Shown piece by piece: positions 1 through 64,000 of a stretch of DNA of 64,000 bases. The DNA comes from a virus (Duplodnaviria; Heunggongvirae; Uroviricota; Caudoviricetes), in the IMG/VR virus record IMGVR_UViG_3300018065_000012. The stretch is one strand, 5' to 3'. The translations under genes and the position numbers were made by a program. The notes under the pieces were generated by a model. That model was given only the letters and a program-made list of their open reading frames with translations, had not been told where the DNA came from and ran no database searches. Every line of letters starts with the position of its first letter. Positions within the stretch are counted from its first letter, which is position 1.

Positions 1-1
1 T

Positions 2-76
2 ACGTTTAATGAGACGTGGAATAAATTGGATTTTGAATCCACCAAGATGGAAGATTACTTGAAGGGGTTGAAATAA
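2..76 (+). CDS. 3' end of upstream gene (partial); C-terminus ...DYLKGLK resembles C-termini of downstream family members
   Basis: Open frame from window edge to TAA at 74-76. Confidence 0.3.
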   Translation, partial: TFNETWNKLDFESTKMEDYLKGLK

Positions 77-135
77 TATTTGAGCAAAAAAATTTGAAAA
101 GTGAAAAGCGGTCTTTGTTACAAGGGTTTGGGAAA

Positions 136-444
136 ATGGATGATAAAGAGATAGCTCAGGAGCTTTTGAGAACTGCTCAATTACTTATTAGCGGTATCCC
201 TTCTGCCGTTGCTAAAAAAAATCTTGCCAAGGCATATGCTTTGAAGATTGAGTCAGCAAAGAGTAAAGCGCCGATGAGACATCAGCAAAGGTTTCACGAC
301 AGATTTCAGAAATTATACGATAAGTTGTCTTCTAAGCATCCAGACGTAGACATGAATTCTGCTGGGTTTTGGGGATCACTTGAAAGGCATGCGAAGAAGT
401 GGTGGGACAGCAGGGGGATGAAAGGGCCATCTGTAGATTGGTAA
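136..444 (+). CDS. small protein, N-terminal ELLK-AK helix family (MDDKEIAQELLRTAQLLIS)
   Basis: ORF 94..444 trimmed to internal ATG preceded by gggaaa SD-like; N-terminal family motif. Confidence 0.55.
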   Translation: MDDKEIAQELLRTAQLLISGIPSAVAKKNLAKAYALKIESAKSKAPMRHQQRFHDRFQKLYDKLSSKHPDVDMNSAGFWGSLERHAKKWWDSRGMKGPSVDW

Positions 445-481
445 AAGTGAAAAGCGTCCTTTTCTTACAGGGATGGGGAAA

Positions 482-754
482 ATGAAGAAAGTGGCTTTTG
501 AGCTTTTGAAGATAGCAAAGCTTATGAACGCTGATGTGCAGGCGCCTTCAGTGCTTAAGAAGGGAACGAAGTTCACAGGCGAGGGAGGTATTGAGTTTGT
601 GGTGAAGGAGATTTGGGTAGGGATTCCTCAGCATAGTTTTACCAGTGACGGAATGACGTGGATAAGTTACAGCTACAAAATGCCAGAAGGTCGTAAGGGA
701 ACTGAGAAGAACACTTTGGAAAATTTCTTGAAGCTTGTTCGGCAGGGGAAGTAA
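482..754 (+). CDS. small protein, ELLK-AK family (MKKVAFELLKIAKLMNA); C-terminus paralogous to 5924..6448
   Basis: N-terminal motif; leader nearly identical to that of 136..444. Confidence 0.6.
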   Translation: MKKVAFELLKIAKLMNADVQAPSVLKKGTKFTGEGGIEFVVKEIWVGIPQHSFTSDGMTWISYSYKMPEGRKGTEKNTLENFLKLVRQGK

Positions 755-755
755 A

Positions 756-1214
756 ATGGAAAATACAAAAATCGCTGGTGAATTATTGAAGTTGGCTGGT
801 CAATTACTTGGGCCGGGAAAGCCGGACGGGACTGGGCCTGTTGGATTGGGTCGTAGGCGCAGGCGGCGAGAGCAGGAATGCGACGAAGACGGTTTTTACG
901 AGCCTATGAGCAATGAAGACGAATGTGAGGAGGCTGTTGCTCAGGAGATTTTGAAGGCTTCAAAGTTAGTAAACGCTACTGACGACAAAACAAAGGCTAA
1001 GATTGCGTTAAGGGCATTATCGAGGGCAACGACGCACATGGATAAGTTGGTTGATGAGTTGCATTATTCTCATCAAGAGTTTCCAGATTTAGGAACAAAG
1101 GGTTCAAGATTGAAAGCAAGACTAAAAAAGATTATGGAGGCTGCAAACAAGGTTCAGACGTTGAGTGCGATGTCTTACAGTGATTTGGAGTCATATTTGA
1201 AGGCGGTGAAGTAA
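756..1214 (+). CDS. small protein, ELLK-AK family (MENTKIAGELLKLAGQLLGPG)
   Basis: ATG at 756 after ggcaggggaag SD; family motif then Gly/Pro/Arg-rich linker. Confidence 0.65.
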   Translation: MENTKIAGELLKLAGQLLGPGKPDGTGPVGLGRRRRRREQECDEDGFYEPMSNEDECEEAVAQEILKASKLVNATDDKTKAKIALRALSRATTHMDKLVDELHYSHQEFPDLGTKGSRLKARLKKIMEAANKVQTLSAMSYSDLESYLKAVK

Positions 1215-1549
1215 TGGAAAACAAAAAAATAGCATCTGAGCTTTTGAAGTTGGCTAAGAGTTTGGTTGGGGTGCGCATAAACAAAAGCAGCATCAAAAAG
1301 AAATTGATGGCCAACGTAGTCAACAAGTTTACGGTAGTAGCTCCAGACGACAAAGAATTTGAATTTTCGACATCTGGGAGTTCAGCGGAAGGAATCAACG
1401 GTTATTTATTCCGCGATAAGACGCCTTGGGTAGAATGGGATTGTTACGACGATGGCGTAAAGAAGGCTTTGGGATTCAGAACAATAAGGATGATTTGGTC
1501 TGTGGCTAAGAACGGCGTATTGAAGCCTTTTGATATTACGTTCAAATAA
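1214..1549 (+). CDS. small protein, ELLK-AK family (MENKKIASELLKLAKSLVG)
   Basis: Family motif; 5' 57 nt ~90% identical to 1561..1617. Confidence 0.7.
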   Translation: MENKKIASELLKLAKSLVGVRINKSSIKKKLMANVVNKFTVVAPDDKEFEFSTSGSSAEGINGYLFRDKTPWVEWDCYDDGVKKALGFRTIRMIWSVAKNGVLKPFDITFK

Positions 1550-1560
1550 GGAAGAGTTCG

Positions 1561-1788
1561 ATGGAAAACGCAAAAATAGCATCTGAGCTTTTGAAGTTAG
1601 CAAAGAGTTTGGTTGGTCAGAAGGACTTGGATGTTCGCAAAGTGAAAGCTATTCGCAAGAAAGTGATAGAGGCTCGGAATGCCATATCGAACTTGAAGGG
1701 TGAGATTTCAAAGTCAGAAATAAACAAGTTGGATTCAGTGATGAAGCAGTTGGACAAGGCTGCTGAAGGTTTGTATTATTTCATATAG
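1561..1788 (+). CDS. small protein, ELLK-AK family (MENAKIASELLKLAKSLVG)
   Basis: Family motif; aggaag SD. Confidence 0.7.
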   Translation: MENAKIASELLKLAKSLVGQKDLDVRKVKAIRKKVIEARNAISNLKGEISKSEINKLDSVMKQLDKAAEGLYYFI

Positions 1789-1798
1789 GATTCTTGAA

Positions 1799-2020
1799 AT
1801 GAATGGAGTCGCTCTTGAACTTTTGAAAGTTGCTAAATTGGTAAAGGCTGGGGCGATTACTGACAAGGCAGAGCGGTTTGTAATGTCTGCTGATCACAGT
1901 TTTTCTTTAGCATTGGAAGGCATAGCAGAAGTCGCTACAAAGGCAAAGAAGCGTTCGATTGCCAATGCGATAACAAAGGCGGCGAAAGACGTACAGCGAT
2001 TGGAAGCGAAGGGGGAGTAA
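1799..2020 (+). CDS. small protein, ELLK-AK family (MNGVALELLKVAKLVKAG)
   Basis: Family motif variant. Confidence 0.6.
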   Translation: MNGVALELLKVAKLVKAGAITDKAERFVMSADHSFSLALEGIAEVATKAKKRSIANAITKAAKDVQRLEAKGE

Positions 2021-2451
2021 TGGAAAACAAAAAAGTCGCTCAAGAGCTTTTGAAGATTTCCAAGCTTTTGTCTGCCGGTTATCAGGATTGGGGTTTGCGT
2101 TGGAGCGAGTTTGACCGCAACGATCGCATAAAGACCAAGCAGAAGTTTTTCAAGGATGAAAAAGCGCGCAAGAAGTTCATTGACAAGCTGGAAAAGAAAG
2201 ATAACTTCAAGGGCGTTGAAAGTTATTCAGACCCAAAGACAGCGAAGGTTTTATCAGGAGCTTACAAAGACGATTTGGAGAAGATAATCGACAATCGTGG
2301 TTTGAAGAGCGTGATTGATACGATTGCGCAAATCTGTCATGACAAAGCGCAGCATGTAAGGGAGAATCAGCAAGACGAGCGTCGGGCGAAGTTGTGGGAA
2401 AAGGACGCAAAGCATTTGGAGCGTGCTCATCTCAAGCTTGAGAATTACTAA
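2020..2451 (+). CDS. small protein, ELLK-AK family (MENKKVAQELLKISKLLSAG)
   Basis: Family motif; ATG overlaps preceding stop (TAATG). Confidence 0.7.
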   Translation: MENKKVAQELLKISKLLSAGYQDWGLRWSEFDRNDRIKTKQKFFKDEKARKKFIDKLEKKDNFKGVESYSDPKTAKVLSGAYKDDLEKIIDNRGLKSVIDTIAQICHDKAQHVRENQQDERRAKLWEKDAKHLERAHLKLENY

Positions 2452-2461
2452 AGGATTTGAA

Positions 2462-2803
2462 ATGAAGAAAGTCGCCGTTGAACTTTTGAAGATGGCTAAG
2501 TTGTTAATCAGTGAAGAGCGTGAGGAGTTGATACAGTTTGCTAAGGACGTACAGAAGAAGTTGGAATCCAAGGCAAGGATGAGGTTTAAGCGTAAGACAG
2601 GAACATCCAGAAAGCCTTTCGTTGGTTTTGAGGTAAAGAATTGGCAGGATGAAGTGATTCCAAATGAAATTCGTGTATTGGTAGCAAAGACGCTTGGAGT
2701 TACGGGAGTGAAGAATTGGGACAATGTAAATTACGGAAATATTACGCCGCAGCGCATTGTTTTGAGAAAAGAGCAATGGGAAAAGGTTTTGAAAAAGCTA
2801 TAG
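2462..2803 (+). CDS. small protein, ELLK-AK family (MKKVAVELLKMAKLLISEE)
   Basis: Family motif at internal ATG of ORF 2423..2803. Confidence 0.65.
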   Translation: MKKVAVELLKMAKLLISEEREELIQFAKDVQKKLESKARMRFKRKTGTSRKPFVGFEVKNWQDEVIPNEIRVLVAKTLGVTGVKNWDNVNYGNITPQRIVLRKEQWEKVLKKL

Positions 2804-2816
2804 GGAGACTTTAGAA

Positions 2817-3353
2817 ATGAAAGACGTTGCGCGTGAGTTGATTATAGCCAAAATCATTCGGCGTACAAAACTAAATGAGGACGGCAGCGCAAGAGTAGAC
2901 AACAAAGGCGTTGCGAAAGAGCTTTTGAAGATAGCCAAACTTTTATCTGCTAAGCGTTACAATGTGATTGACAAAATAGGAGACTGGGAGTTAGCCATTG
3001 AAGTACGTTGGGGAGGTTTAGTTACACCTATCATATTGAAGGGTGGCAAAGAAGTAGATCAGTTAGCTCCCAATATGAGACAACCCGCAGCCAAGAGGGA
3101 GTTCAAGAAGTACGTTCAGAAGCACGGGAGAAGGGCTAAATCTTTTACAAGCAAGGAAGGCAAAAAAGGCGACAGGGTAAGGATTATCAAAAACAAAAAG
3201 CTTGAGAAAGAGATGCCCGGCATAATTGGGATGACTGGCGAGTTTGGCGGATATTCAAGCCGTGGTGCAAGGGTGAAAAACTTGACCAACAAAAGAGGAC
3301 GCGTTAGTTACGGGTTCACAGACGTTCCTTCGGATTCGATTGAGTTTATATAA
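2817..3353 (+). CDS. ELLK-AK family protein with two tandem N-terminal copies of the motif (MKDVARELIIAKII ... GVAKELLKIAKLLSAK)
   Basis: Motif duplicated within the same N-terminus. Confidence 0.65.
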   Translation: MKDVARELIIAKIIRRTKLNEDGSARVDNKGVAKELLKIAKLLSAKRYNVIDKIGDWELAIEVRWGGLVTPIILKGGKEVDQLAPNMRQPAAKREFKKYVQKHGRRAKSFTSKEGKKGDRVRIIKNKKLEKEMPGIIGMTGEFGGYSSRGARVKNLTNKRGRVSYGFTDVPSDSIEFI

Positions 3354-3364
3354 AGGATTTGGAT

Positions 3365-3601
3365 ATGGACAACAAAAAGGTTGCTCAAGAGTTGTTGAAG
3401 ATTGCAAAGGTTTTGAACGGCGCGGCAAGCGTGACGATGATTAACGCTTTGAAACGTTCGCTTGACAATTTGAAGAAGGTACAAAACATCGTAAAAAAAG
3501 ACCCAAAGCGTTATTGGGGAGCTTTGGAAGGACGTTTTGAAGAAATCGAGAAGAATACCAGAGAACTCTTGAAGTATTCTGTAGCGGGAACGAAGAAATG
3601 A
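3365..3601 (+). CDS. small protein, ELLK-AK family (MDNKKVAQELLKIAKVLNG)
   Basis: ATG 3365 with aagga SD 7 nt upstream; ORF table start 3359 is TTG. Confidence 0.65.
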   Translation: MDNKKVAQELLKIAKVLNGAASVTMINALKRSLDNLKKVQNIVKKDPKRYWGALEGRFEEIEKNTRELLKYSVAGTKK

Positions 3602-4677
3602 ATATAGTCACTGAGCTTAAAGTATTGCTTCAAAAACACAAAGCTGATAATTGGAAAAAGCTTTTGTTGGATTCCATTACTGAAGCAAAACAGAAAGCAA
3701 AGTTGGAAGGTTTGAGGGGAGCGGATAAGTTTCCTGTTGGTCTTGAAGGCAAAAATGGTTACTATGCCTATTTGGAAAAACTGGTAAAGTGGATTCCAAG
3801 GGAGAATTACGACGAGGAAGTGCTTTACCATTTGTGCGAATTTTATTGGCTGTTGAACCAGCCACCGGGAAAGAAGTTACAGAAGAGCAAAAGCTTCAAC
3901 AAGTGGATGCGTGATTTTGCAAATCAATGGGGCAGTTTTTTGAACACGGACGAATCTGCAAAAGACTTGCAAACCTTTGTTGATGATCCTGCTTTCAGGG
4001 CTGGCGATTACATGCCCAATCCGAGCGGTTGGAGAACGTTCAATCAATTTTTCGCAAGGGAAATCAAGCCGGGTTTGAGGCCGGTGGCAGGGATGTTTGA
4101 TGACAACATTGTATGTTCGTCTGCTGATTCGACATTCGTGCGGAAGTTCCCGATAGGCGAGGACAACGAAGTCGTCATAAAACTCACGCACAAATACAAA
4201 ATACTGGATTTGCTGGAAGGTAGTCCATATCAGGAGCGCTTCAAGGGTGGGATGTTCTATCATGCATTTTTGGGGCCGAATGATTATCACAGGTTTCGCG
4301 CTCCAGTACGTGGTACGGTTTTGGAGTGTCGCGCAATACAACAGAACGTTTATCTGCAAGTGAAAATCCAAGACGGCAAGTTTTCAGCTCCTGACGGGGC
4401 TGGATACGAGTTCACTCAAACGCGTGGTTTGATTGTATTCGACTCTCCAATTGGATTGGTAGCAGTATTGCCAATCGGAATGGCGCAGGTAAGCAGCGTC
4501 AATATGACGGCAGTGGTCGGGAGCTATCTTAATAAGGGTGAAGAGTTTGGTTACTTTATGTTTGGGGGTTCAGATATCATCATGTTGTTTGAAGAACAAA
4601 GCAACGTAGTGATTTCAGCGGCTCCGGGCGTCCACTACAATTGTGGAATGGCCATTGGCGAAACGGTGAGTGAATAG
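3598..4677 (+). CDS. phosphatidylserine decarboxylase-like (pyruvoyl-dependent) domain protein with a ~150-aa N-terminal extension carrying a weak family-like helix (MNIVTELKVLLQK)
   Basis: FLGPNDYHRFRAPVRGTV matches PSD GPxDYHRxH motif; FGGSDIIMLF resembles the LGST self-cleavage site. Confidence 0.5.
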   Translation: MNIVTELKVLLQKHKADNWKKLLLDSITEAKQKAKLEGLRGADKFPVGLEGKNGYYAYLEKLVKWIPRENYDEEVLYHLCEFYWLLNQPPGKKLQKSKSFNKWMRDFANQWGSFLNTDESAKDLQTFVDDPAFRAGDYMPNPSGWRTFNQFFAREIKPGLRPVAGMFDDNIVCSSADSTFVRKFPIGEDNEVVIKLTHKYKILDLLEGSPYQERFKGGMFYHAFLGPNDYHRFRAPVRGTVLECRAIQQNVYLQVKIQDGKFSAPDGAGYEFTQTRGLIVFDSPIGLVAVLPIGMAQVSSVNMTAVVGSYLNKGEEFGYFMFGGSDIIMLFEEQSNVVISAAPGVHYNCGMAIGETVSE

Positions 4678-4679
4678 CA

Positions 4680-5024
4680 ATGCGCCGAATGGGAGTTGCG
4701 GTACCATCAGAGAACAAAGGCGGCGACTGCTATCGAGCAGCGGGAACATATATTGTCGACAATGCATTTGGTAAAAATGGAGACAAATCATTGGTTCTTG
4801 TGCATGGAGAAGTAACCGGACAAGGGCCAATTGAGGGAGTCAAATACGGTCATGCTTGGGTTGAAAAAGGTGGCATGGTTATTGATAAATCAAACGACAG
4901 AGATATCAAGATGCCAAAAGCATTGTACTATGCATTGGGAAACATAAAGAAAACGGTTCGGTATACGTCGGAAGAAGTATTAGACAAAATAACAACGACA
5001 GAACATTGGGGACCATGGGACTGA
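4680..5024 (+). CDS. hypothetical protein (no family motif)
   Basis: 114-aa ORF tightly packed between neighbours. Confidence 0.5.
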   Translation: MRRMGVAVPSENKGGDCYRAAGTYIVDNAFGKNGDKSLVLVHGEVTGQGPIEGVKYGHAWVEKGGMVIDKSNDRDIKMPKALYYALGNIKKTVRYTSEEVLDKITTTEHWGPWD

Positions 5025-5116
5025 ACATGGCTACGAAAGAAATATTTAACAAGACAAGCAAGAAAAAGCAGCGAGTGCCTTCGCGATTACTTAAAAAACT
5101 TGAGGGGAAGAGAGCT

Positions 5117-5461
5117 ATGGAAAACAAAAAAGTAGCGGCTGAATTATTAAAGGTAGCGAGTCTTTTGTCGGCTGTGGACGTTGAGAAGATTCGTAAAGAC
5201 GCAATGAAGAATTATCAAAACGCTTTACAAAATGCGGTGAGGGCGATAAACAAATACGACCTTCATCGTACAGGGCTTGAGCTTGAATTAGCAAAGCGGT
5301 ATTTCAGAAAGGGCGGTATGGTTTTTGATATTCCAGCGCAAGAGACGTTGCGTCTGGTAGAGAAGGCAATGGCGTCTTTGAAAAAAGCAAGAGGCTTCAA
5401 AAGCAAGTTAGACGCTGAAATAAGCAATACGCGAGATTCTACACAACGAGCAATGCTGTAA
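5117..5461 (+). CDS. small protein, ELLK-AK family (MENKKVAAELLKVASLLSA)
   Basis: Internal ATG of ORF 5006..5461 preceded by ggggaagagagct; family motif. Confidence 0.6.
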   Translation: MENKKVAAELLKVASLLSAVDVEKIRKDAMKNYQNALQNAVRAINKYDLHRTGLELELAKRYFRKGGMVFDIPAQETLRLVEKAMASLKKARGFKSKLDAEISNTRDSTQRAML

Positions 5462-5572
5462 ATTCCTTTAAGGAGATTATGAGGTGGGACGTCAAACTGA
5501 AGCAGGAACGCTGGTTCGTTATGCGCGACAGATTATGGCCTTGGATGAGGAAATGACAGAGCACGAAAGAAG
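5458..5572 (+). repeat. dispersed direct repeat, copy 1 (partner 6859..6972; second segment 5880..5953 pairs with 6974..7047)
   Basis: ~90% identity including stop codon, SD and first 30 codons. Confidence 0.7.
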
Positions 5573-5927
5573 AGTGTTTGCCAAACAACTGTTAGTAGTG
5601 GCAAAACATCTTCAATGGAAGGCTTTACATAAAGCCGGAATAGATTTGAGCGGCGTAGACAAGAAAGCAATGAAGGCAATGGATGACGAATTGGACGTAG
5701 CGTTCAAAAGGGCTGAAGCCCGGAAAGAATTGGTAAATCAGATTCACGACGGGTTAAGTTTATTAGGCGACCTTGCGGAGAATCGTGGAGAAAAGAAATT
5801 AGCCTCAACGGTAAAACATAGTTGGAATCAACTTGAAAAGTTGGGAAAAGGGATACGTAGTGAGTTTGATAGGATTAAGCGGGAACAGTTGAGCGAAGAA
5901 ATCAAAGGCAAAAGGACAAAACAATGA
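5484..5927 (+). CDS. hypothetical protein; variant motif FAKQLLVVAKHL at residue ~32; full-length paralog of remnant 6884..7020
   Basis: GTG start with aaggag SD 7 nt upstream; ends ...EEIKGKRTKQ. Confidence 0.6.
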   Translation: MGRQTEAGTLVRYARQIMALDEEMTEHERRVFAKQLLVVAKHLQWKALHKAGIDLSGVDKKAMKAMDDELDVAFKRAEARKELVNQIHDGLSLLGDLAENRGEKKLASTVKHSWNQLEKLGKGIRSEFDRIKREQLSEEIKGKRTKQ

Positions 5928-6448
5928 GAAACAAAAAGTTAGCGGTTGAATTGGTAAAGGTAGCTAAGTTGTTGCTCGCAGCGGAACTTTCTGACGTAGC
6001 TTACGCTTTGGGAAAAGAATACGCTTATCGCTCAAAGCCTTCCAACAAAGAATATGCCGCGTTTGAAGCAACTCATACAAAGAAGCAAAGCAAGGCGTTG
6101 GATGATGCTGTTGGGCGTTTGGAACGGAAGGGAATCAAGGTCAAGAGTTTGAGTATTGAAGCGAAGAAAGTAAGGGATATTGAAAACCCCGTAGTGATAA
6201 TTTATTTGCCTGATTTGAAAAAAGAAATACCTTTGGAACTGCCAAACAAATTGGAGAAGGGGACGAAGTTTAGAGCAAGGGGTGGAACGAATATTGAAGT
6301 GAAGGGTGTTTGGATTAGCATTTTTCATGCGCGTCCAGAAAAATCATCCCCAAGAATTAAGTACAATTATAAAACGCCAGATGGAAAGTCGGGGACGGAA
6401 GAAAACACGTTGGTGAATTTCATTCGGTTGATCAAGCAAGGAGTTTGA
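5924..6448 (+). CDS. small protein, ELLK-AK family (MRNKKLAVELVKVAKLLLAA); C-terminal GTKF..GG..NTL.NF domain shared with 482..754
   Basis: Family motif; paralog of 7018..7437 at N-terminus. Confidence 0.7.
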   Translation: MRNKKLAVELVKVAKLLLAAELSDVAYALGKEYAYRSKPSNKEYAAFEATHTKKQSKALDDAVGRLERKGIKVKSLSIEAKKVRDIENPVVIIYLPDLKKEIPLELPNKLEKGTKFRARGGTNIEVKGVWISIFHARPEKSSPRIKYNYKTPDGKSGTEENTLVNFIRLIKQGV

Positions 6449-6449
6449 A

Positions 6450-6872
6450 ATGGAAAAGGTCGCTGCTGAACTAATCAAAATAGCAAAAAGCTTGCATAGA
6501 GCAAGAGCAATCTCAAGGTTTGCAAAAATCGATCAGTTTGGTAACGTTAAGATTGTTTGGATTTACCTTTTGCAGCATCAGGATGCTGCTTCGTGGGTTT
6601 GCAGTGACTTGCAAAAATTGGGCAGTATTATTGCAAATGAGAAAAACTCAGTCAAGAAAAAAGTTGAGGACGCTGTAGGAAGGGGAAGGATAGGGAGTAG
6701 TTCCGGTTCTTTGCAGTTGTTGCTTGGTAAGAATGCGCCGCGTTTTGAAGCGTGGATGGATTTTGATTTACAAGACGTTGCCGAAGACAAAGATGATTTG
6801 AAATTCATTGCAGCCGAAGCAATGGATGCAGTAGGAGAGATGAAGTTCAAGAAAGTAAGTAAATTCCTTTAA
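6450..6872 (+). CDS. small protein, ELLK-AK family (MEKVAAELIKIAKSL)
   Basis: Family motif. Confidence 0.65.
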   Translation: MEKVAAELIKIAKSLHRARAISRFAKIDQFGNVKIVWIYLLQHQDAASWVCSDLQKLGSIIANEKNSVKKKVEDAVGRGRIGSSSGSLQLLLGKNAPRFEAWMDFDLQDVAEDKDDLKFIAAEAMDAVGEMKFKKVSKFL

Positions 6873-6883
6873 GGAGAATATGA

Positions 6884-7020
6884 ATGGCACATCAAATTGA
6901 AGCAGGAACGCTGGTTCGTTATGCTCGGCAGATTATGGCATTGGATGAGGAAATGACCGAGCATGAAAGAAGGCGGGAACAGTTGAGTGATGAAATCAAA
7001 GGCAAGAGGACAAAACAATG
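6884..7020 (+). CDS. truncated paralog (45 aa) of 5484..5927 produced by ~306-nt in-frame internal deletion (MAHQIEAGTLVRYARQIMALDEEMTEHERR|REQLSDEIKGKRTKQ)
   Basis: DNA 6859..6972 and 6974..7047 repeat 5458..5572 and 5880..5953; reading frame preserved. Confidence 0.5.
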
Positions 7021-7437
7021 AGAAACAAAAAGTTAGCGGTTGAATTGATCAAGCTTGCAAGAGAACTTGTCGCAGAGGAAGTCGTTGATGATATGATGGG
7101 CAAGGTGGCTGACTTCTTGCATGAAAATCCAAAACCCTCAGATGACGATTTCCACGAATGGGCAGAAAAGGCAGGCGTGGATAAGCATGAAGCTGAAGCA
7201 GCGGCTTACAGGTTGGCAACCTTATTTGTTGAGTTTTGGAAAGACGGTCTTGCAAACAAGGAAGGCTTCAAAGAAGAAGACGCCGACCCTGAAGAATTGA
7301 AAATGGGCATTGAAATTGAGTACGAACATACGCCCAACCCAAAAGTATCAAAGCGTATTGCTTTGGACCATCTTGCAGAAATTTCTGATTATTATACGCG
7401 CCTTAAGAAAATGGAAGAGGAAGCAGGTGTAGAATGA
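7018..7437 (+). CDS. small protein, ELLK-AK family (MRNKKLAVELIKLARELVAEE)
   Basis: Family motif; 5' DNA near-identical to 5924 start. Confidence 0.7.
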   Translation: MRNKKLAVELIKLARELVAEEVVDDMMGKVADFLHENPKPSDDDFHEWAEKAGVDKHEAEAAAYRLATLFVEFWKDGLANKEGFKEEDADPEELKMGIEIEYEHTPNPKVSKRIALDHLAEISDYYTRLKKMEEEAGVE

Positions 7438-7997
7438 AAAAACTCGTGAGAGAACTTTTGAAGATTGCCGAGGTTATCCGTTTTACAAAGTGGAACAAGG
7501 ACGGGAGTATCGAACGAAAAGAAATTTGGGACGAACAAGCGGCAGCAAAAGAAATAGCAAAGGTCTCAAAATTGATTTCTGGCGCGTCGCTTGGACCCGG
7601 TTTCAAAAACACCTATCAAGGCTATGAATTTGTAAGAACCATACGCGCCAATAGAATGGCCAAGGGTAAGATATATGGAATGTCTTACAAGGGCGGCAAC
7701 CAAGGTCAAGACATAATTCGTTTGCTTGGCTATTCCGATGTGACTCCGAAATACGGAGATGGCGGAGTCGTCTTCAATACTTTGAAAGACGTCAAAAAGA
7801 AATATGGCGTGAAGAATATGAGAGAGCTTGAGAAAATCGACGATAAGTTGAACTTGCCATACGGTCACGGAATTTACATGTGGGTTGAAAGTTTGCCAAG
7901 CGGTTCCAAAGGTCCGTGGTATTATCCTTTCAATGGCCGTTGGTCCCGTGGAAGTGGCGCAGAAAAAATTACCTTTTGGGAAGTGAAAAAAGCATAA
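7434..7997 (+). CDS. small protein, ELLK-AK family (MKKLVRELLKIAEVIRF)
   Basis: Family motif; ATGA overlap with upstream gene. Confidence 0.65.
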   Translation: MKKLVRELLKIAEVIRFTKWNKDGSIERKEIWDEQAAAKEIAKVSKLISGASLGPGFKNTYQGYEFVRTIRANRMAKGKIYGMSYKGGNQGQDIIRLLGYSDVTPKYGDGGVVFNTLKDVKKKYGVKNMRELEKIDDKLNLPYGHGIYMWVESLPSGSKGPWYYPFNGRWSRGSGAEKITFWEVKKA

Positions 7998-8019
7998 ACA
8001 TTTAATGGAGCGTTAAATC

Positions 8020-8319
8020 ATGAACGACAAACAACTTGCGCAACGACTGTTAAAATTGGCTGGTTCGCTTTTGGGTCCGGGGATTCCCGATGGAACCGGG
8101 CCGATGGGTGGAACGCCCGAATGTCCAATGAGTAACGCCGTCGAGGAGCCTGTTGAAGCTGATCCCGTTGAGCAGATTCTTGAAAACCAAGAAGAAATCA
8201 TGGAAGAGCTGGATGAAATTGAAGATGTCTTGGACGTTCACCCACCAGAACATCATATGGCGGCTGAGCTGGTAAAGATTGCAAAGGAACTTATCAAAGA
8301 GGGAAAGGACGATGCCTGA
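8020..8319 (+). CDS. ELLK-AK family protein with motif at both ends (N-terminal MNDKQLAQRLLKLAGSLLGPG; C-terminal MAAELVKIAKELIKEGKDDA)
   Basis: Motif at both termini; GPG.PDGTGP linker as in 756..1214. Confidence 0.65.
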   Translation: MNDKQLAQRLLKLAGSLLGPGIPDGTGPMGGTPECPMSNAVEEPVEADPVEQILENQEEIMEELDEIEDVLDVHPPEHHMAAELVKIAKELIKEGKDDA

Positions 8320-8671
8320 ATTTCTCAATCCGTTTCAAGTGAAAGACCTTGGTCGCCCAATGAATTTGCGCGAATTACAACGGGCGCTTCGGCAATCTAT
8401 TGCGGCTGAAGAAGAAGCGGTTCACTTGTATGAAGCTTATGCGGATGCTTCTGAATTGCAATATGTTAAAAAGGTTTTTCAAGACATTGCTGACGAAGAA
8501 AAAGTTCATGTGGGAGAATTTCAAGAATTGTTGAATCGTTTTGATTCAGGGGAACGTGAATTTCTTGAAGAGGGCGCGGACGAAGTTCAAGAGATGTTAT
8601 CTGAAGACGTCATTGCTTCAAGGGTTGCTAAAGCATTCATTGCCGGGCGTGCCGAAGATTTAGAGATTTAG
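8312..8671 (+). CDS. small acidic protein with two E-x-x-H motifs (EEEAVHLYEAY ... DEEKVHVGEF), ferritin/rubrerythrin-like four-helix candidate
   Basis: Paired ExxH motifs ~35 aa apart; ATG overlaps upstream stop. Confidence 0.4.
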   Translation: MPEFLNPFQVKDLGRPMNLRELQRALRQSIAAEEEAVHLYEAYADASELQYVKKVFQDIADEEKVHVGEFQELLNRFDSGEREFLEEGADEVQEMLSEDVIASRVAKAFIAGRAEDLEI

Positions 8672-8717
8672 TTATGGAAGTAATTGAATCCAGAGGAGAA
8701 AAGGTTTGGAGCAAGAA

Positions 8718-9095
8718 ATGAAAATAGCTTCTGAATTGCTAAAGATCGCAAAGCTATTGACGGCTAAATACAAAGTCGAAAAATGGTACTTCATGCGTAT
8801 GCCGCGAGGGAGGATGCGGCAGAAGCAAGTACGTTGGACGTTGTCGGTAGACCTCGATTGGTCTGACGAAGCGCACGGAAAACATCCTTCACAAGATTAT
8901 AAAGAAAAAGAGATGCTTGAAGAAACATACAGGTCAGATAAGTCAACAATAAGAACGTTTGCAAAAATTGGCAGGAACATCATAACGATTCCCGGTGATT
9001 TTGAATTGCGTATGAAATTTGAGATCAAGGTTCCAATGGATAAAACAAACGAAGCAACAAGAAAGCTTGAAGCATTAGGATACAAACGACTATGA
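8718..9095 (+). CDS. small protein, ELLK-AK family (MKIASELLKIAKLLTAK)
   Basis: ATG 8718 with ggag SD; family motif. Confidence 0.65.
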   Translation: MKIASELLKIAKLLTAKYKVEKWYFMRMPRGRMRQKQVRWTLSVDLDWSDEAHGKHPSQDYKEKEMLEETYRSDKSTIRTFAKIGRNIITIPGDFELRMKFEIKVPMDKTNEATRKLEALGYKRL

Positions 9096-10114
9096 ACGTC
9101 TTGAATGAGTTGAAAACAATCAACGCGTTACTTGCCCGTCGGGTAACGGGGGCAAGCGAACGTGAAAAGAATCAAAAGCTGGATAAGATTTATCGTAGCT
9201 TGCCCAACGCAGGATTCTCCGAAAAGATAACTAACAAGGATATTGTTGAATTCACATTGCGAGACGAAAGGGTTGAAATATTACCAGCGACGTACAAACT
9301 CAAAAAGTATCCTGTTGTTTTCTTTTGGGATAGAGACAGACTTCCAAGACAAGATACGCCATTTGATCTCAAGGTTGGTTTCACAGATAAAGAAGGCAAG
9401 GCAAACGGTACTTTTGTTGTCAAGCTTACTTACCGCAACGGAAAGGTTGAACTTTGTCAAGCTTGGAAAGGTGGAGTTGGGCGTTTGCTCAAAGCAATCC
9501 GTGACGAGTATTTTTTCTTTGACGCACGCGCTGGAGAATCGCATTATATAAAACAGAAAAAACTTCAGAATCTTGTAGAAGGATTTTTGAACGTTGTCGC
9601 GAGAAATTTCAACGCATGGTATGGCAGGCAAATTGATAAATACGAAGCGCTGGAAAAGGCAATCGACGGATTACCAAAAACGGAAGTTCAAGAGTTTTTC
9701 AAGAAGAAAAGACAAATTCGAAAGGATGGCTTTTACGTTTATAGATTGTCGGAGAAGGAACTCATCAATGATTTCATGACAGATTTCAATAAGGTTGTTT
9801 CCGGAATCCGTCACGACAAAAGTAAGAATCCATTGAAGTATCAAGCGATGAATTTGGTTCCTTCTGAATTTCACAACATATTGGATAGATTGAGCGACAG
9901 GCAATTGAAAGAATTGATCCCTTCTTTGGTCAAGCACCGGCCAATGAAGATTATTTTGGATAGCAAATCGACGCCACAAGGCCGTCAGACGGGTAGCGCT
10001 TTTTATGTGAACGTTAACCCAAAAGATATGATGGGCGAAGGGAAAGCTTCTGTAAGGCATAAGGGAAACGTGTTTGCTTACCGCCGATGGGACGAATATT
10101 CAAAGGCAATGTAA
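9092..10114 (+). CDS. hypothetical 340-aa protein with weak family-like N-terminal helix (MNVLNELKTINALLARR)
   Basis: Long ORF, ATGA overlap upstream. Confidence 0.6.
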   Translation: MNVLNELKTINALLARRVTGASEREKNQKLDKIYRSLPNAGFSEKITNKDIVEFTLRDERVEILPATYKLKKYPVVFFWDRDRLPRQDTPFDLKVGFTDKEGKANGTFVVKLTYRNGKVELCQAWKGGVGRLLKAIRDEYFFFDARAGESHYIKQKKLQNLVEGFLNVVARNFNAWYGRQIDKYEALEKAIDGLPKTEVQEFFKKKRQIRKDGFYVYRLSEKELINDFMTDFNKVVSGIRHDKSKNPLKYQAMNLVPSEFHNILDRLSDRQLKELIPSLVKHRPMKIILDSKSTPQGRQTGSAFYVNVNPKDMMGEGKASVRHKGNVFAYRRWDEYSKAM

Positions 10115-10539
10115 TGGATATTGACCGTATAGCAGAAAGAATAGTTGTTGCTCAACGCTTCCAAGAGGTTGAAACCGCCTTGAACGGTGTATTGAACAAT
10201 TTGGAGCGTATCCGTTTGTTAGAGAGGGAAACGATCAAATTGCCAACTGCTTCAACGCAGTTTGAAGTTTTGATCGTTCTATTAAAAAAGTTGAAACAGA
10301 TTTCCGGTATGTATGCAGCAAGAAATAAAAACAAACCAGAGTTGAAAGAGTTGGTAAGACAAGCCGGTTGGACTTATGGGGCTTCAAAGAAGGCAGAGAA
10401 GTTGGTCAATGAATTTTTGGCAAAGCGTGATAACTATTATCAACAGGTCAAGAAGTTACGCGAAGGGTTGAACCAACAGGATGAAAGCTTGACCCGCGAA
10501 CTATATGATTTGTTCAGAAGAGTGGAGGCAGGGAAATAA
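10114..10539 (+). CDS. hypothetical coiled-coil protein
   Basis: ATG in TAATG overlap with upstream stop. Confidence 0.5.
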   Translation: MDIDRIAERIVVAQRFQEVETALNGVLNNLERIRLLERETIKLPTASTQFEVLIVLLKKLKQISGMYAARNKNKPELKELVRQAGWTYGASKKAEKLVNEFLAKRDNYYQQVKKLREGLNQQDESLTRELYDLFRRVEAGK

Positions 10540-10650
10540 TGGCGTGGATAGCTTTGACGTTTGTTGTCTTATTTGTTCTTACTGCGACGTCTTTGAACAG
10601 AAAGATAAAGAGAGCAATTGACGATCTTGAAGATTTTTGAGGGGAAAGCA

Positions 10651-11418
10651 ATGGAGCGGATTGCGAAAGAGCTTTTGAAGATTGCGAAACAAATACAGTC
10701 CGGCGCAACAGGTTTTTCCAAATTCGGAAAAGGCACTGACGCCAAAAGAGTGTTTCGCGATTTGCAAGAAGCGGCAAGAAGGGAATATGGCGAGGACCGT
10801 TACAGCGGGACGATCGGCGCTAAGGATAGTTTCAAACTTGTAGCTGAGCCAATGCCCTTGAAGGGCGCACAAGAAGTAGCAAGAAAGATGGGCGACAAGG
10901 CTGATAAATGGGGACCAGCGTTTGGCGTTCCTGTTGTGGGGGAAAGCAAAGGCAGATTGAAGGACGTTAAGAAAGCCGTCAAATCAAAAAGCAGTAGGGA
11001 GGCAGTTGAAGCATTGAATCAAATGCTAAACGAAAGATACAAAGGGTTTGTTTGGGAATGGGAAACCAAACCTAAAGTGGAATTGTTGAAAGGTTCTGCG
11101 ATTACCTTCAAGACGCAGAAAGGGGCAAAGCCAGCGGTTGTTTACAAAACCTTAACGTACAAAGAATATCCTACGTTGAAAGAAGCAGTTGACGCAACAG
11201 AAGCTCATATCAAGACGGCTATTCAAGAAAATTGGCGTTTGCAAAAAGAATATCCAATCACCGCCGAAGTATCAAACGCTACAAGAGTTGCGGCCAAAGT
11301 TACATTTGATTTCAGAAGCAAAGAGGGAAACAAGTATCAAGTAAGTGGTAAAATCAAGGTATCGAAACCAAGCAAGAAAATAATTGGGTATTTTTTCTTT
11401 GGCGAAGCGCCAACGTAA
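10651..11418 (+). CDS. ELLK-AK family protein, 255 aa (MERIAKELLKIAKQIQSG)
   Basis: Internal ATG 10651 preceded by gaggggaaagca. Confidence 0.65.
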   Translation: MERIAKELLKIAKQIQSGATGFSKFGKGTDAKRVFRDLQEAARREYGEDRYSGTIGAKDSFKLVAEPMPLKGAQEVARKMGDKADKWGPAFGVPVVGESKGRLKDVKKAVKSKSSREAVEALNQMLNERYKGFVWEWETKPKVELLKGSAITFKTQKGAKPAVVYKTLTYKEYPTLKEAVDATEAHIKTAIQENWRLQKEYPITAEVSNATRVAAKVTFDFRSKEGNKYQVSGKIKVSKPSKKIIGYFFFGEAPT

Positions 11419-11426
11419 AGGCCGGG

Positions 11427-11597
11427 ATGATGACAAAATTACAGATGAGATCAATTCACGACAAGCTTGACGCAATGGGGAAGCTGTTTAAGAAAACAAG
11501 CGAAACGATTGACGCAAATATACAACGGCTTGAGAAGAACGAAACGAACGACTTGAGCTGCGCGAGCGAACGACTTGAATCTACAACGAAGAAGTAA
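11427..11597 (+). CDS. possible small coiled-coil protein (56 aa)
   Basis: Unlisted ORF filling an otherwise empty gap; no strong SD. Confidence 0.3.
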   Translation: MMTKLQMRSIHDKLDAMGKLFKKTSETIDANIQRLEKNETNDLSCASERLESTTKK

Positions 11598-11609
11598 GGA
11601 GGTTTACTT

Positions 11610-11858
11610 ATGGCGAAGTTTGATTATAGTGCTATGTATGATCCCAAGAATGCATTTCCAAAACGTCTTCCAAATGTATCTTCGGAAGCAGCGGCAGATA
11701 AAGGAGTATTAGTGATTGGGATTCCAAATGATAGTACGGTTGCCGTTGACGATGCGAAGGAATATTGGAATGGTGGAAATTTGATGGCAGTTTATGGAAT
11801 CTCTGTCGACATTGTTTACTATGCGCGTACAGGAAATTTGAATCAATTTTTACCGTAA
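11610..11858 (+). CDS. hypothetical protein
   Basis: Strong SD taaggagg 7 nt upstream. Confidence 0.65.
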   Translation: MAKFDYSAMYDPKNAFPKRLPNVSSEAAADKGVLVIGIPNDSTVAVDDAKEYWNGGNLMAVYGISVDIVYYARTGNLNQFLP

Positions 11859-11859
11859 A

Positions 11860-11910
11860 GGTCATTTAAGGCTCCTGCCCGTCGATTCGCCTTCTCCCTT
11901 CTCCGATGAG
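11860..11910 (+). other. perfect 11-bp GC-rich inverted repeat (ggctcctgccc / gggcaggagcc) with 29-nt loop; possible terminator or RNA/protein-binding structure
   Basis: Seen directly; no U-tract follows. Confidence 0.35.
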
Positions 11911-11942
11911 GGCAGGAGCCTCTCCCCTTTCTGGAGTTTGCT

Positions 11943-12356
11943 GTGAAGACTGTAGCAAAAGAATTATTGAAAGTAGCTAAATTGCTTACAAGCGGAAAAG
12001 TAAGAGTCAGAACGCAGACTCCTGACGTTGAATTGGATGATGTTGAATTGATTCAGCGGGTAAAAAGCTACGGTAAAGACGCACAATCATCTTATGGGTT
12101 GTTCGTAAGAGCACGCGGTTTGAGGCCGAAGATCAACATGAAGAAGTTTAGGGAGATTTGGGATTCAGTATCGCCCAACAAGCATGAAAAAGTGGAAACA
12201 GTTGATTTCAAACCTACGCACAAATCAAAGGATGTTGAAGGTTTGACTATTATGGTGACGCAAGTTGAACCAAATATAGTGCGTTTCATATCAAGTTATG
12301 GCGGTACTGGATCAAGCCCAGCTGGGCTTTTCAAAAGTCAGTACAAAAAAATCTGA
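11943..12356 (+). CDS. small protein, ELLK-AK family, GTG start (VKTVAKELLKVAKLLTSG)
   Basis: Family motif; ggag 8 nt upstream of GTG. Confidence 0.6.
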   Translation: MKTVAKELLKVAKLLTSGKVRVRTQTPDVELDDVELIQRVKSYGKDAQSSYGLFVRARGLRPKINMKKFREIWDSVSPNKHEKVETVDFKPTHKSKDVEGLTIMVTQVEPNIVRFISSYGGTGSSPAGLFKSQYKKI

Positions 12357-12373
12357 ACCCAAGGGAACAGCGA

Positions 12374-12571
12374 ATGGCCGTTGAAGCAACAAGGCAAAAA
12401 ATCTTATTGGAGATCAAAAGGCTACGTCCGGATTTTCCAGATACTACAATCAGACAATGGGTTGATGACTTTTTGAAAGCAGTTAAAAATGCAGATTTGG
12501 AATTGGTAGTAGGCCGGAAGACGAAAACAAAGATTGTACTTCCGAAAAATATTATTAACAGAAGGAGATGA
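12374..12571 (+). CDS. hypothetical small protein
   Basis: aaggga SD 7 nt upstream. Confidence 0.5.
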   Translation: MAVEATRQKILLEIKRLRPDFPDTTIRQWVDDFLKAVKNADLELVVGRKTKTKIVLPKNIINRRR

Positions 12572-12573
12572 AG

Positions 12574-12732
12574 ATGAGAAAAATGAAGCACCCAAGGTGC
12601 AGCCGTGGATTACACGACTATCAGAAAATAAACCAGTACATGAAAGAATGCAAGAACTGCGAGAAGCGCGTAAGAATTGGATTTGATATTCGCAAAAACA
12701 AGATCAGCAATATAGGAAGAAAAAGACGATGA
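12574..12732 (+). CDS. possible 52-aa basic Cys-containing peptide
   Basis: Unlisted ORF with aggag SD 6 nt upstream. Confidence 0.3.
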   Translation: MRKMKHPRCSRGLHDYQKINQYMKECKNCEKRVRIGFDIRKNKISNIGRKRR

Positions 12733-12816
12733 GAAAGAGCGGAAAAGGCAGACGAAAAATAGGTAAGAAGAAACGTCTTGCGAGAAGAAAAGCCCGCAAC
12801 AAGAAATGAGGTAACT

Positions 12817-13323
12817 GTGCCCGAACAGAAACCAAAATCAAAAGAAAACAATACGACGGTACTGACGAAAAGCGGCGTAGTTAAGAAGGTTTTGCTTGCT
12901 GTGATTACCGGCGCTGTCGGAACTGCCTTTGCTGGGATTGTTTGGGTTTGTGGAACGGTTTTGACGCTTCAAAAGGATATGACCACAACGAAAGCGAGTG
13001 TGGAATCAACGGCAAAAATGATTGAGGAACGTTTCAAAGAGCGCCCTGATGATATGGCAATTTGGGAACAGTTGCACAAACATGCAGGAGAGATTAAGGA
13101 ATTGCAAATTAAGGATGCGTTTAAGGACGGACGTTGGGAAGGAATACATAAGAGAAAAATAGAGCACCCTATTCCAGAACCAGATGACGAGGAAGCTATA
13201 GAAAAACCAGAACCAAAAGAAAACGGAGACGATACGAGATCATTTCGAGAAAAACACATGCGTCCTTGGATTCAACAACAGCAAGCAAACGAACCACCGC
13301 TTATGTTGAATAGGAAAAAATGA
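12817..13323 (+). CDS. single-pass membrane protein (TM helix VKKVLLAVITGAVGTAFAGIVWVCGTVL)
   Basis: GTG start after gaggt; hydrophobic segment. Confidence 0.5.
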   Translation: MPEQKPKSKENNTTVLTKSGVVKKVLLAVITGAVGTAFAGIVWVCGTVLTLQKDMTTTKASVESTAKMIEERFKERPDDMAIWEQLHKHAGEIKELQIKDAFKDGRWEGIHKRKIEHPIPEPDDEEAIEKPEPKENGDDTRSFREKHMRPWIQQQQANEPPLMLNRKK

Positions 13324-13344
13324 AAATTATAAAGGATGATCAAA

Positions 13345-13611
13345 ATGAAAAACAAAGGAGTATCGTCGAAACAGGCGTATCACTTGCTCTGTCTCATCAG
13401 GCGAAATTCTTTGAACTTGGGGGGTAAGGAAAAGTTTGCGGTCATAAAGCATTTGGAAAAGATGGCAAAACCATATATAGAAAAACACGTAAGCCATGAA
13501 GAAGTTCAACTTGGAGAATTGTCAAAGCAAATTAGTTACTTGGCGGGGATTGTTCAAAACGTGAGAACGAATCTGGAACAAAAAAATGGAAAAGTCAAAA
13601 CGCATGAATGA
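13345..13611 (+). CDS. hypothetical protein
   Basis: aaagga SD 8 nt upstream of second ATG. Confidence 0.5.
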   Translation: MKNKGVSSKQAYHLLCLIRRNSLNLGGKEKFAVIKHLEKMAKPYIEKHVSHEEVQLGELSKQISYLAGIVQNVRTNLEQKNGKVKTHE

Positions 13612-13828
13612 AAAACAAATTGCTACAAGAATTGCAAAAAGGCTTTTAGCTGATCCCGTAGTTGATAATTACGCAATTGAACTTCAAAAGGCTTCAGACA
13701 AGTTGGAGAATATTTCGAAGAAGGTGCGGTCAAAATCAATAGCTGATTTCAATAAACAGAAAGCAAAACGGTCACTCAAACAATTGAAGCTTGTCCTTGG
13801 ATTATTAACTTCAAATTTCAAGGTGTAA
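13604..13828 (+). CDS. hypothetical small protein with degenerate helix motif (IATRIAKRLLADP)
   Basis: ATGAATGA overlap. Confidence 0.45.
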   Translation: MNEKQIATRIAKRLLADPVVDNYAIELQKASDKLENISKKVRSKSIADFNKQKAKRSLKQLKLVLGLLTSNFKV

Positions 13829-13832
13829 AACG

Positions 13833-14390
13833 ATGCCATTCAAAAGCGTTGAGGAAGCAATAAAGAAACATCCCGGTTTGAAGAAGTATAGTCAGAAGGC
13901 GCAACGGGGTTGGCTCAAGTCGATCAACAGTTGTTTTGCTGGCGGGGGAGACGATGGTAAATGTTTTCCAATTGCTTGGAGCGTAGCAAACAAAGCGGAT
14001 AGCAAGAAAGCCATGGACGAAAAAGATTTTGATGAATGGGTCGTTGACGTGGAGTTCAGAGCAGGGCGGTTTGTAGTTTTCAAAGCAGACACGTTTGCAA
14101 GAGCAGACGAGGTGTACGAAGTTTATCCAAAAGGAAGCAAGAAGAAAATAGCAAGTATAATTTTCAATAACGGAAGAATCAAAATCATGGCAGATGCTTG
14201 GACGTTTACGAGGGAAAACCCTTTGGTCAAAGTTGATAGGGAGATACGAGATCCAAAGCCGATAGATGCGGCTAAGTATTTAGTCAAGCTTTACAAGCTT
14301 TGGGAAATGTACTATACGAAGAGAAAAATTTCAACAGAGTTAATCAAGATAGCAAAGATTCTTATTGGAGAGAACGGCAGTGGAGATTAA
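13833..14390 (+). CDS. hypothetical 185-aa protein carrying the family motif at its C-terminus (ISTELIKIAKILIGENGSGD)
   Basis: C-terminal occurrence of motif. Confidence 0.6.
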   Translation: MPFKSVEEAIKKHPGLKKYSQKAQRGWLKSINSCFAGGGDDGKCFPIAWSVANKADSKKAMDEKDFDEWVVDVEFRAGRFVVFKADTFARADEVYEVYPKGSKKKIASIIFNNGRIKIMADAWTFTRENPLVKVDREIRDPKPIDAAKYLVKLYKLWEMYYTKRKISTELIKIAKILIGENGSGD

Positions 14391-14559
14391 TTACGATGAC
14401 TCGAAATACTGTAATTTATTTGGAGTTGAAAAACGTTGCAGACACTTACATGTGAAACGTGGAAGGTGTAAACGGTTGAAAAAGGATTTGGAAAAAGGAA
14501 TTCTCGGTCTGTGCAGAGTCGTTGAATGCCAAAAGAGAAAATTGAGGGAATACAAATGA
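14365..14559 (+). CDS. possible small Cys-containing protein
   Basis: Overlaps both neighbours; weak. Confidence 0.3.
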   Translation: MERTAVEINYDDSKYCNLFGVEKRCRHLHVKRGRCKRLKKDLEKGILGLCRVVECQKRKLREYK

Positions 14560-14942
14560 AACAGATTGCAAAACAGCTTTTGAAAATTGCCGCTATACTC
14601 GTCAATCCCTTAAATGGAATGAGAAAACAAAAAGCAACAAAAGTTGTAAACAAATTGATGGCAGACGCATCAAAAGGGCTTTTCAGCGATTCATATTGGA
14701 GAGGCGTAAAACAAGTTTGGGAAGCGTTAGACAGAGCAGGAATCCCTTATACGATTATGAGCAACAAGTATACACAGGATAAAGTAACAGGCAACCCCAA
14801 TGCGAAAGAATGGAAGTTTGAAATAGAGTTTGCAAACGAGCGCGGACGCCTTCATAAGCTTTATGGGCGGTTGGTTGCAAGTGGCGCTGGTCCAATTGAT
14901 GATCCTCTTGAACGCTATGATATCACGGTGTATGCTTCATGA
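14556..14942 (+). CDS. small protein, ELLK-AK family (MKQIAKQLLKIAAILVNP)
   Basis: Internal ATG of ORF 14526..14942. Confidence 0.6.
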   Translation: MKQIAKQLLKIAAILVNPLNGMRKQKATKVVNKLMADASKGLFSDSYWRGVKQVWEALDRAGIPYTIMSNKYTQDKVTGNPNAKEWKFEIEFANERGRLHKLYGRLVASGAGPIDDPLERYDITVYAS

Positions 14943-16441
14943 ATGTTTCATCTGAACTTCAAAAAATAGCAACGCTTCTCGTAACTGCGACTCTCGCAGA
15001 AAAAGAATTTGAACGCTTTCTCAAAGTGTTTTTGAAAGGTACGCCTTTTGCGCACAAGGCGTATGCCGTAGGCGGTTACGTCCGTGATGAATTGTTAGGT
15101 TTGGAATCAAAAGACCTTGACGTTGTTGTAGAGATGAAGGGTGGCGCTGAAAAACTTACTAAGTTGATTAAGAAGGAATTGGGCAAAGCAGTTTCTACTC
15201 CGAGGCAATTGGGCGCTGGTTATCCTATTTGGCAGATTGCTTTCAAAGAAGATATTTCTTATGAGGGTAAGACGTATAAAACCAAAGGCGCGGTTCTTGA
15301 ATTTGCCGATACGATGACTGAGAGTTTTCCTGACCCAGAAAGCAGACAACGACAAACTGAATATGGAACGCTTGAGCAGGACGTTAAACGCCGAGATTTT
15401 ACCGTCAACATGTTGATGAAAGATTTGACAAACGGTGAAATCAAAGACTTGACCGGAGTGAGTAAGAATGATTTGAAGAAAGGAATCTTGCGCGGTCATC
15501 CCGGCGTTTCGCTTGATAAGATTTTCATGAACGACCCGTTGCGAATGATACGTTTGATCCGGTTCCAAACGAAATACGGATGGGACATTCCAATGGATGT
15601 GTTACGCATTGTCAAACGCAATGCAAAACGAATTCAAATTGTGTCGCCTGAACGCATTATGGGAGAACTTGAAAAGGTAATGAAATTGGGCAAACTGAAC
15701 AAAGCAATTCGATTAATGAAGATAACAGGTTTACTCAAATATGTACTTCCAGAAGTGGATGAGCTTACAAAAGTCAAGCAGTCGCCGAAGCAACATGCAG
15801 AAGGAAACGTATTCAAACATACTATGATGGTATTGAAAAACGCAAAGCCAACGGTAGAGGCTCAGATGGCGGCGTTGTTGCATGACGTTGGAAAGGCAAA
15901 GACGCAGCAGATATTTGGAAACGGGATTTCATTCCATGGCCATGAAAAAGTGTCTGGTGAAATCGCGGAAGCAATTTTGCGTAGGCTGAAGTTTGACAGT
16001 CGTACGATCAATACTGTTCGCAAATTGGTTGAAAATCATATGCGGCCACATCGAATTGATGATATGATAAAATCAAACAAGGGCGATTCAGCGCGTGTGC
16101 AGAAAGTATTGCGTCGCTTTGTCCGCAAGATTGGTGATGAATCTATTGATGCGTTGATTGACTTGGCAGAGGCGGATGCGATCGGAAAGTTGCCGCCGCA
16201 GAATTATGCTCCCAATCTGAGGCGCATGATTGATGATATCAGAAAGTCTCCGTTACCCGTTTCAAAAAAGCCAGTGTTGGACGGCAAAGAAATTATGCAA
16301 ATACTGAACGTGAAGCCGGGACCGCTTGTTGGGGACGTGTCGCGGTTTCTGATTGAGTTGGAAGAGGACTATGCCGCAAAAGGAAAAGCGTTGAAGAAGG
16401 ACGAAGCAAAGAAACAGGTGCTTGAAAGATATAGTCGTTGA
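14939..16441 (+). CDS. cca: CCA-adding tRNA nucleotidyltransferase with HD domain, fused to a ~28-aa N-terminal family helix (MNVSSELQKIATLLVTATLAEKEFERFLK)
   Basis: AYAVGGYVRDELLG...DLDVVV head-domain motifs of Pol-beta NTase/CCA enzymes; HD region downstream. Confidence 0.75.
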   Translation: MNVSSELQKIATLLVTATLAEKEFERFLKVFLKGTPFAHKAYAVGGYVRDELLGLESKDLDVVVEMKGGAEKLTKLIKKELGKAVSTPRQLGAGYPIWQIAFKEDISYEGKTYKTKGAVLEFADTMTESFPDPESRQRQTEYGTLEQDVKRRDFTVNMLMKDLTNGEIKDLTGVSKNDLKKGILRGHPGVSLDKIFMNDPLRMIRLIRFQTKYGWDIPMDVLRIVKRNAKRIQIVSPERIMGELEKVMKLGKLNKAIRLMKITGLLKYVLPEVDELTKVKQSPKQHAEGNVFKHTMMVLKNAKPTVEAQMAALLHDVGKAKTQQIFGNGISFHGHEKVSGEIAEAILRRLKFDSRTINTVRKLVENHMRPHRIDDMIKSNKGDSARVQKVLRRFVRKIGDESIDALIDLAEADAIGKLPPQNYAPNLRRMIDDIRKSPLPVSKKPVLDGKEIMQILNVKPGPLVGDVSRFLIELEEDYAAKGKALKKDEAKKQVLERYSR

Positions 16442-16786
16442 ATGGTTGTCAATTTCACATCTTGTATCAGGAACGTTTTCAAAGGCATTCATTATGCCAT
16501 TGTTGACGTCGAAGGCACAAAAGGAATCTGTGTTCAAATTCCTGAAAACCATCCATTTCGGCAGCGCGATTCTTCTTTGATTTCTCAGCGCAAGCTTGTG
16601 GCCGAAGGGAATTTTCCACAGTTATCTGCGACGGGATATTGGTTCTGTTTTGAGTGCGATTCTGAATTGCATGATGAGCAGCTTACACAATTATGCCGTG
16701 AAATGATCAATCACGTTCGTCGGCCCTATTGGACGATGTTTAAGCGTGGTATCCGGCGGTTTCTCGCCAATCTAAAACACCTCTAA
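16442..16786 (+). CDS. hypothetical protein
   Basis: 114-aa ORF; weak SD. Confidence 0.4.
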   Translation: MVVNFTSCIRNVFKGIHYAIVDVEGTKGICVQIPENHPFRQRDSSLISQRKLVAEGNFPQLSATGYWFCFECDSELHDEQLTQLCREMINHVRRPYWTMFKRGIRRFLANLKHL

Positions 16787-16820
16787 AATTCACACCGAAT
16801 TTGCAAAAAATCAGCAAAAC

Positions 16821-16842
16821 TTGCTTCTCGGGTTGTATAATA
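16821..16842 (+). promoter_or_regulatory. promoter-like motif TTGCTTCTCGGGTTGTATAATA (site A of GGTTGTATAATA family)
   Basis: Intergenic; TATAAT at 16836-16841; recurs at 23313, 31691, 34431, 59774. Confidence 0.5.
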
Positions 16843-16893
16843 AAATGTAAATGATATGTCCTTTGTTCTGTGTGATTTGCCGAGGAGGAAAAT

Positions 16894-17601
16894 ATGATAA
16901 TGCCCCGCCAGACTCCGTTCCCGGAAGAAATTGATCGGGCTTTGGAATTTGACCCATTGGATACGGTTGAAAAGATCACGGGCAGCTTGGACACTCCCGA
17001 AGGAAGAGGTTTGAGCTTTATTGCTGTAGCGACTTCAGCCGCTGAAAAGCGAAAGCTGCTGTCCAGAAACGATGATTTGTATTACGGCATCAAACTCAAA
17101 GACGCCGAAAGGGTTCTTGAGTCAATGGGTTTTCAGGTTGTCTACAAAGAAGAATTCGAGTGCGAGAACGTACAAGAAGTTTTGGTTGCCAGTTGGCAAG
17201 CGCAGCTTGGAATTCTTTTCGTTTATTCTTCCTTTGCTGAAAGTGGTTTCAACGGGGGAAATTTTTACGCTGCGTGGAAGCCAAACGATTTGATGACATA
17301 TCATTCTTGTACTTCTTCCGGCCAGTTTTACAGGCCAGCAGATATGTCTTGGGAAGATGCGGATGAATACATAAAGAAGAATCCACTTTGGATTGGCGAT
17401 TGGCATTTTGAAGCCGCAAGACATCATATTGAAAAACTCCTCCGAAGGGGTGAATTTGTAATTCAGCGTCCGGAAAAGCAGCGGATTTGGTTGGTCAATT
17501 ATTCAACGGCGCGGATTTTGGAGTATGGTCAATTCGATGCGGTGATTGATGCTAACCTTGCAAAACTGCCTGACGAAGTTAGAAAGGCATTGTGCGTATG
17601 A
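16894..17601 (+). CDS. hypothetical 235-aa protein
   Basis: ggagga SD. Confidence 0.6.
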   Translation: MIMPRQTPFPEEIDRALEFDPLDTVEKITGSLDTPEGRGLSFIAVATSAAEKRKLLSRNDDLYYGIKLKDAERVLESMGFQVVYKEEFECENVQEVLVASWQAQLGILFVYSSFAESGFNGGNFYAAWKPNDLMTYHSCTSSGQFYRPADMSWEDADEYIKKNPLWIGDWHFEAARHHIEKLLRRGEFVIQRPEKQRIWLVNYSTARILEYGQFDAVIDANLAKLPDEVRKALCV

Positions 17602-18107
17602 AAGACGCGGAAAAGAAAATAAACCGTCATTCGATTTACCTCACGGAAAAAGCCGAGGCGCTTGAAAAGGCGATTGATTTTTTCCTTGGAGCAAAGGGTA
17701 AGAAATCTGCAACCATGCGAAGGCTTGTTTTTCTCGCTCAGATTGATTTTTGGAATTGGGAAATAGATGAGTTGATTTTTTCATTTAGCAACTTCAAGAA
17801 GCGGAAGGAAGTATGGGAATCACGGGCGAGTCTTGAAGACGGTTTGAAAGAACACGGTTTTCTTTTACGCGATAAAGCCAAGTGGAAAGCGCGGTGGTGT
17901 TTTTTTGAAAGTGAATATTTGAAGCAGCGCAAGTTGGAACTCAAAGCCCCTACTGAGGCTTTGGAGCGCGTTATTGAGAAATGGAATCGTCTTTTGGGTT
18001 TGTTGGAAAAGAACGTACTTGTTGATGAAGAGTACGTGAAACAGTACAAAGTAAATGCGAAATGCAATTTGACTTGTTTTAGAAAAGAAAGGCCGTTGGT
18101 TAAGTGA
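17598..18107 (+). CDS. hypothetical protein
   Basis: ATG in overlap with upstream stop. Confidence 0.55.
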   Translation: MKDAEKKINRHSIYLTEKAEALEKAIDFFLGAKGKKSATMRRLVFLAQIDFWNWEIDELIFSFSNFKKRKEVWESRASLEDGLKEHGFLLRDKAKWKARWCFFESEYLKQRKLELKAPTEALERVIEKWNRLLGLLEKNVLVDEEYVKQYKVNAKCNLTCFRKERPLVK

Positions 18108-18412
18108 TTTGCGTACGTTGCGGATATTGTTGTAAAGAACTCTGCGTTATCATCGTTGATGATCCAGAGAAAGGTTTGGACGTTAGTAGTCCTGACTGCC
18201 GGGACAATCTTGTCTATCACGGGGGAAATGGAAAACGTTGCAAGCATTTGAGGGGAGACAAAGCCGGAGAATACAGTTGCGCGATTCACGATGAACCGTG
18301 GTACAAAGATACGCCATGCTATTCTCACAGTCAAATAGAACGTTCGCCCGATGATGTTTGTCGCATGGGTGAATACATTTTGAGACAAGAAAATGCAAGT
18401 GCGAATACATAA
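18104..18412 (+). CDS. YkgJ-like CxxCxxCC metal-chelating domain protein (VICVRCGYCC)
   Basis: CxxCGxCC signature; GTG start. Confidence 0.5.
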   Translation: MICVRCGYCCKELCVIIVDDPEKGLDVSSPDCRDNLVYHGGNGKRCKHLRGDKAGEYSCAIHDEPWYKDTPCYSHSQIERSPDDVCRMGEYILRQENASANT

Positions 18413-18605
18413 AAGAGTTTGTGTGAGATGCCATCTGTGTCAAGTTGCTTCAAACAACTTGACAAAAATCAAATACAAAACCTTTTGGATTTGCAAAGTT
18501 CTTAAAGGCGCTTGGGTTGATGAAGAAACTTCGGTGCCGGAAAGATGTCCATACAGGCTCGAACATACGGTAATGGGGGAATCATATGGGGCGCGGTATA
18601 GTTAA
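18393..18605 (+). CDS. possible small Cys-rich protein
   Basis: 70-aa ORF, CxxC pairs. Confidence 0.35.
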   Translation: MQVRIHKRVCVRCHLCQVASNNLTKIKYKTFWICKVLKGAWVDEETSVPERCPYRLEHTVMGESYGARYS

Positions 18606-18936
18606 GTTCACGCATGAAGGCGTTGACTATTTTTGCGAATGGTCAACGGTTGTTGACGCTCCCGTTACCTATTTGCTGACGCTGAAGGAACTGAAAGCGT
18701 ATTACAAAGAGGAATATGGCCGTTACGGGATGCGTGGTTTCAAACTTCGCATGGAACGTGTTATGGAAAAAGGAACGTCCTTTCATATGGACGCTTCTAT
18801 GGAAGAAACTATCAGTTGTAATCGTGCTGGCGATAAAGAAAAACGTTTGACGGCGAAGCAGATCATCAAGAAATATCGTTTGGATATTTTGGAGGAGATG
18901 AATGCCAAAGAAAGGGGACTACCAGATTCCATTTGA
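18586..18936 (+). CDS. hypothetical protein
   Basis: gggggaa SD. Confidence 0.55.
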   Translation: MGRGIVKFTHEGVDYFCEWSTVVDAPVTYLLTLKELKAYYKEEYGRYGMRGFKLRMERVMEKGTSFHMDASMEETISCNRAGDKEKRLTAKQIIKKYRLDILEEMNAKERGLPDSI

Positions 18937-19240
18937 CGAAGATGGAAACCAAATGCACTATGCTGATACGTCCATTTGGAAAGCGAAGGAATGGCGGGAC
19001 AATTGCAAGTTTGAAGATTGCTTGGAGTATATGACTTATTGTCGTGGAAGGAGCGCGACGTATTTCGAGTTTCAGGGAGTTGATATGGATAGGAAGTACA
19101 CGATGTTCTTGAAGGAGTTTGATGCAATAGTCAAAAAGCTTGATAACGGAATGTTGAGCGGCACTTGGACGTTTATCAAGCGTGGGACAAATTACGGGGT
19201 CAAGTTGGTTGAACCGTTTTATTTAACGGAGATTAATTAA
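18902..19240 (+). CDS. hypothetical protein
   Basis: ggagg SD 6 nt upstream. Confidence 0.55.
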   Translation: MPKKGDYQIPFDEDGNQMHYADTSIWKAKEWRDNCKFEDCLEYMTYCRGRSATYFEFQGVDMDRKYTMFLKEFDAIVKKLDNGMLSGTWTFIKRGTNYGVKLVEPFYLTEIN

Positions 19241-19242
19241 CG

Positions 19243-19353
19243 ATGAGAAATCAGGAACCGAGAGAAGACGACGCAGTTGCTCTTGGATTGGGAAGCTTTA
19301 TTGCTATTGGAGTGGTGGCTGGACTTGCCGCCAAAGCGTTGCGAGATTATTGA
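19243..19353 (+). CDS. possible 36-aa hydrophobic peptide (MRNQEPREDDAVALGLGSFIAIGVVAGLAAKALRDY)
   Basis: Unlisted ORF in gap; single TM-like segment. Confidence 0.3.
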   Translation: MRNQEPREDDAVALGLGSFIAIGVVAGLAAKALRDY

Positions 19354-19397
19354 AGGAGGGTTGCTGCTCTGGACTTCCCGCAGGAAGGTAGGTTGAT

Positions 19398-19685
19398 ATG
19401 TCTTTGAAAGAAACAGCAAACTACATTGTCGTTCGTGAAGTGCGTTCAGACATGATTGGCGGAGCAGAGGGTGACGTCAAAACTGCTAATCCGAATTATC
19501 AATTCGCGGTTCAGCAGGTTCTCGTCAAAGAGAACGACGGCAGCAAATGGGAAGCCATTCGTTTCACCTATTACAAGGATGGAAATATGGTTGCCCGGCC
19601 CCCTGTGTTCGACCACGAAGTTGTTCTGAAGACTATCGGAATGGCTGTAAGCGCTGGCATTCTCGTCGGCCTCAAAATAGTTTGA
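19398..19685 (+). CDS. hypothetical protein with C-terminal hydrophobic tail
   Basis: 95-aa ORF. Confidence 0.5.
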   Translation: MSLKETANYIVVREVRSDMIGGAEGDVKTANPNYQFAVQQVLVKENDGSKWEAIRFTYYKDGNMVARPPVFDHEVVLKTIGMAVSAGILVGLKIV

Positions 19686-19760
19686 GGACGTTGGAACGCC
19701 GGATTGACTGACTTTTGAAGCGGATTGTTTGGAGCAGCAACCTGAATTTGAAGGTGACAA

Positions 19761-20648
19761 ATGAAAGTTGATTTGCGCAAGTTAGCTGATAAGAAATTGA
19801 TCCATCCACCGGGGTTTGTGATCAGCAATACTCATTACTTGACGATGATGGGTAGCATCGCTTATGGATGTCATTCTGATTCAAGTGATGTGGACCTTTA
19901 CGGGTTTTGTATCCCGCCCAAGCATATGATCTTTCCGCACATTGCTGGGTATATTCCCAATTTTGGAACGCAGCCGGAGAAATTCAATCAGTGGCAAGAG
20001 CACGGGGTCAAAGACAAAGAGCAAAATACAGAGTTTGACTTTCAGATTTTCAGTATCATCAAGTACTTCAATTTGTTGATGAACAATAACCCAAACGTCA
20101 TTGACTCTTTGTTTGTGCCGCAACGCTGTATCTTGCATTGTACGCAGGTTGGAAGCATCGTGCGGGAGAAACGGAAAATATTCTTGCACAAAGGCAGCTG
20201 GCACCGCTTCAAAAACTACGCTGGCTCGCAGCTCAAGAAGGCGAAGAACAAAGAACCAGAAGGCAAGCGGAAAGAACTCGTAGACAAATACGGATTTGAT
20301 ACGAAGTTTTGTTACAACATCGTCAGGCTGCTTGACGAAATCGAACAGATCATGGCGGAAGGCGATATCAACCTTGAACGCAATCGCGAGCAGCTCAAGG
20401 AAATTCGCCGTGGCGAGTGGTCGTTAGAGCGGATTGAAGAATGGTATGCGACAAAAGAAAAGGATTTGGAGTCGCTTTACACACGTTCCAAGCTTCAGCA
20501 GTTGCCGGATGAAGAGGCAATCAAAGAATTGCTCATGGACTGTCTCGAACATCATTACGGGTCGTTGTCTGAGGCAGTGGTTTCAGAAGGCAAATTGATG
20601 CGTTACATGCGCAGGATTAAGGAACTTTGTGAAAAAGCGGGTGCGTGA
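19761..20648 (+). CDS. Pol-beta superfamily nucleotidyltransferase-fold protein
   Basis: GS-x10-DVDL motif (MMGSIAYGCHSDSSDVDLYGF). Confidence 0.55.
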   Translation: MKVDLRKLADKKLIHPPGFVISNTHYLTMMGSIAYGCHSDSSDVDLYGFCIPPKHMIFPHIAGYIPNFGTQPEKFNQWQEHGVKDKEQNTEFDFQIFSIIKYFNLLMNNNPNVIDSLFVPQRCILHCTQVGSIVREKRKIFLHKGSWHRFKNYAGSQLKKAKNKEPEGKRKELVDKYGFDTKFCYNIVRLLDEIEQIMAEGDINLERNREQLKEIRRGEWSLERIEEWYATKEKDLESLYTRSKLQQLPDEEAIKELLMDCLEHHYGSLSEAVVSEGKLMRYMRRIKELCEKAGA

Positions 20649-20848
20649 TGAGTGAAATGAAATGTGCTGAATGCGGAGAAGTTACTCCAGCGAATGCGCT
20701 TTTTGAAGACTATGTTTGTCAAGAGTGTGGTTTTCGTCTTTGTGCTACATGTTACGAATATCCTGACAATCCTAAAAAATGGGATGAAGATTTAACGCTT
20801 TGTCCATGTTGTGTTGAAGAAATTAAAAGGAAGGTACATGATGAATAG
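20645..20848 (+). CDS. small zinc-ribbon protein (CAEC...CQEC...CATC...CPCC)
   Basis: Four Cys pairs in 67 aa. Confidence 0.5.
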   Translation: MMSEMKCAECGEVTPANALFEDYVCQECGFRLCATCYEYPDNPKKWDEDLTLCPCCVEEIKRKVHDE

Positions 20849-21146
20849 GAAAATAAGAACAGGTTCGCTCCATGACGTGAAGTGGATTGTTGAGCGCGTA
20901 GAAAGAGCATGTCCCAAAAAGGAGGCTCTTTCTATTTTGAACGAGCTTCGATCTGAAATCGACGAGCACATCGAAAGGGTTGGGGAAAAGAAAATCCGAA
21001 AAGGCGCACCAATGCATTTTCGAGCCGACCCTCAATGGCCCGCTGCCGCATGCAGTTATTTCGTTAATGGAGATAACGCGACAACGGTAAGAAAGAACGT
21101 GACATGCAAAAAGTGTCTCCGTTTGTTTGCAGAAGGAAGGGCATGA
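20838..21146 (+). CDS. hypothetical protein
   Basis: aaggaagg SD; ORF table start is TTG further upstream. Confidence 0.5.
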   Translation: MMNRKIRTGSLHDVKWIVERVERACPKKEALSILNELRSEIDEHIERVGEKKIRKGAPMHFRADPQWPAAACSYFVNGDNATTVRKNVTCKKCLRLFAEGRA

Positions 21147-21592
21147 TGGAAGTCATTCACAACAAACCAATTGAGTATTTCGGGATGATGGTACAACCGA
21201 ATGAATACACCATACTCCATTGCGGAGAGTTTTGCGATGACCCATGGAATTTGGCGGTTGATCTTGATACCGTTTATTACCGGCTTTCCAGCAAGGAAGC
21301 AGAAAAGCATTACAAGGATTTGATTGCTTATTACTCAAACGATAATGAAAAGATATGGCCCAACGGAGATGGAATCGTTGCTTTTGGTTTGTACCATCTT
21401 GAAGGCGGTGAAACTCTTTTGGTTTGCATTGATCATGATGGTGGAGTTTTTGCTGATGAACCGTTTGAAGGGGCTGGAATTCCAGCGCCAATAAACGCGG
21501 CATTCCTTTGCCACGCTTCCAAACCGAAAGCAGAGGACGATGAATCGGGATTTTTCAAAGACCTAATCCATTTATTCAAAGGTTGGGAGTGA
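21143..21592 (+). CDS. hypothetical protein
   Basis: aaggaagg SD. Confidence 0.5.
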   Translation: MMEVIHNKPIEYFGMMVQPNEYTILHCGEFCDDPWNLAVDLDTVYYRLSSKEAEKHYKDLIAYYSNDNEKIWPNGDGIVAFGLYHLEGGETLLVCIDHDGGVFADEPFEGAGIPAPINAAFLCHASKPKAEDDESGFFKDLIHLFKGWE

Positions 21593-21611
21593 ACGATGTC
21601 GGTGAGGCTCG

Positions 21612-21860
21612 TTGAAGCAATGTGTCATGGTTGGGCTTTTGGGCCTATCAAAAGGGCTACTGCGCCTACTTCGCGGCATTCTCTTTGGGCGAAGAAACCA
21701 AACTGTGATGAATGGCAAGTTCATAAAGTTCCCGCCGATGCTGGCAGGTGGCTGGACGCTTTACTTGATGAAGCGGGAGTACCGGATTGATCTGTCGACG
21801 GTGCAGGAGGCGCGAAACGTTCGACGCCAACTCAACCGGATGAAATTGTTGGAGAACTGA
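21612..21860 (+). CDS. hypothetical small protein (alternative frame 21596..21790 cannot be excluded)
   Basis: Ends immediately before next gene. Confidence 0.3.
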   Translation: MKQCVMVGLLGLSKGLLRLLRGILFGRRNQTVMNGKFIKFPPMLAGGWTLYLMKREYRIDLSTVQEARNVRRQLNRMKLLEN

Positions 21861-21861
21861 A

Positions 21862-22110
21862 ATGGAAGACCCTTGTAATATGAAAGAAACGTTAGAAGCA
21901 TACGCATCGGCAATTGAAAATGGGTTAGTCGCTCCGGAAGAAGTTGAAAAGGTTCTGAAAGCAGACTTCTCAATGGAAGCAATAGAAAGGCGTAAAAGAT
22001 TTCGCACGCGAGTCAAAAAGGAAATGAAGCATACGCAAAACATTATATTGCCCGATGGTTCTATAATCGCTGTAAAGACAAACAAGAAACCAGAAGGAAG
22101 CGAAGAATGA
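21862..22110 (+). CDS. hypothetical protein
   Basis: ggag SD. Confidence 0.5.
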   Translation: MEDPCNMKETLEAYASAIENGLVAPEEVEKVLKADFSMEAIERRKRFRTRVKKEMKHTQNIILPDGSIIAVKTNKKPEGSEE

Positions 22111-22265
22111 AGTATTCAGTTTCTGTCAATGTCAAAATGATAGTCAACATTGATGCCGAGAATCCAACCGAAGCAGAAGACAAGGCTATTGATTCTGTTG
22201 TAGGAAAAAGAATTGAAGTCAAAAGAGAGGATACTTCAGCGATATGGATGAAACAAGAAAACTGA
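22107..22265 (+). CDS. possible 52-aa protein
   Basis: ATGA overlap with upstream stop. Confidence 0.35.
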   Translation: MKYSVSVNVKMIVNIDAENPTEAEDKAIDSVVGKRIEVKREDTSAIWMKQEN

Positions 22266-22693
22266 GTGCAGTATTGTTGATAGTGGTTTCGTCGTGCTCT
22301 TTAATCGAAGCACGCGGGAGAGAAAAATCATTGTCCGTTGAAGAACATACTCAACGGGCTGAAAAATATCTTGAGAAAAAGAATTGGTGGAAAACACTTT
22401 GGCATTACAACAAAGCGTGGGAAAAACTTTTGAAGGTTGAAAAGAAAGATGAAGCTGAAACGCTTGTGAAGAAAATGAACAAAGTATTTTGGCAAGCAAT
22501 TGAATACAAGATTGAAAACAAGGAGATAACAAATCAAACAGGCGCATTGACGTTCTTGAACAGCAGGATTGCAAAGCGTCAAAAGAAAAAGCTTGACTGT
22601 AAACAGGAATTGGAGATAAAGAAAAAGCTTGAAAACAAAGAGAATGAAAGCGCATTGGAACAGGTCAAGAAAATCTTGAAGGAACTGGAGTGA
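22244..22693 (+). CDS. putative lipoprotein with coiled-coil body (signal peptide + lipobox VVSSC)
   Basis: N-terminal K/R then hydrophobic run then VSSC. Confidence 0.5.
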   Translation: MDETRKLSAVLLIVVSSCSLIEARGREKSLSVEEHTQRAEKYLEKKNWWKTLWHYNKAWEKLLKVEKKDEAETLVKKMNKVFWQAIEYKIENKEITNQTGALTFLNSRIAKRQKKKLDCKQELEIKKKLENKENESALEQVKKILKELE

Positions 22694-23304
22694 TGTTTTT
22701 CATTGGCGACATTCACGGCGAATTTAATACCTACGAAGGTATTATCAAGAAATTGCCGTATTCAATTCAGCTTGGAGATATGGGCGTTGGTTTCGATAGG
22801 CGTGGCGAAGAAATTCTTGCTACACCGTCGCCTCATAAATTCATTCGCGGGAATCACGATGATCCGACGGGTTGCGAAACGTATCCGAATTACTTGGGTA
22901 ATTTTGGGAGCGCCCAACTCAATAAAGAAGTCTGGTTTTTCGTGAGCGGTGCTTATTCCATTGACAAAGACCGGCGTATTCCCGGCGTGAGTTGGTGGAA
23001 AGGCGAAGAGCTTACCTACAGTCAGTTTTCAGATTGCCTTGAGCTTTACGAGGCCAATAGGCCAGATTTCGTTGCTACGCACGAATGCCCGGCGAAAGTA
23101 CTTGGACAGATACGGGCATGTACTTCAGACCATCTGAATCCAACTACGAAGGCGTTTCAGATGATGTTTGAAATTCATCAACCGAAGCTTTGGGTATTTG
23201 CGCATCATCATTATGACAAGGAATTTGATTTTCACGGAACGCACTTCGTTTTGGTGGGGACCAACAGTGTTTTTGATTCGAGCAAATTTTTCACGCAAAA
23301 ATGA
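22690..23304 (+). CDS. calcineurin-like metallophosphoesterase / Ser-Thr phosphatase-like
   Basis: GDIHG, GDMG, RGNHD motifs. Confidence 0.65.
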   Translation: MMFFIGDIHGEFNTYEGIIKKLPYSIQLGDMGVGFDRRGEEILATPSPHKFIRGNHDDPTGCETYPNYLGNFGSAQLNKEVWFFVSGAYSIDKDRRIPGVSWWKGEELTYSQFSDCLELYEANRPDFVATHECPAKVLGQIRACTSDHLNPTTKAFQMMFEIHQPKLWVFAHHHYDKEFDFHGTHFVLVGTNSVFDSSKFFTQK

Positions 23305-23312
23305 GTCGGGAA

Positions 23313-23325
23313 GGTTGTATAATAA
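23313..23325 (+). promoter_or_regulatory. promoter-like motif GGTTGTATAATAA (site C) only 5 nt from the ATG of 23329
   Basis: Same core as 16831, 31699. Confidence 0.4.
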
Positions 23326-23328
23326 AAC

Positions 23329-23973
23329 ATGAACAGGCTACAAAAAGTAGAGACCAAATTGATTCAGCGAAAGGAAGCGTTGCTTCGTTTACAGATCGAA
23401 AACGAGACGTTGGACAAGCAGATCGACGAGCATATACGAAGAATTTCGGATAATATGATCCAGCTTGAGCTTGGGCAAGAGGCTCTGCAATTTCTTGAGG
23501 ATGTCGCAAACTCAAGACGCGGTGAGATGAAAAGCCAAATTGAAAACGTCGTGTCTGAAGCGTTGTCGCTTATTTATGATAACGACTACGGCGTTGAGCT
23601 TGTGTATGATGTTAAGAATAATCGCAGCTTTACAGAAATCAAGCTTTTGAAAAAGACATCGCAAGGAGTTGTACGGCGCACGATGAATGGATTTGGCGGC
23701 GGTGTTAGCGATACGATTTCTGTTCCTTTGCGGTTGCTTGTTTTGTTGGCTTCGCGGCAGACTGACCGTGTTTGTGTTTTGGATGAGCCGTGGAAGCATA
23801 TGGATTTGACTGATCGGATCGATCGTGCTGCTGAATTTATTCATGAAATAGCGCACCGGCTTGATTTGCAAACGGTAATGTGCAGCCATCATGAAGCAAT
23901 GCAGGAAGCGGCTGATGTAGCTTGGCGTTTCTCGGACGACAACGGTACGACTATCGTTGAAAAGATTAAATAG
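23329..23973 (+). CDS. SMC/Rad50/SbcC-like ABC ATPase C-terminal half (coiled coil + signature-like GFGGGVSD + Walker B VLDEP + H-loop SHH); no Walker A
   Basis: Motif order typical of Rad50 C-lobe. Confidence 0.45.
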   Translation: MNRLQKVETKLIQRKEALLRLQIENETLDKQIDEHIRRISDNMIQLELGQEALQFLEDVANSRRGEMKSQIENVVSEALSLIYDNDYGVELVYDVKNNRSFTEIKLLKKTSQGVVRRTMNGFGGGVSDTISVPLRLLVLLASRQTDRVCVLDEPWKHMDLTDRIDRAAEFIHEIAHRLDLQTVMCSHHEAMQEAADVAWRFSDDNGTTIVEKIK

Positions 23974-23984
23974 GGAGATTGAGA

Positions 23985-24479
23985 ATGGCAATCAGGACTG
24001 CTTCTGTGGATGACAAAACAGCAACGCTGATCGACAATGGTGCGCGGCTGGATCAAACGGCGAAGAATGTTGCGTTGGAATTGCAAGGCACAAAAGCAAT
24101 TCTTTGTAATAAGGCCGACTTTGAAGCTGACGAGAAAAGTGTTCGGTTGGAAGGCACAAAAGCTTGTGCGGTGGTATCCAAAAGAATTGCTTATGAATTG
24201 AAGTTGCCTAACGATGAAGCGCAGAAGGAATTTGAAGGTGAACTGTCAAAAGGCAAATTTGCAAACGTCGTCAAGGCAGAAGTGAAGGTCAATGTTTCTA
24301 CAGAGCGGCTTGGGGAGCTTGTCATGCTACTCGATCAAAAGGGTTTTACCTTTGGAAAGAAATTCAAGGTTGATCCGAAGGGTTTCAAAGCATATTGCAA
24401 AGAAGTAGATTCTCCGGAAGTGCTCGCAAATAACGTGAGGGAAGAGGAAACAATGAGCGTGAAATTTGAAATTGAATGA
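23985..24479 (+). CDS. hypothetical protein
   Basis: agggag SD 7 nt upstream. Confidence 0.55.
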   Translation: MAIRTASVDDKTATLIDNGARLDQTAKNVALELQGTKAILCNKADFEADEKSVRLEGTKACAVVSKRIAYELKLPNDEAQKEFEGELSKGKFANVVKAEVKVNVSTERLGELVMLLDQKGFTFGKKFKVDPKGFKAYCKEVDSPEVLANNVREEETMSVKFEIE

Positions 24480-25801
24480 AAGGAAGAAAAATGGCGAGAC
24501 GTAGAGAAAAGAAAATCAATGAACAAGAAAAGACGTACGAAGGTTGTTATGGTCAGCGCGTGAAGTATGATCGACTGCTCTCTTTCATCACGACAAATTT
24601 CGAGCTGAACGACATCAATGAACAAAGTGGTCAGCCGCGTTTTGCCCAGTGTATCTGGGGGCATCCCGGCATCGGGAAAACGGCTTTGGTAAAACAACTC
24701 AAAAACACGCCCGTCGAATGGCGTGGCAAGAAGTATGATGGTTGGGACATCCGCGATGTTCCAATTGCGCAGTTTGAAGAAATGGGCGACCTTCACGGCA
24801 TTCCGATGGACTGCATCCTGATGTACAAAATTGAGGGCAAAGGCCCGGACTCTGAAAGGAAAGAGCAGTGGGTGCCGCAGCGCGAACAGACCGTTGTTGC
24901 CTTCAGGGAAGACGGTTGGCAGATTGATTCCAACGTCACGCCGAGAACGATTATGGCACCGCCTGATTGGGTACCTCTCAAGCCCGGACCTGCCATTTTG
25001 CTTCTGGATGACTTCAACCGCGCCAGCATCCGAATCATCAAGGGCATCATGCAGTTGCTCCAGAACTACGGCATGGTGTCGTGGAAATTGCCTCCCGGTT
25101 GCAATATCGTTTTGACGGGCAACCCTGATGAACAGGATTATCTGGTCACGACAATTGATGCGGCTATTATCACGCGCATCAAACACATCACGCTTCAGGA
25201 AGATGCCAAGCAGTGGGCTGAATGGGCCACGTCGCAGAATCTTGATGCCCGTGGAATTTCGTTTTGTCTCTTTGACCCTGAAATGATGATCGGGAAAGAG
25301 CGCACCAACCCGCGAACGCTGTCTGAGTTTTTCCGGTACATGAAAACCGTTCCAAGCGTTGAAGACCTTGACGGTGGCGGTATCCGCAAAGACGTTTCCG
25401 TTCACGCCCATAGCCTTTTGGACGAAGAAACGGTTGCGGCGTTTTTCGTGTTCTGCACGAGGGATATGGAAGACGTCATTGAACCGGAAGATGTTCTTGA
25501 TGGAAAGAAGAACGTTGCTGACCGCGTAAAGAAATTGATGAAGCGCAAGGAGCCGCGCACGGATATTTTGGGCATCACTTGCGAACGACTTTTTGCTACG
25601 ATGGTTCAGTCTGAAACGGAGCAAACGCCAGCGCGAATCAAAAACTTCCAAAAGTTCGTCACCAACGAAGTTGTTCCTCCGGACATTCGTCACTCATTGT
25701 GCAAACGTCTTTCCAAGCGCACGGAAAACGACGGGCGCAATCAGAAGTGGCTGATTGGGGATGAAAAGCTGCGTGAACAGATTTTGGAGATGCTGCGATG
25801 A
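24476..25801 (+). CDS. MoxR-like AAA+ ATPase
   Basis: Walker A GHPGIGKTALV; Walker B ILLLDDFNRA. Confidence 0.65.
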   Translation: MKGRKMARRREKKINEQEKTYEGCYGQRVKYDRLLSFITTNFELNDINEQSGQPRFAQCIWGHPGIGKTALVKQLKNTPVEWRGKKYDGWDIRDVPIAQFEEMGDLHGIPMDCILMYKIEGKGPDSERKEQWVPQREQTVVAFREDGWQIDSNVTPRTIMAPPDWVPLKPGPAILLLDDFNRASIRIIKGIMQLLQNYGMVSWKLPPGCNIVLTGNPDEQDYLVTTIDAAIITRIKHITLQEDAKQWAEWATSQNLDARGISFCLFDPEMMIGKERTNPRTLSEFFRYMKTVPSVEDLDGGGIRKDVSVHAHSLLDEETVAAFFVFCTRDMEDVIEPEDVLDGKKNVADRVKKLMKRKEPRTDILGITCERLFATMVQSETEQTPARIKNFQKFVTNEVVPPDIRHSLCKRLSKRTENDGRNQKWLIGDEKLREQILEMLR

Positions 25802-25995
25802 GCGAAGGACGTTATCGCTTTGTGGTCGAAGTTTCAAGTTGTTACGAAATTCGCTTGGATGAATACAACGAAGAAAAGGCTCACAAAGAAGCAGTAGAAA
25901 TGTTTAATGAAGATGTGTCTGCAAAACGTCTTCAGTTTAGTACTAACATAATTGAATCCGAAGACTCGCAGACTGGGGACGCTTCGATTCACTAA
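25798..25995 (+). CDS. hypothetical small protein
   Basis: ATGA overlap. Confidence 0.45.
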   Translation: MSEGRYRFVVEVSSCYEIRLDEYNEEKAHKEAVEMFNEDVSAKRLQFSTNIIESEDSQTGDASIH

Positions 25996-26009
25996 TTAGG
26001 GGAAGGGAA

Positions 26010-26441
26010 ATGGATTTGAAAGAAAGGGCGGAAGAGAATTGGCATAAGATTCACGACAGTAGAAGGACGTCTGACGGCCCGAGAGAAATGACGTATGACG
26101 AAGTGTTTGAACATTTCATGAAGCACGTTTGGAATATGATCGACTATTGGGCCAAAGTAGAAAAAGACAGCACCCGTGAAAGGCTTGCCGGTTTTGCTCA
26201 TTCTATGCTTGCAATGCTGGATGGGAGTTCCGTTATGCTTCCGCGTTTCATTGTCGCGCCGGACCCTTGTGCTCCAGAAGATAGGGAATTTTGCAGGGAT
26301 GAAGAAAAATGTAATTGGTATCCTGAGAACAAGAATTGCAACGTGAAATGCGATTTGTCTGGCGGATTACATGAGTTGCTACACCAGCATGACCCGAGAA
26401 GAAAAAAGGAAGACGATGAAGAAAGCGCATCCGAGAGCTAA
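26010..26441 (+). CDS. hypothetical protein
   Basis: ggggaaggga SD. Confidence 0.55.
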   Translation: MDLKERAEENWHKIHDSRRTSDGPREMTYDEVFEHFMKHVWNMIDYWAKVEKDSTRERLAGFAHSMLAMLDGSSVMLPRFIVAPDPCAPEDREFCRDEEKCNWYPENKNCNVKCDLSGGLHELLHQHDPRRKKEDDEESASES

Positions 26442-26868
26442 AAAACAGCCCAAAATGAGGCACTCCGAGGACATAAGGTGGAATAACCTTCGAAGTTGCG
26501 AAAGACTGCTCGGAAAGCCCATAGATTCGTATTTTGGGATTGGCCGCTTTGTCAAAATGGGCGACGGATTTTACGGAATCCGAATGCGCATGTACTGTTG
26601 GTACAGATACGATAAAACAGAGAAAAAGAAATGTAACCGTTGGCAGGTTGCGTATTTACGCAGAGGAGCTGCTGGTCCAGATCACTGTGTTTACAATTAC
26701 AAAGGAAAATTCGTCGGCGATTTGCGAGATCAGGTTTACGTTTGTCCAGATCATAAACGTAGGCACGATGGCGTTTTAGCAAAGATTACTCGTAACAGTA
26801 AGAAGAGAGAAGCAGAAGTTGCAAAGGAAGAAGGCAAAAGGAAAAAGAATGCAAGTAAAAAATCTTAG
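26416..26868 (+). CDS. hypothetical basic Cys-containing protein (start uncertain)
   Basis: ORF 26371..26868 trimmed. Confidence 0.45.
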   Translation: MKKAHPRAKKQPKMRHSEDIRWNNLRSCERLLGKPIDSYFGIGRFVKMGDGFYGIRMRMYCWYRYDKTEKKKCNRWQVAYLRRGAAGPDHCVYNYKGKFVGDLRDQVYVCPDHKRRHDGVLAKITRNSKKREAEVAKEEGKRKKNASKKS

Positions 26869-26904
26869 ATGGGGTGTAGCACGAATTTTGAAAAGGGTTT
26901 AAGA

Positions 26905-27479
26905 ATGAATGCAAAGGAGAATACGGGTGTTCGCAGAGCTACGGAAGTGTGGCTTACTGCGGACACCCACTGAATTTTGGGCACGATAATATCCGAAAAT
27001 ATTGCAACCGTCCTTTTGCGTCGGCGAAAGAAATGGACGAGGCGATTATTGAGAATTGGAACAAAGTCGTCAAAGCGGGAGATATTGTTTGGCACTTGGG
27101 AGATTTTTGTTGGGGCAGATACCCTGCCGATGTTGAGCGTTACCTCAAGCGTTTGAACGGAAATGTTTGTTTGATCTACGGGAACCATGATCGCCAAGCA
27201 GTCAGACGCGCAAATGGATTTTCAGAAAAGCGTGATTTGAGGCGTATCAAGATCAATGATCAAGAAATCATTCTATGTCACTATGCTATGCGGGTTTGGG
27301 ACAAATCTCATTTTGGCTCTTGGCATTGTTACGGACACACTCACGGCACTTTGGAGGAGCCAAAGGATTCACTTTCGTGCGATGTAGGTGTAGATGCTTG
27401 GGATTTCACTCCGGTCTCGTTTGATCAAATCAAAGCTCATCTGTCCACGCGAGAATTCACGCCAATTAACAAACGCTAA
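26905..27479 (+). pseudogene. metallophosphoesterase disrupted by a frameshift: motif I (VWLTADTH) is in one frame ending in TGA at 26971; the rest (FGHDNIRKYCNRPF...GDF...GNHD) continues in the -1 frame
   Basis: Frame A 26905..26973, frame B from GTG 26949; ~5-nt insertion relative to the expected DTHFGH. Confidence 0.5.
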
Positions 27480-27507
27480 ATTTTTTTCTTGATTTTCTTC
27501 CCGAAAA

Positions 27508-27530
27508 CCATATAATAATTTTATATTTGC
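27508..27530 (+). promoter_or_regulatory. AT-rich element CCATATAATAATTTTATATTT (late-motif family member)
   Basis: Shares TTTTATATTT core with 39071, 49135, 55766, 59586, 62758. Confidence 0.4.
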
Positions 27531-27568
27531 GTATTGTTGAGACAAGTATCTCTCTCGACAGAGGAAAT

Positions 27569-28327
27569 ATGAAAACGAAAGTATCGTTGGATACGCTTCA
27601 GGCGTTGTCCTACAATCCACGCCTAATCACCGATATAGAATTGGAACGTCTGAAGGCGTCGATAAAAGAACATACCAAGGCTATTCCCAAGAAGACAAGA
27701 GGCGAAGGTTACCGGCTGACTACCACTGTTACGGTCAACGTCAATGGGAATCGTATTGTTGGCGGACACCAACGAATAAAAGCGTTGAAGTCGTTAGGAC
27801 AGGATTGGATTCACGTCAAAGATATAACTTGGGTAGACGTTAAACCGGATAGCTCTAAAGAAAAGTCTTTGAACATAACGCTCAATAGTGAACGCTATGG
27901 AGGTTTTTGGAATCAGCCAAAGCTTGATGAACTTTTGCGGGGAATCAAAATTGACGATGAAGCGTTATATGAGAAACTTGATTTGCCGTATATTGAACTT
28001 GAAAAAGTAAACGTAGATGTAGCAGAAATGTTGCCGCAGAAGGAACCCGAGAAATCTGGAAAGGACGAGCCAGAGGGGAAACCAGAATTCAACTTAGAAC
28101 CCATTTTTGAAGATGGTCCTGCTTTGGAAGAGCCATTGGAAGAGACAGATGGTAAAGCCGTTGTTCCGTCGGATATGCCGCAACTTTACCCTCTGTCGTA
28201 TGCGGTGACGGCAGAACAACGGCAAAAAATTTTAGCCGCCATCAAAAAGGCGAAAGAAACATATAGTGCGAAAACGAGTGCTGATGCGCTCACGATTGTT
28301 TGCGAACGCTTTAACGATGCGCCTTAA
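27569..28327 (+). CDS. ParB/Srx-like N-terminal domain protein (GGHQR motif), paralog 1
   Basis: VNVNGNRIVGGHQRIKALKSLGQDWIHV; acidic C-terminus. Confidence 0.5.
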   Translation: MKTKVSLDTLQALSYNPRLITDIELERLKASIKEHTKAIPKKTRGEGYRLTTTVTVNVNGNRIVGGHQRIKALKSLGQDWIHVKDITWVDVKPDSSKEKSLNITLNSERYGGFWNQPKLDELLRGIKIDDEALYEKLDLPYIELEKVNVDVAEMLPQKEPEKSGKDEPEGKPEFNLEPIFEDGPALEEPLEETDGKAVVPSDMPQLYPLSYAVTAEQRQKILAAIKKAKETYSAKTSADALTIVCERFNDAP

Positions 28328-28338
28328 CGGAGGAAATT

Positions 28339-29031
28339 ATGAGCACAAAAAAGATTGGCTTGACATCACTCAACGTTGTTGATTACAACCCAAGGATAAT
28401 TGGGAGTGAAGAACTGGAAAACTTAAAAGCTTCAATCAAGGAACACACTGATACCATTCCAGAAGATGAACGTGGTGAGGGCTTTCGATTGACGTCAACG
28501 ATCACCGTGAACAGACAAGGGAATCGTATTATTGGCGGGCACCAACGCATAAAGGCTCTTAAAAATTTGGGTCAGGACTGGATTCATCCTGACGACATCA
28601 CATGGGTTGAGGTTGAACCAAACTCGGCTAAAGAAAAAGCTTTGAACGTAAGCTTAAACAACGACAAAGCCGCTGGGTCGTGGGATAGAACAAAGCTTGA
28701 TGCTATATTGAAGTCTATCAAAGTTGATATGCCGGTCATTTCTGAAAATCTCGGGTTTGACGAAATCCAATTGGAAATGCCTCAAATTGATTCGGGCGAA
28801 ATATCTCAAATTCCAACTACAGAATTGTCAGGAGACTCTTCTGGATCGTCCGACGATGAAAAAGTACAAGGCCCACCTAAACTTGATATTCAAGGCGTTG
28901 ACGACAGAGCAGGACGTTTTTTGCTTACCTACACAACTGATGAAGAGAAAAGCTTTTGGATGAAGCGGTTGGGTATCAAAGGCGATAAGGTCGTCTATGT
29001 TCCTTCAGATGTTGACGAAGTTAACAGGTGA
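28339..29031 (+). CDS. ParB/Srx-like N-terminal domain protein, paralog 2
   Basis: VNRQGNRIIGGHQRIKALKNLGQDWIHP ~60% identical to paralog 1. Confidence 0.5.
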   Translation: MSTKKIGLTSLNVVDYNPRIIGSEELENLKASIKEHTDTIPEDERGEGFRLTSTITVNRQGNRIIGGHQRIKALKNLGQDWIHPDDITWVEVEPNSAKEKALNVSLNNDKAAGSWDRTKLDAILKSIKVDMPVISENLGFDEIQLEMPQIDSGEISQIPTTELSGDSSGSSDDEKVQGPPKLDIQGVDDRAGRFLLTYTTDEEKSFWMKRLGIKGDKVVYVPSDVDEVNR

Positions 29032-29034
29032 TCC

Positions 29035-29805
29035 ATGTATGAAACAAAAAGCGGGAAGAAAGTTTCTATTGTAATCCCATCTAAAGAACGAGCGGAAGCT
29101 GGGACAACTTGGAATTTGTTCCCAGACGCAACGGTATTTGTTCATGAACGCGAATTGGAGGAATACAAAAAGCATTTACCAAATGCAAAAATTGAGACTC
29201 ATACTGAAGATGGCGGGCTTACGCCAATCAGAAATATTATCATGCGAAAGATAAGTATGGGTGATTGGGTAATCCAACTTGATGACGATATAAAGGTCGT
29301 TGGATATTTTACAGCAGATGGTGACAAAAAGAAAAAGGTCAAATGGTCGTCAAAGCAACACATGAACGAATGGTTTAACGCTATTGATCTTGCAGAGAAA
29401 AGTGGATTTTATCTCATTGGAGAATCTCCAACGGCCAATGAATTTTACTATCGTCCAGAGCGTCCGCATTCGATTAACACGTTTGTTGAAGGTCATTGCA
29501 TGATTATCAAGCGTTGCGAATTGATGTTTGATGAAAAATGCAGGGTAAAACAGGATTATGATTATACGCTTCAATGTGCAGTCAGCGGACGTCGGGTTTT
29601 ACGTTTAGATTATCTTTGGTCTGACTACACCTATCGCAAGGCAGCAGGCGGTTGTATGGATACGTGGAAGAAATCCGGATTGGAAGAAGAAGTGTATAAT
29701 TACATGATGAATAAATGGAAAGGTCTTCTTATCCCAAAAAGAAATCGCGCAAGTTCTCCATATGAATTTACGATGAGGGTGCCGAAAGAATGGTCCAACC
29801 AATGA
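29035..29805 (+). CDS. GT-A fold glycosyltransferase-like protein
   Basis: N-terminal KVSIVIPSKERAE and DxD-like QLDDDI. Confidence 0.4.
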   Translation: MYETKSGKKVSIVIPSKERAEAGTTWNLFPDATVFVHERELEEYKKHLPNAKIETHTEDGGLTPIRNIIMRKISMGDWVIQLDDDIKVVGYFTADGDKKKKVKWSSKQHMNEWFNAIDLAEKSGFYLIGESPTANEFYYRPERPHSINTFVEGHCMIIKRCELMFDEKCRVKQDYDYTLQCAVSGRRVLRLDYLWSDYTYRKAAGGCMDTWKKSGLEEEVYNYMMNKWKGLLIPKRNRASSPYEFTMRVPKEWSNQ

Positions 29806-30398
29806 ATTCTGTTTTAGTCATTGCGCCCCATCCTGACGATGCAGAATTAGGTTGCGGGGCAACTATTTCCAAATTAATACGGAATGGCTGTAAGGTATCA
29901 ATATTAACATTGACTGATCGGAGCGAATTTGATATTGAACCAGAAGTTCAAGCGGCTGCAAAAGAACTTGGTTTGGAAGAGAATATAAAGCTTTTGAATT
30001 TTCCTCATCGCGATCTTTGGTCGTCAAGAGCTGGTATCTTGCGCACGTTTGAACGTGCTCGTGATACATTGGATTTAGATGTCGTTTTTACGCCAGCGCC
30101 AGACGACTTACATCAAGACCATCAAGTAAGTTTGGAAGAAGCAAAGCGTGCTTTCAAAGGGACAACGCTTTGGGGTTATGAAATTTTGAGAAGTAATTTC
30201 TCTTTTGCAGCGGATGTGTTTGTTGAGGTAGAGAAGGAAGATGTTGAAAGGAAAGTAAAAGCCATAAAACATTATCATACGCAAGCAAACAAATTGTACT
30301 GTCGCGCAGAAGCGATTTTTGGGCTTGCGCGTGTAAGAGGAGCAATGTGTGGGGCGGTGTTAGCAGAAGGTTTCAAGAATATTTGGCAAGTGCTATAA
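29802..30398 (+). CDS. PIG-L / LmbE family N-acetylglucosaminyl deacetylase
   Basis: VLVIAPHPDDAELGCG (AHPDDE motif). Confidence 0.7.
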   Translation: MNSVLVIAPHPDDAELGCGATISKLIRNGCKVSILTLTDRSEFDIEPEVQAAAKELGLEENIKLLNFPHRDLWSSRAGILRTFERARDTLDLDVVFTPAPDDLHQDHQVSLEEAKRAFKGTTLWGYEILRSNFSFAADVFVEVEKEDVERKVKAIKHYHTQANKLYCRAEAIFGLARVRGAMCGAVLAEGFKNIWQVL

Positions 30399-30407
30399 GG
30401 ACGCGTT

Positions 30408-31658
30408 ATGGATTATTATCAAGCACCAAGGTGGACGTCAGAAATTGCCGATTGCTCGATGCCGATGACGTTTGATCAATATTCAAATTGTTCATATGGC
30501 TGTTTATATTGCTTCAGTACGTTTCAGCGAGCCGTTGGAGACGGGAAAGAAAATTACTTAGCAAAAAGGGTCAAGCCTGTTAAGATTGAAAGCGTAGTTA
30601 AACATTTCTGCGATCCAGAAAAATCTCAATTTGGGCCATTTATTAGAATGGGTAAGACAATGCAATGGGGTTCGTTGTCTGATCCGTTTTGTAATTTTGA
30701 AAAGAAGTATGGCGTTGGATTAGAGTTGTTACGGTTTTTCAAGGCAATAAACTATCCATTGTGCCTTAGCACAAAGGGCGTTTGGTGGCTCGATGATCCT
30801 CGCTATACGGAACTATTCAAAGGTCAAAAGAATTGGAACGTAAAAGTCAGCATCATCATGACAAATGAAGATTTTGTAAAGAAAATTGAGCCGGGAGTTC
30901 CTACGACAAAAGAAAGACTTAAAGCCCTTGAAAAGATTACTGCTTTGAATTGCGGTGGCGCGACTTTGCGATTGCGACCTTTCATTATTGGGATTACGAA
31001 TCACAACAATGGTCATATTGAACTTATCAAAGAATCTGGCAAACGTGGCGCTGGGGCCGTGTCTACAGAATTTTTTTGTTGTGAAAGGCGTTCAATGATT
31101 TTGCGCGAACGTCTAAAAATAATGAGTGAGTGCGCTGGCTTTGATGTTTGGAAATACTATGTAAAGAATTCATACAATCAGGGCTATATGCGTTTGAACA
31201 GAAACACAAAGCGACCTTATGTCGATGAAATGCAAAAGGCGGCACGCGAAGCAGGAATGCGCTTTTATGTAAGTGATGCTCATTTCAAAGAGCGTTGCGA
31301 TAATGGTTCTTGTTGTGGACTGCCTGCTGATTGGCCCGGAAGTTATTCCAAAGGACAATGGTGCGAAGCGTTGATGATTGCAAAGAAACGTGGCTATGTT
31401 ACGTGGGATGATATTGATCCTCACTTGGCTTATGCAGATACGTTCCTTTGGCGTTTGAATATTGGAATGAATCGCGGCTCGGCGGAAAAAGCAGCATCAT
31501 TTGTGAATCATACTTGCAAGGATTATATGCGTTGGTTGTGGAATAATCCAAATGCAGGACAAAGCCCTTACTATATGTACGAAGGAATCTTAAAACCAAG
31601 ACCAGACGCAGATGCGAATGGAAATCTGATCTACGATTACGACTCATCAAAGGCTTGA
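30408..31658 (+). CDS. radical SAM enzyme, SplB / DNA-photolyase-like (COG1533-like)
   Basis: CSYGCLYC = CxxxCxxC; N-terminal context like spore photoproduct lyase family. Confidence 0.6.
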   Translation: MDYYQAPRWTSEIADCSMPMTFDQYSNCSYGCLYCFSTFQRAVGDGKENYLAKRVKPVKIESVVKHFCDPEKSQFGPFIRMGKTMQWGSLSDPFCNFEKKYGVGLELLRFFKAINYPLCLSTKGVWWLDDPRYTELFKGQKNWNVKVSIIMTNEDFVKKIEPGVPTTKERLKALEKITALNCGGATLRLRPFIIGITNHNNGHIELIKESGKRGAGAVSTEFFCCERRSMILRERLKIMSECAGFDVWKYYVKNSYNQGYMRLNRNTKRPYVDEMQKAAREAGMRFYVSDAHFKERCDNGSCCGLPADWPGSYSKGQWCEALMIAKKRGYVTWDDIDPHLAYADTFLWRLNIGMNRGSAEKAASFVNHTCKDYMRWLWNNPNAGQSPYYMYEGILKPRPDADANGNLIYDYDSSKA

Positions 31659-31681
31659 GAGAAACTTTTTTCAAAAAAGTG

Positions 31682-31710
31682 TTGAAAAAATATCTCTGGG
31701 TTGTATAATA
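31682..31710 (+). promoter_or_regulatory. sigma70-like promoter TTGAAA-16nt-TATAAT containing GGTTGTATAATA (site B)
   Basis: Intergenic 31659..31878. Confidence 0.55.
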
Positions 31711-31878
31711 GGACGAGTGGGGCAAGAAAGGAGTCGCCTATGAATTGAAGTGGTGCGTCACTGGCCTTACAGGTGACACGAGTTTTGTTAGCAAACGCAT
31801 TCGTCAATGTTGACAGATACAAAAGCTAACGAATCCGCGACCGATAACAAGGTTGCAAGTGAGCGAAAGGAACAAATC

Positions 31879-32868
31879 ATGTCTGCGAATAAATTTACTG
31901 TTGAAAAACTTGAATCAAAAGTCAACGAAGCAGCTCATATCGTTTTGGGCATTCCCAATTTTATTATCAAAGCCTCAGATGAAGAGCGGAAGAAACTTGC
32001 CGCAAAGCACATCTGGGACAAACTTGGCCTGCTTGGAGTTTACAGGGATGCTGAATCGCATGAGTTGTTAATGGTTGATTGTCCAGAGGGAGAAGCGAGA
32101 CGTGTTTTCTGCGAAACTGGCGGCTCTCCATATCTGCCTGCGGTTCGATTCAGACGTGTCTGGGCTATCCTTACAGAAAGAACCGCGCCCACGACAGACG
32201 TTGCTTATAAGGAATTGAGCAGCGGCTTTGAAAAGTTCAGTCAGGGCTTGAAGGAAACGCTCCGTACGCCGGGACAAATGAAGGACAAGGAACTTGTTGA
32301 AGCTTACGGTCCTGAATGTGAGGTCTCAATCATTGACGAGCTTAAAAGGCGAAGCAATGATCGTCCTTTTGTTGTTTTCAACAACAGAGAAGATGCCGTT
32401 GTGGACGTTGAAACGACGCTCAGAATGTTGCGGGAAGCTCGCCGTGGCCGTACAATGCCTGTCAATTACAAAGTCGCCGACAGTTTGAAGCGGCTTTATC
32501 GTGCTGGCGAATTTCCTGCGATGTTTTATTTTCACTGTCCTTTCCACAAAGATACATTGCTTGTGGATGGATTCTGTGACAAGTCAAAGCAGGTCTGGGA
32601 AGGAATTGATTACGAATGTATGCAGTTTGCCCGCATTGCTCTTGAATTGGAGGAGATCACAAGCAGGACTCCTGATATTCGCCAATTCATTGGTCTTGCT
32701 GTTCAAGGCGGTTTGGAAGGTTTGCGGTTGAACTATCCTCATGTGGCGCTCGTCTTTGATGAGCGGAAGGAAGTTGACTCTCTGCCAAATCTGAAAGTGA
32801 GAATGTCGGATACATCAGGGCGTCAATATGCGGACCCGATGAACCCGAACCAGAAACAGCGTTTCTAA
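31879..32868 (+). CDS. hypothetical 330-aa protein (cluster member)
   Basis: aaggaa SD 6 nt upstream of ATG 31879. Confidence 0.55.
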   Translation: MSANKFTVEKLESKVNEAAHIVLGIPNFIIKASDEERKKLAAKHIWDKLGLLGVYRDAESHELLMVDCPEGEARRVFCETGGSPYLPAVRFRRVWAILTERTAPTTDVAYKELSSGFEKFSQGLKETLRTPGQMKDKELVEAYGPECEVSIIDELKRRSNDRPFVVFNNREDAVVDVETTLRMLREARRGRTMPVNYKVADSLKRLYRAGEFPAMFYFHCPFHKDTLLVDGFCDKSKQVWEGIDYECMQFARIALELEEITSRTPDIRQFIGLAVQGGLEGLRLNYPHVALVFDERKEVDSLPNLKVRMSDTSGRQYADPMNPNQKQRF

Positions 32869-32934
32869 ATCATAAATGTTTGGCCCGTGGGAGGAAACTC
32901 CCACGGGCTGAGCACTTTCTGAAAGGATATAAAA

Positions 32935-34017
32935 ATGGATTACGTAAAAGAACTTGCCAAAGGTGGTTATGTTCATGAAATGGAACATGCCAGCTTCAAG
33001 GCAAGATTGATGAAGGCAGAGCGTCTTGAAGGTGAACAGGTTCACGGTCTCCCTCCCGGTCAACCCATTCCCGTTTTCCCAATTGCCGCATTGCCCGGCG
33101 CACCGGATTCTTGGGTACGCGAAGCAGGGGCGTATGTTTGTCCTATTGATGTCGGATGGGGATTGTGGTTTGATTGGACGATGAATGATGCAATGAACAC
33201 GACAATTGTTCCCAGCGTCAAAGGAATGAATCCTATCACCGGACGCAAGCTTGAAGGTTTGGGGTTGGAGCAGTATGCTGACAAGTGTCCTGTTCATGAC
33301 AAGCCTTTTTCGCATGGCTATTTTTGTGAGGAATGCAACTACTCTTGGCCACCGCAAAATTACGTTTGTCATCCCAATACGCTTTGGTGGGATGGATTCA
33401 GGCAACCGGATGGAACGGTACGGCAATTCTTTTTCACCGATGAAGACAAGCGAGATATTGCCAGTGCGGTAATTGGAAAAGAAAACACCGTACCAGCTTT
33501 TGGTTTTGCATTTTACAAGCCCAAAGTTTCAAGAACGCCACCGCAACGAATCACGCGGGGGTTTAGTGGCTATGGCGGGCAAATGGTTTACACGACAAGC
33601 AACTCGTCGGATCACCAGACGTACGATAGCAGTACAATCTGCCTTTCTGGGGATCAGCTGTCCAAAGGATTGATTGCCCCACAGAGTGTTAACGTTTTTC
33701 ATGTGTCTCAAATTGAAGAGAAGACAAGCGGAAAAGTGAATTGCAATGCTTTGCGGAGTAGTATCAGCGGCCAATCTGAAGCCCCAACGCCAAAGAAAAG
33801 CAAAGACGTCAGTGTTGGCGCAGGAGCGCAGATACGGCAAGATTTATCTCCTGATGATCTCGGGCTTGAAGGATGGCAGGACAAAGCCGGAGGCGTTATC
33901 CGGTTGTACTTCTGCTTTGAAGAGCAATTGAAGGAGATTATCGAAAAGGGTGGCGTCAAGGATTTCATGGTCGCATCGGATAAGGAAGGCTATCTGAAAG
34001 GACTTCCGAAAGGATAG
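32935..34017 (+). CDS. hypothetical 360-aa protein (Cys/His-containing)
   Basis: aaaggatataaaa SD-like. Confidence 0.55.
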   Translation: MDYVKELAKGGYVHEMEHASFKARLMKAERLEGEQVHGLPPGQPIPVFPIAALPGAPDSWVREAGAYVCPIDVGWGLWFDWTMNDAMNTTIVPSVKGMNPITGRKLEGLGLEQYADKCPVHDKPFSHGYFCEECNYSWPPQNYVCHPNTLWWDGFRQPDGTVRQFFFTDEDKRDIASAVIGKENTVPAFGFAFYKPKVSRTPPQRITRGFSGYGGQMVYTTSNSSDHQTYDSSTICLSGDQLSKGLIAPQSVNVFHVSQIEEKTSGKVNCNALRSSISGQSEAPTPKKSKDVSVGAGAQIRQDLSPDDLGLEGWQDKAGGVIRLYFCFEEQLKEIIEKGGVKDFMVASDKEGYLKGLPKG

Positions 34018-34356
34018 GTGAAAAGCATGAATATATTATGTCCAACGTGCCACGGGAAAGGGGCTATCCCCGACCCGAAGAATAATGGGATGGTAATGTG
34101 CTATTGCGGCCCAAACGGGGAAAGGTGTCCAGAGGTCATGTGCCAGACGTGCAGTGGCTCGGGATGGGTCGTAAAAGACGAGCGAGAGCGCCCGACCTGT
34201 CGACACCCGCTACCTCCGCCAAAGTGTCCCAAATGCAGAGATACGGGTCAAATTGCAAAATCAGATTGGAACGGTTGGCGAATGGAAAGATGTGATTGCG
34301 GAGCGGAACCACCGATTTTGCGCTTTTCATGCTCTTCATCGACTTCAGCTTTTTAA
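34018..34356 (+). CDS. DnaJ-type CxxCxGxG zinc-finger repeat protein
   Basis: CPTCHGKG, CQTCSGSG, CPKCRDTG repeats. Confidence 0.55.
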   Translation: MKSMNILCPTCHGKGAIPDPKNNGMVMCYCGPNGERCPEVMCQTCSGSGWVVKDERERPTCRHPLPPPKCPKCRDTGQIAKSDWNGWRMERCDCGAEPPILRFSCSSSTSAF

Positions 34357-34371
34357 GCTGGATTTTTCTAA

Positions 34372-34413
34372 ATATGGGTCGTGTCTAAAAAATGACGCGG
34401 CCCATATTTTTTT
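34372..34413 (+). terminator. rho-independent terminator (12-bp stem with two G-U pairs, 12-nt loop, T7 tract)
   Basis: atatgggtcgtg...cgcggcccatat ttttttt. Confidence 0.65.
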
Positions 34414-34421
34414 GATAAATT

Positions 34422-34442
34422 TTGCTTCTTCGATTGTATAAT
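34422..34442 (+). promoter_or_regulatory. promoter-like motif TTGCTTCTTCGATTGTATAAT (site D)
   Basis: Nearly identical architecture to 16821..16842. Confidence 0.5.
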
Positions 34443-34462
34443 TAGTAAACGCGGAGCATGTT

Positions 34463-34783
34463 ATGAAAAACCCATCGGAAGAAGATTGGTCAGAATTGTA
34501 TGGTCGGAAGTTCGAGCATAACGAAATCCGAGAGGCTTGTGACATCTTCGATCTTCTCCGGTATTTCTGCGAAGACAAACCAGAGATGCTTCCATCGTTC
34601 GTCCGAGAAAACATGAAACTGGGGCATCGTCTTTTCATGGCGATGAACCTCGAACCAGATGACCTTGGGGTTTTGGTCTTGAGAGAAGAGGACGATAGAA
34701 TAGTCCACGTCATCAAAGAACGCTGCGCAGAACTCAACAGACAAAAACAGGGACGCAGCAATATCATATTACCGGGAGAATGA
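34463..34783 (+). CDS. hypothetical protein
   Basis: gcggag SD. Confidence 0.55.
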   Translation: MKNPSEEDWSELYGRKFEHNEIREACDIFDLLRYFCEDKPEMLPSFVRENMKLGHRLFMAMNLEPDDLGVLVLREEDDRIVHVIKERCAELNRQKQGRSNIILPGE

Positions 34784-35997
34784 CAGTGGTAAAGAAATCA
34801 AGCATCAACTCGCAAAAAGAAGTAATGATGGGGATTGTCGATCTCATTCGCCACAAGATTTTCTATGGTCACATCTTACAACAGCTCACCAAAGTCTACG
34901 GCGCTGCAAAATACGGAATTCCAACGATGGGCGTTGGAAAGCAGCAGAATGAACTGTTGATTAAGCTTTACGTCAATGAAGAATTTATCAAGCATATATT
35001 TGAAATTGCGAAGACCGAAGAGCAAGCCCATACATTCCTTCAGGGCGTCTTGGAACATGAAACGCTTCATATCATTTTTGACCATATCAAGATGGAATTT
35101 AGCGACCCCGTGCGCGGGAATGTCGCTTGCGACCTTGCTGTGAACAGTCATATCAACCATTCAAACTTGACGCCGGGAGCCTGTTTGCCGGACAAATACA
35201 ATCTTGAATCTGGCAAGGGCGCATTCTGGTATTACACGCATCTAAAAGACAATCAGCAATACAAAAAGCAATGCAAGCAAGGAGCTTTTGGCGCTGGTGG
35301 GATGATGGAGGAAGTTGGTTCCCACGAAATGTGGAAAACAGCAGCTCAAGACCCTCTACTTCAAGAATTTTGCAAAGACATCGTTTCCAAGGCAAGAGAT
35401 TTGTGCAATCAGGATTACGGAGACGTTCCCGGAGAAGTAATTTCACAAGTTGATATGCTATTGGGGAAGAAAAAGGCGATCATTCCTTGGAACAAGGTTT
35501 TGAGAACGTTTGCAGCAAGCGCAACGGAAAGCAACTTGGACTACACGGTGAAACGGGTCAGCAAACGCTTCGGGACGCGTCCGGGAACGCGCAAGGAAGA
35601 CGTTTTGAATCTGGCTGTTGCGGTTGACACTTCAGGGTCAATCAGCGATGATCAGCTGAAGTTGTTTTTCAACGAGGTCAAATGGATTTGGAAAAATGGT
35701 GCAATTGTAACTATGTATGAGGCTGATTGCAAAATTTGTCGTGTGTACGAATTCAAGGGTAAGTTCAAAGGCGAAGTTCATGGGCGAGGTGGTACTGATC
35801 TTGAACCAGTTTTGGTTGCAACTGAACGTCGGTTTGATGCATTAATCTATTTCACAGACTTCTATGCCCCCAATATCAACACTCGTTATCGCATTCCTAC
35901 GCTTTGGGTTTTGACGACTGAGTTGGAACGTGACGAATTTCCTTACAAATGGGGAAGGTTCGTCAAGATAGACTCTGGCAAGCCGGAGCTTGTCTAA
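34780..35997 (+). CDS. VWA domain protein with N-terminal putative HExxH metallopeptidase region
   Basis: LEHETLHIIFDH; MIDAS VAVDTSGSISD; GGTDLEPVL. Confidence 0.6.
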   Translation: MTVVKKSSINSQKEVMMGIVDLIRHKIFYGHILQQLTKVYGAAKYGIPTMGVGKQQNELLIKLYVNEEFIKHIFEIAKTEEQAHTFLQGVLEHETLHIIFDHIKMEFSDPVRGNVACDLAVNSHINHSNLTPGACLPDKYNLESGKGAFWYYTHLKDNQQYKKQCKQGAFGAGGMMEEVGSHEMWKTAAQDPLLQEFCKDIVSKARDLCNQDYGDVPGEVISQVDMLLGKKKAIIPWNKVLRTFAASATESNLDYTVKRVSKRFGTRPGTRKEDVLNLAVAVDTSGSISDDQLKLFFNEVKWIWKNGAIVTMYEADCKICRVYEFKGKFKGEVHGRGGTDLEPVLVATERRFDALIYFTDFYAPNINTRYRIPTLWVLTTELERDEFPYKWGRFVKIDSGKPELV

Positions 35998-36011
35998 ATC
36001 TGGAGGAAATT

Positions 36012-36356
36012 ATGAGGACGCTTTTAGTTGTTACAGATAGTACAATCAAAAATCATGAAGGGGAAGAGTATGATGATTACATCGTTGTGAAAGCAATCCC
36101 CTCACAAGAAGAAATGCCCGCTATCGCAAATGAAATCCGAAATAAGATTCGGGGCATTGTCATTGATGCGCAGAAAGAAAATGAAGGAGAGGCTCAAGTC
36201 AAGATTGAAGTTGACGCTACGCCGCCCTATGATGTTATTTTAGTGAGTCTCGTTGACACAATGGGGCAAGAAGAAAAATTGAACGTCGTTCTGCCTGAGC
36301 GGTTGGACCGTGGCGGAAACAAAGAAAAACTTATCATCGAATCCGAGGAGGGATGA
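36012..36356 (+). CDS. hypothetical acidic protein
   Basis: ggagg SD. Confidence 0.55.
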   Translation: MRTLLVVTDSTIKNHEGEEYDDYIVVKAIPSQEEMPAIANEIRNKIRGIVIDAQKENEGEAQVKIEVDATPPYDVILVSLVDTMGQEEKLNVVLPERLDRGGNKEKLIIESEEG

Positions 36357-36357
36357 A

Positions 36358-36852
36358 ATGCCCAAAGACCCTGACAGTTTTGTAAATTCAGATGTTACAG
36401 ACGCTATGGAGAAAATGGTGGAATCTTTTCCAAACCTTTTTTCTGGGTTTGACGTTAGCAAGGTTTCAAGCGTCCACACAAAAGGAAAGAGCAGCAACAG
36501 AAGGCCACTTAGCTTAAGGGCTGTACGTTATCCTTTCAGCATTTGGATGGATCAAACGTATATTATAGAAGTTGCGAACGACACATGGCAGGAGATGGAT
36601 CAGAAACGGAAAAACTTAGCGGTATTTCACATCATGTGCGCGATTCCCGAAGGAGCCTTTGATCCAGAAGGCAATCATTATCGCCAAATCAAAAGGCCCG
36701 ATTACGAATTGTACGAAGCAGAATTTTTGGCTGCTGGCGGAATTCCCAATTGGATGGAAAACGACAAAGCCCAAGACCCAATGGAAATTCCCGAAGATGA
36801 CGTTATACGCAATCCCGTAACGGTTGAGGACGTCGCGAACGTCGGTGTTTGA
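36358..36852 (+). CDS. hypothetical protein
   Basis: gaggaggg SD. Confidence 0.55.
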   Translation: MPKDPDSFVNSDVTDAMEKMVESFPNLFSGFDVSKVSSVHTKGKSSNRRPLSLRAVRYPFSIWMDQTYIIEVANDTWQEMDQKRKNLAVFHIMCAIPEGAFDPEGNHYRQIKRPDYELYEAEFLAAGGIPNWMENDKAQDPMEIPEDDVIRNPVTVEDVANVGV

Positions 36853-37511
36853 TGAAGAGGACCACCGACGAGATTTTTGCAATGTCGCCAGAGCAGCGAC
36901 GGCGATTGAGACTCGATTTCAAAAAAGGTTCATACAATAAGCCAAGGAAGAAGTTTGCAGACGATGAGCTTATTGAATGGGCGACGTCTCGTGGTGTAAA
37001 ATCCATGAGGCAATTAGATAGAGCACGCGAGCAAGGCGATCCCAATAGACATAATTTTGAACGGGCTTTCGGAAGCTGGGAAAATTTCAAGCGAATAGCC
37101 TATCCAGAAGATTACAAGCCAAATTTGCTCAACACAATCCCTAAAGATGCAAAGTACATGGCGCAGCTTTTGATCCAGTATAACGTCTGGACGGCAGAGA
37201 AATACCGTAGAGCAAGAAAAGCATATCCTGAAATATTCCCATCCATCAACAAAGTATATTTCAATTTTAGAGGTTGGTCGGATTTGGTCATTGTCGCCAA
37301 GAGTCTTTCAATGGAGAAAACAATTGACCGTTATCTTGAGTTGAAAAACAAACTTGGCCGGTGGCCGACAGTAGCAGAAAGCAGAGAGAGAATGATAGAA
37401 CTGAGGCCACTTATTGATATCCATAAAAGCAAGAAAGCAGTCGATGGTTTTCTTGAAAGTATGGAGAGAAAAGCAAATGCAAACGGAAGAGAAGGTTCGG
37501 GAACGGTTTGA
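36849..37511 (+). CDS. hypothetical protein
   Basis: ATGA overlap. Confidence 0.55.
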   Translation: MMKRTTDEIFAMSPEQRRRLRLDFKKGSYNKPRKKFADDELIEWATSRGVKSMRQLDRAREQGDPNRHNFERAFGSWENFKRIAYPEDYKPNLLNTIPKDAKYMAQLLIQYNVWTAEKYRRARKAYPEIFPSINKVYFNFRGWSDLVIVAKSLSMEKTIDRYLELKNKLGRWPTVAESRERMIELRPLIDIHKSKKAVDGFLESMERKANANGREGSGTV

Positions 37512-37914
37512 TGAGTTGTACGAGCGAGAGTTACGCAAGAAAAAGAAGGAATTTTTGTCTTGCGATTATAGGAACTGTCGATATAATACGCGGTACAAAG
37601 TAAAAGGCAACGGGTTTATCGGTTTTTGTCTCAATCCAAAAATTCTTTCTAAGACGAAGCATTCCATGCGAATTTGTAATGATGCGGAAAGTGCAAAAGC
37701 TTGTTCTGAATATCAATGCTTACATATAGAAGAATCAATCACACGTAAGTTTCATGATGAACTAAAAAGCCCTTCGATTTGCGGCAAAAAATATCCAAAG
37801 CTTGCAGTGCTGCTTTGGTTTTTGCAGCAAATACCCAACGAAGGACAGAGCAGGTGGGAACGCTTTCAATATCATTTGAGGGAATGCTTTTGGTCGTTAT
37901 TTACAAAAAGATAA
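37477..37914 (+). CDS. hypothetical Cys-rich protein
   Basis: gagag SD. Confidence 0.5.
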   Translation: MQTEEKVRERFDELYERELRKKKKEFLSCDYRNCRYNTRYKVKGNGFIGFCLNPKILSKTKHSMRICNDAESAKACSEYQCLHIEESITRKFHDELKSPSICGKKYPKLAVLLWFLQQIPNEGQSRWERFQYHLRECFWSLFTKR

Positions 37915-38544
37915 ATGGCTAAACGTCAATGGTATTGTTTTCTCCTTGACGGGCAAAAAACCCGTGGCTTGGAAGACCTTGAGTCTTTTTTGTTCAAGGA
38001 AATGGGGCGGGTGTTTGCAGATGATTTTTGCGATTTGATACTTCCCGGCGAACGGATGGCTGATGATTGTTTCAAGATTCAATCGGAAAGCTATTTTTTT
38101 GTCAAGTGTTCCAATTATCAAAACCATACAGATGAAATCAAAAACAGTTCTGTAGTTTCTATTGTTTTGCCTTCCGTAGAGAATCCTTCTCCAGTTGCGT
38201 ATTCTTCAATTTCGCGTTTTGAGCGGACTACAAAGTGGAGAATCAAAAGCAAAGATGATGTCTCCATAGGAGATTTGGTTCGAGTCAAAGCAGGGTTTTT
38301 GAAAAACCTGTTTGGGATTGTGGTAAAGAAGAATGGGAAAAACAGTTACAATGTTTTCTTTCGTCTTTATACGCGGCAATTTGTAGAAAGTTTGCGGCAA
38401 GTAAATTTAGAAATTTGCGATTGCCTTTGGAATTATGTTCAATTCCCAGTTGTGGAAAAAGGGAAAAAATTGACAGAAAACATGATTTCAACTGCAATTG
38501 ATATTGGAGATAGGAGAAAAATCTGTGCGAATAAAATACGTTAG
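37915..38544 (+). CDS. KOW-domain protein (NusG/Spt5-like; putative transcription antitermination/elongation factor)
   Basis: IGDLVRVKAGFLKNLFGIVVKKNGKNSYNVFF resembles KOW. Confidence 0.4.
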   Translation: MAKRQWYCFLLDGQKTRGLEDLESFLFKEMGRVFADDFCDLILPGERMADDCFKIQSESYFFVKCSNYQNHTDEIKNSSVVSIVLPSVENPSPVAYSSISRFERTTKWRIKSKDDVSIGDLVRVKAGFLKNLFGIVVKKNGKNSYNVFFRLYTRQFVESLRQVNLEICDCLWNYVQFPVVEKGKKLTENMISTAIDIGDRRKICANKIR

Positions 38545-39073
38545 CGACTACATTGAGCAACCGAGAAAGGTTCGTTCAAGCAGAAGTTTTCATTTTGACA
38601 TCGATGAAATTACAAGTAATCGCTCGATTTTTAATCTTTTGAACGATAAAGACAGGGACATTTTGTATCTCATTTTCGTTTCAAAAAAGAAGCAGAAGGA
38701 AGTACAGAGAGTCCTAAAGCGAAGTCAACCATCGCTTTGCTATGATATACGTCGTATCAGAGAACGGATTCAATTCATCGCATATTTGAGACAAGCCTTC
38801 GATATTTTCACAAACTTCATTGAGCAAAGAAATCGCAAGTATGATCCTCAAACAATAGAAATTCTTGTTTTGATGTATTACACCACTTCCTTTACCTTGA
38901 CCGCAAGGGTTCTTGGTCTGTCGCAAATCTTTGTAAGAGGCTTATTTGACAAAGCATTGCGACGAATGAGAAGGCTGAAACACTGGGAAGCATACGAGAT
39001 TTTTTCCGCAGTTCGACGTAACAAGAACAAGGTCAAGCGTGTCTACAAAGATCACACGGTCTGGAAATCGTAA
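38525..39073 (+). CDS. protein with two sigma-70 region-4-like HTH repeats; putative late-gene transcriptional activator
   Basis: DRDILYLIFVSKKKQKEVQRVLKRSQPSLCYDIRRIRERI and IEILVLMYYTTSFTLTARVLGLSQIFVRGLFDKALRRMRR. Confidence 0.45.
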   Translation: MRIKYVSDYIEQPRKVRSSRSFHFDIDEITSNRSIFNLLNDKDRDILYLIFVSKKKQKEVQRVLKRSQPSLCYDIRRIRERIQFIAYLRQAFDIFTNFIEQRNRKYDPQTIEILVLMYYTTSFTLTARVLGLSQIFVRGLFDKALRRMRRLKHWEAYEIFSAVRRNKNKVKRVYKDHTVWKS

Positions 39074-39090
39074 AAATTTTTTTATATTTT
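39071..39090 (+). promoter_or_regulatory. late-promoter-like element TAAAAATTTTTTTATATTTT
   Basis: Immediately downstream of the sigma-R4-like gene, upstream of head module. Confidence 0.45.
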
Positions 39091-39140
39091 AAGGTTATAT
39101 AGACAGGCTGTGGTTCTGACTTAGCGGAGGGAACGTACTC

Positions 39141-39395
39141 ATGAGAGACTTTTTCGATGACTTCGTTTGGCACAGCGCAATTGGAATCGATCAAAGCGTT
39201 GATGGTCATAAACGATTTTATACCAGAGTGCCAAACACAAAGAATGCTCGCAATATGTTTATCTCAACAGACGATAGCAAGCTTTTGATTCATCGGACAA
39301 CGCAGGCGCTTTGGCGCGTTAGTGAAGATGGTCAGCATATCGAACCCATTTTCGATACCGACGTACTTACGGAAGATGAGTTGAACGGTGGATGA
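39141..39395 (+). CDS. hypothetical protein
   Basis: ggaggg SD. Confidence 0.55.
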   Translation: MRDFFDDFVWHSAIGIDQSVDGHKRFYTRVPNTKNARNMFISTDDSKLLIHRTTQALWRVSEDGQHIEPIFDTDVLTEDELNGG

Positions 39396-39445
39396 GTTGG
39401 AATTGTTTTTGTCGGCACTCAAGAAAATCTCTTAGGAGAAGTAAA

Positions 39446-40699
39446 ATGGACCTCAGATCATCGATGGAAGATGTTTCACTGACCAATCTAAAATGGTTGA
39501 ACGACCCAGAGACGTATCGTCCGAAGGGTGGCAAGGACATAGACAAGAAAGACGATCTTGAGATCGAGTGGAATAGCTCGGTGTATATTCCTGCCGACAA
39601 GCGTCCTCCAACGACTATCAAGGATGAGATGGATATTGAGTTGCCTTGGCGTAGCGCAGAAGCGTGCGTTGAAGCAGCGCGTGTTTTGATGAATCAGGGT
39701 ATCATGGGAAAAGCATTGTTGTTTCAATTGCGCTCCAGATTCTTGGAAGAGACAATTGCGAATGTCGTTCCTGAATTAAGACAGCTTTTGGATTTTGAAG
39801 GAATCATTGGGTGTGTTGCTGTTGATTTGCGCGGGGATGAAAAGCTTCATGTGAATAGAATCAAGGCTGCTTCAACGTCTCCATTCAAGAAGTTCATCAA
39901 GTTTGTTCTGATGACGCCGGAACAGGTTTCAGGATCAAGTCATGTTGAACGCCGTTTCTCCACGAACACGACAATGAAAAAAGGCTCAATTGATGATCTG
40001 CTCAGCAGCAAAGATGAAACGACAGAAATCCAAATAGTTTACAAGCCATTGAATATGCCCGTCTTGCTCGCTGCCGGTCCTCATGAAGAATTGATTGACG
40101 AAGACTATCTTGGAGATTCTGTGGTCGATCTTTCCAATGCTGGTTATTTGAGCGAAGATGAAGCAGAAGAAATCAAAGCACAGGAAGGGACGCCGATCAA
40201 AAGGCTGAAAAAAGCTTTTCAGCGCGCAGTTGAAAACCGGGTCAAAGCGCAAAAGGAAAAACAGTTTTCAAGCTTGAAAGCAAAAGATCACGCAAAAGAT
40301 TATACGATGGAACGTTCTGAAATGGATGTTCAGTTTGGAAACGATCCAAAACCTGAATTGAAGGGAGTTCAACTTACTGATAAGCGCAGTCCTTTTGAGG
40401 CGAAAATGACGTTGGAATCGACAGATCAGCAAGTTGAAGAAATGGAACATGTTCCAACGCTGGGATTGTTTGATGTTGACGAACCTATCGTGCAAAAGGC
40501 AGCACAAGAGGTAAACGAGTTTGTTCCTCAATTGGAAATTGAGTTGTCTAATTCTGCAATACTTGACGAAATAGACCCTTCGCAGCATCTGGCAAAAGAA
40601 TTTGAAGGGACCGATAAGATTGATTTGGACAAGATCAAAAAGCCGCAGGACTTGGATTTTGAACTGGGTGACGCAAACTTTGATATTGGTAAGGTGTAA
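39446..40699 (+). CDS. hypothetical acidic 418-aa protein
   Basis: aggag SD 7 nt upstream. Confidence 0.55.
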   Translation: MDLRSSMEDVSLTNLKWLNDPETYRPKGGKDIDKKDDLEIEWNSSVYIPADKRPPTTIKDEMDIELPWRSAEACVEAARVLMNQGIMGKALLFQLRSRFLEETIANVVPELRQLLDFEGIIGCVAVDLRGDEKLHVNRIKAASTSPFKKFIKFVLMTPEQVSGSSHVERRFSTNTTMKKGSIDDLLSSKDETTEIQIVYKPLNMPVLLAAGPHEELIDEDYLGDSVVDLSNAGYLSEDEAEEIKAQEGTPIKRLKKAFQRAVENRVKAQKEKQFSSLKAKDHAKDYTMERSEMDVQFGNDPKPELKGVQLTDKRSPFEAKMTLESTDQQVEEMEHVPTLGLFDVDEPIVQKAAQEVNEFVPQLEIELSNSAILDEIDPSQHLAKEFEGTDKIDLDKIKKPQDLDFELGDANFDIGKV

Positions 40700-40701
40700 T
40701 C

Positions 40702-41301
40702 ATGGAAGACGAATTTGATCAAGCCGATCAAGACTCAGGCGCTACGCAAGTTCCAGCGAAGGTAGTCGATGCAGGTGGGAATGGCGGAAACGGTGGGAAT
40801 GGCGTTGGCCTCGCTGCTCATCCTACGACGATGATGGAACACCGTGCGGAACTGATTAAGCAGTATCATGGTGGTTCCGAAGGGCTTGCGGACAAACTTG
40901 GGAAGCAGGGCAAGAACAACATGGAGTCTTTGATTCTTGCTCTTGTCGATGAGATCATCAAAGAAGGCGATCATCTTTTGGGTAATGAGCTTCTTGCCGG
41001 GGAGCAAGGGGCATTGAGAGATTCTTCAGTCATTTCGGCGAAGCGTGCGGAAGTTTTGGAAAAGGCAATCAAAGCAGCTCAAACCAAAATGGCATTTGAC
41101 CGAGAGCATGGTATTGATGTAGATAGCCCAGCGATGCGAGTTGTGTTCAAGTTCTTTATGAAGAAGGTGAAAGAAACGTTTGCTTATTTGCAATATACTG
41201 ATGAAGTAGCTGATACGTTTTTCCGCACGCTTCGCGATTCTATGAATGTTTGGGACAAAGAACTAAAGGCCGAAATTGAAGATATGGAAGTGTTAGGCTG
41301 A
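40702..41301 (+). CDS. terminase small subunit candidate (by position)
   Basis: 199-aa gene immediately upstream of terL; Gly/Asn-rich N-terminus. Confidence 0.35.
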   Translation: MEDEFDQADQDSGATQVPAKVVDAGGNGGNGGNGVGLAAHPTTMMEHRAELIKQYHGGSEGLADKLGKQGKNNMESLILALVDEIIKEGDHLLGNELLAGEQGALRDSSVISAKRAEVLEKAIKAAQTKMAFDREHGIDVDSPAMRVVFKFFMKKVKETFAYLQYTDEVADTFFRTLRDSMNVWDKELKAEIEDMEVLG

Positions 41302-41302
41302 T

Positions 41303-43117
41303 ATGGCCCGTTATAAGAAGCGTAAAAACGCTAATATTTTCGATAGCCTGACTGATGAATTCCTTTCTGGCAACACAACTGACGTCGTTGATATAATAAC
41401 GTTTGTTGAATCCCCGTGGGGGTTGAATTTTCGTTTATATCCGGCTCAGCGTTTTGTCTTGAAAGCTTATTATGGTGTTCCATTGGACGATAAGAACCGG
41501 ATCATTGAAGTTCCAGACACCATCAACGACAAAATCCTTTTTACTTTTACCGAAACAGAGTTCTTGAATTTTCTTTATGAAGAAGGAATGTGCAATACTA
41601 ACACGGTTGCTGGAAAGAAATTTACAGAACTGATTTTGGTAGTTGGAAGACGCGGTGGAAAGTCTTCATTGGCTTCTTGCATTTCTTGCTATGAACTTTA
41701 CAAGCTTGTAAAACGGGGCGACCCGTCTATTTATTATGACTTCCCATCTGGGACAAATATTTGCGTTACCAACGTTGCGCCAACGGATGATCAAGCCGGA
41801 ATCGTTTTTGACATGGTTCAAAAGCAGGCTTTGAATTGTCCGTTCTTGAGAGACCGTTCAGTTAACCAGACGTTGACGTATTTCAATCTTCAAACAGACG
41901 CAGACAAGTCAGGCTTTTCAAAACGGAAACATGCAAGTCTAACTTGTCTGGCGGGTGGATGTTCGTCAAATAGTTTGCGCGGTAGAAACAACATTGTAAT
42001 CATCATGGATGAAATGGCGTTCTTTATTGACAACCAAGGACGCTTTTCAGGCAGTGAAGTTTATAAAGCTTTGAAGCCGTCGACAGCTTCTTTCAAAGGC
42101 GATGGCAAAGTGGTCTGTATCAGTTCTCCTTACGCAAAGTACGGTGCATTTTGGGATTTGTATAACGATAGCGTGCACGACCCCGTTCACACTATTATGT
42201 TCCAAATGTACAGCGCGATGATGAACCCAACGGTTGATTCGTCTTTGCTTAGGGCAGAGCGCAAACGAGACAAGATTGGATTCACCACAGAATATGAAGC
42301 AAAATTCAGCGACAAAGTGACATCATGGGTCGAGGATGAAGACCAGTACAGAGCTTGTGTGGTTCCCGGAAAAGTACGTCCAGAAAAAGGCGAAACAGGC
42401 GTTAGCTACTTCATGGGTATTGACCTTGGATTGAAGAATGATGGAACTGGAATTGCTATTGCTCATAAGGATGTAAAAAGCAAAAAGATTGTTGTTGACT
42501 GGGCCAATGTTTGGTATTCAAAATCATCAGATGTTTGGGAAGTTGAAAAGACAATTTATAAAGATTGCCGCCGGTTTGCAAATGTAGACATTATTCCAGT
42601 AGCTAAAATCGTAGAAGAAGTTGTCCGGCTCAATCGATGGTTTCCAATCAAGAGTGGATGGTTTGACCAGCACGAAGGGTTTGGATTACTTGAACAGCTT
42701 CACAATGCTGGGTTGAAACAGTTCTACATGAAGCAGGTGACTGATCAATTGAATGATCAGATTTATGAGCTTTGGAAAAGCTTGTACATCGATGGTCTTT
42801 TTGAAGTTTACGATGACGACCTTATGACCAGTGAAGTTTTGTTTTTGGAAGCAGAACGAAAGTCCAAAAAGAAAATTCAAGTACGTGCTCCAAACAAACG
42901 CGGAGCACATGATGATATTTCAGATGCAGTTTCCCGTGCTATTTGGGAAGCGTACAGTGCTTTCAAACAGCAAGGTAATAATATTGTGCTTGGTCGAACA
43001 ACAAACATCTCAGCTGTGCAAACGTCAACAATGAATCGTTTTCGTATGGGCAGAGAAAAAGTACATGGTACTGTTACTACGCGGAAAATTCCTAAAGTTA
43101 GGACGCGATATCGTTGA
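41303..43117 (+). CDS. terL: terminase large subunit
   Basis: Walker A VGRRGGKSS; Walker B IVIIMDEMA; nuclease-domain GIDLGLKNDGTGIAIA. Confidence 0.85.
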   Translation: MARYKKRKNANIFDSLTDEFLSGNTTDVVDIITFVESPWGLNFRLYPAQRFVLKAYYGVPLDDKNRIIEVPDTINDKILFTFTETEFLNFLYEEGMCNTNTVAGKKFTELILVVGRRGGKSSLASCISCYELYKLVKRGDPSIYYDFPSGTNICVTNVAPTDDQAGIVFDMVQKQALNCPFLRDRSVNQTLTYFNLQTDADKSGFSKRKHASLTCLAGGCSSNSLRGRNNIVIIMDEMAFFIDNQGRFSGSEVYKALKPSTASFKGDGKVVCISSPYAKYGAFWDLYNDSVHDPVHTIMFQMYSAMMNPTVDSSLLRAERKRDKIGFTTEYEAKFSDKVTSWVEDEDQYRACVVPGKVRPEKGETGVSYFMGIDLGLKNDGTGIAIAHKDVKSKKIVVDWANVWYSKSSDVWEVEKTIYKDCRRFANVDIIPVAKIVEEVVRLNRWFPIKSGWFDQHEGFGLLEQLHNAGLKQFYMKQVTDQLNDQIYELWKSLYIDGLFEVYDDDLMTSEVLFLEAERKSKKKIQVRAPNKRGAHDDISDAVSRAIWEAYSAFKQQGNNIVLGRTTNISAVQTSTMNRFRMGREKVHGTVTTRKIPKVRTRYR

Positions 43118-43137
43118 CACTCACAAGGAGTGAAATT

Positions 43138-43650
43138 ATGAGCAAGCATGCAAATTTGAAAAGTGGAAATTTGTCGCGTGTTATTTCTGCTGCAAAGGAA
43201 CTGGACGACAAAGAAAAGATCGAAAAGGAGAGAGCAAAAAGAGAAGGCAAGCATTCAGAACTTGATGATTTGCCTCCGGGTCATCCAATGCGCTTGATGG
43301 TTGAAGAAGCAAAAAAGCGTTTTGAAAAACGATCAGAAGAAGAGAAAGAGCAAAAAGAAACAACGAAGAGAAGAAAAGCCAGAAAAGCAAAAAGCGCAGA
43401 TAAACAAGCAAAAGAGAGAGAAGCGCAGCAACGTGAAGCTTTTGTAAAACACAAGAAAGCTGCGGCAGAATTGAACAAAGGGATTGATGATTTAGCGATG
43501 AATATTGAGCGGTTTGGAAAGGTTTTGGATAACAACTGCAAAGATTTGATTGGCGCGTCACGAACCAAGGCCGTAAGGATAAAAAGGATTTTGTTAGCAG
43601 CGCATCGTGGTTTGACAACTTCAAAAATAAGTGCCAAACGTGCGGAATAG
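43138..43650 (+). CDS. hypothetical Lys/Glu-rich coiled-coil protein
   Basis: aaggag SD. Confidence 0.5.
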   Translation: MSKHANLKSGNLSRVISAAKELDDKEKIEKERAKREGKHSELDDLPPGHPMRLMVEEAKKRFEKRSEEEKEQKETTKRRKARKAKSADKQAKEREAQQREAFVKHKKAAAELNKGIDDLAMNIERFGKVLDNNCKDLIGASRTKAVRIKRILLAAHRGLTTSKISAKRAE

Positions 43651-43685
43651 TCTGCATGAAAATATAGAATCTCTTGGAGACAATT

Positions 43686-45638
43686 ATGGCAAAGAAAAAA
43701 GCATCGACAAAAAAGAAAGCAACGCGTAAACGGACGGCGAGTAAAACTAAAGACGCTGTGAGATTTGGTTTGCCTTCTCCCGGTCTTAGTAAAGGCCCAG
43801 TGGACAAGGCAAAAGCCAGAGCCGTTGCGAGAATGGAAAAGAAAGCCCGTGTTGCGAAAATTGCAACAAGCGCAATGGCTGGACGTGGACGCGAAGCCGG
43901 AATGATGATGGATACGACATCCATGTCAGGCGGCATTTGGGGCAGCTTGTCGTTGGATGCCTATCATACGAGTTACGCAAGCGGCAACACAATGTATGGT
44001 GGTGGAGTACGAGATATCCCAACGTATTTCATCATGATGAATCAGCAGAACGGCGGTGTACTGTATTGGCCCGTAAGCTTGCGCGAGAAGTATGAGTGGT
44101 ACAGATATTTTGCAAGAACAGATGCATACGTTGGCCGTGCTTTGGAATTGCTCTCCGACTTGCCGATGAGCAAGCTTTCTTTGACCGTTCCAAAGCTCAA
44201 AGACCCAAATTTGAGAGAAGAGATTCATTCTTTTTATACCTATATGTGCGAACGCATTAACTTGTTCCAAAGGCTTCAAGAAATCCTTTGGGAATACAAC
44301 ATGATTGGTAATGTGTTTGCGTTTCACGAATGGGATGAAAAACGCGACATGTGGAGCAAGATTGTTTTGCTTCCGCCAGAAGAAATCAATTGTTTCACAT
44401 ATCCATTCAGCGATAATGCGCGTATTGAATATCGTCCTGAAAAGCTAATGGAGATTATCAAGAAGTCCAGAGAAATGCCAGAGGCTCTTGAGGGCAACGA
44501 ATTCTTAAAACAGATTATGGAGCACATTCCTGAAGATGTAGTTGATATGGTCACCAATCAAGATTGTATCGTAATGGATAGCGACCCTTATGCTGGCGGA
44601 GAGGTCGGGTCCTTCACTAATCATTTTGCGCGACGCAAAAGTCCTTATATGGACTTGGGAGCATCGGTGCTGGAGCGTGTATTGGTTCCAATGCTCCAGA
44701 AAGAGAATTACCGCTATACGCAACTTGCTTTGGCAACGCGCAACATGACGCCGAAAAATAAGATCAGTGCGCCCAATTTGAATAATGACGAGATCAATGA
44801 ACTGCGCGAACAAATTGACTTGTCTTACATGGACCCCGATTATAGCGTTGTAACTAACTATGATTGGGAGTGGGAAATGATGGGGGCAGAATCGCGGCTG
44901 CTTGATTTGTCTGGCGAATATGAAAACATCGAGAATCAAGTGTTTGCTGGGCTGGGCGTAACGCGAGAACTTTTGACGGGCGAGGGAACTTACAGCGGCA
45001 ACCGGATTACAGTTGAAATTTTGAATACGGTTTTCATGCTTGTCCGCGAAACGCTTCAAGAGTACGTCGAGAAGCAATTGTTCAAACCTGTTGCCGATAA
45101 GAAGGGATGGTATTCAGAAGACAAAAATGGAATTCGGAAATATTGGTATCCGCGTTTGAGTTTCAATCGTCTCAGCATTCGGGACAATCAGGAAGTCTTT
45201 GAGAATCTGTTTCAGTTGTATCAAAAGGGTTCGTTGCCGATTGAGGTATTGTTTGAACTTTACAATTTGGACAGCGATACGATCAATGATCAGATTAAAC
45301 GGGAACTGTTTACCGTTAAAGACCCGACGTTCAATCGGACGATTGAGAACGTTAATGATGAAGTTGGACGTCAGCTTGCTGAGCGTTCTGACATTGTTGA
45401 AAAGGTTGGAAAGTATCTTGGACTCAAAGTTAAACCGCCGCAGGAAGAAGGCGCGGGTGGAATGGGTGGCGAAGCGTTTGGTGAAGAGTTTGGCGCTGGC
45501 GGAGAAGGTTCAGAAGAGGATCAAATCGTCGAAGAGACGGCTGACGCTGTTGCTGAAGAAATGCCAGCAGATTCAACCGAGGAAGAAGTCAAGGAAGTCG
45601 TTAGTGACCTTAGCTTAGCTGCGAGTGAGAAAAAATGA
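43686..45638 (+). CDS. portal protein
   Basis: 650-aa protein directly after terL; basic N-terminus, acidic C-tail. Confidence 0.6.
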   Translation: MAKKKASTKKKATRKRTASKTKDAVRFGLPSPGLSKGPVDKAKARAVARMEKKARVAKIATSAMAGRGREAGMMMDTTSMSGGIWGSLSLDAYHTSYASGNTMYGGGVRDIPTYFIMMNQQNGGVLYWPVSLREKYEWYRYFARTDAYVGRALELLSDLPMSKLSLTVPKLKDPNLREEIHSFYTYMCERINLFQRLQEILWEYNMIGNVFAFHEWDEKRDMWSKIVLLPPEEINCFTYPFSDNARIEYRPEKLMEIIKKSREMPEALEGNEFLKQIMEHIPEDVVDMVTNQDCIVMDSDPYAGGEVGSFTNHFARRKSPYMDLGASVLERVLVPMLQKENYRYTQLALATRNMTPKNKISAPNLNNDEINELREQIDLSYMDPDYSVVTNYDWEWEMMGAESRLLDLSGEYENIENQVFAGLGVTRELLTGEGTYSGNRITVEILNTVFMLVRETLQEYVEKQLFKPVADKKGWYSEDKNGIRKYWYPRLSFNRLSIRDNQEVFENLFQLYQKGSLPIEVLFELYNLDSDTINDQIKRELFTVKDPTFNRTIENVNDEVGRQLAERSDIVEKVGKYLGLKVKPPQEEGAGGMGGEAFGEEFGAGGEGSEEDQIVEETADAVAEEMPADSTEEEVKEVVSDLSLAASEKK

Positions 45639-47941
45639 ATGCTCTAATAAAGCTTGCAATGATTGAAACCAAAGCGTTCGATAAACAAGCTGTGATCGAA
45701 CAAGTCTTTGACAGATATGATATGAACAATCTTGTCATTGCGGCTGATGACGATACTATTGATTGGGATGCAAAAGTCACTGAAGAAAATCTTGATGAGT
45801 ATATTCAAAAGTTCAAAAAGCTTTTTGATTCAGGCCATCCTCAGAAGGATGAAACACTATCACCAGAGGAACAGAATCAAGAGGAAGTGGTTCAGGAATC
45901 CAAAGGTGAAAGCGTCAATGAAATTGATGAAATTAAGGCCGCAATTGAAGAGCTGAAATCAAAAGAAGACAAACAGCTTCGATTGATGGAAAACGTTGTT
46001 GATATGGTGATGACGCTTTTGCGGACAAAACCGCCGCGTAAGCGGAAGGAAAAACAAGCTTCAGCAAAAGCTATTGCTGATGAATATATTCGCATTGCAA
46101 AATCATTTGTTGCAGGCTGGAAGAAGACTAATACGAAAAACAAAGAAGGGTTGCCCGGCTGGAAAGACGAAAGCACGGGTGATGTGCGTTATCAAGAAAA
46201 TAGACCCGGAGAAATGCCAAAAGAAAAATCGCCAAAGAAAGAAGAACCAGAGGCTAAAAAACCAGAAGAGGAAAAAACAACGCCAAAGGCGTTGGACAAA
46301 CCTATTCCAAAATGGTTTGACAAGGACAACCCGCTCGATTCAAAGAACAAGGAGCAAATGAAGGGACGGGGTTTTACAGAAATCGCCGCAACCGATGAAC
46401 CAGAAACCGTAGTATCAGAAGATACAGTTGTTGTCAGTACAAAAACAGGCAAGCATTATCGTTTCGGAGATTTGCCAAAGTCGGTACAAGATCGCATGTC
46501 AAATCGCGCAAAGGAAGGCGACTTGATGCGTGCACCTTCTGCAAAAAAAGAAGCTCCTGCGGAAGAACCAAAGAAGGATAAAGAGGAAGTAAAGCAGTCG
46601 TTGCTGAACGTTTTGAAGTCAGTTCCAGAAGGCGAAGACAAAGAGAAAAACATACAAACGATAAAGGATGTTGCAGATAGACTTAACGTCGATTTGGAAA
46701 AGCCTATAGAAAAAGAACCAGAAAAGGAACAGGAAGCGGAGCTTGAACCTGAGAAGAAAGAAGTTACTCCAGAACCAAAAGAAGAGGTAAAGAAAGAAGA
46801 AGAGAAAAAGGTTGTTCCAGAAGAACCAAAATTGGAAGAGGAGAAAGAGGAAGTTGTCCCAGAAGAACCAAAGTTAGAAAAAGAAGAGGAAAAAGAACCT
46901 GAAGAAAAACCGTTGGACATAAAACAAATCGATAGAGAATTCAAAGCGCGACCAATGTCTGGATTCCTTTCGAGAATGTTTAAAGGAATTGGATATAGCG
47001 GAGATTGGGAGAAGAAAAAACGCTCAATGACCAAGAGTGATTTTGCTAAGCTTGATCAAGCGGAAACAGAAGCGGTTGATGAAGATGGAAAAGTTGATGC
47101 AAGGAAATTTTCTGAAAACGTAGCAAAAGCCCTTGGGCTTAAGAAAAAGTCGAAGGAAGCACCAAAGAAAACAATCGAAAAAGTAATGAAGAAACCTTCA
47201 CCTTCGCTAAGCAAACAGCACGAGAAGATGATGGATTCAATATCAAAGACAATGGGGAAATCTCCTGCTGAAATCGAAAAATTGCTCAAAGAAGAACTTA
47301 ATGAAATGGACATTAGCAGAACAAAGAAAAAGAGAATCTTGAGAGATATTGATTCTGTCAGGGAACTTTATCAAGGTCTGTTTAGCGATGCAACGGGCAA
47401 AGTAGCATCAGCCGCAATGGTGAGTCGTATCGCTTCTTATTTTCTTGGTCAGGACGCTGAACCAAAAGAAGAAAAGATCAGCCCAGAATTGGCGGAAAAA
47501 GTTACAAAGCGTGTGATGGAAAAACTTCAAGAAAAGAAAGGGCCGGAAGAAAAGACAGAAGCGCCAGAAGAAACTGAGGAAGAAGAAGTAGAAAAGGAAA
47601 AAGAGACTGAAGAGGAAACGCCACCATCAGAAGAACCAGCAGAAGGTGGAAGTGGCGAATTTGACGAAGACCCAGACTCTTTGGTTATTGCTTGTATCCG
47701 CGAAGCAACGCAGGGGATGCAATTGAAGCGCAAAGATAAAGACATGATGGATGATACGGGTGGCGGGTCGTACAAAAAAAGCGAACCAAAAGAAAAGCCT
47801 CCTCGCTATGATTTGAAGAAACCGTGGAGCAAGAAAAAGAAAAAGCCTTCGGATTTGGATGAAGACGTTGATAAAGACAAAGACTTGAAAGCGCAAGAAC
47901 TGGCAGAGAAAGTCGCATTGAGTTTCATGGGAGCAGAATGA
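45635..47941 (+). CDS. 768-aa Lys/Glu-rich low-complexity head-module protein with tandem repeats
   Basis: Translationally coupled to portal; repeats VVPEEPKLEEEKEE x2. Confidence 0.6.
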   Translation: MNALIKLAMIETKAFDKQAVIEQVFDRYDMNNLVIAADDDTIDWDAKVTEENLDEYIQKFKKLFDSGHPQKDETLSPEEQNQEEVVQESKGESVNEIDEIKAAIEELKSKEDKQLRLMENVVDMVMTLLRTKPPRKRKEKQASAKAIADEYIRIAKSFVAGWKKTNTKNKEGLPGWKDESTGDVRYQENRPGEMPKEKSPKKEEPEAKKPEEEKTTPKALDKPIPKWFDKDNPLDSKNKEQMKGRGFTEIAATDEPETVVSEDTVVVSTKTGKHYRFGDLPKSVQDRMSNRAKEGDLMRAPSAKKEAPAEEPKKDKEEVKQSLLNVLKSVPEGEDKEKNIQTIKDVADRLNVDLEKPIEKEPEKEQEAELEPEKKEVTPEPKEEVKKEEEKKVVPEEPKLEEEKEEVVPEEPKLEKEEEKEPEEKPLDIKQIDREFKARPMSGFLSRMFKGIGYSGDWEKKKRSMTKSDFAKLDQAETEAVDEDGKVDARKFSENVAKALGLKKKSKEAPKKTIEKVMKKPSPSLSKQHEKMMDSISKTMGKSPAEIEKLLKEELNEMDISRTKKKRILRDIDSVRELYQGLFSDATGKVASAAMVSRIASYFLGQDAEPKEEKISPELAEKVTKRVMEKLQEKKGPEEKTEAPEETEEEEVEKEKETEEETPPSEEPAEGGSGEFDEDPDSLVIACIREATQGMQLKRKDKDMMDDTGGGSYKKSEPKEKPPRYDLKKPWSKKKKKPSDLDEDVDKDKDLKAQELAEKVALSFMGAE
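46811..46897 (+). repeat. tandem ~43-nt coding repeat x2
   Basis: gttgttccagaagaaccaaaattggaagag... repeated. Confidence 0.6.
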
Positions 47942-48210
47942 TGGATATGAAAAGGATGGCAGATATGGCAGAAAGAATTGCTCAACCAACGGGTGGAGAA
48001 GATAACCCAGCCTTATCACAGATTGATGAGGCAATTGACAAGATGTTGGTTTCAATCAAAGCGATTGAAGAACAATTGCCCAATGTTGAAACGGCGAGTA
48101 AGGCAGAGGAAGACGCAAAGGCAAAGATCAAGGATTTGTTTGAAACTGCCATCAACCCTTATGTTGCCGATGTTTTGGAAGCGTTAGATGTCTTTGTTGG
48201 GGAAGAATAA
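47938..48210 (+). CDS. hypothetical acidic protein
   Basis: ATGA overlap. Confidence 0.5.
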   Translation: MMDMKRMADMAERIAQPTGGEDNPALSQIDEAIDKMLVSIKAIEEQLPNVETASKAEEDAKAKIKDLFETAINPYVADVLEALDVFVGEE

Positions 48211-48410
48211 TGAACATTGAGAGAATTGCATTTCTTGCTGTTCGAGATGTGCAAAGAAAAATACTTGATGGTTACAAGAGAGGCTGGGATACTAAAAAGC
48301 TAATGAAGTCTTTGCGGTATGAAGATGCAGACTTAGTTGGTGAAGTGTGGAGTGATTTGAAGAAAAAAGGCAAGTTGCCAAAGACGGCTAAATTATGTCT
48401 GATCCATTAA
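48210..48410 (+). CDS. hypothetical small protein
   Basis: TAATG overlap. Confidence 0.45.
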   Translation: MNIERIAFLAVRDVQRKILDGYKRGWDTKKLMKSLRYEDADLVGEVWSDLKKKGKLPKTAKLCLIH

Positions 48411-48742
48411 GCTTTCCGTATCCAACAATGGGAACCGTCCGCAGGGAACCGGGGCAAGGTTGCGGGTCGTGCGTCCACCGTAAGTATTGTCAGGCGTTTT
48501 ATTGGTTTTATAGAAACGCTCAGTTCCCAAGCAGGACTGGAAAAGCTGGAGAGGAACTCGACACGCATCTTGGAATCCAATGTAACTCGTGGTCCAATGA
48601 TCCTGCTCAAAGGATTACAACTTGGAATCAAGCAGACTTAGATTATAATGAGCATTGGGGAGAGACTGACCCGATTCTGATTGAACCGTTCAGTAGCGGT
48701 ATTGATGACCCTGTAACCGCCAGCGATAGGGATCAAAGCTAA
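48395..48742 (+). CDS. hypothetical protein
   Basis: 115-aa ORF. Confidence 0.45.
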   Translation: MSDPLSFPYPTMGTVRREPGQGCGSCVHRKYCQAFYWFYRNAQFPSRTGKAGEELDTHLGIQCNSWSNDPAQRITTWNQADLDYNEHWGETDPILIEPFSSGIDDPVTASDRDQS

Positions 48743-49131
48743 TGCCTCTTGATATGCGCCGGTTGTTAAACCGACGAGATTTTATTGAAAAGCAAAAGAC
48801 GAAGTCGAGAGTTCAACGACGCGGAAAAAGGCGTTTCCGCGAGTTGGTAGGTCTTCGTAGCATACGGCTGGTCATCCGCGAAAGCGCTGCTGGGCGCAAA
48901 TATATGATGATAACATACAAAAAAACAACAACAGGAAAGATCAAAAAGTACAAAGTTGCACCGTATTCGTTTCGCTACAAGCGACCAAAAAGTGGTGGGC
49001 ACCGAAAAATGCTGTTTGCATTTGATATCAAGGATCAACATATTAAAGGCTTTTATGTTAGGAACATACGTGGCGTTGAAAGAACAGACAGCTCTTTCCG
49101 ACCCAAATGGACGGTTGAGATTCGTTTGTAA
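48742..49131 (+). CDS. hypothetical basic protein
   Basis: TAATG overlap. Confidence 0.5.
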   Translation: MPLDMRRLLNRRDFIEKQKTKSRVQRRGKRRFRELVGLRSIRLVIRESAAGRKYMMITYKKTTTGKIKKYKVAPYSFRYKRPKSGGHRKMLFAFDIKDQHIKGFYVRNIRGVERTDSSFRPKWTVEIRL

Positions 49132-49134
49132 TTT

Positions 49135-49157
49135 TGCAATAATTCTTTTATATTTTT
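49135..49157 (+). promoter_or_regulatory. late-promoter-like element TGCAATAATTCTTTTATATTTTT
   Basis: Intergenic, upstream of 49201. Confidence 0.45.
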
Positions 49158-49200
49158 CAATTGATAGAAAGCATTGTACATATATTCGGGAGAGCGACAG

Positions 49201-50439
49201 ATGAGAACAAGACGCGGAGCAAGCTTTTATCGCAGTGAATTGGCCCGTATGTTGGCCCAATTCTATCCCGGTGCATTGGTTGGGCCATTGACCGTAAGCA
49301 GTCCGGGCGATTCTATTGCTGGAATCGTTAAGTCGGTAAACCCTGCTGAGAACAAAGTTTATGTTGCTTGGAACGGTGGCGCGGTCAAACAGCACGACCC
49401 TGATGAAATTGCTTTGCGCGTTTTCCCCGTTGATTTGGGAGCGGGCACAAAATCTGTCGACACAATGTCTGAAGCTGCGTCAGAGCCTTCTGCGGATGAT
49501 GCGCAAGTAGAAGCTAAGAAAAAACTTGCGTCAAGAAGGGGTAGATTCGCAGTTTCTTGGGTGAAGACAAAAACAAAGAACAAGGAGGGTCTTCCGGGTT
49601 GGAAAGACAAAGACACAGGCGAAGTGCGCTATCAGAAAGAACAGCCCGGCGAAGAAAAAGCTCCAAAAAAAGAAAAACCGAAAGTAGATGTCAAAAAGGT
49701 AAAGGAACAAGTAAAAGAACAGATTGGTGGCAAGTTTGATTCTAAAGAAGGCAGAAAATCAACTGCCAAGTCTGCGATGAAAGGAATGTTTGAAAAACAC
49801 GGGATAAGTAATCCTGAGTTCAAAGCGAGCACAACAGATATCTCAACGGTTATTCGTGGAAAGGGTAAAGCTGCGGATGGTTCAGATGTCGAGATTGAAC
49901 TTGAAGTCAATAGTGGGAAAAAGAAAAAAGGCGTTGTCGGATTTGCTTACATCAAAAAGCCAGATGGCTCATTTGCTGGTTCGGAGGAGGACATCTACAA
50001 AGCTGATTTGAGCAAAGAAGGCTTTGATGAAGTTGTCAAGAAGGTAACTGCTGATTTAGACAAGCACTTGAGGGGAAAGAAATCGAGCGTTGGCCGTCGA
50101 ATGGCCATGATCAAATTCATGGGCGACGAAGACACCCATGGAATCGATGAGCCTGTTTCCGGAGGTACTGATGTAATGCGCGTTTTAGCGCGTAAGCTCA
50201 GTGTTGAAGCCTTGGAGTACTCTCAGAACCAAAAAGGCCGCAGAATGGCCGTTTATCACCGTATGCGTGGCCGTATTTATCGCCGAACGAAATTTGAAAG
50301 AGAAAACGATACCTTGGTCTGCCCGCGTTGCCGACCAGATTTGGTTGAGATGGAAAAGCAGCCATTTGTACGTGGTATGGGGATTTGGGTTTGTCCAAAA
50401 TGTGGATGGAAAATTACGACTGATAAAGTTATTGATTAA
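49201..50439 (+). CDS. hypothetical head-module protein with C-terminal CxxC...CxxC zinc ribbon; shares a ~30-aa motif with 45635..47941
   Basis: gggagag SD; CPRCRPD...CPKCGWK. Confidence 0.6.
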   Translation: MRTRRGASFYRSELARMLAQFYPGALVGPLTVSSPGDSIAGIVKSVNPAENKVYVAWNGGAVKQHDPDEIALRVFPVDLGAGTKSVDTMSEAASEPSADDAQVEAKKKLASRRGRFAVSWVKTKTKNKEGLPGWKDKDTGEVRYQKEQPGEEKAPKKEKPKVDVKKVKEQVKEQIGGKFDSKEGRKSTAKSAMKGMFEKHGISNPEFKASTTDISTVIRGKGKAADGSDVEIELEVNSGKKKKGVVGFAYIKKPDGSFAGSEEDIYKADLSKEGFDEVVKKVTADLDKHLRGKKSSVGRRMAMIKFMGDEDTHGIDEPVSGGTDVMRVLARKLSVEALEYSQNQKGRRMAVYHRMRGRIYRRTKFERENDTLVCPRCRPDLVEMEKQPFVRGMGIWVCPKCGWKITTDKVID

Positions 50440-50468
50440 GGTTCGAACCTTTTAAGGAGGTATGTGAA

Positions 50469-50738
50469 ATGGCAGCGACTGATCAGCAAAAGAAGGCATA
50501 TCAAACGGTAATCGCTGGACGCGTCCGCGAGGACGAATTGCTTGCGTTCTATGGCGGGAACTACAGTGCGTTTGCGCCGGGCATTTTCAATGCCAACCGC
50601 ACGGGCGGCAGCGTCGTACAACCAGTGCTCTACAAAGAGCACCTCAAGACGGAATATGTCGGCAAAATTCGCAGCTCTACCGGAGATGCGATTGTTGAAG
50701 CCTATGATCAAGGCAGCAACAATAACGGCACTCGGTAA
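50469..50738 (+). CDS. hypothetical GC-rich small protein
   Basis: aaggagg SD; GC ~52%. Confidence 0.55.
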   Translation: MAATDQQKKAYQTVIAGRVREDELLAFYGGNYSAFAPGIFNANRTGGSVVQPVLYKEHLKTEYVGKIRSSTGDAIVEAYDQGSNNNGTR

Positions 50739-50813
50739 GGGAAAAGGACGTTTGATGTACGTCAAGCTTTGTGCGTGAAGCAAGGCTTGGCGTACGTCAG
50801 CGTGTAGGCAAAT

Positions 50814-51011
50814 ATGGCCAATCCATATTTGAATACGCCGCCAACGAAGCTAAAGAAGCTTGTTGAAAAAGAAAAGAATGCCAAGAAAAAGAAACAGATG
50901 CGGGATGCTCTGAACGCTTGGCGTCTTGTCGTTCCCGGTCCGTTTTCAATTGGACGCAGAAAACTTGCGAAAGAACTTTTGTCAATAGCCAACCTGTTGC
51001 TTGGGGAATAA
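50814..51011 (+). CDS. small basic protein ending in the family motif (RRKLAKELLSIANLLLGE)
   Basis: C-terminal motif. Confidence 0.5.
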   Translation: MANPYLNTPPTKLKKLVEKEKNAKKKKQMRDALNAWRLVVPGPFSIGRRKLAKELLSIANLLLGE

Positions 51012-51015
51012 GATC

Positions 51016-51231
51016 ATGGCCTATTCAAAAAAATATGCAGAAGGAAACGGCAACTTGGGTCGCGATGGAGAACTTGCATTCTTCAAAGAAAATACTTCTG
51101 CTTTGCCGACAGGATTGGTGACGCCACGCAGTATTGTTGGCCCACGAACTGTATCTTTAGAAATTGAAGAGCCGGGAGACATCATTACGCGGGTGAACCC
51201 TGCGAATCCACCCGAATTGAAGAAGGCGTAG
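51016..51231 (+). CDS. hypothetical small protein
   Basis: ORF 51001..51231 trimmed. Confidence 0.45.
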   Translation: MAYSKKYAEGNGNLGRDGELAFFKENTSALPTGLVTPRSIVGPRTVSLEIEEPGDIITRVNPANPPELKKA

Positions 51232-51233
51232 TC

Positions 51234-51431
51234 ATGATCAAAAAATTACAGGGCTTGAAAACATACATCTGTGTTTTTTTCATCATCGTTTCTGCGGTGT
51301 TGAATTACCTTGGAATCATCGATCCTGTAACGCATAAGACGCTGTTGACGATTCTTGGTGGTCTTGCTTTAGCGGCAATCAAGGCAGGTCATAATCGGAT
51401 TGAAAAAAGGGCGAGGGAGTTAAAAAAATGA
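51234..51431 (+). CDS. small membrane protein (two hydrophobic segments)
   Basis: YICVFFIIVSAVLNYLGII and LLTILGGLALAAI. Confidence 0.5.
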   Translation: MIKKLQGLKTYICVFFIIVSAVLNYLGIIDPVTHKTLLTILGGLALAAIKAGHNRIEKRARELKK

Positions 51432-51868
51432 AAGAAGATGTCAAACTCGCTTGCGAAATGTTAAAGCTTGCAAAAGAGCTTCTATCAGCAAAAAATAAAG
51501 CTGGTGATTTTCCAGCTGTGAGAAAAATTATCAACAATCTTAGGTCGGACAACGGCGAACCTGCTATTGCTACAAAAACAGTTATCAAAAAAAGATATTT
51601 ACCTTTATTCAAAAAAGCAGAGCAACCTGCTGCAAAATATAAAAACATGAACCTCGGAAAGTTTGCCAAAAAATTCAATATTGATTTTGGCGAAGACGTT
51701 GATGTTAATAGTAGCGTGTTTGAAGTTTTTGCTGCTGGCGATGATGTAATGCAAAAACAAATTCTCAAAGCCGATAAAAGCTTGAAACCAGTGAACACAA
51801 TTCTTAATGCAGCGTTCGAATATCCTGAGAGAGTTTTTGTACTTGAAAAAACAAGTGAAGATTGGTAA
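51428..51868 (+). CDS. ELLK-AK family protein (MKEDVKLACEMLKLAKELLSAKNKAGD)
   Basis: Family motif variant. Confidence 0.55.
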   Translation: MKEDVKLACEMLKLAKELLSAKNKAGDFPAVRKIINNLRSDNGEPAIATKTVIKKRYLPLFKKAEQPAAKYKNMNLGKFAKKFNIDFGEDVDVNSSVFEVFAAGDDVMQKQILKADKSLKPVNTILNAAFEYPERVFVLEKTSEDW

Positions 51869-51887
51869 TCAATAAGGAGACAAGATC

Positions 51888-52250
51888 ATGGCGGTAACGA
51901 CAGTAGACAATTGGGAATATGCACAATGGGTGTATATCATCGGACGCTCGTTGCGTTTCAATACGCCATCTGGAGCTGAGGAAACGGCTGCTCAAACGTT
52001 CGTGACCAATGAACTTGCCAAACGTACATGGTTGGTTCAGGAAAACGACAAGAAAAAGGCAGTTGCGGGTCAGAACAACAACAAAGAGTATCTTGGCGAG
52101 ATGGTCGCTCTCATCGGTAGCGACATGAAGAACAAGATTCCGCTGCTTGATAGTACAGAAAAAGGTTATTGCGACACGCTATTTGCAGCGACTGGCAACC
52201 GTCGTTATGGCGATAAAGGCAACATCGGTGGCTCAGACGTCAATCCGTAA
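51888..52250 (+). CDS. hypothetical protein
   Basis: aaggag SD. Confidence 0.55.
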   Translation: MAVTTVDNWEYAQWVYIIGRSLRFNTPSGAEETAAQTFVTNELAKRTWLVQENDKKKAVAGQNNNKEYLGEMVALIGSDMKNKIPLLDSTEKGYCDTLFAATGNRRYGDKGNIGGSDVNP

Positions 52251-52262
52251 AGGAGCAATATT

Positions 52263-53228
52263 GTGAGACGCCAAGCAAGACGGTTTGATATTACGTTGCC
52301 GATTGCTCAGGTTTTGAGTGATCCTCAAAAGCAATGGGACAAGTTAACGCGTGGGCGTTTGCGCGTTGCCACAAATAGGAAGCTGTCCGTGGATTGGGAT
52401 GAGTATTCACAGGACAGATATTTGTTTGTTCATTCCACCATTGTAAGCAGCGTCAAAGTTGCTTCAAACGGTTACTACATCGATCCGCCATGCGATGAAT
52501 TAATCAACAACAATGGGAATGGTTGGGCAACGCCTGTCTTGATGTCAACGTTTCGGACTTTCATTGGTAAGAACAATTACCTTGAGCATGTGCAGATTCC
52601 CGCGTTATCAAAAGGTAAAATATTAGACGCTATTTCACGCCCTGTCGTATTTGCCGGGCGCAACGGCGACAAGGCTGATGTTGTTTACATCGACATTCTG
52701 GTCGCTGTTGATCGTAAGCATACAGATGTTATTGAACGAATTGAAAACGGGGAACTCAATGCAATGTCGATGGGTTGTTTGGCCCACTGGGTTACATGCA
52801 GTAAATGTGGGAAACAGATCGATGACAACATGAGGAATTGTAAGCATCTTGATAACGAAATGATGACCTATTTCGTTGATGATAAAGGCGTCAGGCGCAT
52901 TGTCGCTGAACTTTGCGGGCGTATGGTTAAGAACAAAAAGACGGGTAAGCTTGAAGCTGATCCGAAGTCCGTTGAGTTTATTGAAGCCAGCTGGGTCGAA
53001 AAACCAGCATTCAAAGGCGCAGTGCTCAATCACTTCGTTTCTGATGTCGACAAGCGCATCGCGAAAGTATTGCAGTTTGACCAGCTTCAGGACGCAGTGG
53101 ATGATTTGTTCAAGTTGCGCGTTGCTGACCGTTCTGGCATGATGATCATTCGCTTGGCAAGGGAAGAATTGCTGCTGCGGAGGGAACGAAATATAGTAGA
53201 TCGGCTGGCACAGGGATTTTTGAACTGA
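52263..53228 (+). CDS. prohead protease candidate (HK97 gp4 / S78-like)
   Basis: YLFVHSTIV (His motif) and ELNAMSMGC (GxSxG-like Ser motif); GTG start with aggag SD. Confidence 0.4.
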   Translation: MRRQARRFDITLPIAQVLSDPQKQWDKLTRGRLRVATNRKLSVDWDEYSQDRYLFVHSTIVSSVKVASNGYYIDPPCDELINNNGNGWATPVLMSTFRTFIGKNNYLEHVQIPALSKGKILDAISRPVVFAGRNGDKADVVYIDILVAVDRKHTDVIERIENGELNAMSMGCLAHWVTCSKCGKQIDDNMRNCKHLDNEMMTYFVDDKGVRRIVAELCGRMVKNKKTGKLEADPKSVEFIEASWVEKPAFKGAVLNHFVSDVDKRIAKVLQFDQLQDAVDDLFKLRVADRSGMMIIRLAREELLLRRERNIVDRLAQGFLN

Positions 53229-53237
53229 GGAAAGCAA

Positions 53238-53639
53238 ATGAACGAAGAACGACTTGTTCGCAGTTTGATGAGACTTTCAAAGAAGCTATTCCGAGAGAAG
53301 AATCGGGTAGCGGGCATTCTTAAAATTTCTCCAGTATTGATGACCGCTGCTAAGAATTTGAAAAAGGTTTGTGGAAAATATTCAGGGCTTGGAACTGGCG
53401 ATACTTCATCCGATGAGGCCATTGTTGATTACATCGGAAAAGAATTGCCAATAAATAAAGACAATCCATTCAAGCTTCTCGACGATGATTATAAAGGCAA
53501 GTTCACTATTGCGATTGCAACAAAAGATATTATGAAAGCATTGAAGGCAATCAATAATATTTTGGTCAAGGCCGACCTTGAGACAAGAGTTGAAAAACAA
53601 ATTGCCGAAGAAGTTTACGAAGTAGTCCATTGGTCGTAA
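53238..53639 (+). CDS. family-like protein (MNEERLVRSLMRLSKKLFRE)
   Basis: Degenerate motif. Confidence 0.5.
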   Translation: MNEERLVRSLMRLSKKLFREKNRVAGILKISPVLMTAAKNLKKVCGKYSGLGTGDTSSDEAIVDYIGKELPINKDNPFKLLDDDYKGKFTIAIATKDIMKALKAINNILVKADLETRVEKQIAEEVYEVVHWS

Positions 53640-53646
53640 GGGAAAG

Positions 53647-53940
53647 ATGATGAAAAAGCTTGCTGCGGAGTTGATCAGAATTGCCAAGCTTGTTGTTGCC
53701 AATAGTATCTTTGTGATTCATGTTACAGGAGATAAGAAAGAACCTGCGGATGAATACAAGGTAGCACTAAGCGTTCATGACAATCCAAGGCTTGGGTTTC
53801 AAATTCTGAAAAAGGGGATAAAGAAGAATCAAGCAGAAGCTTTTGCAAAGCAGATGAAAACGCCAGAAGAAAGCTTGCTCCGTTTTGAGGAGACAGGTTA
53901 CGGTCACAAACGTAAGTACAAAAAGGTAAATCGGTTTTGA
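53647..53940 (+). CDS. small protein, ELLK-AK family (MMKKLAAELIRIAKLVVANS)
   Basis: Family motif. Confidence 0.6.
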   Translation: MMKKLAAELIRIAKLVVANSIFVIHVTGDKKEPADEYKVALSVHDNPRLGFQILKKGIKKNQAEAFAKQMKTPEESLLRFEETGYGHKRKYKKVNRF

Positions 53941-53955
53941 GTTACGGGGAGCATA

Positions 53956-54702
53956 ATGCGTCGAAAAATTGCTATACCGTGGCTTGCCGACCTTGACGTT
54001 TTGTGCAAAAGAGAAGAAGACCCTTACAGCTTCGATATGGAAGTTGAAAAGATAGACACAGGAAAGCTCCCGCCCAAATATGAACGCGCACTCAAAAAGT
54101 TTTTCCACACAGACGACAAAGCAAGGATACTTCAAAAGGCTTGGAAGGGGAATAAGGTTCCTGTTTTCTGCCCTGCTTGTAATAGTGTCGAATTGGTTGA
54201 TAAAGACAAAGGCAAATCAGTTCGAAAAATTGGAAGGCGCATGCGCGGCAAAGCTGGAAACGTTCTTTTTGATATCCTGCGCAGCCCAATGATTGATGAA
54301 CCGACGAAGAAATATATGTCTGACCGCGTAAGGCGATTTGACAAAACACGTAGACAGCGGGATGATTTATCGCCGGGTCATCAAAAGCTTTTGTACAAGA
54401 AAAAGAAGTACCGCAAACCTTTGACAAAAGATGTCGATGTGGAAATCATAGAAAGCCCTCATGCGGTTTACCGGCGTAAATTGCGCGACATTGATATCAA
54501 TAGAATGGTCAATCAGATTACTGAAGAATTGGCTTGCAATCTTGACCCACAAGCCCCAGCCTGTCCCGTGCGCAGAAGGAAGCGAAAACCTAAGTTGAAG
54601 GATTTTGATGAACATATAAAAGGCCCAGCAGGAACGGCGGTTGTTGAATACGACTTGACAGAAAACCCAGCAGATGCGTTTATCATAACTCAATGGAAGT
54701 GA
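53956..54702 (+). CDS. hypothetical basic protein
   Basis: gggag SD. Confidence 0.55.
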   Translation: MRRKIAIPWLADLDVLCKREEDPYSFDMEVEKIDTGKLPPKYERALKKFFHTDDKARILQKAWKGNKVPVFCPACNSVELVDKDKGKSVRKIGRRMRGKAGNVLFDILRSPMIDEPTKKYMSDRVRRFDKTRRQRDDLSPGHQKLLYKKKKYRKPLTKDVDVEIIESPHAVYRRKLRDIDINRMVNQITEELACNLDPQAPACPVRRRKRKPKLKDFDEHIKGPAGTAVVEYDLTENPADAFIITQWK

Positions 54703-54737
54703 TTTATGAACGACAAATTTCCAAAGGGTAAATTAAA

Positions 54738-55307
54738 ATGAAGTTGGATACGTTGAAGGGCGTCGTTAAGGTTGACAAAAGAATAAACGATAAGCAACAC
54801 AAACGAATGATTGAAGTTTTGTGGCGTAATCCAGAAATCTTGAGGCGCGCATTATCGCTTCCTTTTATATGGATAAGAACAATGGAGTACGTATTTGATC
54901 CGGCCACTCAAGAAAAAATAGACCTTGTCTTCCAAGATAAGTATAATGAGTATCGAGCTGAACCAGATACTGTTTGCTTTGTTGTTGAGCTGAAGAGCGA
55001 CACGGCTGATCATGAAGTCATTGGGCAATTGAAAAAAGCCGTTCAAACGATGCAAAAAAAAGGCAAAAAAATTGGGCATTGGCATAAGACGGTTGGAATT
55101 TCTATTGCGAAGGGATATACAAATTCTGGTTTGAAGTTGTTATGGGAGGAAGGTTATCGGGCTTTTCAGTGGATTGATTCTGGGAAAGAAGTACGTTTGA
55201 AGGAATTAAGCGATCCAACTATCATACCTAAAAAACAACCAGAAACAAGCACGTTGAGCAAGTCGCTTCTTCAGCGGCTGAAGGCGGTGTCAAAAAATAC
55301 GGATTAA
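54738..55307 (+). CDS. hypothetical protein with possible PD-(D/E)xK nuclease core (IDLVF...VVELKSD)
   Basis: D...E.K spacing. Confidence 0.4.
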   Translation: MKLDTLKGVVKVDKRINDKQHKRMIEVLWRNPEILRRALSLPFIWIRTMEYVFDPATQEKIDLVFQDKYNEYRAEPDTVCFVVELKSDTADHEVIGQLKKAVQTMQKKGKKIGHWHKTVGISIAKGYTNSGLKLLWEEGYRAFQWIDSGKEVRLKELSDPTIIPKKQPETSTLSKSLLQRLKAVSKNTD

Positions 55308-55660
55308 CGTCTTGCCAAGATATTTTTGATTGCTTCGTCAAGTAGTGCAGGAATATAGATTCCAGTCAGGTAATAAATTTCAGGAATCAAACTCAAATCT
55401 CGGATAAAGTGAATCCCATTTTCCCAATTCGCAATACGCTGCCAATTGTATTTTTCAGTATCAGTTGCTGTTTGTGTAAGTTTCTTTTTCTTTTTTAGTT
55501 TCAGGAAACGAGCCAGCTCTGTACGTTTTAAGCCTTTTTTGATGCGTGCTTTTTTGAGCAATTTTCCAAATTCTTTTTTGATTGTTGATGAACGAATTTT
55601 GACATGTAACGACTCATCATTCTTCGGGCCAACGATTGACACTTTCAGTTTCTTTGACAT
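55304..55660 (-). CDS. XRE-family helix-turn-helix protein (only minus-strand gene)
   Basis: LKKARIKKGLKRTELARFL ... QRIANWENG matches HTH_XRE pattern; ggaga SD. Confidence 0.5.
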   Translation of the reverse strand: MSKKLKVSIVGPKNDESLHVKIRSSTIKKEFGKLLKKARIKKGLKRTELARFLKLKKKKKLTQTATDTEKYNWQRIANWENGIHFIRDLSLIPEIYYLTGIYIPALLDEAIKNILARR

Positions 55661-55765
55661 TTTTTGTATCTCCAAACTATCAGTGTAATTTATATGGAAA
55701 ACATATTGTTTTGTCCTTAAAACATTATACCACTGAGCGTTAAGTTTTTGTTAAAAAAACAAGAA

Positions 55766-55785
55766 CTTTTTTATATTTTATTTTA
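55766..55785 (+). promoter_or_regulatory. late-promoter-like element ACTTTTTTATATTTTATTTT in divergent intergenic region
   Basis: Upstream of acidic protein/scaffold operon. Confidence 0.45.
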
Positions 55786-55907
55786 ACATGAACGACCTTC
55801 TATGGTTGTTCTTCGACCTACCCATATGTTGATGATGTAAGCTGGCGCTCCAAGGCGTCCGTCTGTCATCGGAGCTTTACATAAGTCATTGAGAAAGGAG
55901 AGATTAA

Positions 55908-56615
55908 ATGAGCAGAAGTCTCGAAGATGAAATCCAAGCCCTTGAAAAAAGGTTGGGCACGGATGAAAGTCGTGAGGCTGAATCGCTCACGGCTGAGGAC
56001 GAGCTGAGAAAAGAAATTGCCCAGCTTGAGGATGATTTACTCGAAGATGAGATTATCGAAGATGATATTATAGAAGATGACGACATTGGCGACGAAGTAT
56101 TGGACGAAGAAGTCGCTATGGCACCGATGGCTGCTGATGCGGACGCTGAACTGGAAAAAGAGGCAGAAAAAATTGAGAGCGAGGATGAAAAAGTGATTAA
56201 AGATAGCAATGAAGAAGTAACAGACGTCAATGATTATGGAAATGAAGACCTTAACACAAAAGTTTCACGTCAACTCCTTCAACTCGCAGCAGCAATTACA
56301 AACCCCGTAGAAGATGGATTTATTGATCAGGACTTTGATGAAGTTGAAAAGCTTTTCAACGTCCAAGATGAGACAGATTCAGGCCCAGACGGGGATGTCC
56401 TTCCGGTTGTTGATAAGAACACAGATGTAGATGAATCAGACGTTGGTTACACTGCACGCCTGAAAGAAGCATCTTATCGACTTGACCGTGTTTGTAATTA
56501 CCTTGAAAAGAAGGGCGGCAAGTGGATTAAGGTTGCTTTCCGTTTGGACAAGCTGAACAACGTGATTGATGGCGAGAGAGAAAGAGTTGCTAAGCGCATT
56601 GCGTCGCGTGGCTAA
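55908..56615 (+). CDS. acidic head-assembly protein
   Basis: agagattaa SD-like; Asp/Glu-rich. Confidence 0.55.
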   Translation: MSRSLEDEIQALEKRLGTDESREAESLTAEDELRKEIAQLEDDLLEDEIIEDDIIEDDDIGDEVLDEEVAMAPMAADADAELEKEAEKIESEDEKVIKDSNEEVTDVNDYGNEDLNTKVSRQLLQLAAAITNPVEDGFIDQDFDEVEKLFNVQDETDSGPDGDVLPVVDKNTDVDESDVGYTARLKEASYRLDRVCNYLEKKGGKWIKVAFRLDKLNNVIDGERERVAKRIASRG

Positions 56616-56649
56616 TTATTAACAGGTACTGATAAGGAGGATAAAAAGA

Positions 56650-57864
56650 ATGGAAAAAAGGATTCGGCTTACTGATCCACGGCACCCGCGCAATCGCGCT
56701 GCGGCTAAGGCGGAACCTTATCCGGGCATGGTTGGACAACCTGATCGTAAGTTCCAACCAGACGACAAGTACGAAAATTACGTCGAAGTTCCCGGTTGGG
56801 AAACGCAAGAGTTGCCCACGGACATTGACGACAAGCGCGACGAGATTGGTTTTCCGGTAATGAAGAAAGCTACAGTCGCGAAGGTCCGTAGCGCTGCTCA
56901 AAAAGCGGTCCGTGCTGCTATTCTATTCCTTGGCGACAAATCACCGGAAAGCGTTGTTGAAGCGCAAGCCCGTGATTTTATGCGCCTTGGGAACAAAGGG
57001 CTTGATTTGGCTCTGAGTCGTTATCAAGAAACGGCGAAGTTCTATGCTCAGAAGGAAGAGGACGACACCGTTGCGGATGACGATTTCATTGAGAAGAAAA
57101 AGGAAGAGTCAGAAGCAAAGTCTCCAGAAGAAGCAAAAAAGAACATCGAAAACAGCAATATGCCTGAAGCTTTGAAAGAACAGGCGCTCAAGAAGGTTGA
57201 TGAAGAAGGCAAAAAGAAGAAAAAAGCTCTTCAACTGATTGCTGAAGCCAATGCTCTTCTCTCGGAAGATGAAGAGGCTCAGGACGAAGAGGAAGAAGCT
57301 TGCACGAAAAAGTCAGAAGATGAAGAAGTAAAAGAGGAAGCTCAGGACGAAGAGGAAGAAGCTTGCACAAAAAAGTCAGATGATAATCAAGATGAAGAGT
57401 CTGACGAGGACAAAGATATAGGAGCAAAGAAATCAGAGGACGAAGAAGTAAAAGAAGAAGTTCAGGAAGAAGAGACTGAGAAGAAAAAGTCAGATGATGA
57501 TGACGATGATGACGACGATAAAGAAGAAGTGGTTGTGGAAGAAACTGTTGAGGCAAAGAAGAGCGGCGATGCTGAGCTGGACATTGAGATGAGCGCAGCC
57601 GATGAGGGTTTGGAAGAAAGCCCGTCCGAAGACAAGCTGCTTGCTTCGCTTTACGAGGCTCAGGAAGAGGAACCTGAGAAAAAGGAAGAGGCTCAGGAAG
57701 AAGAGAAAGAAGAAGCACAAGATGAAGAAGAGCCAGAGAAGAAAAAGAAGGCTGGAGTCAAAAAGCTTGGCGGTCAGCCCAGAGTTGCTTCTTCTGGAAA
57801 TCCTCTCGATCTTTCGAGTTTGTGGAACAGTGCGCCTGATATCAATGAACTGTGGGATAAGTAA
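56650..57864 (+). CDS. scaffolding protein candidate (acidic, tandem repeats)
   Basis: Position upstream of decoration and MCP; repeats EDEEVKEEAQDEEEEACTKKS. Confidence 0.55.
   Translation: MEKRIRLTDPRHPRNRAAAKAEPYPGMVGQPDRKFQPDDKYENYVEVPGWETQELPTDIDDKRDEIGFPVMKKATVAKVRSAAQKAVRAAILFLGDKSPESVVEAQARDFMRLGNKGLDLALSRYQETAKFYAQKEEDDTVADDDFIEKKKEESEAKSPEEAKKNIENSNMPEALKEQALKKVDEEGKKKKKALQLIAEANALLSEDEEAQDEEEEACTKKSEDEEVKEEAQDEEEEACTKKSDDNQDEESDEDKDIGAKKSEDEEVKEEVQEEETEKKKSDDDDDDDDDKEEVVVEETVEAKKSGDAELDIEMSAADEGLEESPSEDKLLASLYEAQEEEPEKKEEAQEEEKEEAQDEEEPEKKKKAGVKKLGGQPRVASSGNPLDLSSLWNSAPDINELWDK
57277..57392 (+). repeat. tandem ~63-nt coding repeat x2 (plus a degenerate third copy near 57430)
   Basis: gctcaggacgaagaggaagaagcttgcac... 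Confidence 0.6.
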
Positions 57865-57926
57865 CTTAGGGTTGGCGTCCCCGAAGGACGTTTACAATAT
57901 AGGGAATTTTGAAAGGAGATTGAGTT

Positions 57927-58433
57927 ATGCTCACGATTCTAATTCGCACTCAGCTCAACTCGATTCCTGTTCTCGCTGATGTTTGCTTCACAAAAGCGAA
58001 CTATGGCGTGAACACGAATACGACGTTGTCTGTCAACACTCCGCGCGGTGTGTTGGGCGGCTCTATTGCTGCGATCAGTGCGGGTAACGACTACACGGTT
58101 GTTCCGGGTCATGTTGACCTTGAACCCGTGGGTCTGTTCGTCAACGATGCAGCTGGCGCGGCGTTCGAGAATGCTCCGGCGGTTGCGTCTGGCAAGGTTG
58201 CGGTCATCAAGGGCCAGCCCTCTGTCGAAGTTGACGTGTACGAAACCCGCAACCAAGCTGGCACTGCCGATCTGAGCTATGCCGTCGGAAACTTGCTCTA
58301 TTCTTCGGCTCAGGGATTCCTGACCAAAGAAAAGCCTTCCGATGTCGGTGGCTCGATTGATACCATTATTGGTATCACAACCAAGGCACCGTCCACGGCA
58401 AGCCCAACCATCGGTCTTGACATGCGCATCTAA
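57927..58433 (+). CDS. head decoration-like protein (Gly/Ala/Val-rich)
   Basis: Lambda-like order scaffold - decoration - MCP; aggag SD. Confidence 0.4.
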   Translation: MLTILIRTQLNSIPVLADVCFTKANYGVNTNTTLSVNTPRGVLGGSIAAISAGNDYTVVPGHVDLEPVGLFVNDAAGAAFENAPAVASGKVAVIKGQPSVEVDVYETRNQAGTADLSYAVGNLLYSSAQGFLTKEKPSDVGGSIDTIIGITTKAPSTASPTIGLDMRI

Positions 58434-58644
58434 ACGCATGACGCGGAACACGCTATGTTCCCCAGCGTGTAATAAATCGGGGTTTAGATAAGGGTGTTGC
58501 GAAGTAAGGAGAGATTTGATTGTTCCCAATCGCTCATTCAATGCAGAACAACATCCTTGAGTGGTCTACAAGGCCGCTCAAAAAAGAACGTTGGAAGCTT
58601 ACGGTCAGCGTTGACCACTTCCATTTTGATAAAGGAGAATGAAC

Positions 58645-59508
58645 ATGGCCCAGTTGGACAATCAGACCAAGCAGGAAATCATCAGTCAGTACATCAAGAC
58701 TGCCGCTGGTCGCCAACGCTTGGCCGCGTCCATGATTCAACCCCTCCGCCGTCGTAGGGATTACTCGTCTGTTGGCCGCAAGGCTTTCTATGTCGAGCAA
58801 CTTCCCGATGGTGCGCTTCCTCTTTACGACAAAGATCCAAATATCACGGCCTACGTCGTTGGAGAAGAGGGGGAGAACATTGTCGCAGTCGCCAAGCCAA
58901 AGCGCGTGATGTTCCCGCTGTTCGAGATTGCTTCGAACCCTGAAATCCAGCTGACCGAGATCAAGCAGCGTCGTTTCGATCTGATCGAGCGTTCTCTTGA
59001 CCTCGCGAAAGCGGAAATTCAGGCCGAAGAAGACCGTAAGGTTTTCGCAGTGATGAACGCACTTTCGGCAGACCCCACCAACCCCAACCCCGCTATCCCC
59101 GTCACGGGCAACCTGACGGCCAATGCGCTTGCAGATGCTTTTGCAAATATTGAGCGTACGGATATGCGCGTGGCCAACGTGTTCTTGAATGCTAAGGACT
59201 ACGCTGACCTCCGCAAGTGGGATCGGGACACCTTGGACATCGAAACTCAGGCCGTCTTGCTCAAGACTGGTCTGATGGCGACGGTCTGGGGTGCAAAACT
59301 CATCGTCAGTCGTATCGTGCCGGAAGGCACCGTTTACGTCTGTGGTGAGCCTGAGTTCTTCGGTAGAATCCCCGTCCGTACCGAACTCACCGTGCTGTCC
59401 GCTGATGATCCGAAAAACCGTCTTATTGGTTTCTCGGTGTTCGAGAACATCGGCATTGGTGCGTACAACCCGTACGCATTGCAGGTGCTCACCATCACGC
59501 GTACGTAA
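58645..59508 (+). CDS. major capsid protein candidate
   Basis: aaggag SD 7 nt upstream; GC-rich codon usage; followed by strong terminator. Confidence 0.5.
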   Translation: MAQLDNQTKQEIISQYIKTAAGRQRLAASMIQPLRRRRDYSSVGRKAFYVEQLPDGALPLYDKDPNITAYVVGEEGENIVAVAKPKRVMFPLFEIASNPEIQLTEIKQRRFDLIERSLDLAKAEIQAEEDRKVFAVMNALSADPTNPNPAIPVTGNLTANALADAFANIERTDMRVANVFLNAKDYADLRKWDRDTLDIETQAVLLKTGLMATVWGAKLIVSRIVPEGTVYVCGEPEFFGRIPVRTELTVLSADDPKNRLIGFSVFENIGIGAYNPYALQVLTITRT

Positions 59509-59545
59509 AAGCGCAGTGTAGTTGTGGGACAACCAACCCAAGTAG

Positions 59546-59580
59546 AAAAAGCCTCGGCTTTGCCGAGGCTTTTTTCTTTT
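59546..59580. terminator. bidirectional rho-independent terminator (A-tract, 8-bp GC stem gcctcggc/gccgaggc, T-tract)
   Basis: Seen directly. Confidence 0.85.
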
Positions 59581-59585
59581 CCACT

Positions 59586-59604
59586 TGCATAATTTTTTTA
59601 TATT
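59586..59604 (+). promoter_or_regulatory. late-promoter-like element TGCATAATTTTTTTATATT
   Basis: Same 19-mer at 62758. Confidence 0.45.
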
Positions 59605-59773
59605 CGTTCATTAAGTAGGAGCATTGTCCTTGGCGATATCATCGGAGAAAACGAAAGCAGGCCATCGGATAGTGATCGTCATTTGCTGCGATTTTTGATC
59701 AATGCTTTATGAACGTTAGAATGGCCCATAGATGGGCTTTATGAATTTTTTATTTTTCCATCAAAACTTTGTC

Positions 59774-59790
59774 TTGACGGGACTATAATA
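59774..59790 (+). promoter_or_regulatory. promoter-like motif TTGACGGGACTATAATA (site E)
   Basis: Relative of GGTTGTATAATA family, ~350 nt upstream of nrdD. Confidence 0.4.
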
Positions 59791-60138
59791 AATTATGAGC
59801 GCATGCTTCAACAGTTGGCGGATGCAAGTTGTCACTTCCTGTCCGGTAAATAACAAACAACAAACCAAGAAAACAAACCAAAACCGAGACAGATTTTTCA
59901 ATACAACAAGCATTGTTCCACTGTTCTTGCTTGGCGAAAAGTAATCTTGAAAAAGTTTGCGCTGGTAACTCTACGCATTGCGTTGGGTTACAAAAGCGGT
60001 TTGGAAAAACTTTCGCTCGAAGACGCATAATTCTTTTATAGTCGCCAATCTGATGAGTCCAAACTTTTGGCGAAGGCAATCAGATGATATTGAACACGCC
60101 AATTCACACCTGCAAATCATACGAGAAGGAGGAAGTTT

Positions 60139-62151
60139 ATGTCGCCGCACGAGAAGCGCAAAGGTTGGCATATCAGGCAATCTTTTTCAGACGACTTTGT
60201 GGACTTGATGCACAAGTTGGAGAAAAAGTACGGCGACAAGATTTTTGCAATCCAAGGTATCGCGAACGATCACCTCGATCTGGTGCAGTTCAGCAGAAGT
60301 TTCTTTGCAAAGTCGGCCAGTAACGTAGCAGATGTAAGCGTTGACGGCAACGCCAACGTTACTGAAAAGAACATCATGCAATATAACTATGAAGCGGGAA
60401 AGGCTCTTATGAAACTTAATAGCCTTTACCTTCTTTACAAATGGGTCAAAAAATTCTGGAAAAGAGAAGTAGCAGCCGAAGCATTGGAAAAGGTCGTCAA
60501 CGGCGAGTTGTTCGTTAACGACCTTGTTCATTTCGGGATGCCGTATTGCTATGCCTTTGATCTCCGGAGCCTTCTGACTGAAGGGATGAATTTTTACAAA
60601 GGCAATATGCCGATCAATCCGCCAAAACGCAGTGACTCTTTCTTTGCCTTGCTTATCCAGACGACGGCGTATATCAGCAACCAGATTCTTGGAGCGGCTT
60701 CATATCCTGATTTTTTTGTCGTTTTGGATTGGTTCTATCGCAAGGAAATGGGCGAGGATTATTCTGACCAGTTGAATGATAAGACAATATGGAAAAGAAT
60801 CAAAAACCAATTCCAAAATCTTGTCTTCAGTTTCAACTTTCCCTTTCGCGGAAATCAAAGTGCCTTCACCAATTTGTCGGTGATGGACGAGGGTTTTTTG
60901 CAGCAACTTTTTGGCAAAGGAGCTTACACCTATCCAGATGGTACTGATCCCAAACTGGAAAGTGTTTTGAAATTATCGAAAAAGTTCTTTGAGTACTATG
61001 CTGAAATCAACGGCAAGGAAGGAATCTTTACATTCCCCGTTATGACATTGGCAATCAGTATTGACAAAGATACTGGAAAATATATTGATCCAGAATTTGT
61101 AGATTGGGCGGCAAAAGCAAATTGCAGTAAAGCGATGGCAAACATTTTCCAGAGTGTTCCAAATTCGTTTTCAAGCTGTTGCCGGTTAAAAAGTGAATTT
61201 CAGATTGACGAAGTGGGTGCAGATGGTTATCAAAACAGTTTTGGCGTTGGTGGTCTTTCGATTGGAAGTCATCGCGTTGCAGGTTTGAATCTTCCGCGTA
61301 TTGCGATTTTGGAGAAAGAGAACCCAAATATCCTTGAAGAAGACATTGAGTTGTTGCATAAAATCCTTTTGGCGCATCGGCGTTTAATCCAGCATCATAT
61401 TGACAACAAAGCGCTCCCGCTATATGAGACGGGCTGGATTCATTTGAAAAAGCAGTACAGTACGATTGGGTTTGTTGGCGGATATGAATATGTTGTCAAC
61501 AAGGGCTTGAATATTAAGTCTGATGAAGGTATAAAAGCCTTGACTGATGTCTTGACTTTTGTTGAATCGAAAATTGGCCATTGGCAACGGGAAGAGAAAG
61601 AGGACGGGAACATTTACAATATTGAGCAAATCCCTGCTGAGTCCATGGCGGTGAGGCTTGCGAAAATTGATCATATTTCTGGGCACAACCCGAAAAATTT
61701 CAAGCTTTACTCCAACCAGTATATTCCATTGATTGAAGATGCGAGTATTTACGACAGGTTTCGGATTCAGGGTAATATCGATGCGTTGACTTCCGGCGGT
61801 GCGATTTTGCACTTGAATATTGACGATGAAAAACCGCTGAGCGCAAAGCAATTTCGCAAAGTAATCGAACATGCGAAAAATTCTGGCACTGTTTATTTTG
61901 CTGTGAATTATGCTTACAGTGAATGCGAGAAAAAACACTATGTTGTCGGAAAGCGTAAGAAATGCCCCGTTTGTAAAGCAAAGATTACTCAGCAATATAC
62001 CCGTGTTGTTGGTTTTGTGACGCCGGTGAGAAGCTGGAATTCCGTTCGGCGTGATTATGAATATGAAAATCGAGTGTTTTACTCGAATGAAAACGCAGTC
62101 AATGGAACGTCAAAGAAGAAAATCCTCAAACCTCAACCAGCGAGTGTATGA
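60139..62151 (+). CDS. nrdD: anaerobic ribonucleoside-triphosphate reductase, class III
   Basis: aaggagga SD; C-terminal CPVCKAK zinc ribbon and glycyl-radical-like TRVVGFV. Confidence 0.8.
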   Translation: MSPHEKRKGWHIRQSFSDDFVDLMHKLEKKYGDKIFAIQGIANDHLDLVQFSRSFFAKSASNVADVSVDGNANVTEKNIMQYNYEAGKALMKLNSLYLLYKWVKKFWKREVAAEALEKVVNGELFVNDLVHFGMPYCYAFDLRSLLTEGMNFYKGNMPINPPKRSDSFFALLIQTTAYISNQILGAASYPDFFVVLDWFYRKEMGEDYSDQLNDKTIWKRIKNQFQNLVFSFNFPFRGNQSAFTNLSVMDEGFLQQLFGKGAYTYPDGTDPKLESVLKLSKKFFEYYAEINGKEGIFTFPVMTLAISIDKDTGKYIDPEFVDWAAKANCSKAMANIFQSVPNSFSSCCRLKSEFQIDEVGADGYQNSFGVGGLSIGSHRVAGLNLPRIAILEKENPNILEEDIELLHKILLAHRRLIQHHIDNKALPLYETGWIHLKKQYSTIGFVGGYEYVVNKGLNIKSDEGIKALTDVLTFVESKIGHWQREEKEDGNIYNIEQIPAESMAVRLAKIDHISGHNPKNFKLYSNQYIPLIEDASIYDRFRIQGNIDALTSGGAILHLNIDDEKPLSAKQFRKVIEHAKNSGTVYFAVNYAYSECEKKHYVVGKRKKCPVCKAKITQQYTRVVGFVTPVRSWNSVRRDYEYENRVFYSNENAVNGTSKKKILKPQPASV

Positions 62152-62152
62152 T

Positions 62153-62755
62153 ATGCAAATTGCAAGTTTTGTTCGCGATTCGTTTCAAGAGTTTGAAGAT
62201 CATCATTCTCTGGTCCTATTCTGTAAAGGCTGCAATTTTTCCTGCCCAGAATGCTACAACTTGAAAAGTCTCGAACAACCGCCTATCGGGACAGCGGTAA
62301 ACATTATCAAAGCGGAAATAACGCCCATGCACGACGCTGTGGTTTTTCTTGGAGGCGAACCTACCATATGGAGCAATGGCTTGCTAAAAGCCGCCGTTTT
62401 TGCCAAGAGAAGCATGGATTTGAGCGTCAAAGTTTTTACGAATGGATTCCAACCAGACGTGGTTGAAAGGTTGATTGCTGCCGAAGTTGTAGACGCTTTT
62501 AGTGTCGATTTTAAGTGCCTTGAAGCAGTAAAGGAAGTCATTGGAGTCGATATTTCAGCAGAAAAATACATTTCCACAGTCACTGACACAATCAACATAA
62601 TTCGTGATTCAAACATCCCAATTGAACTGCGTACAACTTCATTTAAGTCGGTGCGTAATATGGACTTACTCAAATCTCATGTTGGAAATACTTTTCCAAA
62701 TGTGCGTCATATCATTCAAGAAGATTTCTCTCCGATGCTTGAGAATGTCCTGTAG
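62153..62755 (+). CDS. nrdG: anaerobic RNR activating protein (radical SAM)
   Basis: CKGCNFSCPEC (CxxxCxxC) near N-terminus. Confidence 0.75.
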   Translation: MQIASFVRDSFQEFEDHHSLVLFCKGCNFSCPECYNLKSLEQPPIGTAVNIIKAEITPMHDAVVFLGGEPTIWSNGLLKAAVFAKRSMDLSVKVFTNGFQPDVVERLIAAEVVDAFSVDFKCLEAVKEVIGVDISAEKYISTVTDTINIIRDSNIPIELRTTSFKSVRNMDLLKSHVGNTFPNVRHIIQEDFSPMLENVL

Positions 62756-62757
62756 AA

Positions 62758-62778
62758 TGCATAATTTTTTTATATTTA
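62758..62778 (+). promoter_or_regulatory. late-promoter-like element TGCATAATTTTTTTATATTTA
   Basis: Identical core to 59586. Confidence 0.45.
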
Positions 62779-62850
62779 TCTATTTAATGACAAGCTATCC
62801 GTATATGATGGTATCGTTAGTTGATGCCCCAATGGGGCAAGGAGGCAGTT

Positions 62851-63114
62851 ATGGCAGGCCCAACAGAACCAACTTATCGGGCTAATCCAACGGACAAGCA
62901 GCAGAAGGACATTGAGGACGCGGAATTTGATAGCACCATTCCCGTGATGGATGATGACAAAACCAAGAACATCGGAAATCCACTTGGCGCTGGTCAGAAC
63001 ATGGTTCAAGGCGACGAGGGCCAAATCACTTATCATGACGACAAATATGGTTATGATATGAGTGAATTGGTTGGCCGCAAACGGAATGGTTGGACCAAAT
63101 GGCGCGGACAGTAA
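62851..63114 (+). CDS. hypothetical protein
   Basis: aaggagg SD. Confidence 0.55.
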   Translation: MAGPTEPTYRANPTDKQQKDIEDAEFDSTIPVMDDDKTKNIGNPLGAGQNMVQGDEGQITYHDDKYGYDMSELVGRKRNGWTKWRGQ

Positions 63115-63117
63115 ACG

Positions 63118-63516
63118 ATGTTCGTTTTGCCCAATTCTGAAACCGACGTCTACGGTATGGACCCGATCAATTTTTTCAAACGGGGCGATGAAGTTGCGTA
63201 CCGTGGCGTTGACTTGACAACGTTTTCTGGCGTCGTAACTTTTGTTGATAAGCCGATTCGGAAAATTCATGTTTCGTGGATGGGCAATATCAAACAACAC
63301 GACCCGGAAGAACTGGTTTTGTTCCCGTTTGGTACTGATCAAAAGAATATGGCAGAACGGTATCTGGAACAAACGGTAGGTGAGATAAGCCGTAGAAAAG
63401 AAAGAATGGGTTCAGATAGAAGCTACAAAGAGTCTTTTACCAAAGATGTTTTTCAACGTAAGATGTCGCTTGAGTTGGCGTTAGTTGCAAAGATGATTGA
63501 TGATATGAACTATTGA
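63118..63516 (+). CDS. hypothetical protein
   Basis: 132-aa ORF. Confidence 0.5.
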   Translation: MFVLPNSETDVYGMDPINFFKRGDEVAYRGVDLTTFSGVVTFVDKPIRKIHVSWMGNIKQHDPEELVLFPFGTDQKNMAERYLEQTVGEISRRKERMGSDRSYKESFTKDVFQRKMSLELALVAKMIDDMNY

Positions 63517-63529
63517 AAAGGAGATTGCT

Positions 63530-64000
63530 ATGAGAACAGTTTTGGTTGTGGCGTTTTTAATTTCATCGGTACTTATGATTGGTTGTGAAGCTCCCAATTT
63601 GGGCGGTTTGAATGTTCAAGGTTCTGCAATCAATGGTGGTGGTCAAGTGACCGTTGCTGCTATTCTTGACAACCGGCCTATATCAGATGTCCCCAAGGAC
63701 ATCGCACAAATCAAGGAGATTGTAAAAGAGATTCGTAAGTTCCTTGAAACGGGAAAAGTTTCTGACCTGACAATGGGCGAATTCAAAAACGCAATTGACA
63801 AACTCATTCCAGTTCAGTACCGGCCATACTTCAACGGTATTCTCGCAGCAGTGAGTAATATCACCGTTCCAACGGACAAGATTGGACCGGACAATCTATA
63901 TCGTATTAAAGAAGCCTTGGACGGCATTGACTATCGCGTGAACCGTTATAACATCGACTACCATCCCCCCATGACGGAACTTCAAGAACGGGGCTTTGGG
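63530..64000 (+). CDS. putative lipoprotein (partial, runs off window)
   Basis: aaaggag SD; signal peptide with LMIGC lipobox. Confidence 0.45.
   Translation, partial: MRTVLVVAFLISSVLMIGCEAPNLGGLNVQGSAINGGGQVTVAAILDNRPISDVPKDIAQIKEIVKEIRKFLETGKVSDLTMGEFKNAIDKLIPVQYRPYFNGILAAVSNITVPTDKIGPDNLYRIKEALDGIDYRVNRYNIDYHPPMTELQERGFG

Follow-up and report, generated by a model that had tools for sequence, protein, structure and literature searches.

Recurrent TATAAT promoter-like sites and a predicted leaderless gene start in an uncultivated huge phage

Genomic setting and the recurrent element

The window (the whole 64,000-nt stretch of phage DNA analysed here) has a G+C content of ~43%, and its plus strand carries all genes but one. 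In addition to the genes listed in Table 1, it encodes portal and head protease proteins, metallophosphoesterases, ParB-like nucleases and a glucosyltransferase-like protein. Ribosome-binding sites are strong in the window, for example GAGGAGG ahead of the gene at 16894, and the usual spacing to the ATG in this phage is ~5 to 9 nt. A near-identity DNA search of GenBank phages with positions 16000-24000 returned no match, as did a search of reference bacterial genomes with the terminase for a hint of the host. The terminase shares 32% identity with the counterpart encoded by an uncultured 485-kb phage. Because identical proteins occur on metagenome contigs that measure 182 kb and 338 kb, the window was assigned to an uncultivated huge phage whose genome is at least 338 kb long. 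From the same contig, 8.8 kb before the window and 9.5 kb after it were added, and the 82 kb examined in this way represents about a quarter of this genome. An Rfam scan of the window gave no match and a tRNA scan found no tRNA gene within it; beyond its end, 21 tRNA genes are clustered within 7 kb (L027 13468-20237, ~66.6-73.4 kb in window coordinates).

Table 1. Promoter-like sites, terminator, second-motif copies and genes (window coordinates; spacers in nt)
Feature	Position	Strand	Sequence or description	Details
Site 1	16821..16842	+	TTGCTTCTCGGGTTG-TATAAT-A	-10 at 16836-16841
Site 2	23313..23331	+	GGTTG-TATAAT-AAAAC-ATG	-10 at 23318-23323; ATG at 23329
Additional promoter	27489..27516	+	TTGATT-16-TATAAT-A	47-nt gap before ParB-like gene
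Site 3	31682..31710	+	TTGAAA-16-(GGGTTG)TATAAT-A	-10 at 31704-31709; 11/12 consensus matches
Intrinsic terminator	34370..34409	+	16 pairs, -25.5 kcal/mol, z = -8.7	closes 31807-34356 operon
Site 4	34412..34443	+	TTGATA (34412-34417)-19-(GATTG)TATAAT (34437-34442)-T	TTGCTTCT in spacer, 34422-34429
Minus-strand promoter	55724..55732	-	TGG-TATAAT-G	faces the only minus-strand gene (55660-55304)
Site 5	59779..59797	+	GGGAC-TATAAT (59784-59789)-AAATT-ATG (59795)	TCAAAA 17 nt upstream; weakest member
tRNA-Met promoter	just past window end		TTGAAA-17-gtgTATAAT	TATAAT ends 30 nt before tRNA-Met
tRNA-Asp promoter	just past window end		TTGAAA-17-ttgTATAAC	ends 14 nt before tRNA-Asp
Second motif	39080		region 39075-39103	
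Second motif	49146		region 49136-49175	
Second motif	55769		region 55762-55790	
Second motif	59596		region 59582-59625	
Second motif	60034		region 60023-60060	
Second motif	62768		region 62757-62795	
Second motif	~-947 relative to window start			L024
tRNA nucleotidyltransferase gene	14939-16441			
ATPase gene	23329-23973			downstream of site 2
Sigma region-4 protein gene	38525-39073	+	182 residues	Pfam Sigma70_r4 match, 26.7 bits
Large terminase gene	41303-43117			
Major head protein gene	58645-59508			
nrdD (anaerobic ribonucleotide reductase)	starts 60139			

A sequence-only reading had proposed that one promoter-like element recurs at five intergenic sites (sites 1 to 5). Exact copies of GGTTGTATAATA were found at three of these (16831-16842, 23313-23324 and 31699-31710), all on the plus strand, and 100 dinucleotide-preserving shuffles yielded no copy in any. 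The remaining two sites proved inexact. At site 4, GATTGTATAATT starts at 34432, not 34431, ends at 34443 and has two mismatches to GGTTGTATAATA. Site 5 has only TATAATA in common, the register-equivalent 12-mer being GGGACTATAATA at 59779-59790 with 3 mismatches; TTGACG, which begins at the 59774 given for this site, is separated from TATAAT by 4 nt and does not represent a -35. All four copies of TTGTATAAT in the window are intergenic and on the plus (gene) strand, and with intergenic DNA making up 4.7% of the window the probability of this placement is about 5e-6. For TGTATAAT, a fifth copy was present at 29693 within a gene, and a literature search for this string returned primer sequences only.

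The TATAAT hexamer occurs 32 times on both strands of the window vs 18.4 expected from shuffles, and avoidance of TATAAT inside genes was rejected on this count. Since 25 of the copies fall inside genes, TATAAT is by itself insufficient to define a promoter. On the plus strand, 6 of 13 copies are intergenic (P = 1.3e-5 by length), an excess of only ~3-fold over the A+T-rich intergenic composition. Bare TATAAT is not diagnostic; the signal is the extended motif together with its placement and conservation. Nine sites of the same class were recognised, seven in the window and two just beyond its end, and the site at 27489 had been absent from the earlier list.

Predicted promoter architecture and conservation in relatives

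All seven window sites have a perfect TATAAT, including the A and T looked for at its second and sixth positions, and the two sites beyond the window carry TATAAT and TATAAC. The sites are intergenic and co-oriented with genes, including the one that precedes the sole minus-strand gene. A -35 near TTGACA at 16 to 18 nt was found as TTGAAA-16 (31682), TTGATT-16 (27489) and TTGAAA-17 (both tRNA promoters); textbook TTGAAA at 16 to 17 nt is thus carried by three sites. Site 3 had been read as a full sigma70-like promoter, and the fully canonical TTGAAA-16-TATAAT is indeed present at 31682-31709; an A/T-rich stretch lies upstream, and a leader of ~90 nt leads to the operon 31807-34356. At sites 1, 2 and 5 and the minus-strand site, at most 3 of 6 positions match TTGACA at 16 to 18 nt, with only GCAAAA, TCAAAA or ACAAAA at 16 to 17 nt and T- or A-tracts before. 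Site 1 has the weak -35-like GCAAAA at 16814-16819 with a 16-nt spacer and A/T tracts farther upstream, site 2 has GCAAAA at 23295-23300 with a 17-nt spacer, and the minus-strand promoter has a T-tract and ACAAAA upstream. These four sites appear mainly -10-dependent, probably aided by upstream A/T-rich DNA and by the bases next to the hexamer.

The canonical extended -10 element is defined by TG at -15/-14 (PMC3917453). The TG stands at -14/-13, not as T at -15 and G at -14, in the GTGTATAAT site and all four TTGTATAAT sites, and the promoter scan flagged no canonical TG there. The earlier suggestion that recognition relies on an extended -10 holds in part: the conserved TG is shifted by one base toward the hexamer, but canonical TGGTATAAT occurs at the minus-strand promoter (55732-55724) and in the orthologs of relative L030, and only there. 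Because of this shift in the four TTGTATAAT sites, the route by which they would reach useful strength on the standard holoenzyme is one we only infer.

Sites 1 and 4 had also been singled out for a shared 21-nt architecture in which TTGCTT stands 9 nt from TATAAT, as a possible mark of special recognition. The identity TTGCTTCTnnGnTTGTATAAT between 16821 and 34422 is present, and the two sites agree at 18 of 21 nt, which is beyond chance. However, TTGCTT occurs at this distance in only two of the nine promoters, the site-4 orthologs in L001 and L030 lack it or have it at another distance, the spacing of TTGCTTCT is not kept in orthologous promoters, and site 4 has TTGATA 19 nt upstream of the hexamer besides TTGCTT. 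In IMG/VR, the 21-nt pattern was not found in related phages; its three matches, about the chance number, were ascribed to chance because none of the proteins on these contigs resembles those of the window. We recommend abandoning the TTGCTT idea.

The leaders downstream of the sites were predicted from the sequence. Transcription from site 1 is predicted to start at ~16848-16850, giving a leader of ~45 nt that includes the GAGGAGG ahead of gene 16894-17601. This gene had no relatives in IMG/VR, and a search of 5.8 billion proteins returned only the gene product itself. Site 1 is identical in the strain-level contigs L013-L015 and hence uninformative there; the tRNA nucleotidyltransferase gene was tried as an anchor for site 1 and rejected, as it is located elsewhere in the relatives' genomes. 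Site 4 had been placed right after a terminator, and the strong hairpin is indeed present, with a T-tail that reaches into the upstream part of the promoter. Its predicted leader of ~13 to 15 nt contains GGAG and precedes gene 34463-34783, and the transcription unit extends to the sigma region-4 gene. The minus-strand promoter has a leader of ~57 nt with GGAG within. The tRNA-Met and tRNA-Asp promoters open the 21-gene tRNA array, and since tRNA genes are not translated, a reading of the motif as a translation signal was ruled out.

Two collinear relatives were used for comparison: L001, whose terminase is 70% identical, and L030, with 66% identity in the ATPase. At sites 2, 3 and 4, a TATAAT promoter is present at the equivalent place in these relatives of 50 to 70% protein identity. 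For site 4, the window, L001 and L030 have in common the order of terminator hairpin, promoter, short GGAG leader and same gene; the promoter reads TTGATA-19-gattgTATAAT in the window, TTGATA-20-aaacaTATAAT in L001 (3125-3156) and aatTGGTATAAT, with TGGTATAAT at 12156, in L030. Site 3 corresponds to tagTATAATa in L001 (-10 at 350-355) and to TTGATT-16-TGGTATAAT behind a terminator in L030 (9778-9805). Site 2 corresponds in L030 to gtTGGTATAAT, followed by a leader of ~52 nt with a ribosome-binding site. Thus, the hexamer and its position are kept and the flanks are lineage-specific, GGTTG in the window and TTGG in L030. Perfect TATAAT recurs in relatives of 40 to 57% G+C. In a family survey of 53 intergenic TATAAT sites, for which the "coding" control was contaminated because the crude ORF caller absorbs leaderless sites, G stood at -13 in 75%. 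The proposal of a recurrent promoter-like element is therefore borne out by position, orientation, the conserved promoter place in relatives and the two further copies at tRNA genes.

Leaderless geometry before the ATPase gene

Promoters of leaderless mRNAs are known from Deinococcus and Actinobacteria and from lambda cI transcribed from PRM. At site 2, a leaderless or very short-leader transcript had been suggested, and the succession of TATAAT, AAAAC and ATG supports it, with the same geometry before the ATPase gene in five distant relatives. The -10 lies 5 nt from the start codon, no usable ribosome-binding site is present (the nearest G-rich run, GGGAAGG, is 14 nt from the ATG), and the ATPase aligns to its family profile from residue 1, as expected for a true gene start. 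TATAAT-5 nt-ATG precedes the orthologous ATPase gene in L051, L077, L047 and L073, and TATAGT-5 nt-ATG in L062. The relatives with this layout have 47 to 50% protein identity, so the arrangement before the same gene is kept down to ~47%. In L030, L032, L044 and L039, a promoter and a leader with a ribosome-binding site are found before the ATPase ortholog instead. Family-wide, the ATG follows 5 to 6 nt after the hexamer at 13 of the 53 intergenic TATAAT sites vs ~1.6 expected. A leaderless mRNA from site 2 is thus a supported prediction.

A -10 box that immediately precedes the start codon is an accepted signature of leaderless genes (PMC3160421, PMC4007540), reported as a TA-like signal ~10 to 12 nt before the start (PMC3160421) and, in Deinococcus, as a -10 that leaderless genes have immediately ahead of them, without a conserved -35 (PMC4007540). 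Site 2 and also site 5 resemble these promoters in having TATAAT-5 nt-ATG without a ribosome-binding site. They differ in their setting: most genes of this phage have a strong GGAGG, so leaderless starts are exceptional here (2 to 3 candidates in 82 kb). At site 5, the open reading frame behind the leaderless geometry has only 49 codons and no homolog was found for it; for this reason, the site may alternatively start a plain leader of ~350 nt for nrdD. Conservation of TATAAT-5 nt-ATG is a hint that leaderless mRNAs are readily translated in the hosts of this clade, and may help to narrow the host. A related arrangement, TATAGT-6 nt-ATG at 16430-16444, was observed ahead of gene 16442-16786, the ATG of which overlaps the stop codon of the preceding gene; the start may be either of the leaderless type or a case of plain translational coupling.

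Recognition of the sites and the second intergenic motif

A second intergenic motif, AATTTTTT(T/G)ATATT, i.e., AATT(T/C)TTT(T/G)ATATT, often with TGCAT before it, is co-oriented with genes and heads the packaging, head and nrdD genes. TAGA or TAGGAGG usually follows it by 11 to 14 nt. It was also found in relatives L001-L008, L021, L023, L030, L032, L049 and L069, which range from 40 to 64% G+C. Its GATATT resembles the SPO1 late -10. This motif is probably a phage-specific, perhaps late, promoter class. In the crowded control region 59509-60138, which separates the major head gene from nrdD, a strong terminator (59546-59574, -20.2 kcal/mol), a second motif, the TATAAT site and another second motif follow in this order; the presence of both motif types suggests that nrdD is expressed from both promoter classes.

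The site-4 transcription unit includes the sigma region-4 gene. Among homologs of its product, 5 of 10 match Sigma70_r4 (best E = 3e-9); the protein has a second helix-turn-helix-like segment, and a PDB profile search with it gave a marginal match to a sigma-D fragment only. The gene is conserved in all collinear relatives, and in every motif-bearing relative a region-4 gene of ~185 residues lies directly upstream of the second motif on the terminase side. The protein is a candidate late-gene activator or sigma-like factor, with AATTTTTTTATATT DNA as its candidate target. A cascade that would run from the TATAAT promoters through the region-4 protein to the second motif is a reasonable model.

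Many phages use extended -10 and UP-like primary-sigma promoters for early genes. The TATAAT sites resemble these promoters in the perfect hexamer, in TTGAAA, TTGATT or TTGATA at 16 to 19 nt at some sites, in the upstream A/T tracts and in following terminators and standing ahead of operons and tRNA genes. The minus-strand site and the L030 orthologs carry TGGTATAAT, in agreement with the extended -10 (TGnTATAAT), but in the four TTGTATAAT sites TG abuts the hexamer, and three or four sites have no recognisable -35. We consider it probable that GGTTGTATAATA is the -10 region of promoters for the primary sigma (sigma-70/sigma-A) holoenzyme, most likely that of the host.

According to one alternative, which we regard as unlikely, the promoters are read with a phage-encoded factor (a sigma factor, a polymerase or a T4 MotA/AsiA-style appropriation) that recognises the GGTTG or TTGCTTCT flanks instead of a -35. 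The identity of the 12-mer at three sites goes well past the needs of a -10 hexamer, sites 1 and 4 are alike over most of 21 nt, several sites have no -35, and among the phage's own proteins is one with a sigma region-4 domain, which is kept in relatives. In addition, a phage-encoded factor would also explain the invariance of TATAAT in relatives of 40 to 57% G+C. However, TTGCTTCT is confined to two of the nine sites, 9 nt from the hexamer and at a spacing not kept in orthologs, and the flanks vary by lineage while TATAAT is constant (TTGGTATAATG in L030, tag or aca before TATAAT in L001). The textbook -35 at three sites also argues against such a factor, and the region-4 gene, located past site 4 with the second motif immediately following it, makes that motif the better candidate target. 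T4 middle promoters have a MotA box with a TGCTT core, centred at -30 and 11 to 13 nt from a sigma-70 -10, and work by MotA/AsiA appropriation. Compared with this consensus, sites 1 and 4 are similar in having TTGCTT upstream of a good -10 without a -35, but differ in the 9-nt spacing, in being only two and in the loss or shift of the box in orthologs. No MotA or AsiA homolog was matched among the ~60 larger window proteins scanned against PHROGs or Pfam.

Less probable still is a role of the element other than that of a promoter: protein binding to DNA, a signal at the RNA level or, for site 2, ribosome binding to a G-rich run with an unusually long A/T spacer before the ATG. G-rich runs (GGAAGG, GGTGAG, GGAG) do lie 12 to 15 nt before the ATG at the leaderless-type sites, and two ParB-like proteins are encoded nearby. 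Against this, at sites 1 and 3 the start codons, each with its own GGAGG, are 52 and 97 nt away from the 12-mer, related sites precede tRNA genes, the motif has no palindrome, ribosome-binding sites in this phage usually sit ~5 to 9 nt from the ATG, and the invariant part is exactly TATAAT, not just any A/T-rich spacer. Slightly lower still is the probability we give to the 12-mer identity being a relic of recent promoter-cassette duplication, or chance, with no function beyond TATAAT. In favour of this reading, site 1 is similar to site 4 across 21 nt and to site 3 across ~17 nt, and the GGTTG flank is kept in neither L001 nor L030. Yet the likeness ends abruptly at the core promoter with unrelated flanking DNA, G at -13 is enriched family-wide, and GGGTGTATAATAGGAC in L047 is nearly the site-3 sequence although the ATPase is only 47% identical.

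Under our preferred explanation, promoters of the host's primary holoenzyme, a phage factor is not needed at the TATAAT sites, although one may take part. Neither a protein with sigma region 2 nor a subunit of RNA polymerase was detected within the 82 kb covered out of at least 338 kb. From the directly established sequence, position, orientation and conservation of the sites, we infer the polymerase, the start sites and the timing. The hexamer would be the main determinant, with probable added affinity from G at -13 (often TG at -14/-13) and from A/T-rich tracts at ~-40 to -50. A -35 (TTGAAA, TTGATT or TTGATA) would contribute at some sites and is nearly missing at others, so several sites would rely mainly on the -10. 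Transcription would start 6 to 8 nt past the hexamer, at site 2 and perhaps at site 5 on the A of the ATG to give a leaderless mRNA, and the remaining sites would yield leaders of 13 to 90 nt with a normal ribosome-binding site. The TATAAT promoters head blocks for nucleotide metabolism, DNA modification and unknown functions, the tRNA array and the unit of the region-4 protein, which may then switch on the second promoter class at the packaging and head genes.

More tentatively, and with a probability we put on the low side, the sites may belong to a mainly -10-dependent class spread through a large clade of uncultivated huge phages from sediment and hypersaline metagenomes. Such a class would have G or TG against TATAAT and frequent leaderless mRNAs, and would form a first tier before the second motif read by the region-4 protein. 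The feature itself is real and promoter-like; its elements are of the textbook kind, the set of members is new, and the conserved leaderless promoter is its most interesting detail. The sites provide a usable transcription map for part of the phage, with operon starts and stops, the genes that are probably on the host polymerase and one well-supported predicted leaderless gene. Their value lies in annotation and in the contrast with the second, phage-specific motif.

A further observation concerns the operon 31807-34356 on the plus strand, which is flanked by the window's most canonical promoter and its strongest terminator. Its three genes, of 353, 360 and 112 residues, are kept in L001 and L030 and had no Pfam or PHROG match except for a zinc-ribbon-like hint in the third. 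The leader of this operon gave no match in Rfam. Within 31724-31760 it contains a conserved ribosome-binding site and a minimal upstream ORF, ATG AAT TGA, with equivalents in the corresponding stretches of L001 (ATG TAA, within ~381-400) and L030 (ATG ACC TGA, within ~9850-9885), and the conserved GTGGTGCG comes after this ORF. This arrangement may exert translational control of the start-stop kind or reflect a structured leader.

Follow-up and report, generated by a model that had tools for sequence, protein, structure and literature searches.

Coupling of AAA+ ATPases of the MoxR clade to vWA proteins has already been described (PMC7159879), and a viral genome fragment in which a putative ATPase of this kind and a VWA protein are encoded apart from each other raises the question of whether the two still form such a pair. 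The fragment, here called the window, is the whole stretch of viral DNA that was analysed (IMGVR_UViG_3300018065_000012, 64,000 nt). A preliminary description of the window had proposed a MoxR-like ATPase and, downstream of it, a metallopeptidase-VWA protein that would be its partner. Both ORFs, and all four of the motifs quoted for them, were found where that description had placed them (Table 1).

Table 1. Coordinates of the ATPase gene, the VWA-protein gene, and neighbouring features in the window.
Feature	Position	Strand	Details
Metallophosphoesterase	22690-23304	+	Block upstream of the ATPase gene (22690..24479)
Rad50-like protein, similar to the C-terminal half of Rad50/SMC	23329-23973	+	NCBIfam Rad50 positions 682-894, E 4.8e-7; phrog_15167
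p166, 166-aa ORF	23979-24479	+	Block upstream of the ATPase gene
MoxR-like (AAA_5 clade) AAA+ ATPase, predicted	24491..25801	+	436 aa from the probable start; mechanical ORF from 24476
Walker A, GHPGIGKT	24659..24682	+	aa 62-69; G65, G67, and K68 invariant
Walker B, LLLDDFNRA	24998..25024	+	aa 175-183; D178-D179; N181 invariant
Putative sensor 1 (TGNPDEQ) and putative arginine finger (ITRIK)	25115..25183	+	N216 and R234 invariant; from the alignment
NPRT motif in the lid domain	25307..25318	+	R280 invariant; from the alignment and model
Terminator-like hairpin	34370..34409	+	16-bp stem then T run; lies within the 106-nt gap ahead of the p106-VWA block; consensus scan only
p106, 106-aa ORF	34463..34783	+	4-nt overlap with the VWA start; position upstream of the VWA gene is conserved within the huge-phage clade
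Predicted zincin metallopeptidase (DUF2201_N) fused to VWA/MIDAS domain (DUF2201)	34780..35997	+	405 aa
HExxH...H zinc site, LEHETLHIIFDH	35050..35085	+	Motif aa 91-102; H93, E94, H97, H102; alignments A3 and A4
MIDAS residues	35626..35862	+	D283-x-S285-x-S287 (35626-35640), T339 in GRGGTD (35782-35799), D360 in FTDF (35851-35862)
p135	35949-36356	+	Conserved block downstream of the VWA gene
PhageMetallopep (PF18894) protein	36310-36852	+	Conserved block downstream of the VWA gene
p220	36849-37511	+	Conserved block downstream of the VWA gene

The ATPase gene and its motifs

The ORF at 24476..25801 on the plus strand was confirmed in the window and encodes 441 aa when read mechanically. The true start of the ATPase is probably the second ATG (24491, M6) since this codon is preceded by a ribosome-binding-like stretch (AAGGAAG), M6 is invariant in the alignment of the ATPase family, and the database copy of the window ATPase is 436 aa long. 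Searching a set of 5.8 billion proteins at E ≤ 1e-3 returned 843 relatives of the ATPase, the best non-identical one at E 5e-229, and a profile built from 41 relatives matched at least 5,240 cluster representatives in an exhaustive library at the same threshold. The VWA protein has 850 database relatives. Because relatives are this numerous and the motif residues are invariant or nearly so, the two ORFs are real genes and not chance ORFs.

The residues predicted to form the catalytic set (K68, D178-D179, N216, R234, and R280) were invariant in the ATPase alignments. We assigned the sensor 1 and arginine finger roles from the positions of these residues in the AAA+ fold, and R280 of the NPRT motif is probably the sensor 2 arginine. 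Broadening the alignment (A2, see below) revealed that Walker B is DD in the clade of the window and D-E in the N4-like and jumbo-phage relatives. An AlphaFold (AF2) model of the ATPase, computed from the alignment of the 41 relatives, has an AAA+ fold at a confident pLDDT of 90.1. The protein is therefore predicted to have all of the elements by which the AAA+ superfamily is recognized, comprising a P-loop α/β core, Walker A and B motifs, sensor 1, an arginine finger, and a helical lid with sensor 2.

Family assignment of the ATPase

The preliminary description called the ATPase MoxR-like. Comparison with PHROGs placed it in phrog_1297, annotated as 'ATPase', with an E value of 9.5e-35. The window ATPase passed no Pfam AAA model: AAA_5 reached 15.6 bits against a cut-off of 22 and aligned over the P-loop only, and a direct Pfam scan gave only a weak, sub-threshold AAA_16 match over the same region. 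All 41 close relatives likewise had only sub-threshold P-loop matches in Pfam, and searches of the PDB with the single sequence and with the close-family profile returned nothing significant for the ATPase. We also built alignment A2, a broadened alignment to which N4-like, AR9, PA5oct, and cyanophage homologues were added together with six IMG/VR relatives. Its profile matched successive AAA modules of midasin (E 4.7e-22) via the motifs GxxGxGKT...(Q/E)xxDLxG and LLxDExNxA, and also matched the MoxR structure 2r44 (E 1.5e-3). A McrB-like ATPase, which the preliminary description had named as the finding that would speak against it, was not recovered, none of the 60 best PDB matches of this profile being a McrB chain.

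Nine short members of the family (approximately 350-365 aa) were chosen from the profile search, in which every listed match had an E value of 1e-52 or lower. These do not have the insert of about 50 residues that is present in the clade of the window. Of the nine, seven passed the AAA_5 cut-off of Pfam, and in six of these seven the match spanned essentially the full model; two members reached 21.5 and 25.5 bits. AAA_3 was a sub-threshold second match in six of the nine. Salmonella phage TR2 gp16 also passes AAA_5. The link of the window ATPase to AAA_5 is thus transitive, and AAA_3, which is MoxR proper, was always sub-threshold. The AAA_5 model of Pfam includes McrB as well.

In the AF2 model, the region between β2 (91-94) and the Walker B strand (173-177) is formed by a short helix, a long β-hairpin (109-120 / 127-134), a helix, and a further strand, instead of a single plain helix. 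What defines the MoxR clade, according to Kaur et al. (2020, PMC7159879), is an insert within helix 2 of the AAA+ core, and the model indicates that this insert is present in the window ATPase, where alignment A2 makes the region about 50 aa longer than in the N4-like relatives. Genomic coupling to a VWA/MIDAS partner, another trait of the clade, was seen in the locus survey described below. From the family profiles, the shorter relatives, and the helix-2 insert in the model, we conclude that the window ATPase is a predicted divergent member of the AAA_5 / MoxR-midasin-dynein clade, and neither a strict MoxR-proper (AAA_3) protein nor a McrB. The name MoxR-like is therefore appropriate in its broad sense and not in its strict one.

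The predicted zincin-VWA partner

Pfam recognized two domains in the downstream protein, DUF2201_N (PF13203, E 8e-9, 35.9 bits against a cut-off of 23.2) and DUF2201 (PF09967, E 8e-16, 58.7 bits against a cut-off of 26.4), in the expected order from the N-terminus to the C-terminus. This agrees with the HExxH metallopeptidase and VWA MIDAS that had been proposed for it. In the HMM searches suggested in the preliminary description, both DUF2201 models were above cut-off and AAA_5 was below cut-off in the window ATPase itself. The VWA protein belongs to phrog_1314 (E 8e-56).

We examined conservation in the VWA protein using two alignments, one of 21 diverse sequences with identities down to 24% (A3) and one of 31 closer sequences (A4). 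Three histidines of the zinc site, H93, H97, and H102, were invariant in both alignments, as was D118 (35125-35145) near this site; E94 was likewise invariant in A3, and its conservation in A4 was 90% or more. An HExxH motif with a third candidate zinc ligand therefore occurs throughout the family, which suggests that the N-terminal domain is a zincin. The MIDAS motif DTSGS is at amino acids 283-287, and D283, S285, S287, T339, and D360 were invariant across the 21 diverse relatives. Structure prediction based on A4 yielded a VWA fold, consistent with a Rossmann-like VWA domain that has a DxSxS...T...D metal site.

Members of phrog_1314 carry the label 'HNH endonuclease' in PHROG and in many RefSeq records. 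No HNH Pfam model matched the window VWA protein (threshold E ≤ 0.01) or its homologues from TR2 and Frozen (threshold E ≤ 1). This label appears to be a propagated annotation error.

Linkage of the two gene families across phages

We surveyed the 80 best VWA loci in IMG/VR and found an ATPase gene within 4 kb of the VWA gene, on the same strand, in 70 of them. The linked ATPase genes were always on the same strand as the VWA gene and mostly overlapped it or were within 20 nt of it. At one locus (L097), a single stop-free reading frame matched both families. Five of the ten exceptions were the closest relatives of the window (L031-L035), and most of the remaining five lie near a contig end, which is no more than about 1.5 kb from the VWA gene.

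The synteny check in related phages that had been suggested gave the same picture. The ATPase gene is followed directly by the VWA gene in the N4-like phages TR2 (gp16/gp15) and Erwinia phage Frozen (gp38/gp39). The pair is also adjacent in Bacillus jumbo phage AR9 (gp028/gp029), where it lies behind an annotated early promoter, and in cyanophage S-TIM54, where a 'MoxR-like ATPase' precedes a homologue of the VWA protein. At IMG/VR loci L017-L022, ATPase relatives with 25-36% identity are encoded directly beside a relative of the VWA protein. The jumbo phages AR9/PBS1 and PA5oct also encode homologues of the window ATPase. We also considered PA5oct gp145, a 'putative homing endonuclease' encoded 1.3 kb downstream of the ATPase homologue, and rejected it as it is not a DUF2201 protein by HMM.

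The ATPase and VWA families are strongly co-conserved. The preliminary description had expected this pairing, had counted a failure of the two genes ever to be co-conserved as the outcome that would speak against it, and had considered such pairs uncommon in phages. The first expectation was borne out, since the genes are adjacent in most other phages, and the 70 loci with a nearby ATPase gene dispose of the second point. The supposed rarity did not hold, as the pair is that of N4 gp24/gp25 and occurs in N4-like and jumbo phages, and at least 530 IMG/VR stretches encode a relative of the VWA protein.

The split arrangement in a huge-phage lineage

As the preliminary description had noted, the two genes are not adjacent in the window. 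They are on the same strand and are separated by 8,978 nt (25801 to 34780) containing 13 ORFs. In the huge-phage clade of the window, the genes are 4 to 34 kb apart, occur on the same contigs, and have diverged in parallel. When clusters of relatives of the two window proteins were compared, the longest contigs of the ATPase and VWA clusters had the same size in eleven pairings, and ten such lengths are 80,658, 132,554, 45,101, 221,945, 342,049, 99,008, 72,791, 47,066, 52,629, and 10,167 nt. Identities to the window ATPase and VWA protein run in parallel (72/68, 66/61, 59/62, 53/55%, and so on). Contig k141_228665 has both genes on a single strand with a spacing of 34 kb, and the spacing is 18.6 kb on IMG/VR 3300029267_004595 and 34 kb on IMG/VR 3300022555_000010. 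The more distant locus L016 has the same gene order as the window, with the VWA gene following the ATPase gene after 4 kb. Because the genes are adjacent in other phages, and apart yet co-resident in the clade of the window, adjacency is ancestral and the 9-kb separation is derived. No DUF2201 gene was found within 10 kb of the ATPase gene at loci L012 and L013. An L012 ORF (7428-9623 on the minus strand, 731 aa) at the spot expected for the VWA gene, beside the PhageMetallopep block, was rejected as a candidate since it had no Pfam or DUF2201 match.

Each gene has a neighbourhood of its own. The hairpin that precedes the p106-VWA block, found by a consensus scan, suggests that the ATPase and VWA genes are probably not co-transcribed. 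The p135-PhageMetallopep-p220 block (35949..37511) accompanies the VWA gene at L016, L026, and L031-L035. Whether p106 is part of the ATPase-VWA system is uncertain, and the same is true of this downstream block. On the ATPase side, a Rad50-like gene was within about 3.8 kb of the ATPase gene at 11 of the 12 huge-phage loci L005-L016 (L005-L007 and L009-L016) and was not found at L008. It is usually 0.5-2.3 kb away and is upstream in most cases and downstream at L012 and L013. We regard this upstream block as genomic context only.

The genes between the pair are predicted to encode a phosphoesterase, two ParB-N-like paralogues, a TET-associated glycosyltransferase, a PIG-L deacetylase, and a radical-SAM-like protein, a set that looks like a DNA hypermodification cassette; these modification-like genes are followed by genes for two proteins of about 355 aa and then a zinc-ribbon protein. 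The window as a whole is a co-directional gene array with a strong positive GC skew. The nearest relative of its large terminase (41303-43117) is 32% identical and comes from a 485-kb uncultured phage, and the exact window ATPase protein is present on metagenomic contigs of up to 338 kb. The lineage is that of an uncultured huge phage and is different from the group 2.2 jumbo phages.

Proposed mechanism and alternative readings

We consider it probable, with considerable room for doubt, that a phage MoxR-type AAA+/VWA machine of the N4 gp24/gp25 family is encoded here, one half by each gene, and that its two genes have been split while the partnership has been retained. By analogy with midasin, CbbQ-CbbO, NorQ-NorD, RavA-ViaA, and ATV p618/p892 (PMC7159879, PMC7824862), the ATPase would form a hexameric ring on which the VWA protein docks, and the MIDAS metal would grip an acidic residue of the target protein. 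ATP hydrolysis would then remodel the target, and the N-terminal zincin domain may cleave it. An ancestral adjacent pair would have been split in the huge-phage lineage, by about 9 kb here and by up to 34 kb in relatives, with the two genes probably transcribed separately and the partnership kept. The literature that we searched contained no experiment on any member of this phage family, N4 gp24/gp25 and phage DUF2201 proteins included, only annotation tables and the prediction of Iyer et al., so that this mechanism is drawn entirely by analogy.

That the residues of the peptidase, MIDAS, and ATPase sites are so strictly conserved speaks for an active machine. Two observations count against a retained machine: Walker B is DD in the clade of the window instead of the usual DE, and the window ATPase fails all Pfam AAA cut-offs. 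The unlinked genes, their probable separate transcription units, and the conserved block that surrounds each would also fit a loosened coupling.

As to when the machine would act, we slightly favour a role that precedes late capsid assembly or does not depend on it, because both N4-like phages and AR9 have the pair in blocks of early or middle genes on the replication side; we offer this timing as a tentative suggestion that could well be wrong. A less likely role is in virion maturation, with the pair acting late in infection as an assembly chaperone and maturation protease that folds structural proteins and processes them proteolytically, and we think this rather unlikely. Iyer et al. (2021) put such a role forward for jumbo phages, and the tail of ATV offers a precedent (PMC7824862). 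In the window, the large terminase gene follows the VWA block after about 5 kb, whereas the ATPase gene is surrounded by genes for nucleic-acid enzymes. The pair of S-TIM54 lies between genes for Hsp20 and a virion structural protein, but the N4-like pair is found among genes for RNA polymerase II subunits, nucleotide metabolism, and replication and not among structural genes, and the early promoter annotated in AR9 likewise argues against a late function. The PA5oct homologue is noted as 'ESI-MS/MS', meaning that it was detected in particle preparations, although the PA5oct proteome also contains 'virion-unrelated enzymes'.

The conserved neighbourhoods described above raise the alternative that the two proteins are uncoupled. 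The ATPase would then serve its Rad50-like and metallophosphoesterase neighbours in DNA-end processing, and the zincin-VWA protein would work with the PhageMetallopep protein. This would account for the recurrence of the Rad50-like gene near the ATPase gene, for the separate p106-VWA-p135-PhageMetallopep-p220 block with a strong terminator-like hairpin ahead of it, and for the two loci with no DUF2201 gene near the ATPase gene. Conserved neighbourhood is, however, weak evidence of function in a co-linear phage genome. The two genes also persist on the same contigs while diverging in parallel, their catalytic and MIDAS residues are all still invariant, and the sister lineage at L016 keeps them only 4 kb apart in the same order. 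We therefore judge uncoupling to be improbable. More improbable still is a rewired arrangement in which the ATPase acts on a DNA-end-processing or DNA-modification complex, near the split Rad50-like half and the metallophosphoesterase, while the zincin-VWA protein acts with a PhageMetallopep-type peptidase; if true, a MoxR ATPase would here have exchanged one partner for another in nature.

A nuclease system, with the ATPase a McrB-type GTPase or other non-MoxR P-loop protein and the VWA protein an HNH endonuclease, would agree with the RefSeq and PHROG label and with the DExNRA-like Walker B that is common to McrB, but it is close to refuted, since the VWA protein is covered by DUF2201_N and DUF2201 with no HNH Pfam match at the thresholds given above, midasin and a MoxR and no McrB chain are among the 60 best PDB matches, and the sensor-1 GNPDEQ resembles the QNPxEQ of MoxR and not the NTAD of McrB. 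PADLOC and NCBIfam had no match for either the ATPase or the VWA protein and so lend no support to a defence-system reading. The McrB reading of the ATPase was rejected on the PDB and PADLOC results and because the partner is a zincin-VWA protein and not McrC.

Comparison with known systems

The retained two-part machine that we prefer has counterparts in cells. Known substrates of cellular MoxR-VWA systems include pre-60S factors, Rubisco, NorB, and Frd/LdcI, and midasin/Rea1 combines an AAA ring with a MIDAS domain. None of the cellular partners (midasin/Rea1, CbbO, NorD, and ViaA) is known to have a zincin peptidase domain. The window ATPase further differs from the cellular systems in its long helical C-terminal domain (approximately aa 300-440), for which no counterpart was detected.

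Among viruses, Acidianus two-tailed virus likewise encodes a pair of MoxR (p618) and VWA (p892) proteins, which are tail-development chaperones. The likeness is one of description, and this pair differs in coming from an archaeal virus and in being without the peptidase domain (PMC7824862). A closer parallel, again drawn from its description, is the pair of the group 2.2 jumbo phages, a MoxR ATPase with a vWA co-chaperone that has an N-terminal metallopeptidase (Iyer, Anantharaman, Krishnan, Burroughs, and Aravind 2021, Viruses 13:63, PMC7824862). The architecture described there matches that of the window pair, and the annotation of AR9 gp029 names pfam09967 and pfam13203, as found in the window VWA protein. 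The window differs in coming from another, uncultured huge-phage lineage and in having unlinked genes.

The closest counterpart is the pair of the N4-like phages (Schitoviridae), in which N4 gp24 is an AAA ATPase and gp25 a vWFA protein (PMC2784036). The N4-like and window pairs share phrog_1297 and phrog_1314, DUF2201_N and DUF2201, and the conserved catalytic and MIDAS residues, and the proteins of TR2 (gp16/gp15) and Frozen (gp38/gp39) align with the window proteins over their full length. Identity to the N4-like pair is only 22-28%, and to the homologues of cultured phages overall it is 20-28%. The N4-like genes are directly adjacent, with the ATPase gene first, whereas those of the window are 9 kb apart, and the window ATPase differs in its DD Walker B, in being extended at the N-terminus, and in having about 50 additional residues inserted after the GDLHGxP motif.

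The gene pair is thus already known from N4 gp24/gp25 (PMC2784036) and from the jumbo phages (PMC7824862), being recurrent in N4-like phages and widespread in jumbo phages, and what is new here is one divergent, unlinked copy of it. On its own, the window pair matters little. It belongs to a common phage module that is widely mislabelled as 'HNH endonuclease' and is shared by thousands of phage genes. The unlinked arrangement is a mild curiosity in that the partnership would not depend on co-transcription, separate transcription being only probable. Compared with the known pairs, the low identity, expanded insert, N-terminal extension, DD Walker B, and gene separation leave the kind of system unchanged.

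Homologues of the ATPase and of the VWA gene

Some database homologues of the window ATPase contain an intein, as seen in P0241 (861 aa) and P0244 (820 aa). In P0241 the intein comprises approximately residues 107-502 and matches the Pfam families Intein_splicing and LAGLIDADG_3. The insertion site appears as a break in the ATPase family profile at about profile position 60, near the P-loop. A further homologue, encoded at 9623-11098 of the IMG/VR locus L013, probably bears an intein as well.

We examined L013 and a second locus, L012, which are on IMG/VR contigs of 329 kb and 255 kb, respectively (L012 stretch, 4457-9623). At both loci the strand opposite the ATPase gene carries homologues of PhageMetallopep and p220, 3-7 kb upstream of that gene. 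The position expected for the VWA gene is occupied by an ORF of 731 aa (L012 7428-9623, minus strand) that has neither a Pfam nor a DUF2201 match. L012 also encodes a TnpB/Cas12f1-like TNB-domain protein at 12334-14013. At another IMG/VR locus, L097, one stop-free reading frame (2581-4950) matches both the VWA-family and the ATPase-family HMMs. This frame is either a natural VWA-ATPase fusion or a frameshift or assembly artefact.

Proteins with the zincin-VWA architecture (DUF2201_N followed by DUF2201) are widely labelled 'HNH endonuclease'. This label is carried by the PHROG family of the VWA protein (phrog_1314), by the RefSeq records for TR2 gp15, Frozen gp39, and AR9 gp029, and by many Vibrio phage records. 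No HNH domain is detectable in the proteins so labelled, and the label looks like a propagated misannotation.

Gene neighborhood in the window

Between the ATPase gene and the VWA gene is a plus-strand group of genes (26949-31658) that looks like a DNA base hypermodification cassette. The hairpin listed below is the strongest terminator-like one in the region and is located in the gap that separates a zinc-ribbon ORF (34018-34356) from the block formed by p106, the VWA gene, and their neighbors.

Features of the window
Feature	Position	Strand	Match or remark
Phosphatidylserine decarboxylase	3598-4677		
CCA-adding/poly(A) polymerase-type nucleotidyltransferase	14939-16441		with HD domain
Small metallophosphoesterase	22690-23304	+	5' of Rad50-like gene
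Rad50-like protein	23329-23973	+	214 aa; NCBIfam Rad50
Phosphoesterase	within cassette 26949-31658	+	phrog_547
ParB-N-like protein, first of two paralogues	27527-28327	+	
ParB-N-like protein, second of two paralogues	28339-29031	+	
TET-associated glycosyltransferase	29035-29805	+	PF20691
PIG-L deacetylase	29790-30398	+	
Radical-SAM-like protein	30408-31658	+	
Sigma-70-like site	31682-31709		near-consensus, 11/12; in 148-nt gap 5' of 31807
Terminator-like hairpin	34370-34409	+	16-bp stem, then T run
Anaerobic ribonucleotide reductase NrdD	60139-62151		

The decarboxylase, the nucleotidyltransferase, and NrdD are auxiliary genes typical of huge phages. At 58001-60000 the GC skew falls to 0 and GC content rises to 0.50, the sole such stretch in an otherwise uniformly skewed window; a minus-strand ORF (58534-59541) is among its longest. 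This stretch possibly represents an inserted element or else an RNA gene.

Most huge-phage relatives have a Rad50-like gene no more than about 3.8 kb from the AAA+ gene. The product of the window gene matches Rad50 at the C-terminal end only (positions 682-894 of 895, E 4.8e-7, NCBIfam), is without the Walker A half, and has weak matches to the PADLOC models mad3 and LmuB. Together with the metallophosphoesterase gene (22690-23973 for both), it may form a split Mre11/Rad50-like pair.

Follow-up and report, generated by a model that had tools for sequence, protein, structure and literature searches.

A five-gene cassette with ParB-like, TAGT glycosyltransferase and radical-SAM genes, probably devoted to DNA hypermodification, in a jumbo phage

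The stretch of 64,000 nucleotides analysed here, referred to as the window, carries on its forward strand a cassette of five genes (27569-31658), coding for two ParB-like proteins, a TAGT-family glycosyltransferase, a PIG-L deacetylase and a radical-SAM enzyme. It is an accessory cassette of a jumbo phage and its role is very probably DNA hypermodification; most likely, it acts on the phage's own DNA after replication, with thymine as the target base. The complete reading, a ParB-assisted, O2-independent route from T to 5hmU, then to HexNAc-hmU and to hexosaminyl-hmU, is given an even chance, a compromise between the high confidence in the general function and the lower confidence in one of its parts, the tentative assignment of the radical-SAM enzyme as the supplier of the acceptor for the glycosyltransferase.

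All eight ORFs flagged by the original prediction, which had placed a single cluster at 27569-34356, are present on the forward strand, but only the first five belong to the cassette: as indicated by comparative and signal evidence, the segment 31807-34356, with two genes of about 350 aa and a zinc-finger ORF, is a unit apart from it. The five genes are close-set or overlapping (glycosyltransferase and PIG-L share 16 nt), with a single promoter-like site in front of them. The site, TTGATT-16 nt-TATAAT (27489..27516, forward strand), was found by consensus scan, with 10 matches out of 12, and is a consensus match only; it is followed by a ribosome-binding site, AGAGGAAA, read from the sequence on the same strand, directly before the ATG of ParB1 at 27569. 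In the downstream unit, the ORFs of 353 and 360 aa are real and, as anticipated, match no family, but they are also found in related jumbo phages devoid of the cassette, and are not members of it. The 112-aa ORF, described as a DnaJ-type zinc-finger protein, does contain three CxxCxGxG motifs, but it lies outside the cassette and its score with DnaJ_CXXCXGXG (23.3 bits) is below the cut-off (32.7). This ORF is left out of the recorded gene calls in two related contigs.

The first two genes, ParB1 (27569-28327) and ParB2 (28339-29031), both on the forward strand, are the tandem ParB/Srx-like paralogues that had been predicted: the GGHQR motif is found in both, along with matches to ParB-like PHROG families (E from 3e-15 to 1.6e-19). 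Family by family, ParB1 matches PHROG 620, 9353 and 498 (E 2e-16 to 9e-15), ParB2 PHROG 9353, 498 and 620 (E 1.6e-19 to 5.8e-18). Neither protein has a direct Pfam match; PF02195 is present in some ParB2 homologues, and fusions to N6/N4 DNA methylases are found among some of them. ParB2 is the nearest relative of ParB1, with 50-56% identity across about 150-180 N-terminal residues, while the C-terminal parts differ. ParB1, a 252-aa gene call in near-identical contigs, is composed of a ParB/Srx-like N-terminal domain with the GGHQR motif, an acidic linker and a short C-terminal domain, and is proposed as a DNA-handling or activator subunit. ParB activates phage thymine dioxygenases on duplex DNA (PMC13229309); in two related loci (L006, L008) a gene of the ParB2 family, as defined by BLAST, adjoins Tet_JBP and also the radical-SAM gene.

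The third gene (29035-29805, forward strand) had been described as a GT-A-like glycosyltransferase with a DxD motif, a description borne out by the DDD found in QLDDDIK and by an above-cut-off match to the TAGT family of DNA-base glycosyltransferases (PF20691, E 1.4e-12; 48.4 bits, cut-off 27.5; profile positions 2-195 of 205 covered); PHROG 842 is also matched (E 1.3e-20). The enzyme is proposed to put a HexNAc on a 5-hydroxymethyl group. The fourth gene (29790-30398, forward strand) codes for a PIG-L/LmbE-type N-deacetylase, matching PF02585 above cut-off (E 9e-18; 65.4 bits versus 28.2). It retains the metal and catalytic motifs, APHPDDAE and HQDH: the family assignment stands, while the first motif, formerly given as AHPDDAE, needs correction. 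The BshB1 and MshB models of NCBIfam match it under cut-off, and its PDB relatives (TT1542, BshB, diacetylchitobiose deacetylase) are all GlcNAc deacetylases. The protein is proposed to turn a DNA-linked HexNAc into a hexosamine.

In the pairs MshA/MshB, BshA/BshB and PIG-A/PIG-L, the established scheme is that GlcNAc is transferred first and an LmbE-type enzyme then deacetylates the product. The cassette resembles them in the position of the PIG-L/LmbE gene, directly 3' of the glycosyltransferase, and in the conservation of APHPDD and HQDH. It differs in the acceptor, which is inositol, malate or phosphatidylinositol for MshA, BshA and PIG-A, and would be a DNA base here, and in the glycosyltransferase, since MshA and BshA are of the GT-B type. 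The same sugar chemistry, GlcNAc-type transfer and then de-N-acetylation, is likely for the cassette. PIG-L is an uncommon addition: among the loci seen, besides the window, it joins the module in one only (L015), where the order, glycosyltransferase then PIG-L, is repeated. HexNAc sugars on DNA are documented in 5mYOX/GT pathways (PMC13229309; PMC8256090; bioRxiv 10.1101/2023.12.21.572611).

The fifth gene (30408-31658, forward strand) codes for a radical-SAM enzyme with the motif CSYGCLYC, whose predicted model is nearest to the spore photoproduct lyase (SPL) fold. The CX3CX2C cysteines are C28, C32 and C35; C16, C119, C224, C297, C302 and C303 are also conserved. The original label, SplB/COG1533-like, agrees with motif and model fold, but not with the sequence searches, where no curated SPL model or COG1533 membership was matched; a search of the PDB with the family profile also gave no SPL match. 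Matches to the Radical_SAM, PA0069 and Rv2578c families are weak, the last two, from NCBIfam, scoring near 41 bits where the cut-offs are 360-430. In common with SPL (SplB, PDB 4fhc), the enzyme has the CX3CX2C motif and the predicted fold; identity is 13%, with no sequence-level match, and the enzyme has extra conserved N- and C-terminal parts and six additional conserved cysteines. When the motifs are aligned, Y34 is kept, while an invariant Phe (F36) follows the third cysteine of the cluster, in a position where SPL presumably carries a Tyr of its hydrogen-relay chain. The SPL residue numbering is based in part on the motif quoted in PMC8989533. The genomic setting is also that of modification, not of repair or sporulation. 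It is proposed that the enzyme activates or hydroxylates the 5-methyl group of thymine in DNA without recourse to O2; hydroxylation of thymine is not known for any radical-SAM enzyme.

Relatives of this enzyme are numerous (2,346 clusters at E<=1e-5), and 46 viral loci from IMG/VR and 57 genome loci from GTDB were surveyed around them. The one constant element of the module, its core, is the radical-SAM gene. ParB, with the radical-SAM gene a short way downstream of it, is found in 32 of the 46 viral loci and the TAGT glycosyltransferase in 22, mostly adjoining the radical-SAM gene; 49 of the 57 genome loci contain ParB, in 47 cases within 3 kb upstream. The other direct neighbour is either a TAGT glycosyltransferase or a P-loop kinase resembling 5-hmU DNA kinase: in the genome loci, a kinase is present in 38, a glycosyltransferase in 9, one or the other in 46, and both together in only 1. 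The order ParB-ParB-[GT or kinase]-rSAM recurs in Duncaniella, Segatella copri and Selenomonas loci, with the kinase taking the slot of the glycosyltransferase. One or both partners are sometimes fused to the radical-SAM enzyme, as rSAM-TAGT (P0014, P0018), GT-rSAM (P0289, P0290, P0312), rSAM-HMUDK_HMUD1 (P0082) or kinase-rSAM-GT (P0300). SAM synthetase is present in 17 of the 57 genome loci; it is also seen near the viral genes, along with ADDT (PF18724), Ploopntkinase3 (PF18751) and additional radical-SAM enzymes. These loci form a large operon family in viruses of anaerobes, apparently previously undescribed, where the radical-SAM enzyme holds the place of the usual oxygen-dependent enzyme. 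The suggestion that ParB, sugar transferase and radical SAM together denote DNA hypermodification is thus sustained by the TAGT match, by about 100 independent loci, by the fusions and by synteny with a related phage (L056, see below).

Enzymes of the TAGT glycosyltransferase and 5-hmU DNA kinase types require DNA pyrimidines that already bear a 5-hydroxymethyl group, and two sources of this group are known, TET/JBP and ThyA-like enzymes. Profile searches over the 64 kb found no Tet_JBP (PF12851), Thymidylat_synt or C5-methylase among window ORFs of at least 60 aa. Within the 8-10 kb per side reached by the screens of related loci, which used few seed sequences, TET/JBP is present in 3 of the 46 viral loci and a ThyA-like gene in 1, and both are absent from the 57 genome loci; for ThyA, phmmer and jackhmmer were run with E. 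coli ThyA and its M6 homologue as queries. A fully rebuilt contig of 44,372 bp, containing ParB-rSAM-GT, features neither. The genome measures at least 338 kb, of which the window takes in less than a fifth, and the remainder could hold a dUMP hydroxymethylase or a 5mYOX. Moreover, the radical-SAM gene is found alongside TET in three loci (L006, L008, L009), and because the two coexist the enzyme may supply an additional step instead of standing in for TET. One of these, L008 (ParB-TET-[ParB-rSAM]-GT-SPASM), where ParB+TET and ParB+rSAM lie side by side, is collinear with L222 (ParB-TET-GT-SPASM), at 64-94% amino-acid identity, and differs from it only by the inserted ParB+rSAM gene pair: the radical-SAM enzyme and a ParB of its own travel together, as a counterpart to the ParB+TET pair.

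As we infer it, the pathway, from the base attacked and the radical-SAM reaction to the sugar added and the sequence of its steps, would run as follows. The ParB/Srx-like pair would bind or open duplex DNA and hand it to the radical-SAM enzyme, a role modelled on that of ParB in ParB-dependent thymine dioxygenases. The SPL-fold enzyme would then split SAM and take a hydrogen off the thymine C5-methyl, yielding, with no need for O2, 5-hydroxymethyluracil or an equivalent activated 5-methylene. On that hydroxyl the TAGT glycosyltransferase would place an N-acetylhexosamine, whose acetyl would be removed by the PIG-L deacetylase, so that the product would be an analogue of base J with a positively charged amino sugar. 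If this is true, the analogue should block restriction enzymes. In kinetoplastids, base J is made by the thymine hydroxylases JBP1/2, which convert T to 5hmU, and by a TAGT-family glucosyltransferase, JGT, which then adds the sugar. The predicted logic is the same, a sugar put on a hydroxymethyl group by a TAGT-family enzyme, but the base J system is eukaryotic and the cassette viral; hydroxylation depends on O2 and 2-oxoglutarate in the former and is presumably the work of a radical-SAM enzyme in the latter; and the sugar is glucose in one case, probably a HexNAc, later de-N-acetylated, in the other.

Among phage systems, the ParB-dependent 5mYOX (TET/JBP) and glycosyltransferase pathways (PMC13229309; PMC8256090; Pyle et al., bioRxiv 10.1101/2023.12.21.572611) are also post-replicative clusters, with a ParB-like gene directly ahead of the base-activating enzyme and GT-A/TAGT-like glycosyltransferases; the ParB family of the window is the one found beside Tet_JBP in L006 and L008. 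Unlike them, the window and nearly all its relatives have the SPL-fold radical-SAM enzyme in place of Tet_JBP, the window has two tandem ParB paralogues and PIG-L as an addition, and most of the hosts on record by name are anaerobes, in which a dioxygenase requiring O2 would fail to function. Thymidine hypermodification of the M6/ViI kinase/ADDT type is likewise post-replicative and involves an SPL-like radical-SAM enzyme acting on thymine derivatives in DNA, and many relatives of the window enzyme adjoin, or are fused to, 5-hmdU-DNA-kinase-type P-loop kinases (PF18748 fusion, PF18751), or adjoin ADDT. The window enzyme is a distant relative of M6 gp53, recognisable at profile level only: aligned by hhalign, the two show 20% identity over 232 columns (probability 94.7%, E 6e-8), with different terminal regions; tblastn gave no match for this relationship in 50,697 phage records. 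Unlike M6, where a ThyA-like gene lies 3.6 kb from gp53, no ThyA-like hydroxymethylase is found near the cassette; the window has a glycosyltransferase where relatives have the kinase, and both the 5-hmdU DNA kinase and the ADDT of many relatives are missing from it; finally, a ParB-like neighbour is regular here, at the frequencies reported above.

The likeness to gp53 is the basis for an alternative which, although unlikely, carries real weight: the cassette would be for hypermodification, but the radical-SAM enzyme would act late, as a tailoring enzyme, rearranging or trimming a group already on the 5-methylene carbon, with the 5hmU or 5hmC acceptor supplied by a hydroxymethylase or dioxygenase from another part of the genome. 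Gp53, the sole characterised relative, is an isomerase following the kinase and ADDT steps (PMC8989533; hhalign); many relatives sit with kinase and ADDT, and in such loci the enzyme could similarly work downstream of amino-acid transfer. The coexistence with TET and the small part of the genome covered by the window fit this scheme as well. Against it, enzymes 50-60% identical to one another are found in GT-only, kinase-only and kinase+ADDT settings; since the groups attached in these settings are chemically unrelated, it is more likely that what the enzymes share as substrate is the base itself. The M6 ThyA homologue near gp53 has a counterpart in only 1 of about 100 loci within 8-10 kb, and none in the whole 44-kb relative; the pairing of the radical-SAM gene with its ParB, like that of ParB with TET, and the frequent linkage to SAM synthetase, suggestive of a stoichiometric rather than catalytic use of SAM, also count against it.

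It is distinctly improbable that the target is instead cytosine or 5-methylcytosine in DNA, or RNA, with the radical-SAM enzyme installing a new handle to be glycosylated. Characterised TAGT-like phage glycosyltransferases do act on 5hmC (PMC8256090; bioRxiv 10.1101/2023.12.21.572611), the chemistry of the radical-SAM family is only putative, and RlaP and a CCA/poly(A) polymerase-HD protein are encoded in the window; but the window contains no C5-cytosine methylase, the alternative partners of the module (5-hmU DNA kinase family, PF18748 fusion and PF18751; ADDT) belong to thymidine pathways, DNA thymine is the substrate shared by the SPL fold and M6 gp53, and phage 5mYOX pathways are mostly thought to yield 5hmU (PMC13229309). 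Least probable is a set of functionally unrelated genes: SplB-type repair of UV photoproducts, beside a glycosyltransferase and a deacetylase for a host surface glycan, close to the other possibility raised originally, or for a thiol cofactor, with ParB-like proteins serving partition or acting as nucleases. It would account for the label "DNA repair photolyase" given to family members in source databases, and for bacillithiol and mycothiol deacetylases as the top NCBIfam matches of PIG-L. Every NCBIfam match, however, is far under cut-off, the glycosyltransferase specifically matches TAGT, and F36 is invariant where SPL presumably has its relay Tyr. Tight packing behind one promoter-like site and conserved gene neighbourhoods, where ParB, radical SAM and glycosyltransferase or kinase are linked in about 100 loci and fused in several orders, are equally at odds with it.

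Among the window genes are those for NrdD, an anaerobic ribonucleotide reductase, and for a rubrerythrin, and the phage host is therefore probably an anaerobe. The hosts in genome records of the module are largely gut and rumen anaerobes, which is weak evidence, because radical-SAM enzymes of any kind should be more frequent in anaerobes. Genes of RNA-repair type, RlaP and the CCA/poly(A) polymerase-HD protein, are also present in the window. The link once drawn to Dnd or Dpd systems did not hold for the window, where no component of Dnd (DndA-E) or Dpd (DpdA and preQ0 synthesis) appears among the Pfam, PHROG and NCBIfam matches; a DpdA-like set sits instead in the related phage L056, where, at the syntenic site, three ParB-like genes are followed by a 7-deazaguanine DNA-modification cassette (DpdA/QueC/QueD/QueE/FolE).

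All eight open reading frames (ORFs) grouped by the original prediction into one candidate hypermodification cluster are present, on the + strand and with matching coordinates. The two genes proposed as tandem ParB-like paralogs, ParB1 (27569-28327, +) and ParB2 (28339-29031, +), match PHROG ParB-like families (E 1e-15 to 1e-19), are 50-56% identical across their N-terminal 150-180 residues and are mutual closest relatives; neither has a direct Pfam match, but PF02195 is found in some ParB2 homologues, and others are fused to N6/N4 DNA methylases. The expected glycosyltransferase (GT; 29035-29805, +), a protein of 256 aa, scores above the cut-off of Pfam TAGT PF20691 (48.4 vs 27.5 bits), a family named 'TET-associated glycosyltransferase', and also matches PHROG 842. 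The PIG-L/LmbE deacetylase is likewise recovered (29790-30398, +; 202 aa; PF02585, 65.4 bits): its relatives in the PDB are, without exception, GlcNAc de-N-acetylases (TT1542, BshB, diacetylchitobiose deacetylase). For the fifth gene, a radical-SAM protein of 416 aa (rSAM; 30408-31658, +), the CSYGCLYC motif is in place, but the proposed SplB/COG1533-like affiliation is only approached by weak, sub-threshold matches to Radical_SAM, PA0069 and Rv2578c. The two proteins of about 350 aa that had been left without assignment, U353 and U360 (353 and 360 aa), are indeed without any family match. In the proposed DnaJ-type zinc-finger protein (ZnF, 112 aa) three CxxCxGxG motifs are found, but the DnaJ-finger profile match stays below threshold.

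The window is phage DNA, as indicated by its near-uniform gene strand, nearly all genes being on the + strand, and by the presence of TerL, an anaerobic ribonucleotide reductase (NrdD, 60139-62151), a CCA/poly(A)-polymerase-HD protein (14939-16441) and rubrerythrin, matched by one smaller ORF. Since proteins identical to those of the window are encoded on contigs reaching 338 kb in length, the phage is a jumbo phage. No match was found in the INPHARED phage collection, either by blastn with the cluster or by tblastn with the rSAM protein. The window also encodes a phosphatidylserine decarboxylase (3598-4677) and an RlaP-type nucleotidyltransferase (19761-20648), and its GC skew is positive, at about 0.1-0.33, across all 2-kb steps except one.

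Several features define where the cluster ends. The first five genes are tightly packed, with intergenic gaps of 11, 3, -16 and 9 nt, and are preceded by a promoter-like site (27489-27516), the second-best of the region, accompanied by a Shine-Dalgarno sequence ahead of ParB1. The rSAM gene is followed by a gap of 148 nt, which contains the best promoter-like site of the region (31682-31709). GC content is 42.0% in the five-gene cassette vs 47.9% in the unit extending from U353 to ZnF. The U353-U360 pair is kept in two related jumbo-phage contigs, L050 (253 kb) and L051 (470 kb), the former also keeping DUF2201 and metallopeptidase genes downstream of it; at neither locus are ParB, GT, PIG-L or rSAM genes found. 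Taken together, the packing, the promoter-bearing gap, the GC difference and the relatives with U353-U360 alone restrict the cluster to 27569-31658. The core of the original prediction, DNA hypermodification, stands, but its extent of eight genes (27569-34356) is too wide: U353, U360 and ZnF make up a unit of their own, in which U353 and U360 are part of the common backbone of these phages. Flanking genes unrelated to the cassette encode an AAA ATPase-like protein (24476-25801), conserved in the related phage L056, and a DUF2201 VWA/metallopeptidase (34780-35997), conserved in L050. The ZnF ORF (34018-34356) starts with GTG, abutting the U360 stop codon, and was left out of the recorded gene calls for two related contigs; its three motifs, along with a terminator-like 16-bp hairpin and T-run directly 3' of it (34370-34409), suggest that it is a real gene.

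The rSAM protein belongs to a large family, which includes 2,346 clusters at 90% identity (E<=1e-5), or 254 clusters at 50% identity under a stricter threshold (E<=1e-30). It is tied to spore photoproduct lyase (SPL) by fold comparison only. The family profile matches gp53 of phage M6 with 94.7% probability (E 6e-8, 20% identity). This SPL-like radical-SAM enzyme isomerizes N-alpha-glycinylthymidine in DNA; its authors presented it as the first known case of a DNA modification installed by a radical-SAM enzyme (PMC8989533). The family described here is distinct from it, as tblastn of the rSAM protein against 50,697 phage records gave no match, the family profile found no relative by sequence in the PDB, and no close structural relative is present in BFVD (best TM 0.56). 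Its members share a specific, conserved N-terminal segment, SPRWSxEIxDCSMPMTFDQYS, and six conserved cysteines besides the cluster triad (C16, C119, C224, C297, C302 and C303), compatible with a putative auxiliary Fe-S cluster. In the motif alignment, an invariant Phe immediately follows the third cluster cysteine, at the position taken in SPL by a Tyr of the SAM-regenerating relay. In many members (P0291, P0307, P0309, P0317, P0388, P0390, P0373, P0389, P0432) the radical-SAM domain is split by insertions of about 320 aa, probably inteins, located either shortly past the N-terminal cluster region or later in the domain; an intein-containing NCBIfam model exists for the related Rv2578c family.

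The genomic context of the family was analyzed in two independent sets, 46 loci on IMG/VR viral contigs and 57 rSAM-bearing loci from GTDB species-representative genomes. GTs were detected with a jackhmmer model seeded with the GT of the window; a GT alignment proved too divergent as a seed for finding related loci. Among the viral loci, 32 of the 46 contain a ParB-like gene, mostly immediately 5' of the rSAM gene, and 22 a TAGT-like GT, mostly adjoining it; other repeated neighbors are amino-acid:DNA transferases (ADDT, PF18724), P-loop nucleotide kinases (PF18751), SPASM and B12 radical-SAM enzymes, and SAM synthetase. In the genome set, ParB is found in 49 of the 57 loci (within 3 kb upstream in 47), a P-loop kinase of the 5-hmU-DNA-kinase type in 38, ADDT in 27, SAM synthetase in 17 and a TAGT GT in 9. 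Either GT or kinase is present in 46 loci, both in one only. The window, a Duncaniella MAG, Segatella copri HDE04 and Selenomonas ruminantium S137 share one gene order, ParB-ParB-[GT or kinase]-rSAM. Of these, HDE04 and S137 carry the kinase version, which, in the complete HDE04 chromosome (NZ_CP152346.1, approximately 1,932,309-1,949,535), is followed by a terminase large-subunit gene. Fusions occur in all orders: rSAM-TAGT (P0014, P0018), TAGT-rSAM (P0289, P0290, P0312), rSAM-HMUDK_HMUD1 (P0082) and kinase-rSAM-GT (P0300), with ParB-like genes directly upstream of P0014 and P0082. The shared gene order, the near-exclusive occurrence and the fusions indicate that GT and kinase take turns in one slot. 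No fusion of ParB to rSAM was found among the 150 best rSAM-family representatives. An apparent 677-aa fusion in the locus L010 was rejected, being an ORF over-extension in high-GC sequence. In the limited literature searched, no description was found of a module made of ParB, an SPL-like rSAM and TAGT or 5-hmU DNA kinase (HMUDK).

GTs, such as JGT and the phage enzymes, and 5-HMUDK both act on the hydroxyl of a 5-hydroxymethyl-pyrimidine in DNA. Two routes to this handle are known: TET/JBP dioxygenases, which require O2, and ThyA-like hydroxymethylases, which work on free nucleotides, so that the base is replaced genome-wide. In known systems, the hydroxyl derives from one or the other of these enzymes (PMC13229309, PMC8256090, PMC8989533). 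Neither is encoded near the cassette: Tet_JBP, Thymidylat_synt and C5-methylase models have no match in window ORFs of at least 60 aa, and both TET and ThyA-like genes are missing from a rebuilt, 44,372-bp whole contig carrying ParB-rSAM-GT. Tet_JBP is found in three of the 46 viral loci (L006, L008 and L009, the last two near-identical) and in none of the 57 genome loci; a ThyA-like gene is found in one and none, respectively, by a screen which, as a positive control, detected the M6 homologue, 3.6 kb from gp53.

One of the three exceptions can be compared with a close relative. The phages L008 and L222 are collinear: over a dozen genes, their proteins are 64-94% identical. The order is ParB-TET-GT-SPASM in L222 and ParB-TET-[ParB-rSAM]-GT-SPASM in L008: the sole difference is a clean indel of two genes, ParB and rSAM, between TET and GT (L008 9300-11239 vs L222 6988-7005), which marks the pair as a mobile two-gene unit. 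L222 shows that, with TET present, the GT pathway can do without rSAM. In L008, ParB+rSAM adjoins ParB+TET, 5' of a single GT, which is what a second, parallel route to the GT acceptor would look like.

The reading put forward here, tentatively and with rather less than even confidence, is that the SPL-fold rSAM enzyme and ParB together act as an O2-independent hydroxylase, or activator, of the 5-methyl group of DNA thymine, an anaerobic counterpart of TET/JBP, feeding interchangeable GT or kinase/ADDT modules in phages that infect anaerobes of the gut and rumen, the product in this phage being an amino-sugar analogue of base J. The possible replacement of TET/JBP by rSAM, absent from the original prediction, is its most interesting point, and recalls the relation of HemN to HemF. 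SPL chemistry goes via a thymine-methyl radical. Here, rSAM would take the hydrogen directly from the thymine methyl group, a one-electron oxidation, for which the putative auxiliary cluster would serve, would follow, and capture of water would yield 5hmU. The ParB pair may ready the DNA for rSAM, by analogy with ParB as demonstrated to activate one subclass of the phage thymine dioxygenases on duplex DNA (PMC13229309). Stoichiometric use of SAM fits with the frequent linkage to SAM synthetase. The TAGT enzyme would then transfer a HexNAc, to be de-N-acetylated by PIG-L, leaving a free amine, as in many thymidine hypermodifications. GlcNAc addition followed by deacetylation is the canonical logic of MshA/MshB, BshA/BshB and PIG-A/PIG-L; the gene order GT then PIG-L recurs in the locus L015, and HexNAc on phage DNA has been documented (bioRxiv 10.1101/2023.12.21.572611).

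The main alternative is that rSAM tailors the appended group, as gp53 does, the acceptor-making gene lying elsewhere in the genome. The window covers 64 kb of a genome of at least 338 kb, and the joint presence of rSAM and TET in three loci allows for such a role. Yet rSAM proteins 50-60% identical to each other work for modules with a GT alone, a kinase alone or kinase+ADDT, which append different groups, and the known acceptor-makers are nearly absent from rSAM loci as a whole; tailoring therefore fits less well than hydroxylation of the thymine methyl. Less likely still are a cytosine or RNA target of the cassette, and a combination of photoproduct repair with surface-glycan enzymes. Among known systems, the ParB-dependent pathways coupling a 5-methylpyrimidine dioxygenase (5mYOX) to a GT, and base J synthesis, resemble the cassette in working logic, but both are defined by a TET/JBP enzyme, so that the cassette, which has none, falls outside them. 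The M6-type pathway shares an SPL-like rSAM, though probably not an orthologous one, and its kinase, ADDT and ThyA genes are missing from the cassette.

The hosts named in rSAM-bearing genome records are mostly gut and rumen anaerobes, including Prevotella/Segatella, Phocaeicola, Bacteroidales, Lachnospiraceae, Oscillospiraceae, Selenomonas, Victivallales and methanogen MAGs; the window itself encodes anaerobic ribonucleotide reductase and rubrerythrin. If ParB and rSAM supply the handle, there would be an explanation for post-replicative DNA hypermodification in phages of strict anaerobes, among them the abundant Prevotella/Segatella and Bacteroidales phages of human gut and rumen. It would also be a new type of reaction for both radical-SAM and DNA chemistry, providing an O2-independent enzyme which writes 5hmU into DNA. 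DNA modified in this way may withstand restriction enzymes and be difficult to sequence or amplify, which would bias gut viromes. The family is large, and rSAM is found in two named strains, Segatella copri HDE04, where it lies beside a phage terminase, and Selenomonas ruminantium S137. Both are usable experimental systems, which makes the idea directly testable.

Finally, the locus hosts different modification genes in different phages. In L056, whose flanking AAA and metallophosphoesterase genes are 72% and 63% identical to those of the window, the syntenic site (7154-16470 of a 77.7-kb contig, JGI 3300029258) features three tandem ParB-like genes, followed by DpdA-like, radical-SAM-like, QueC, methyltransferase, GT2, QueD, QueE and FolE genes. 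Judged from its gene content, this cargo is a 7-deazaguanine DNA-modification cassette; its occurrence at the same place marks the locus as a DNA-modification island, composed of a ParB array and swappable cargo.
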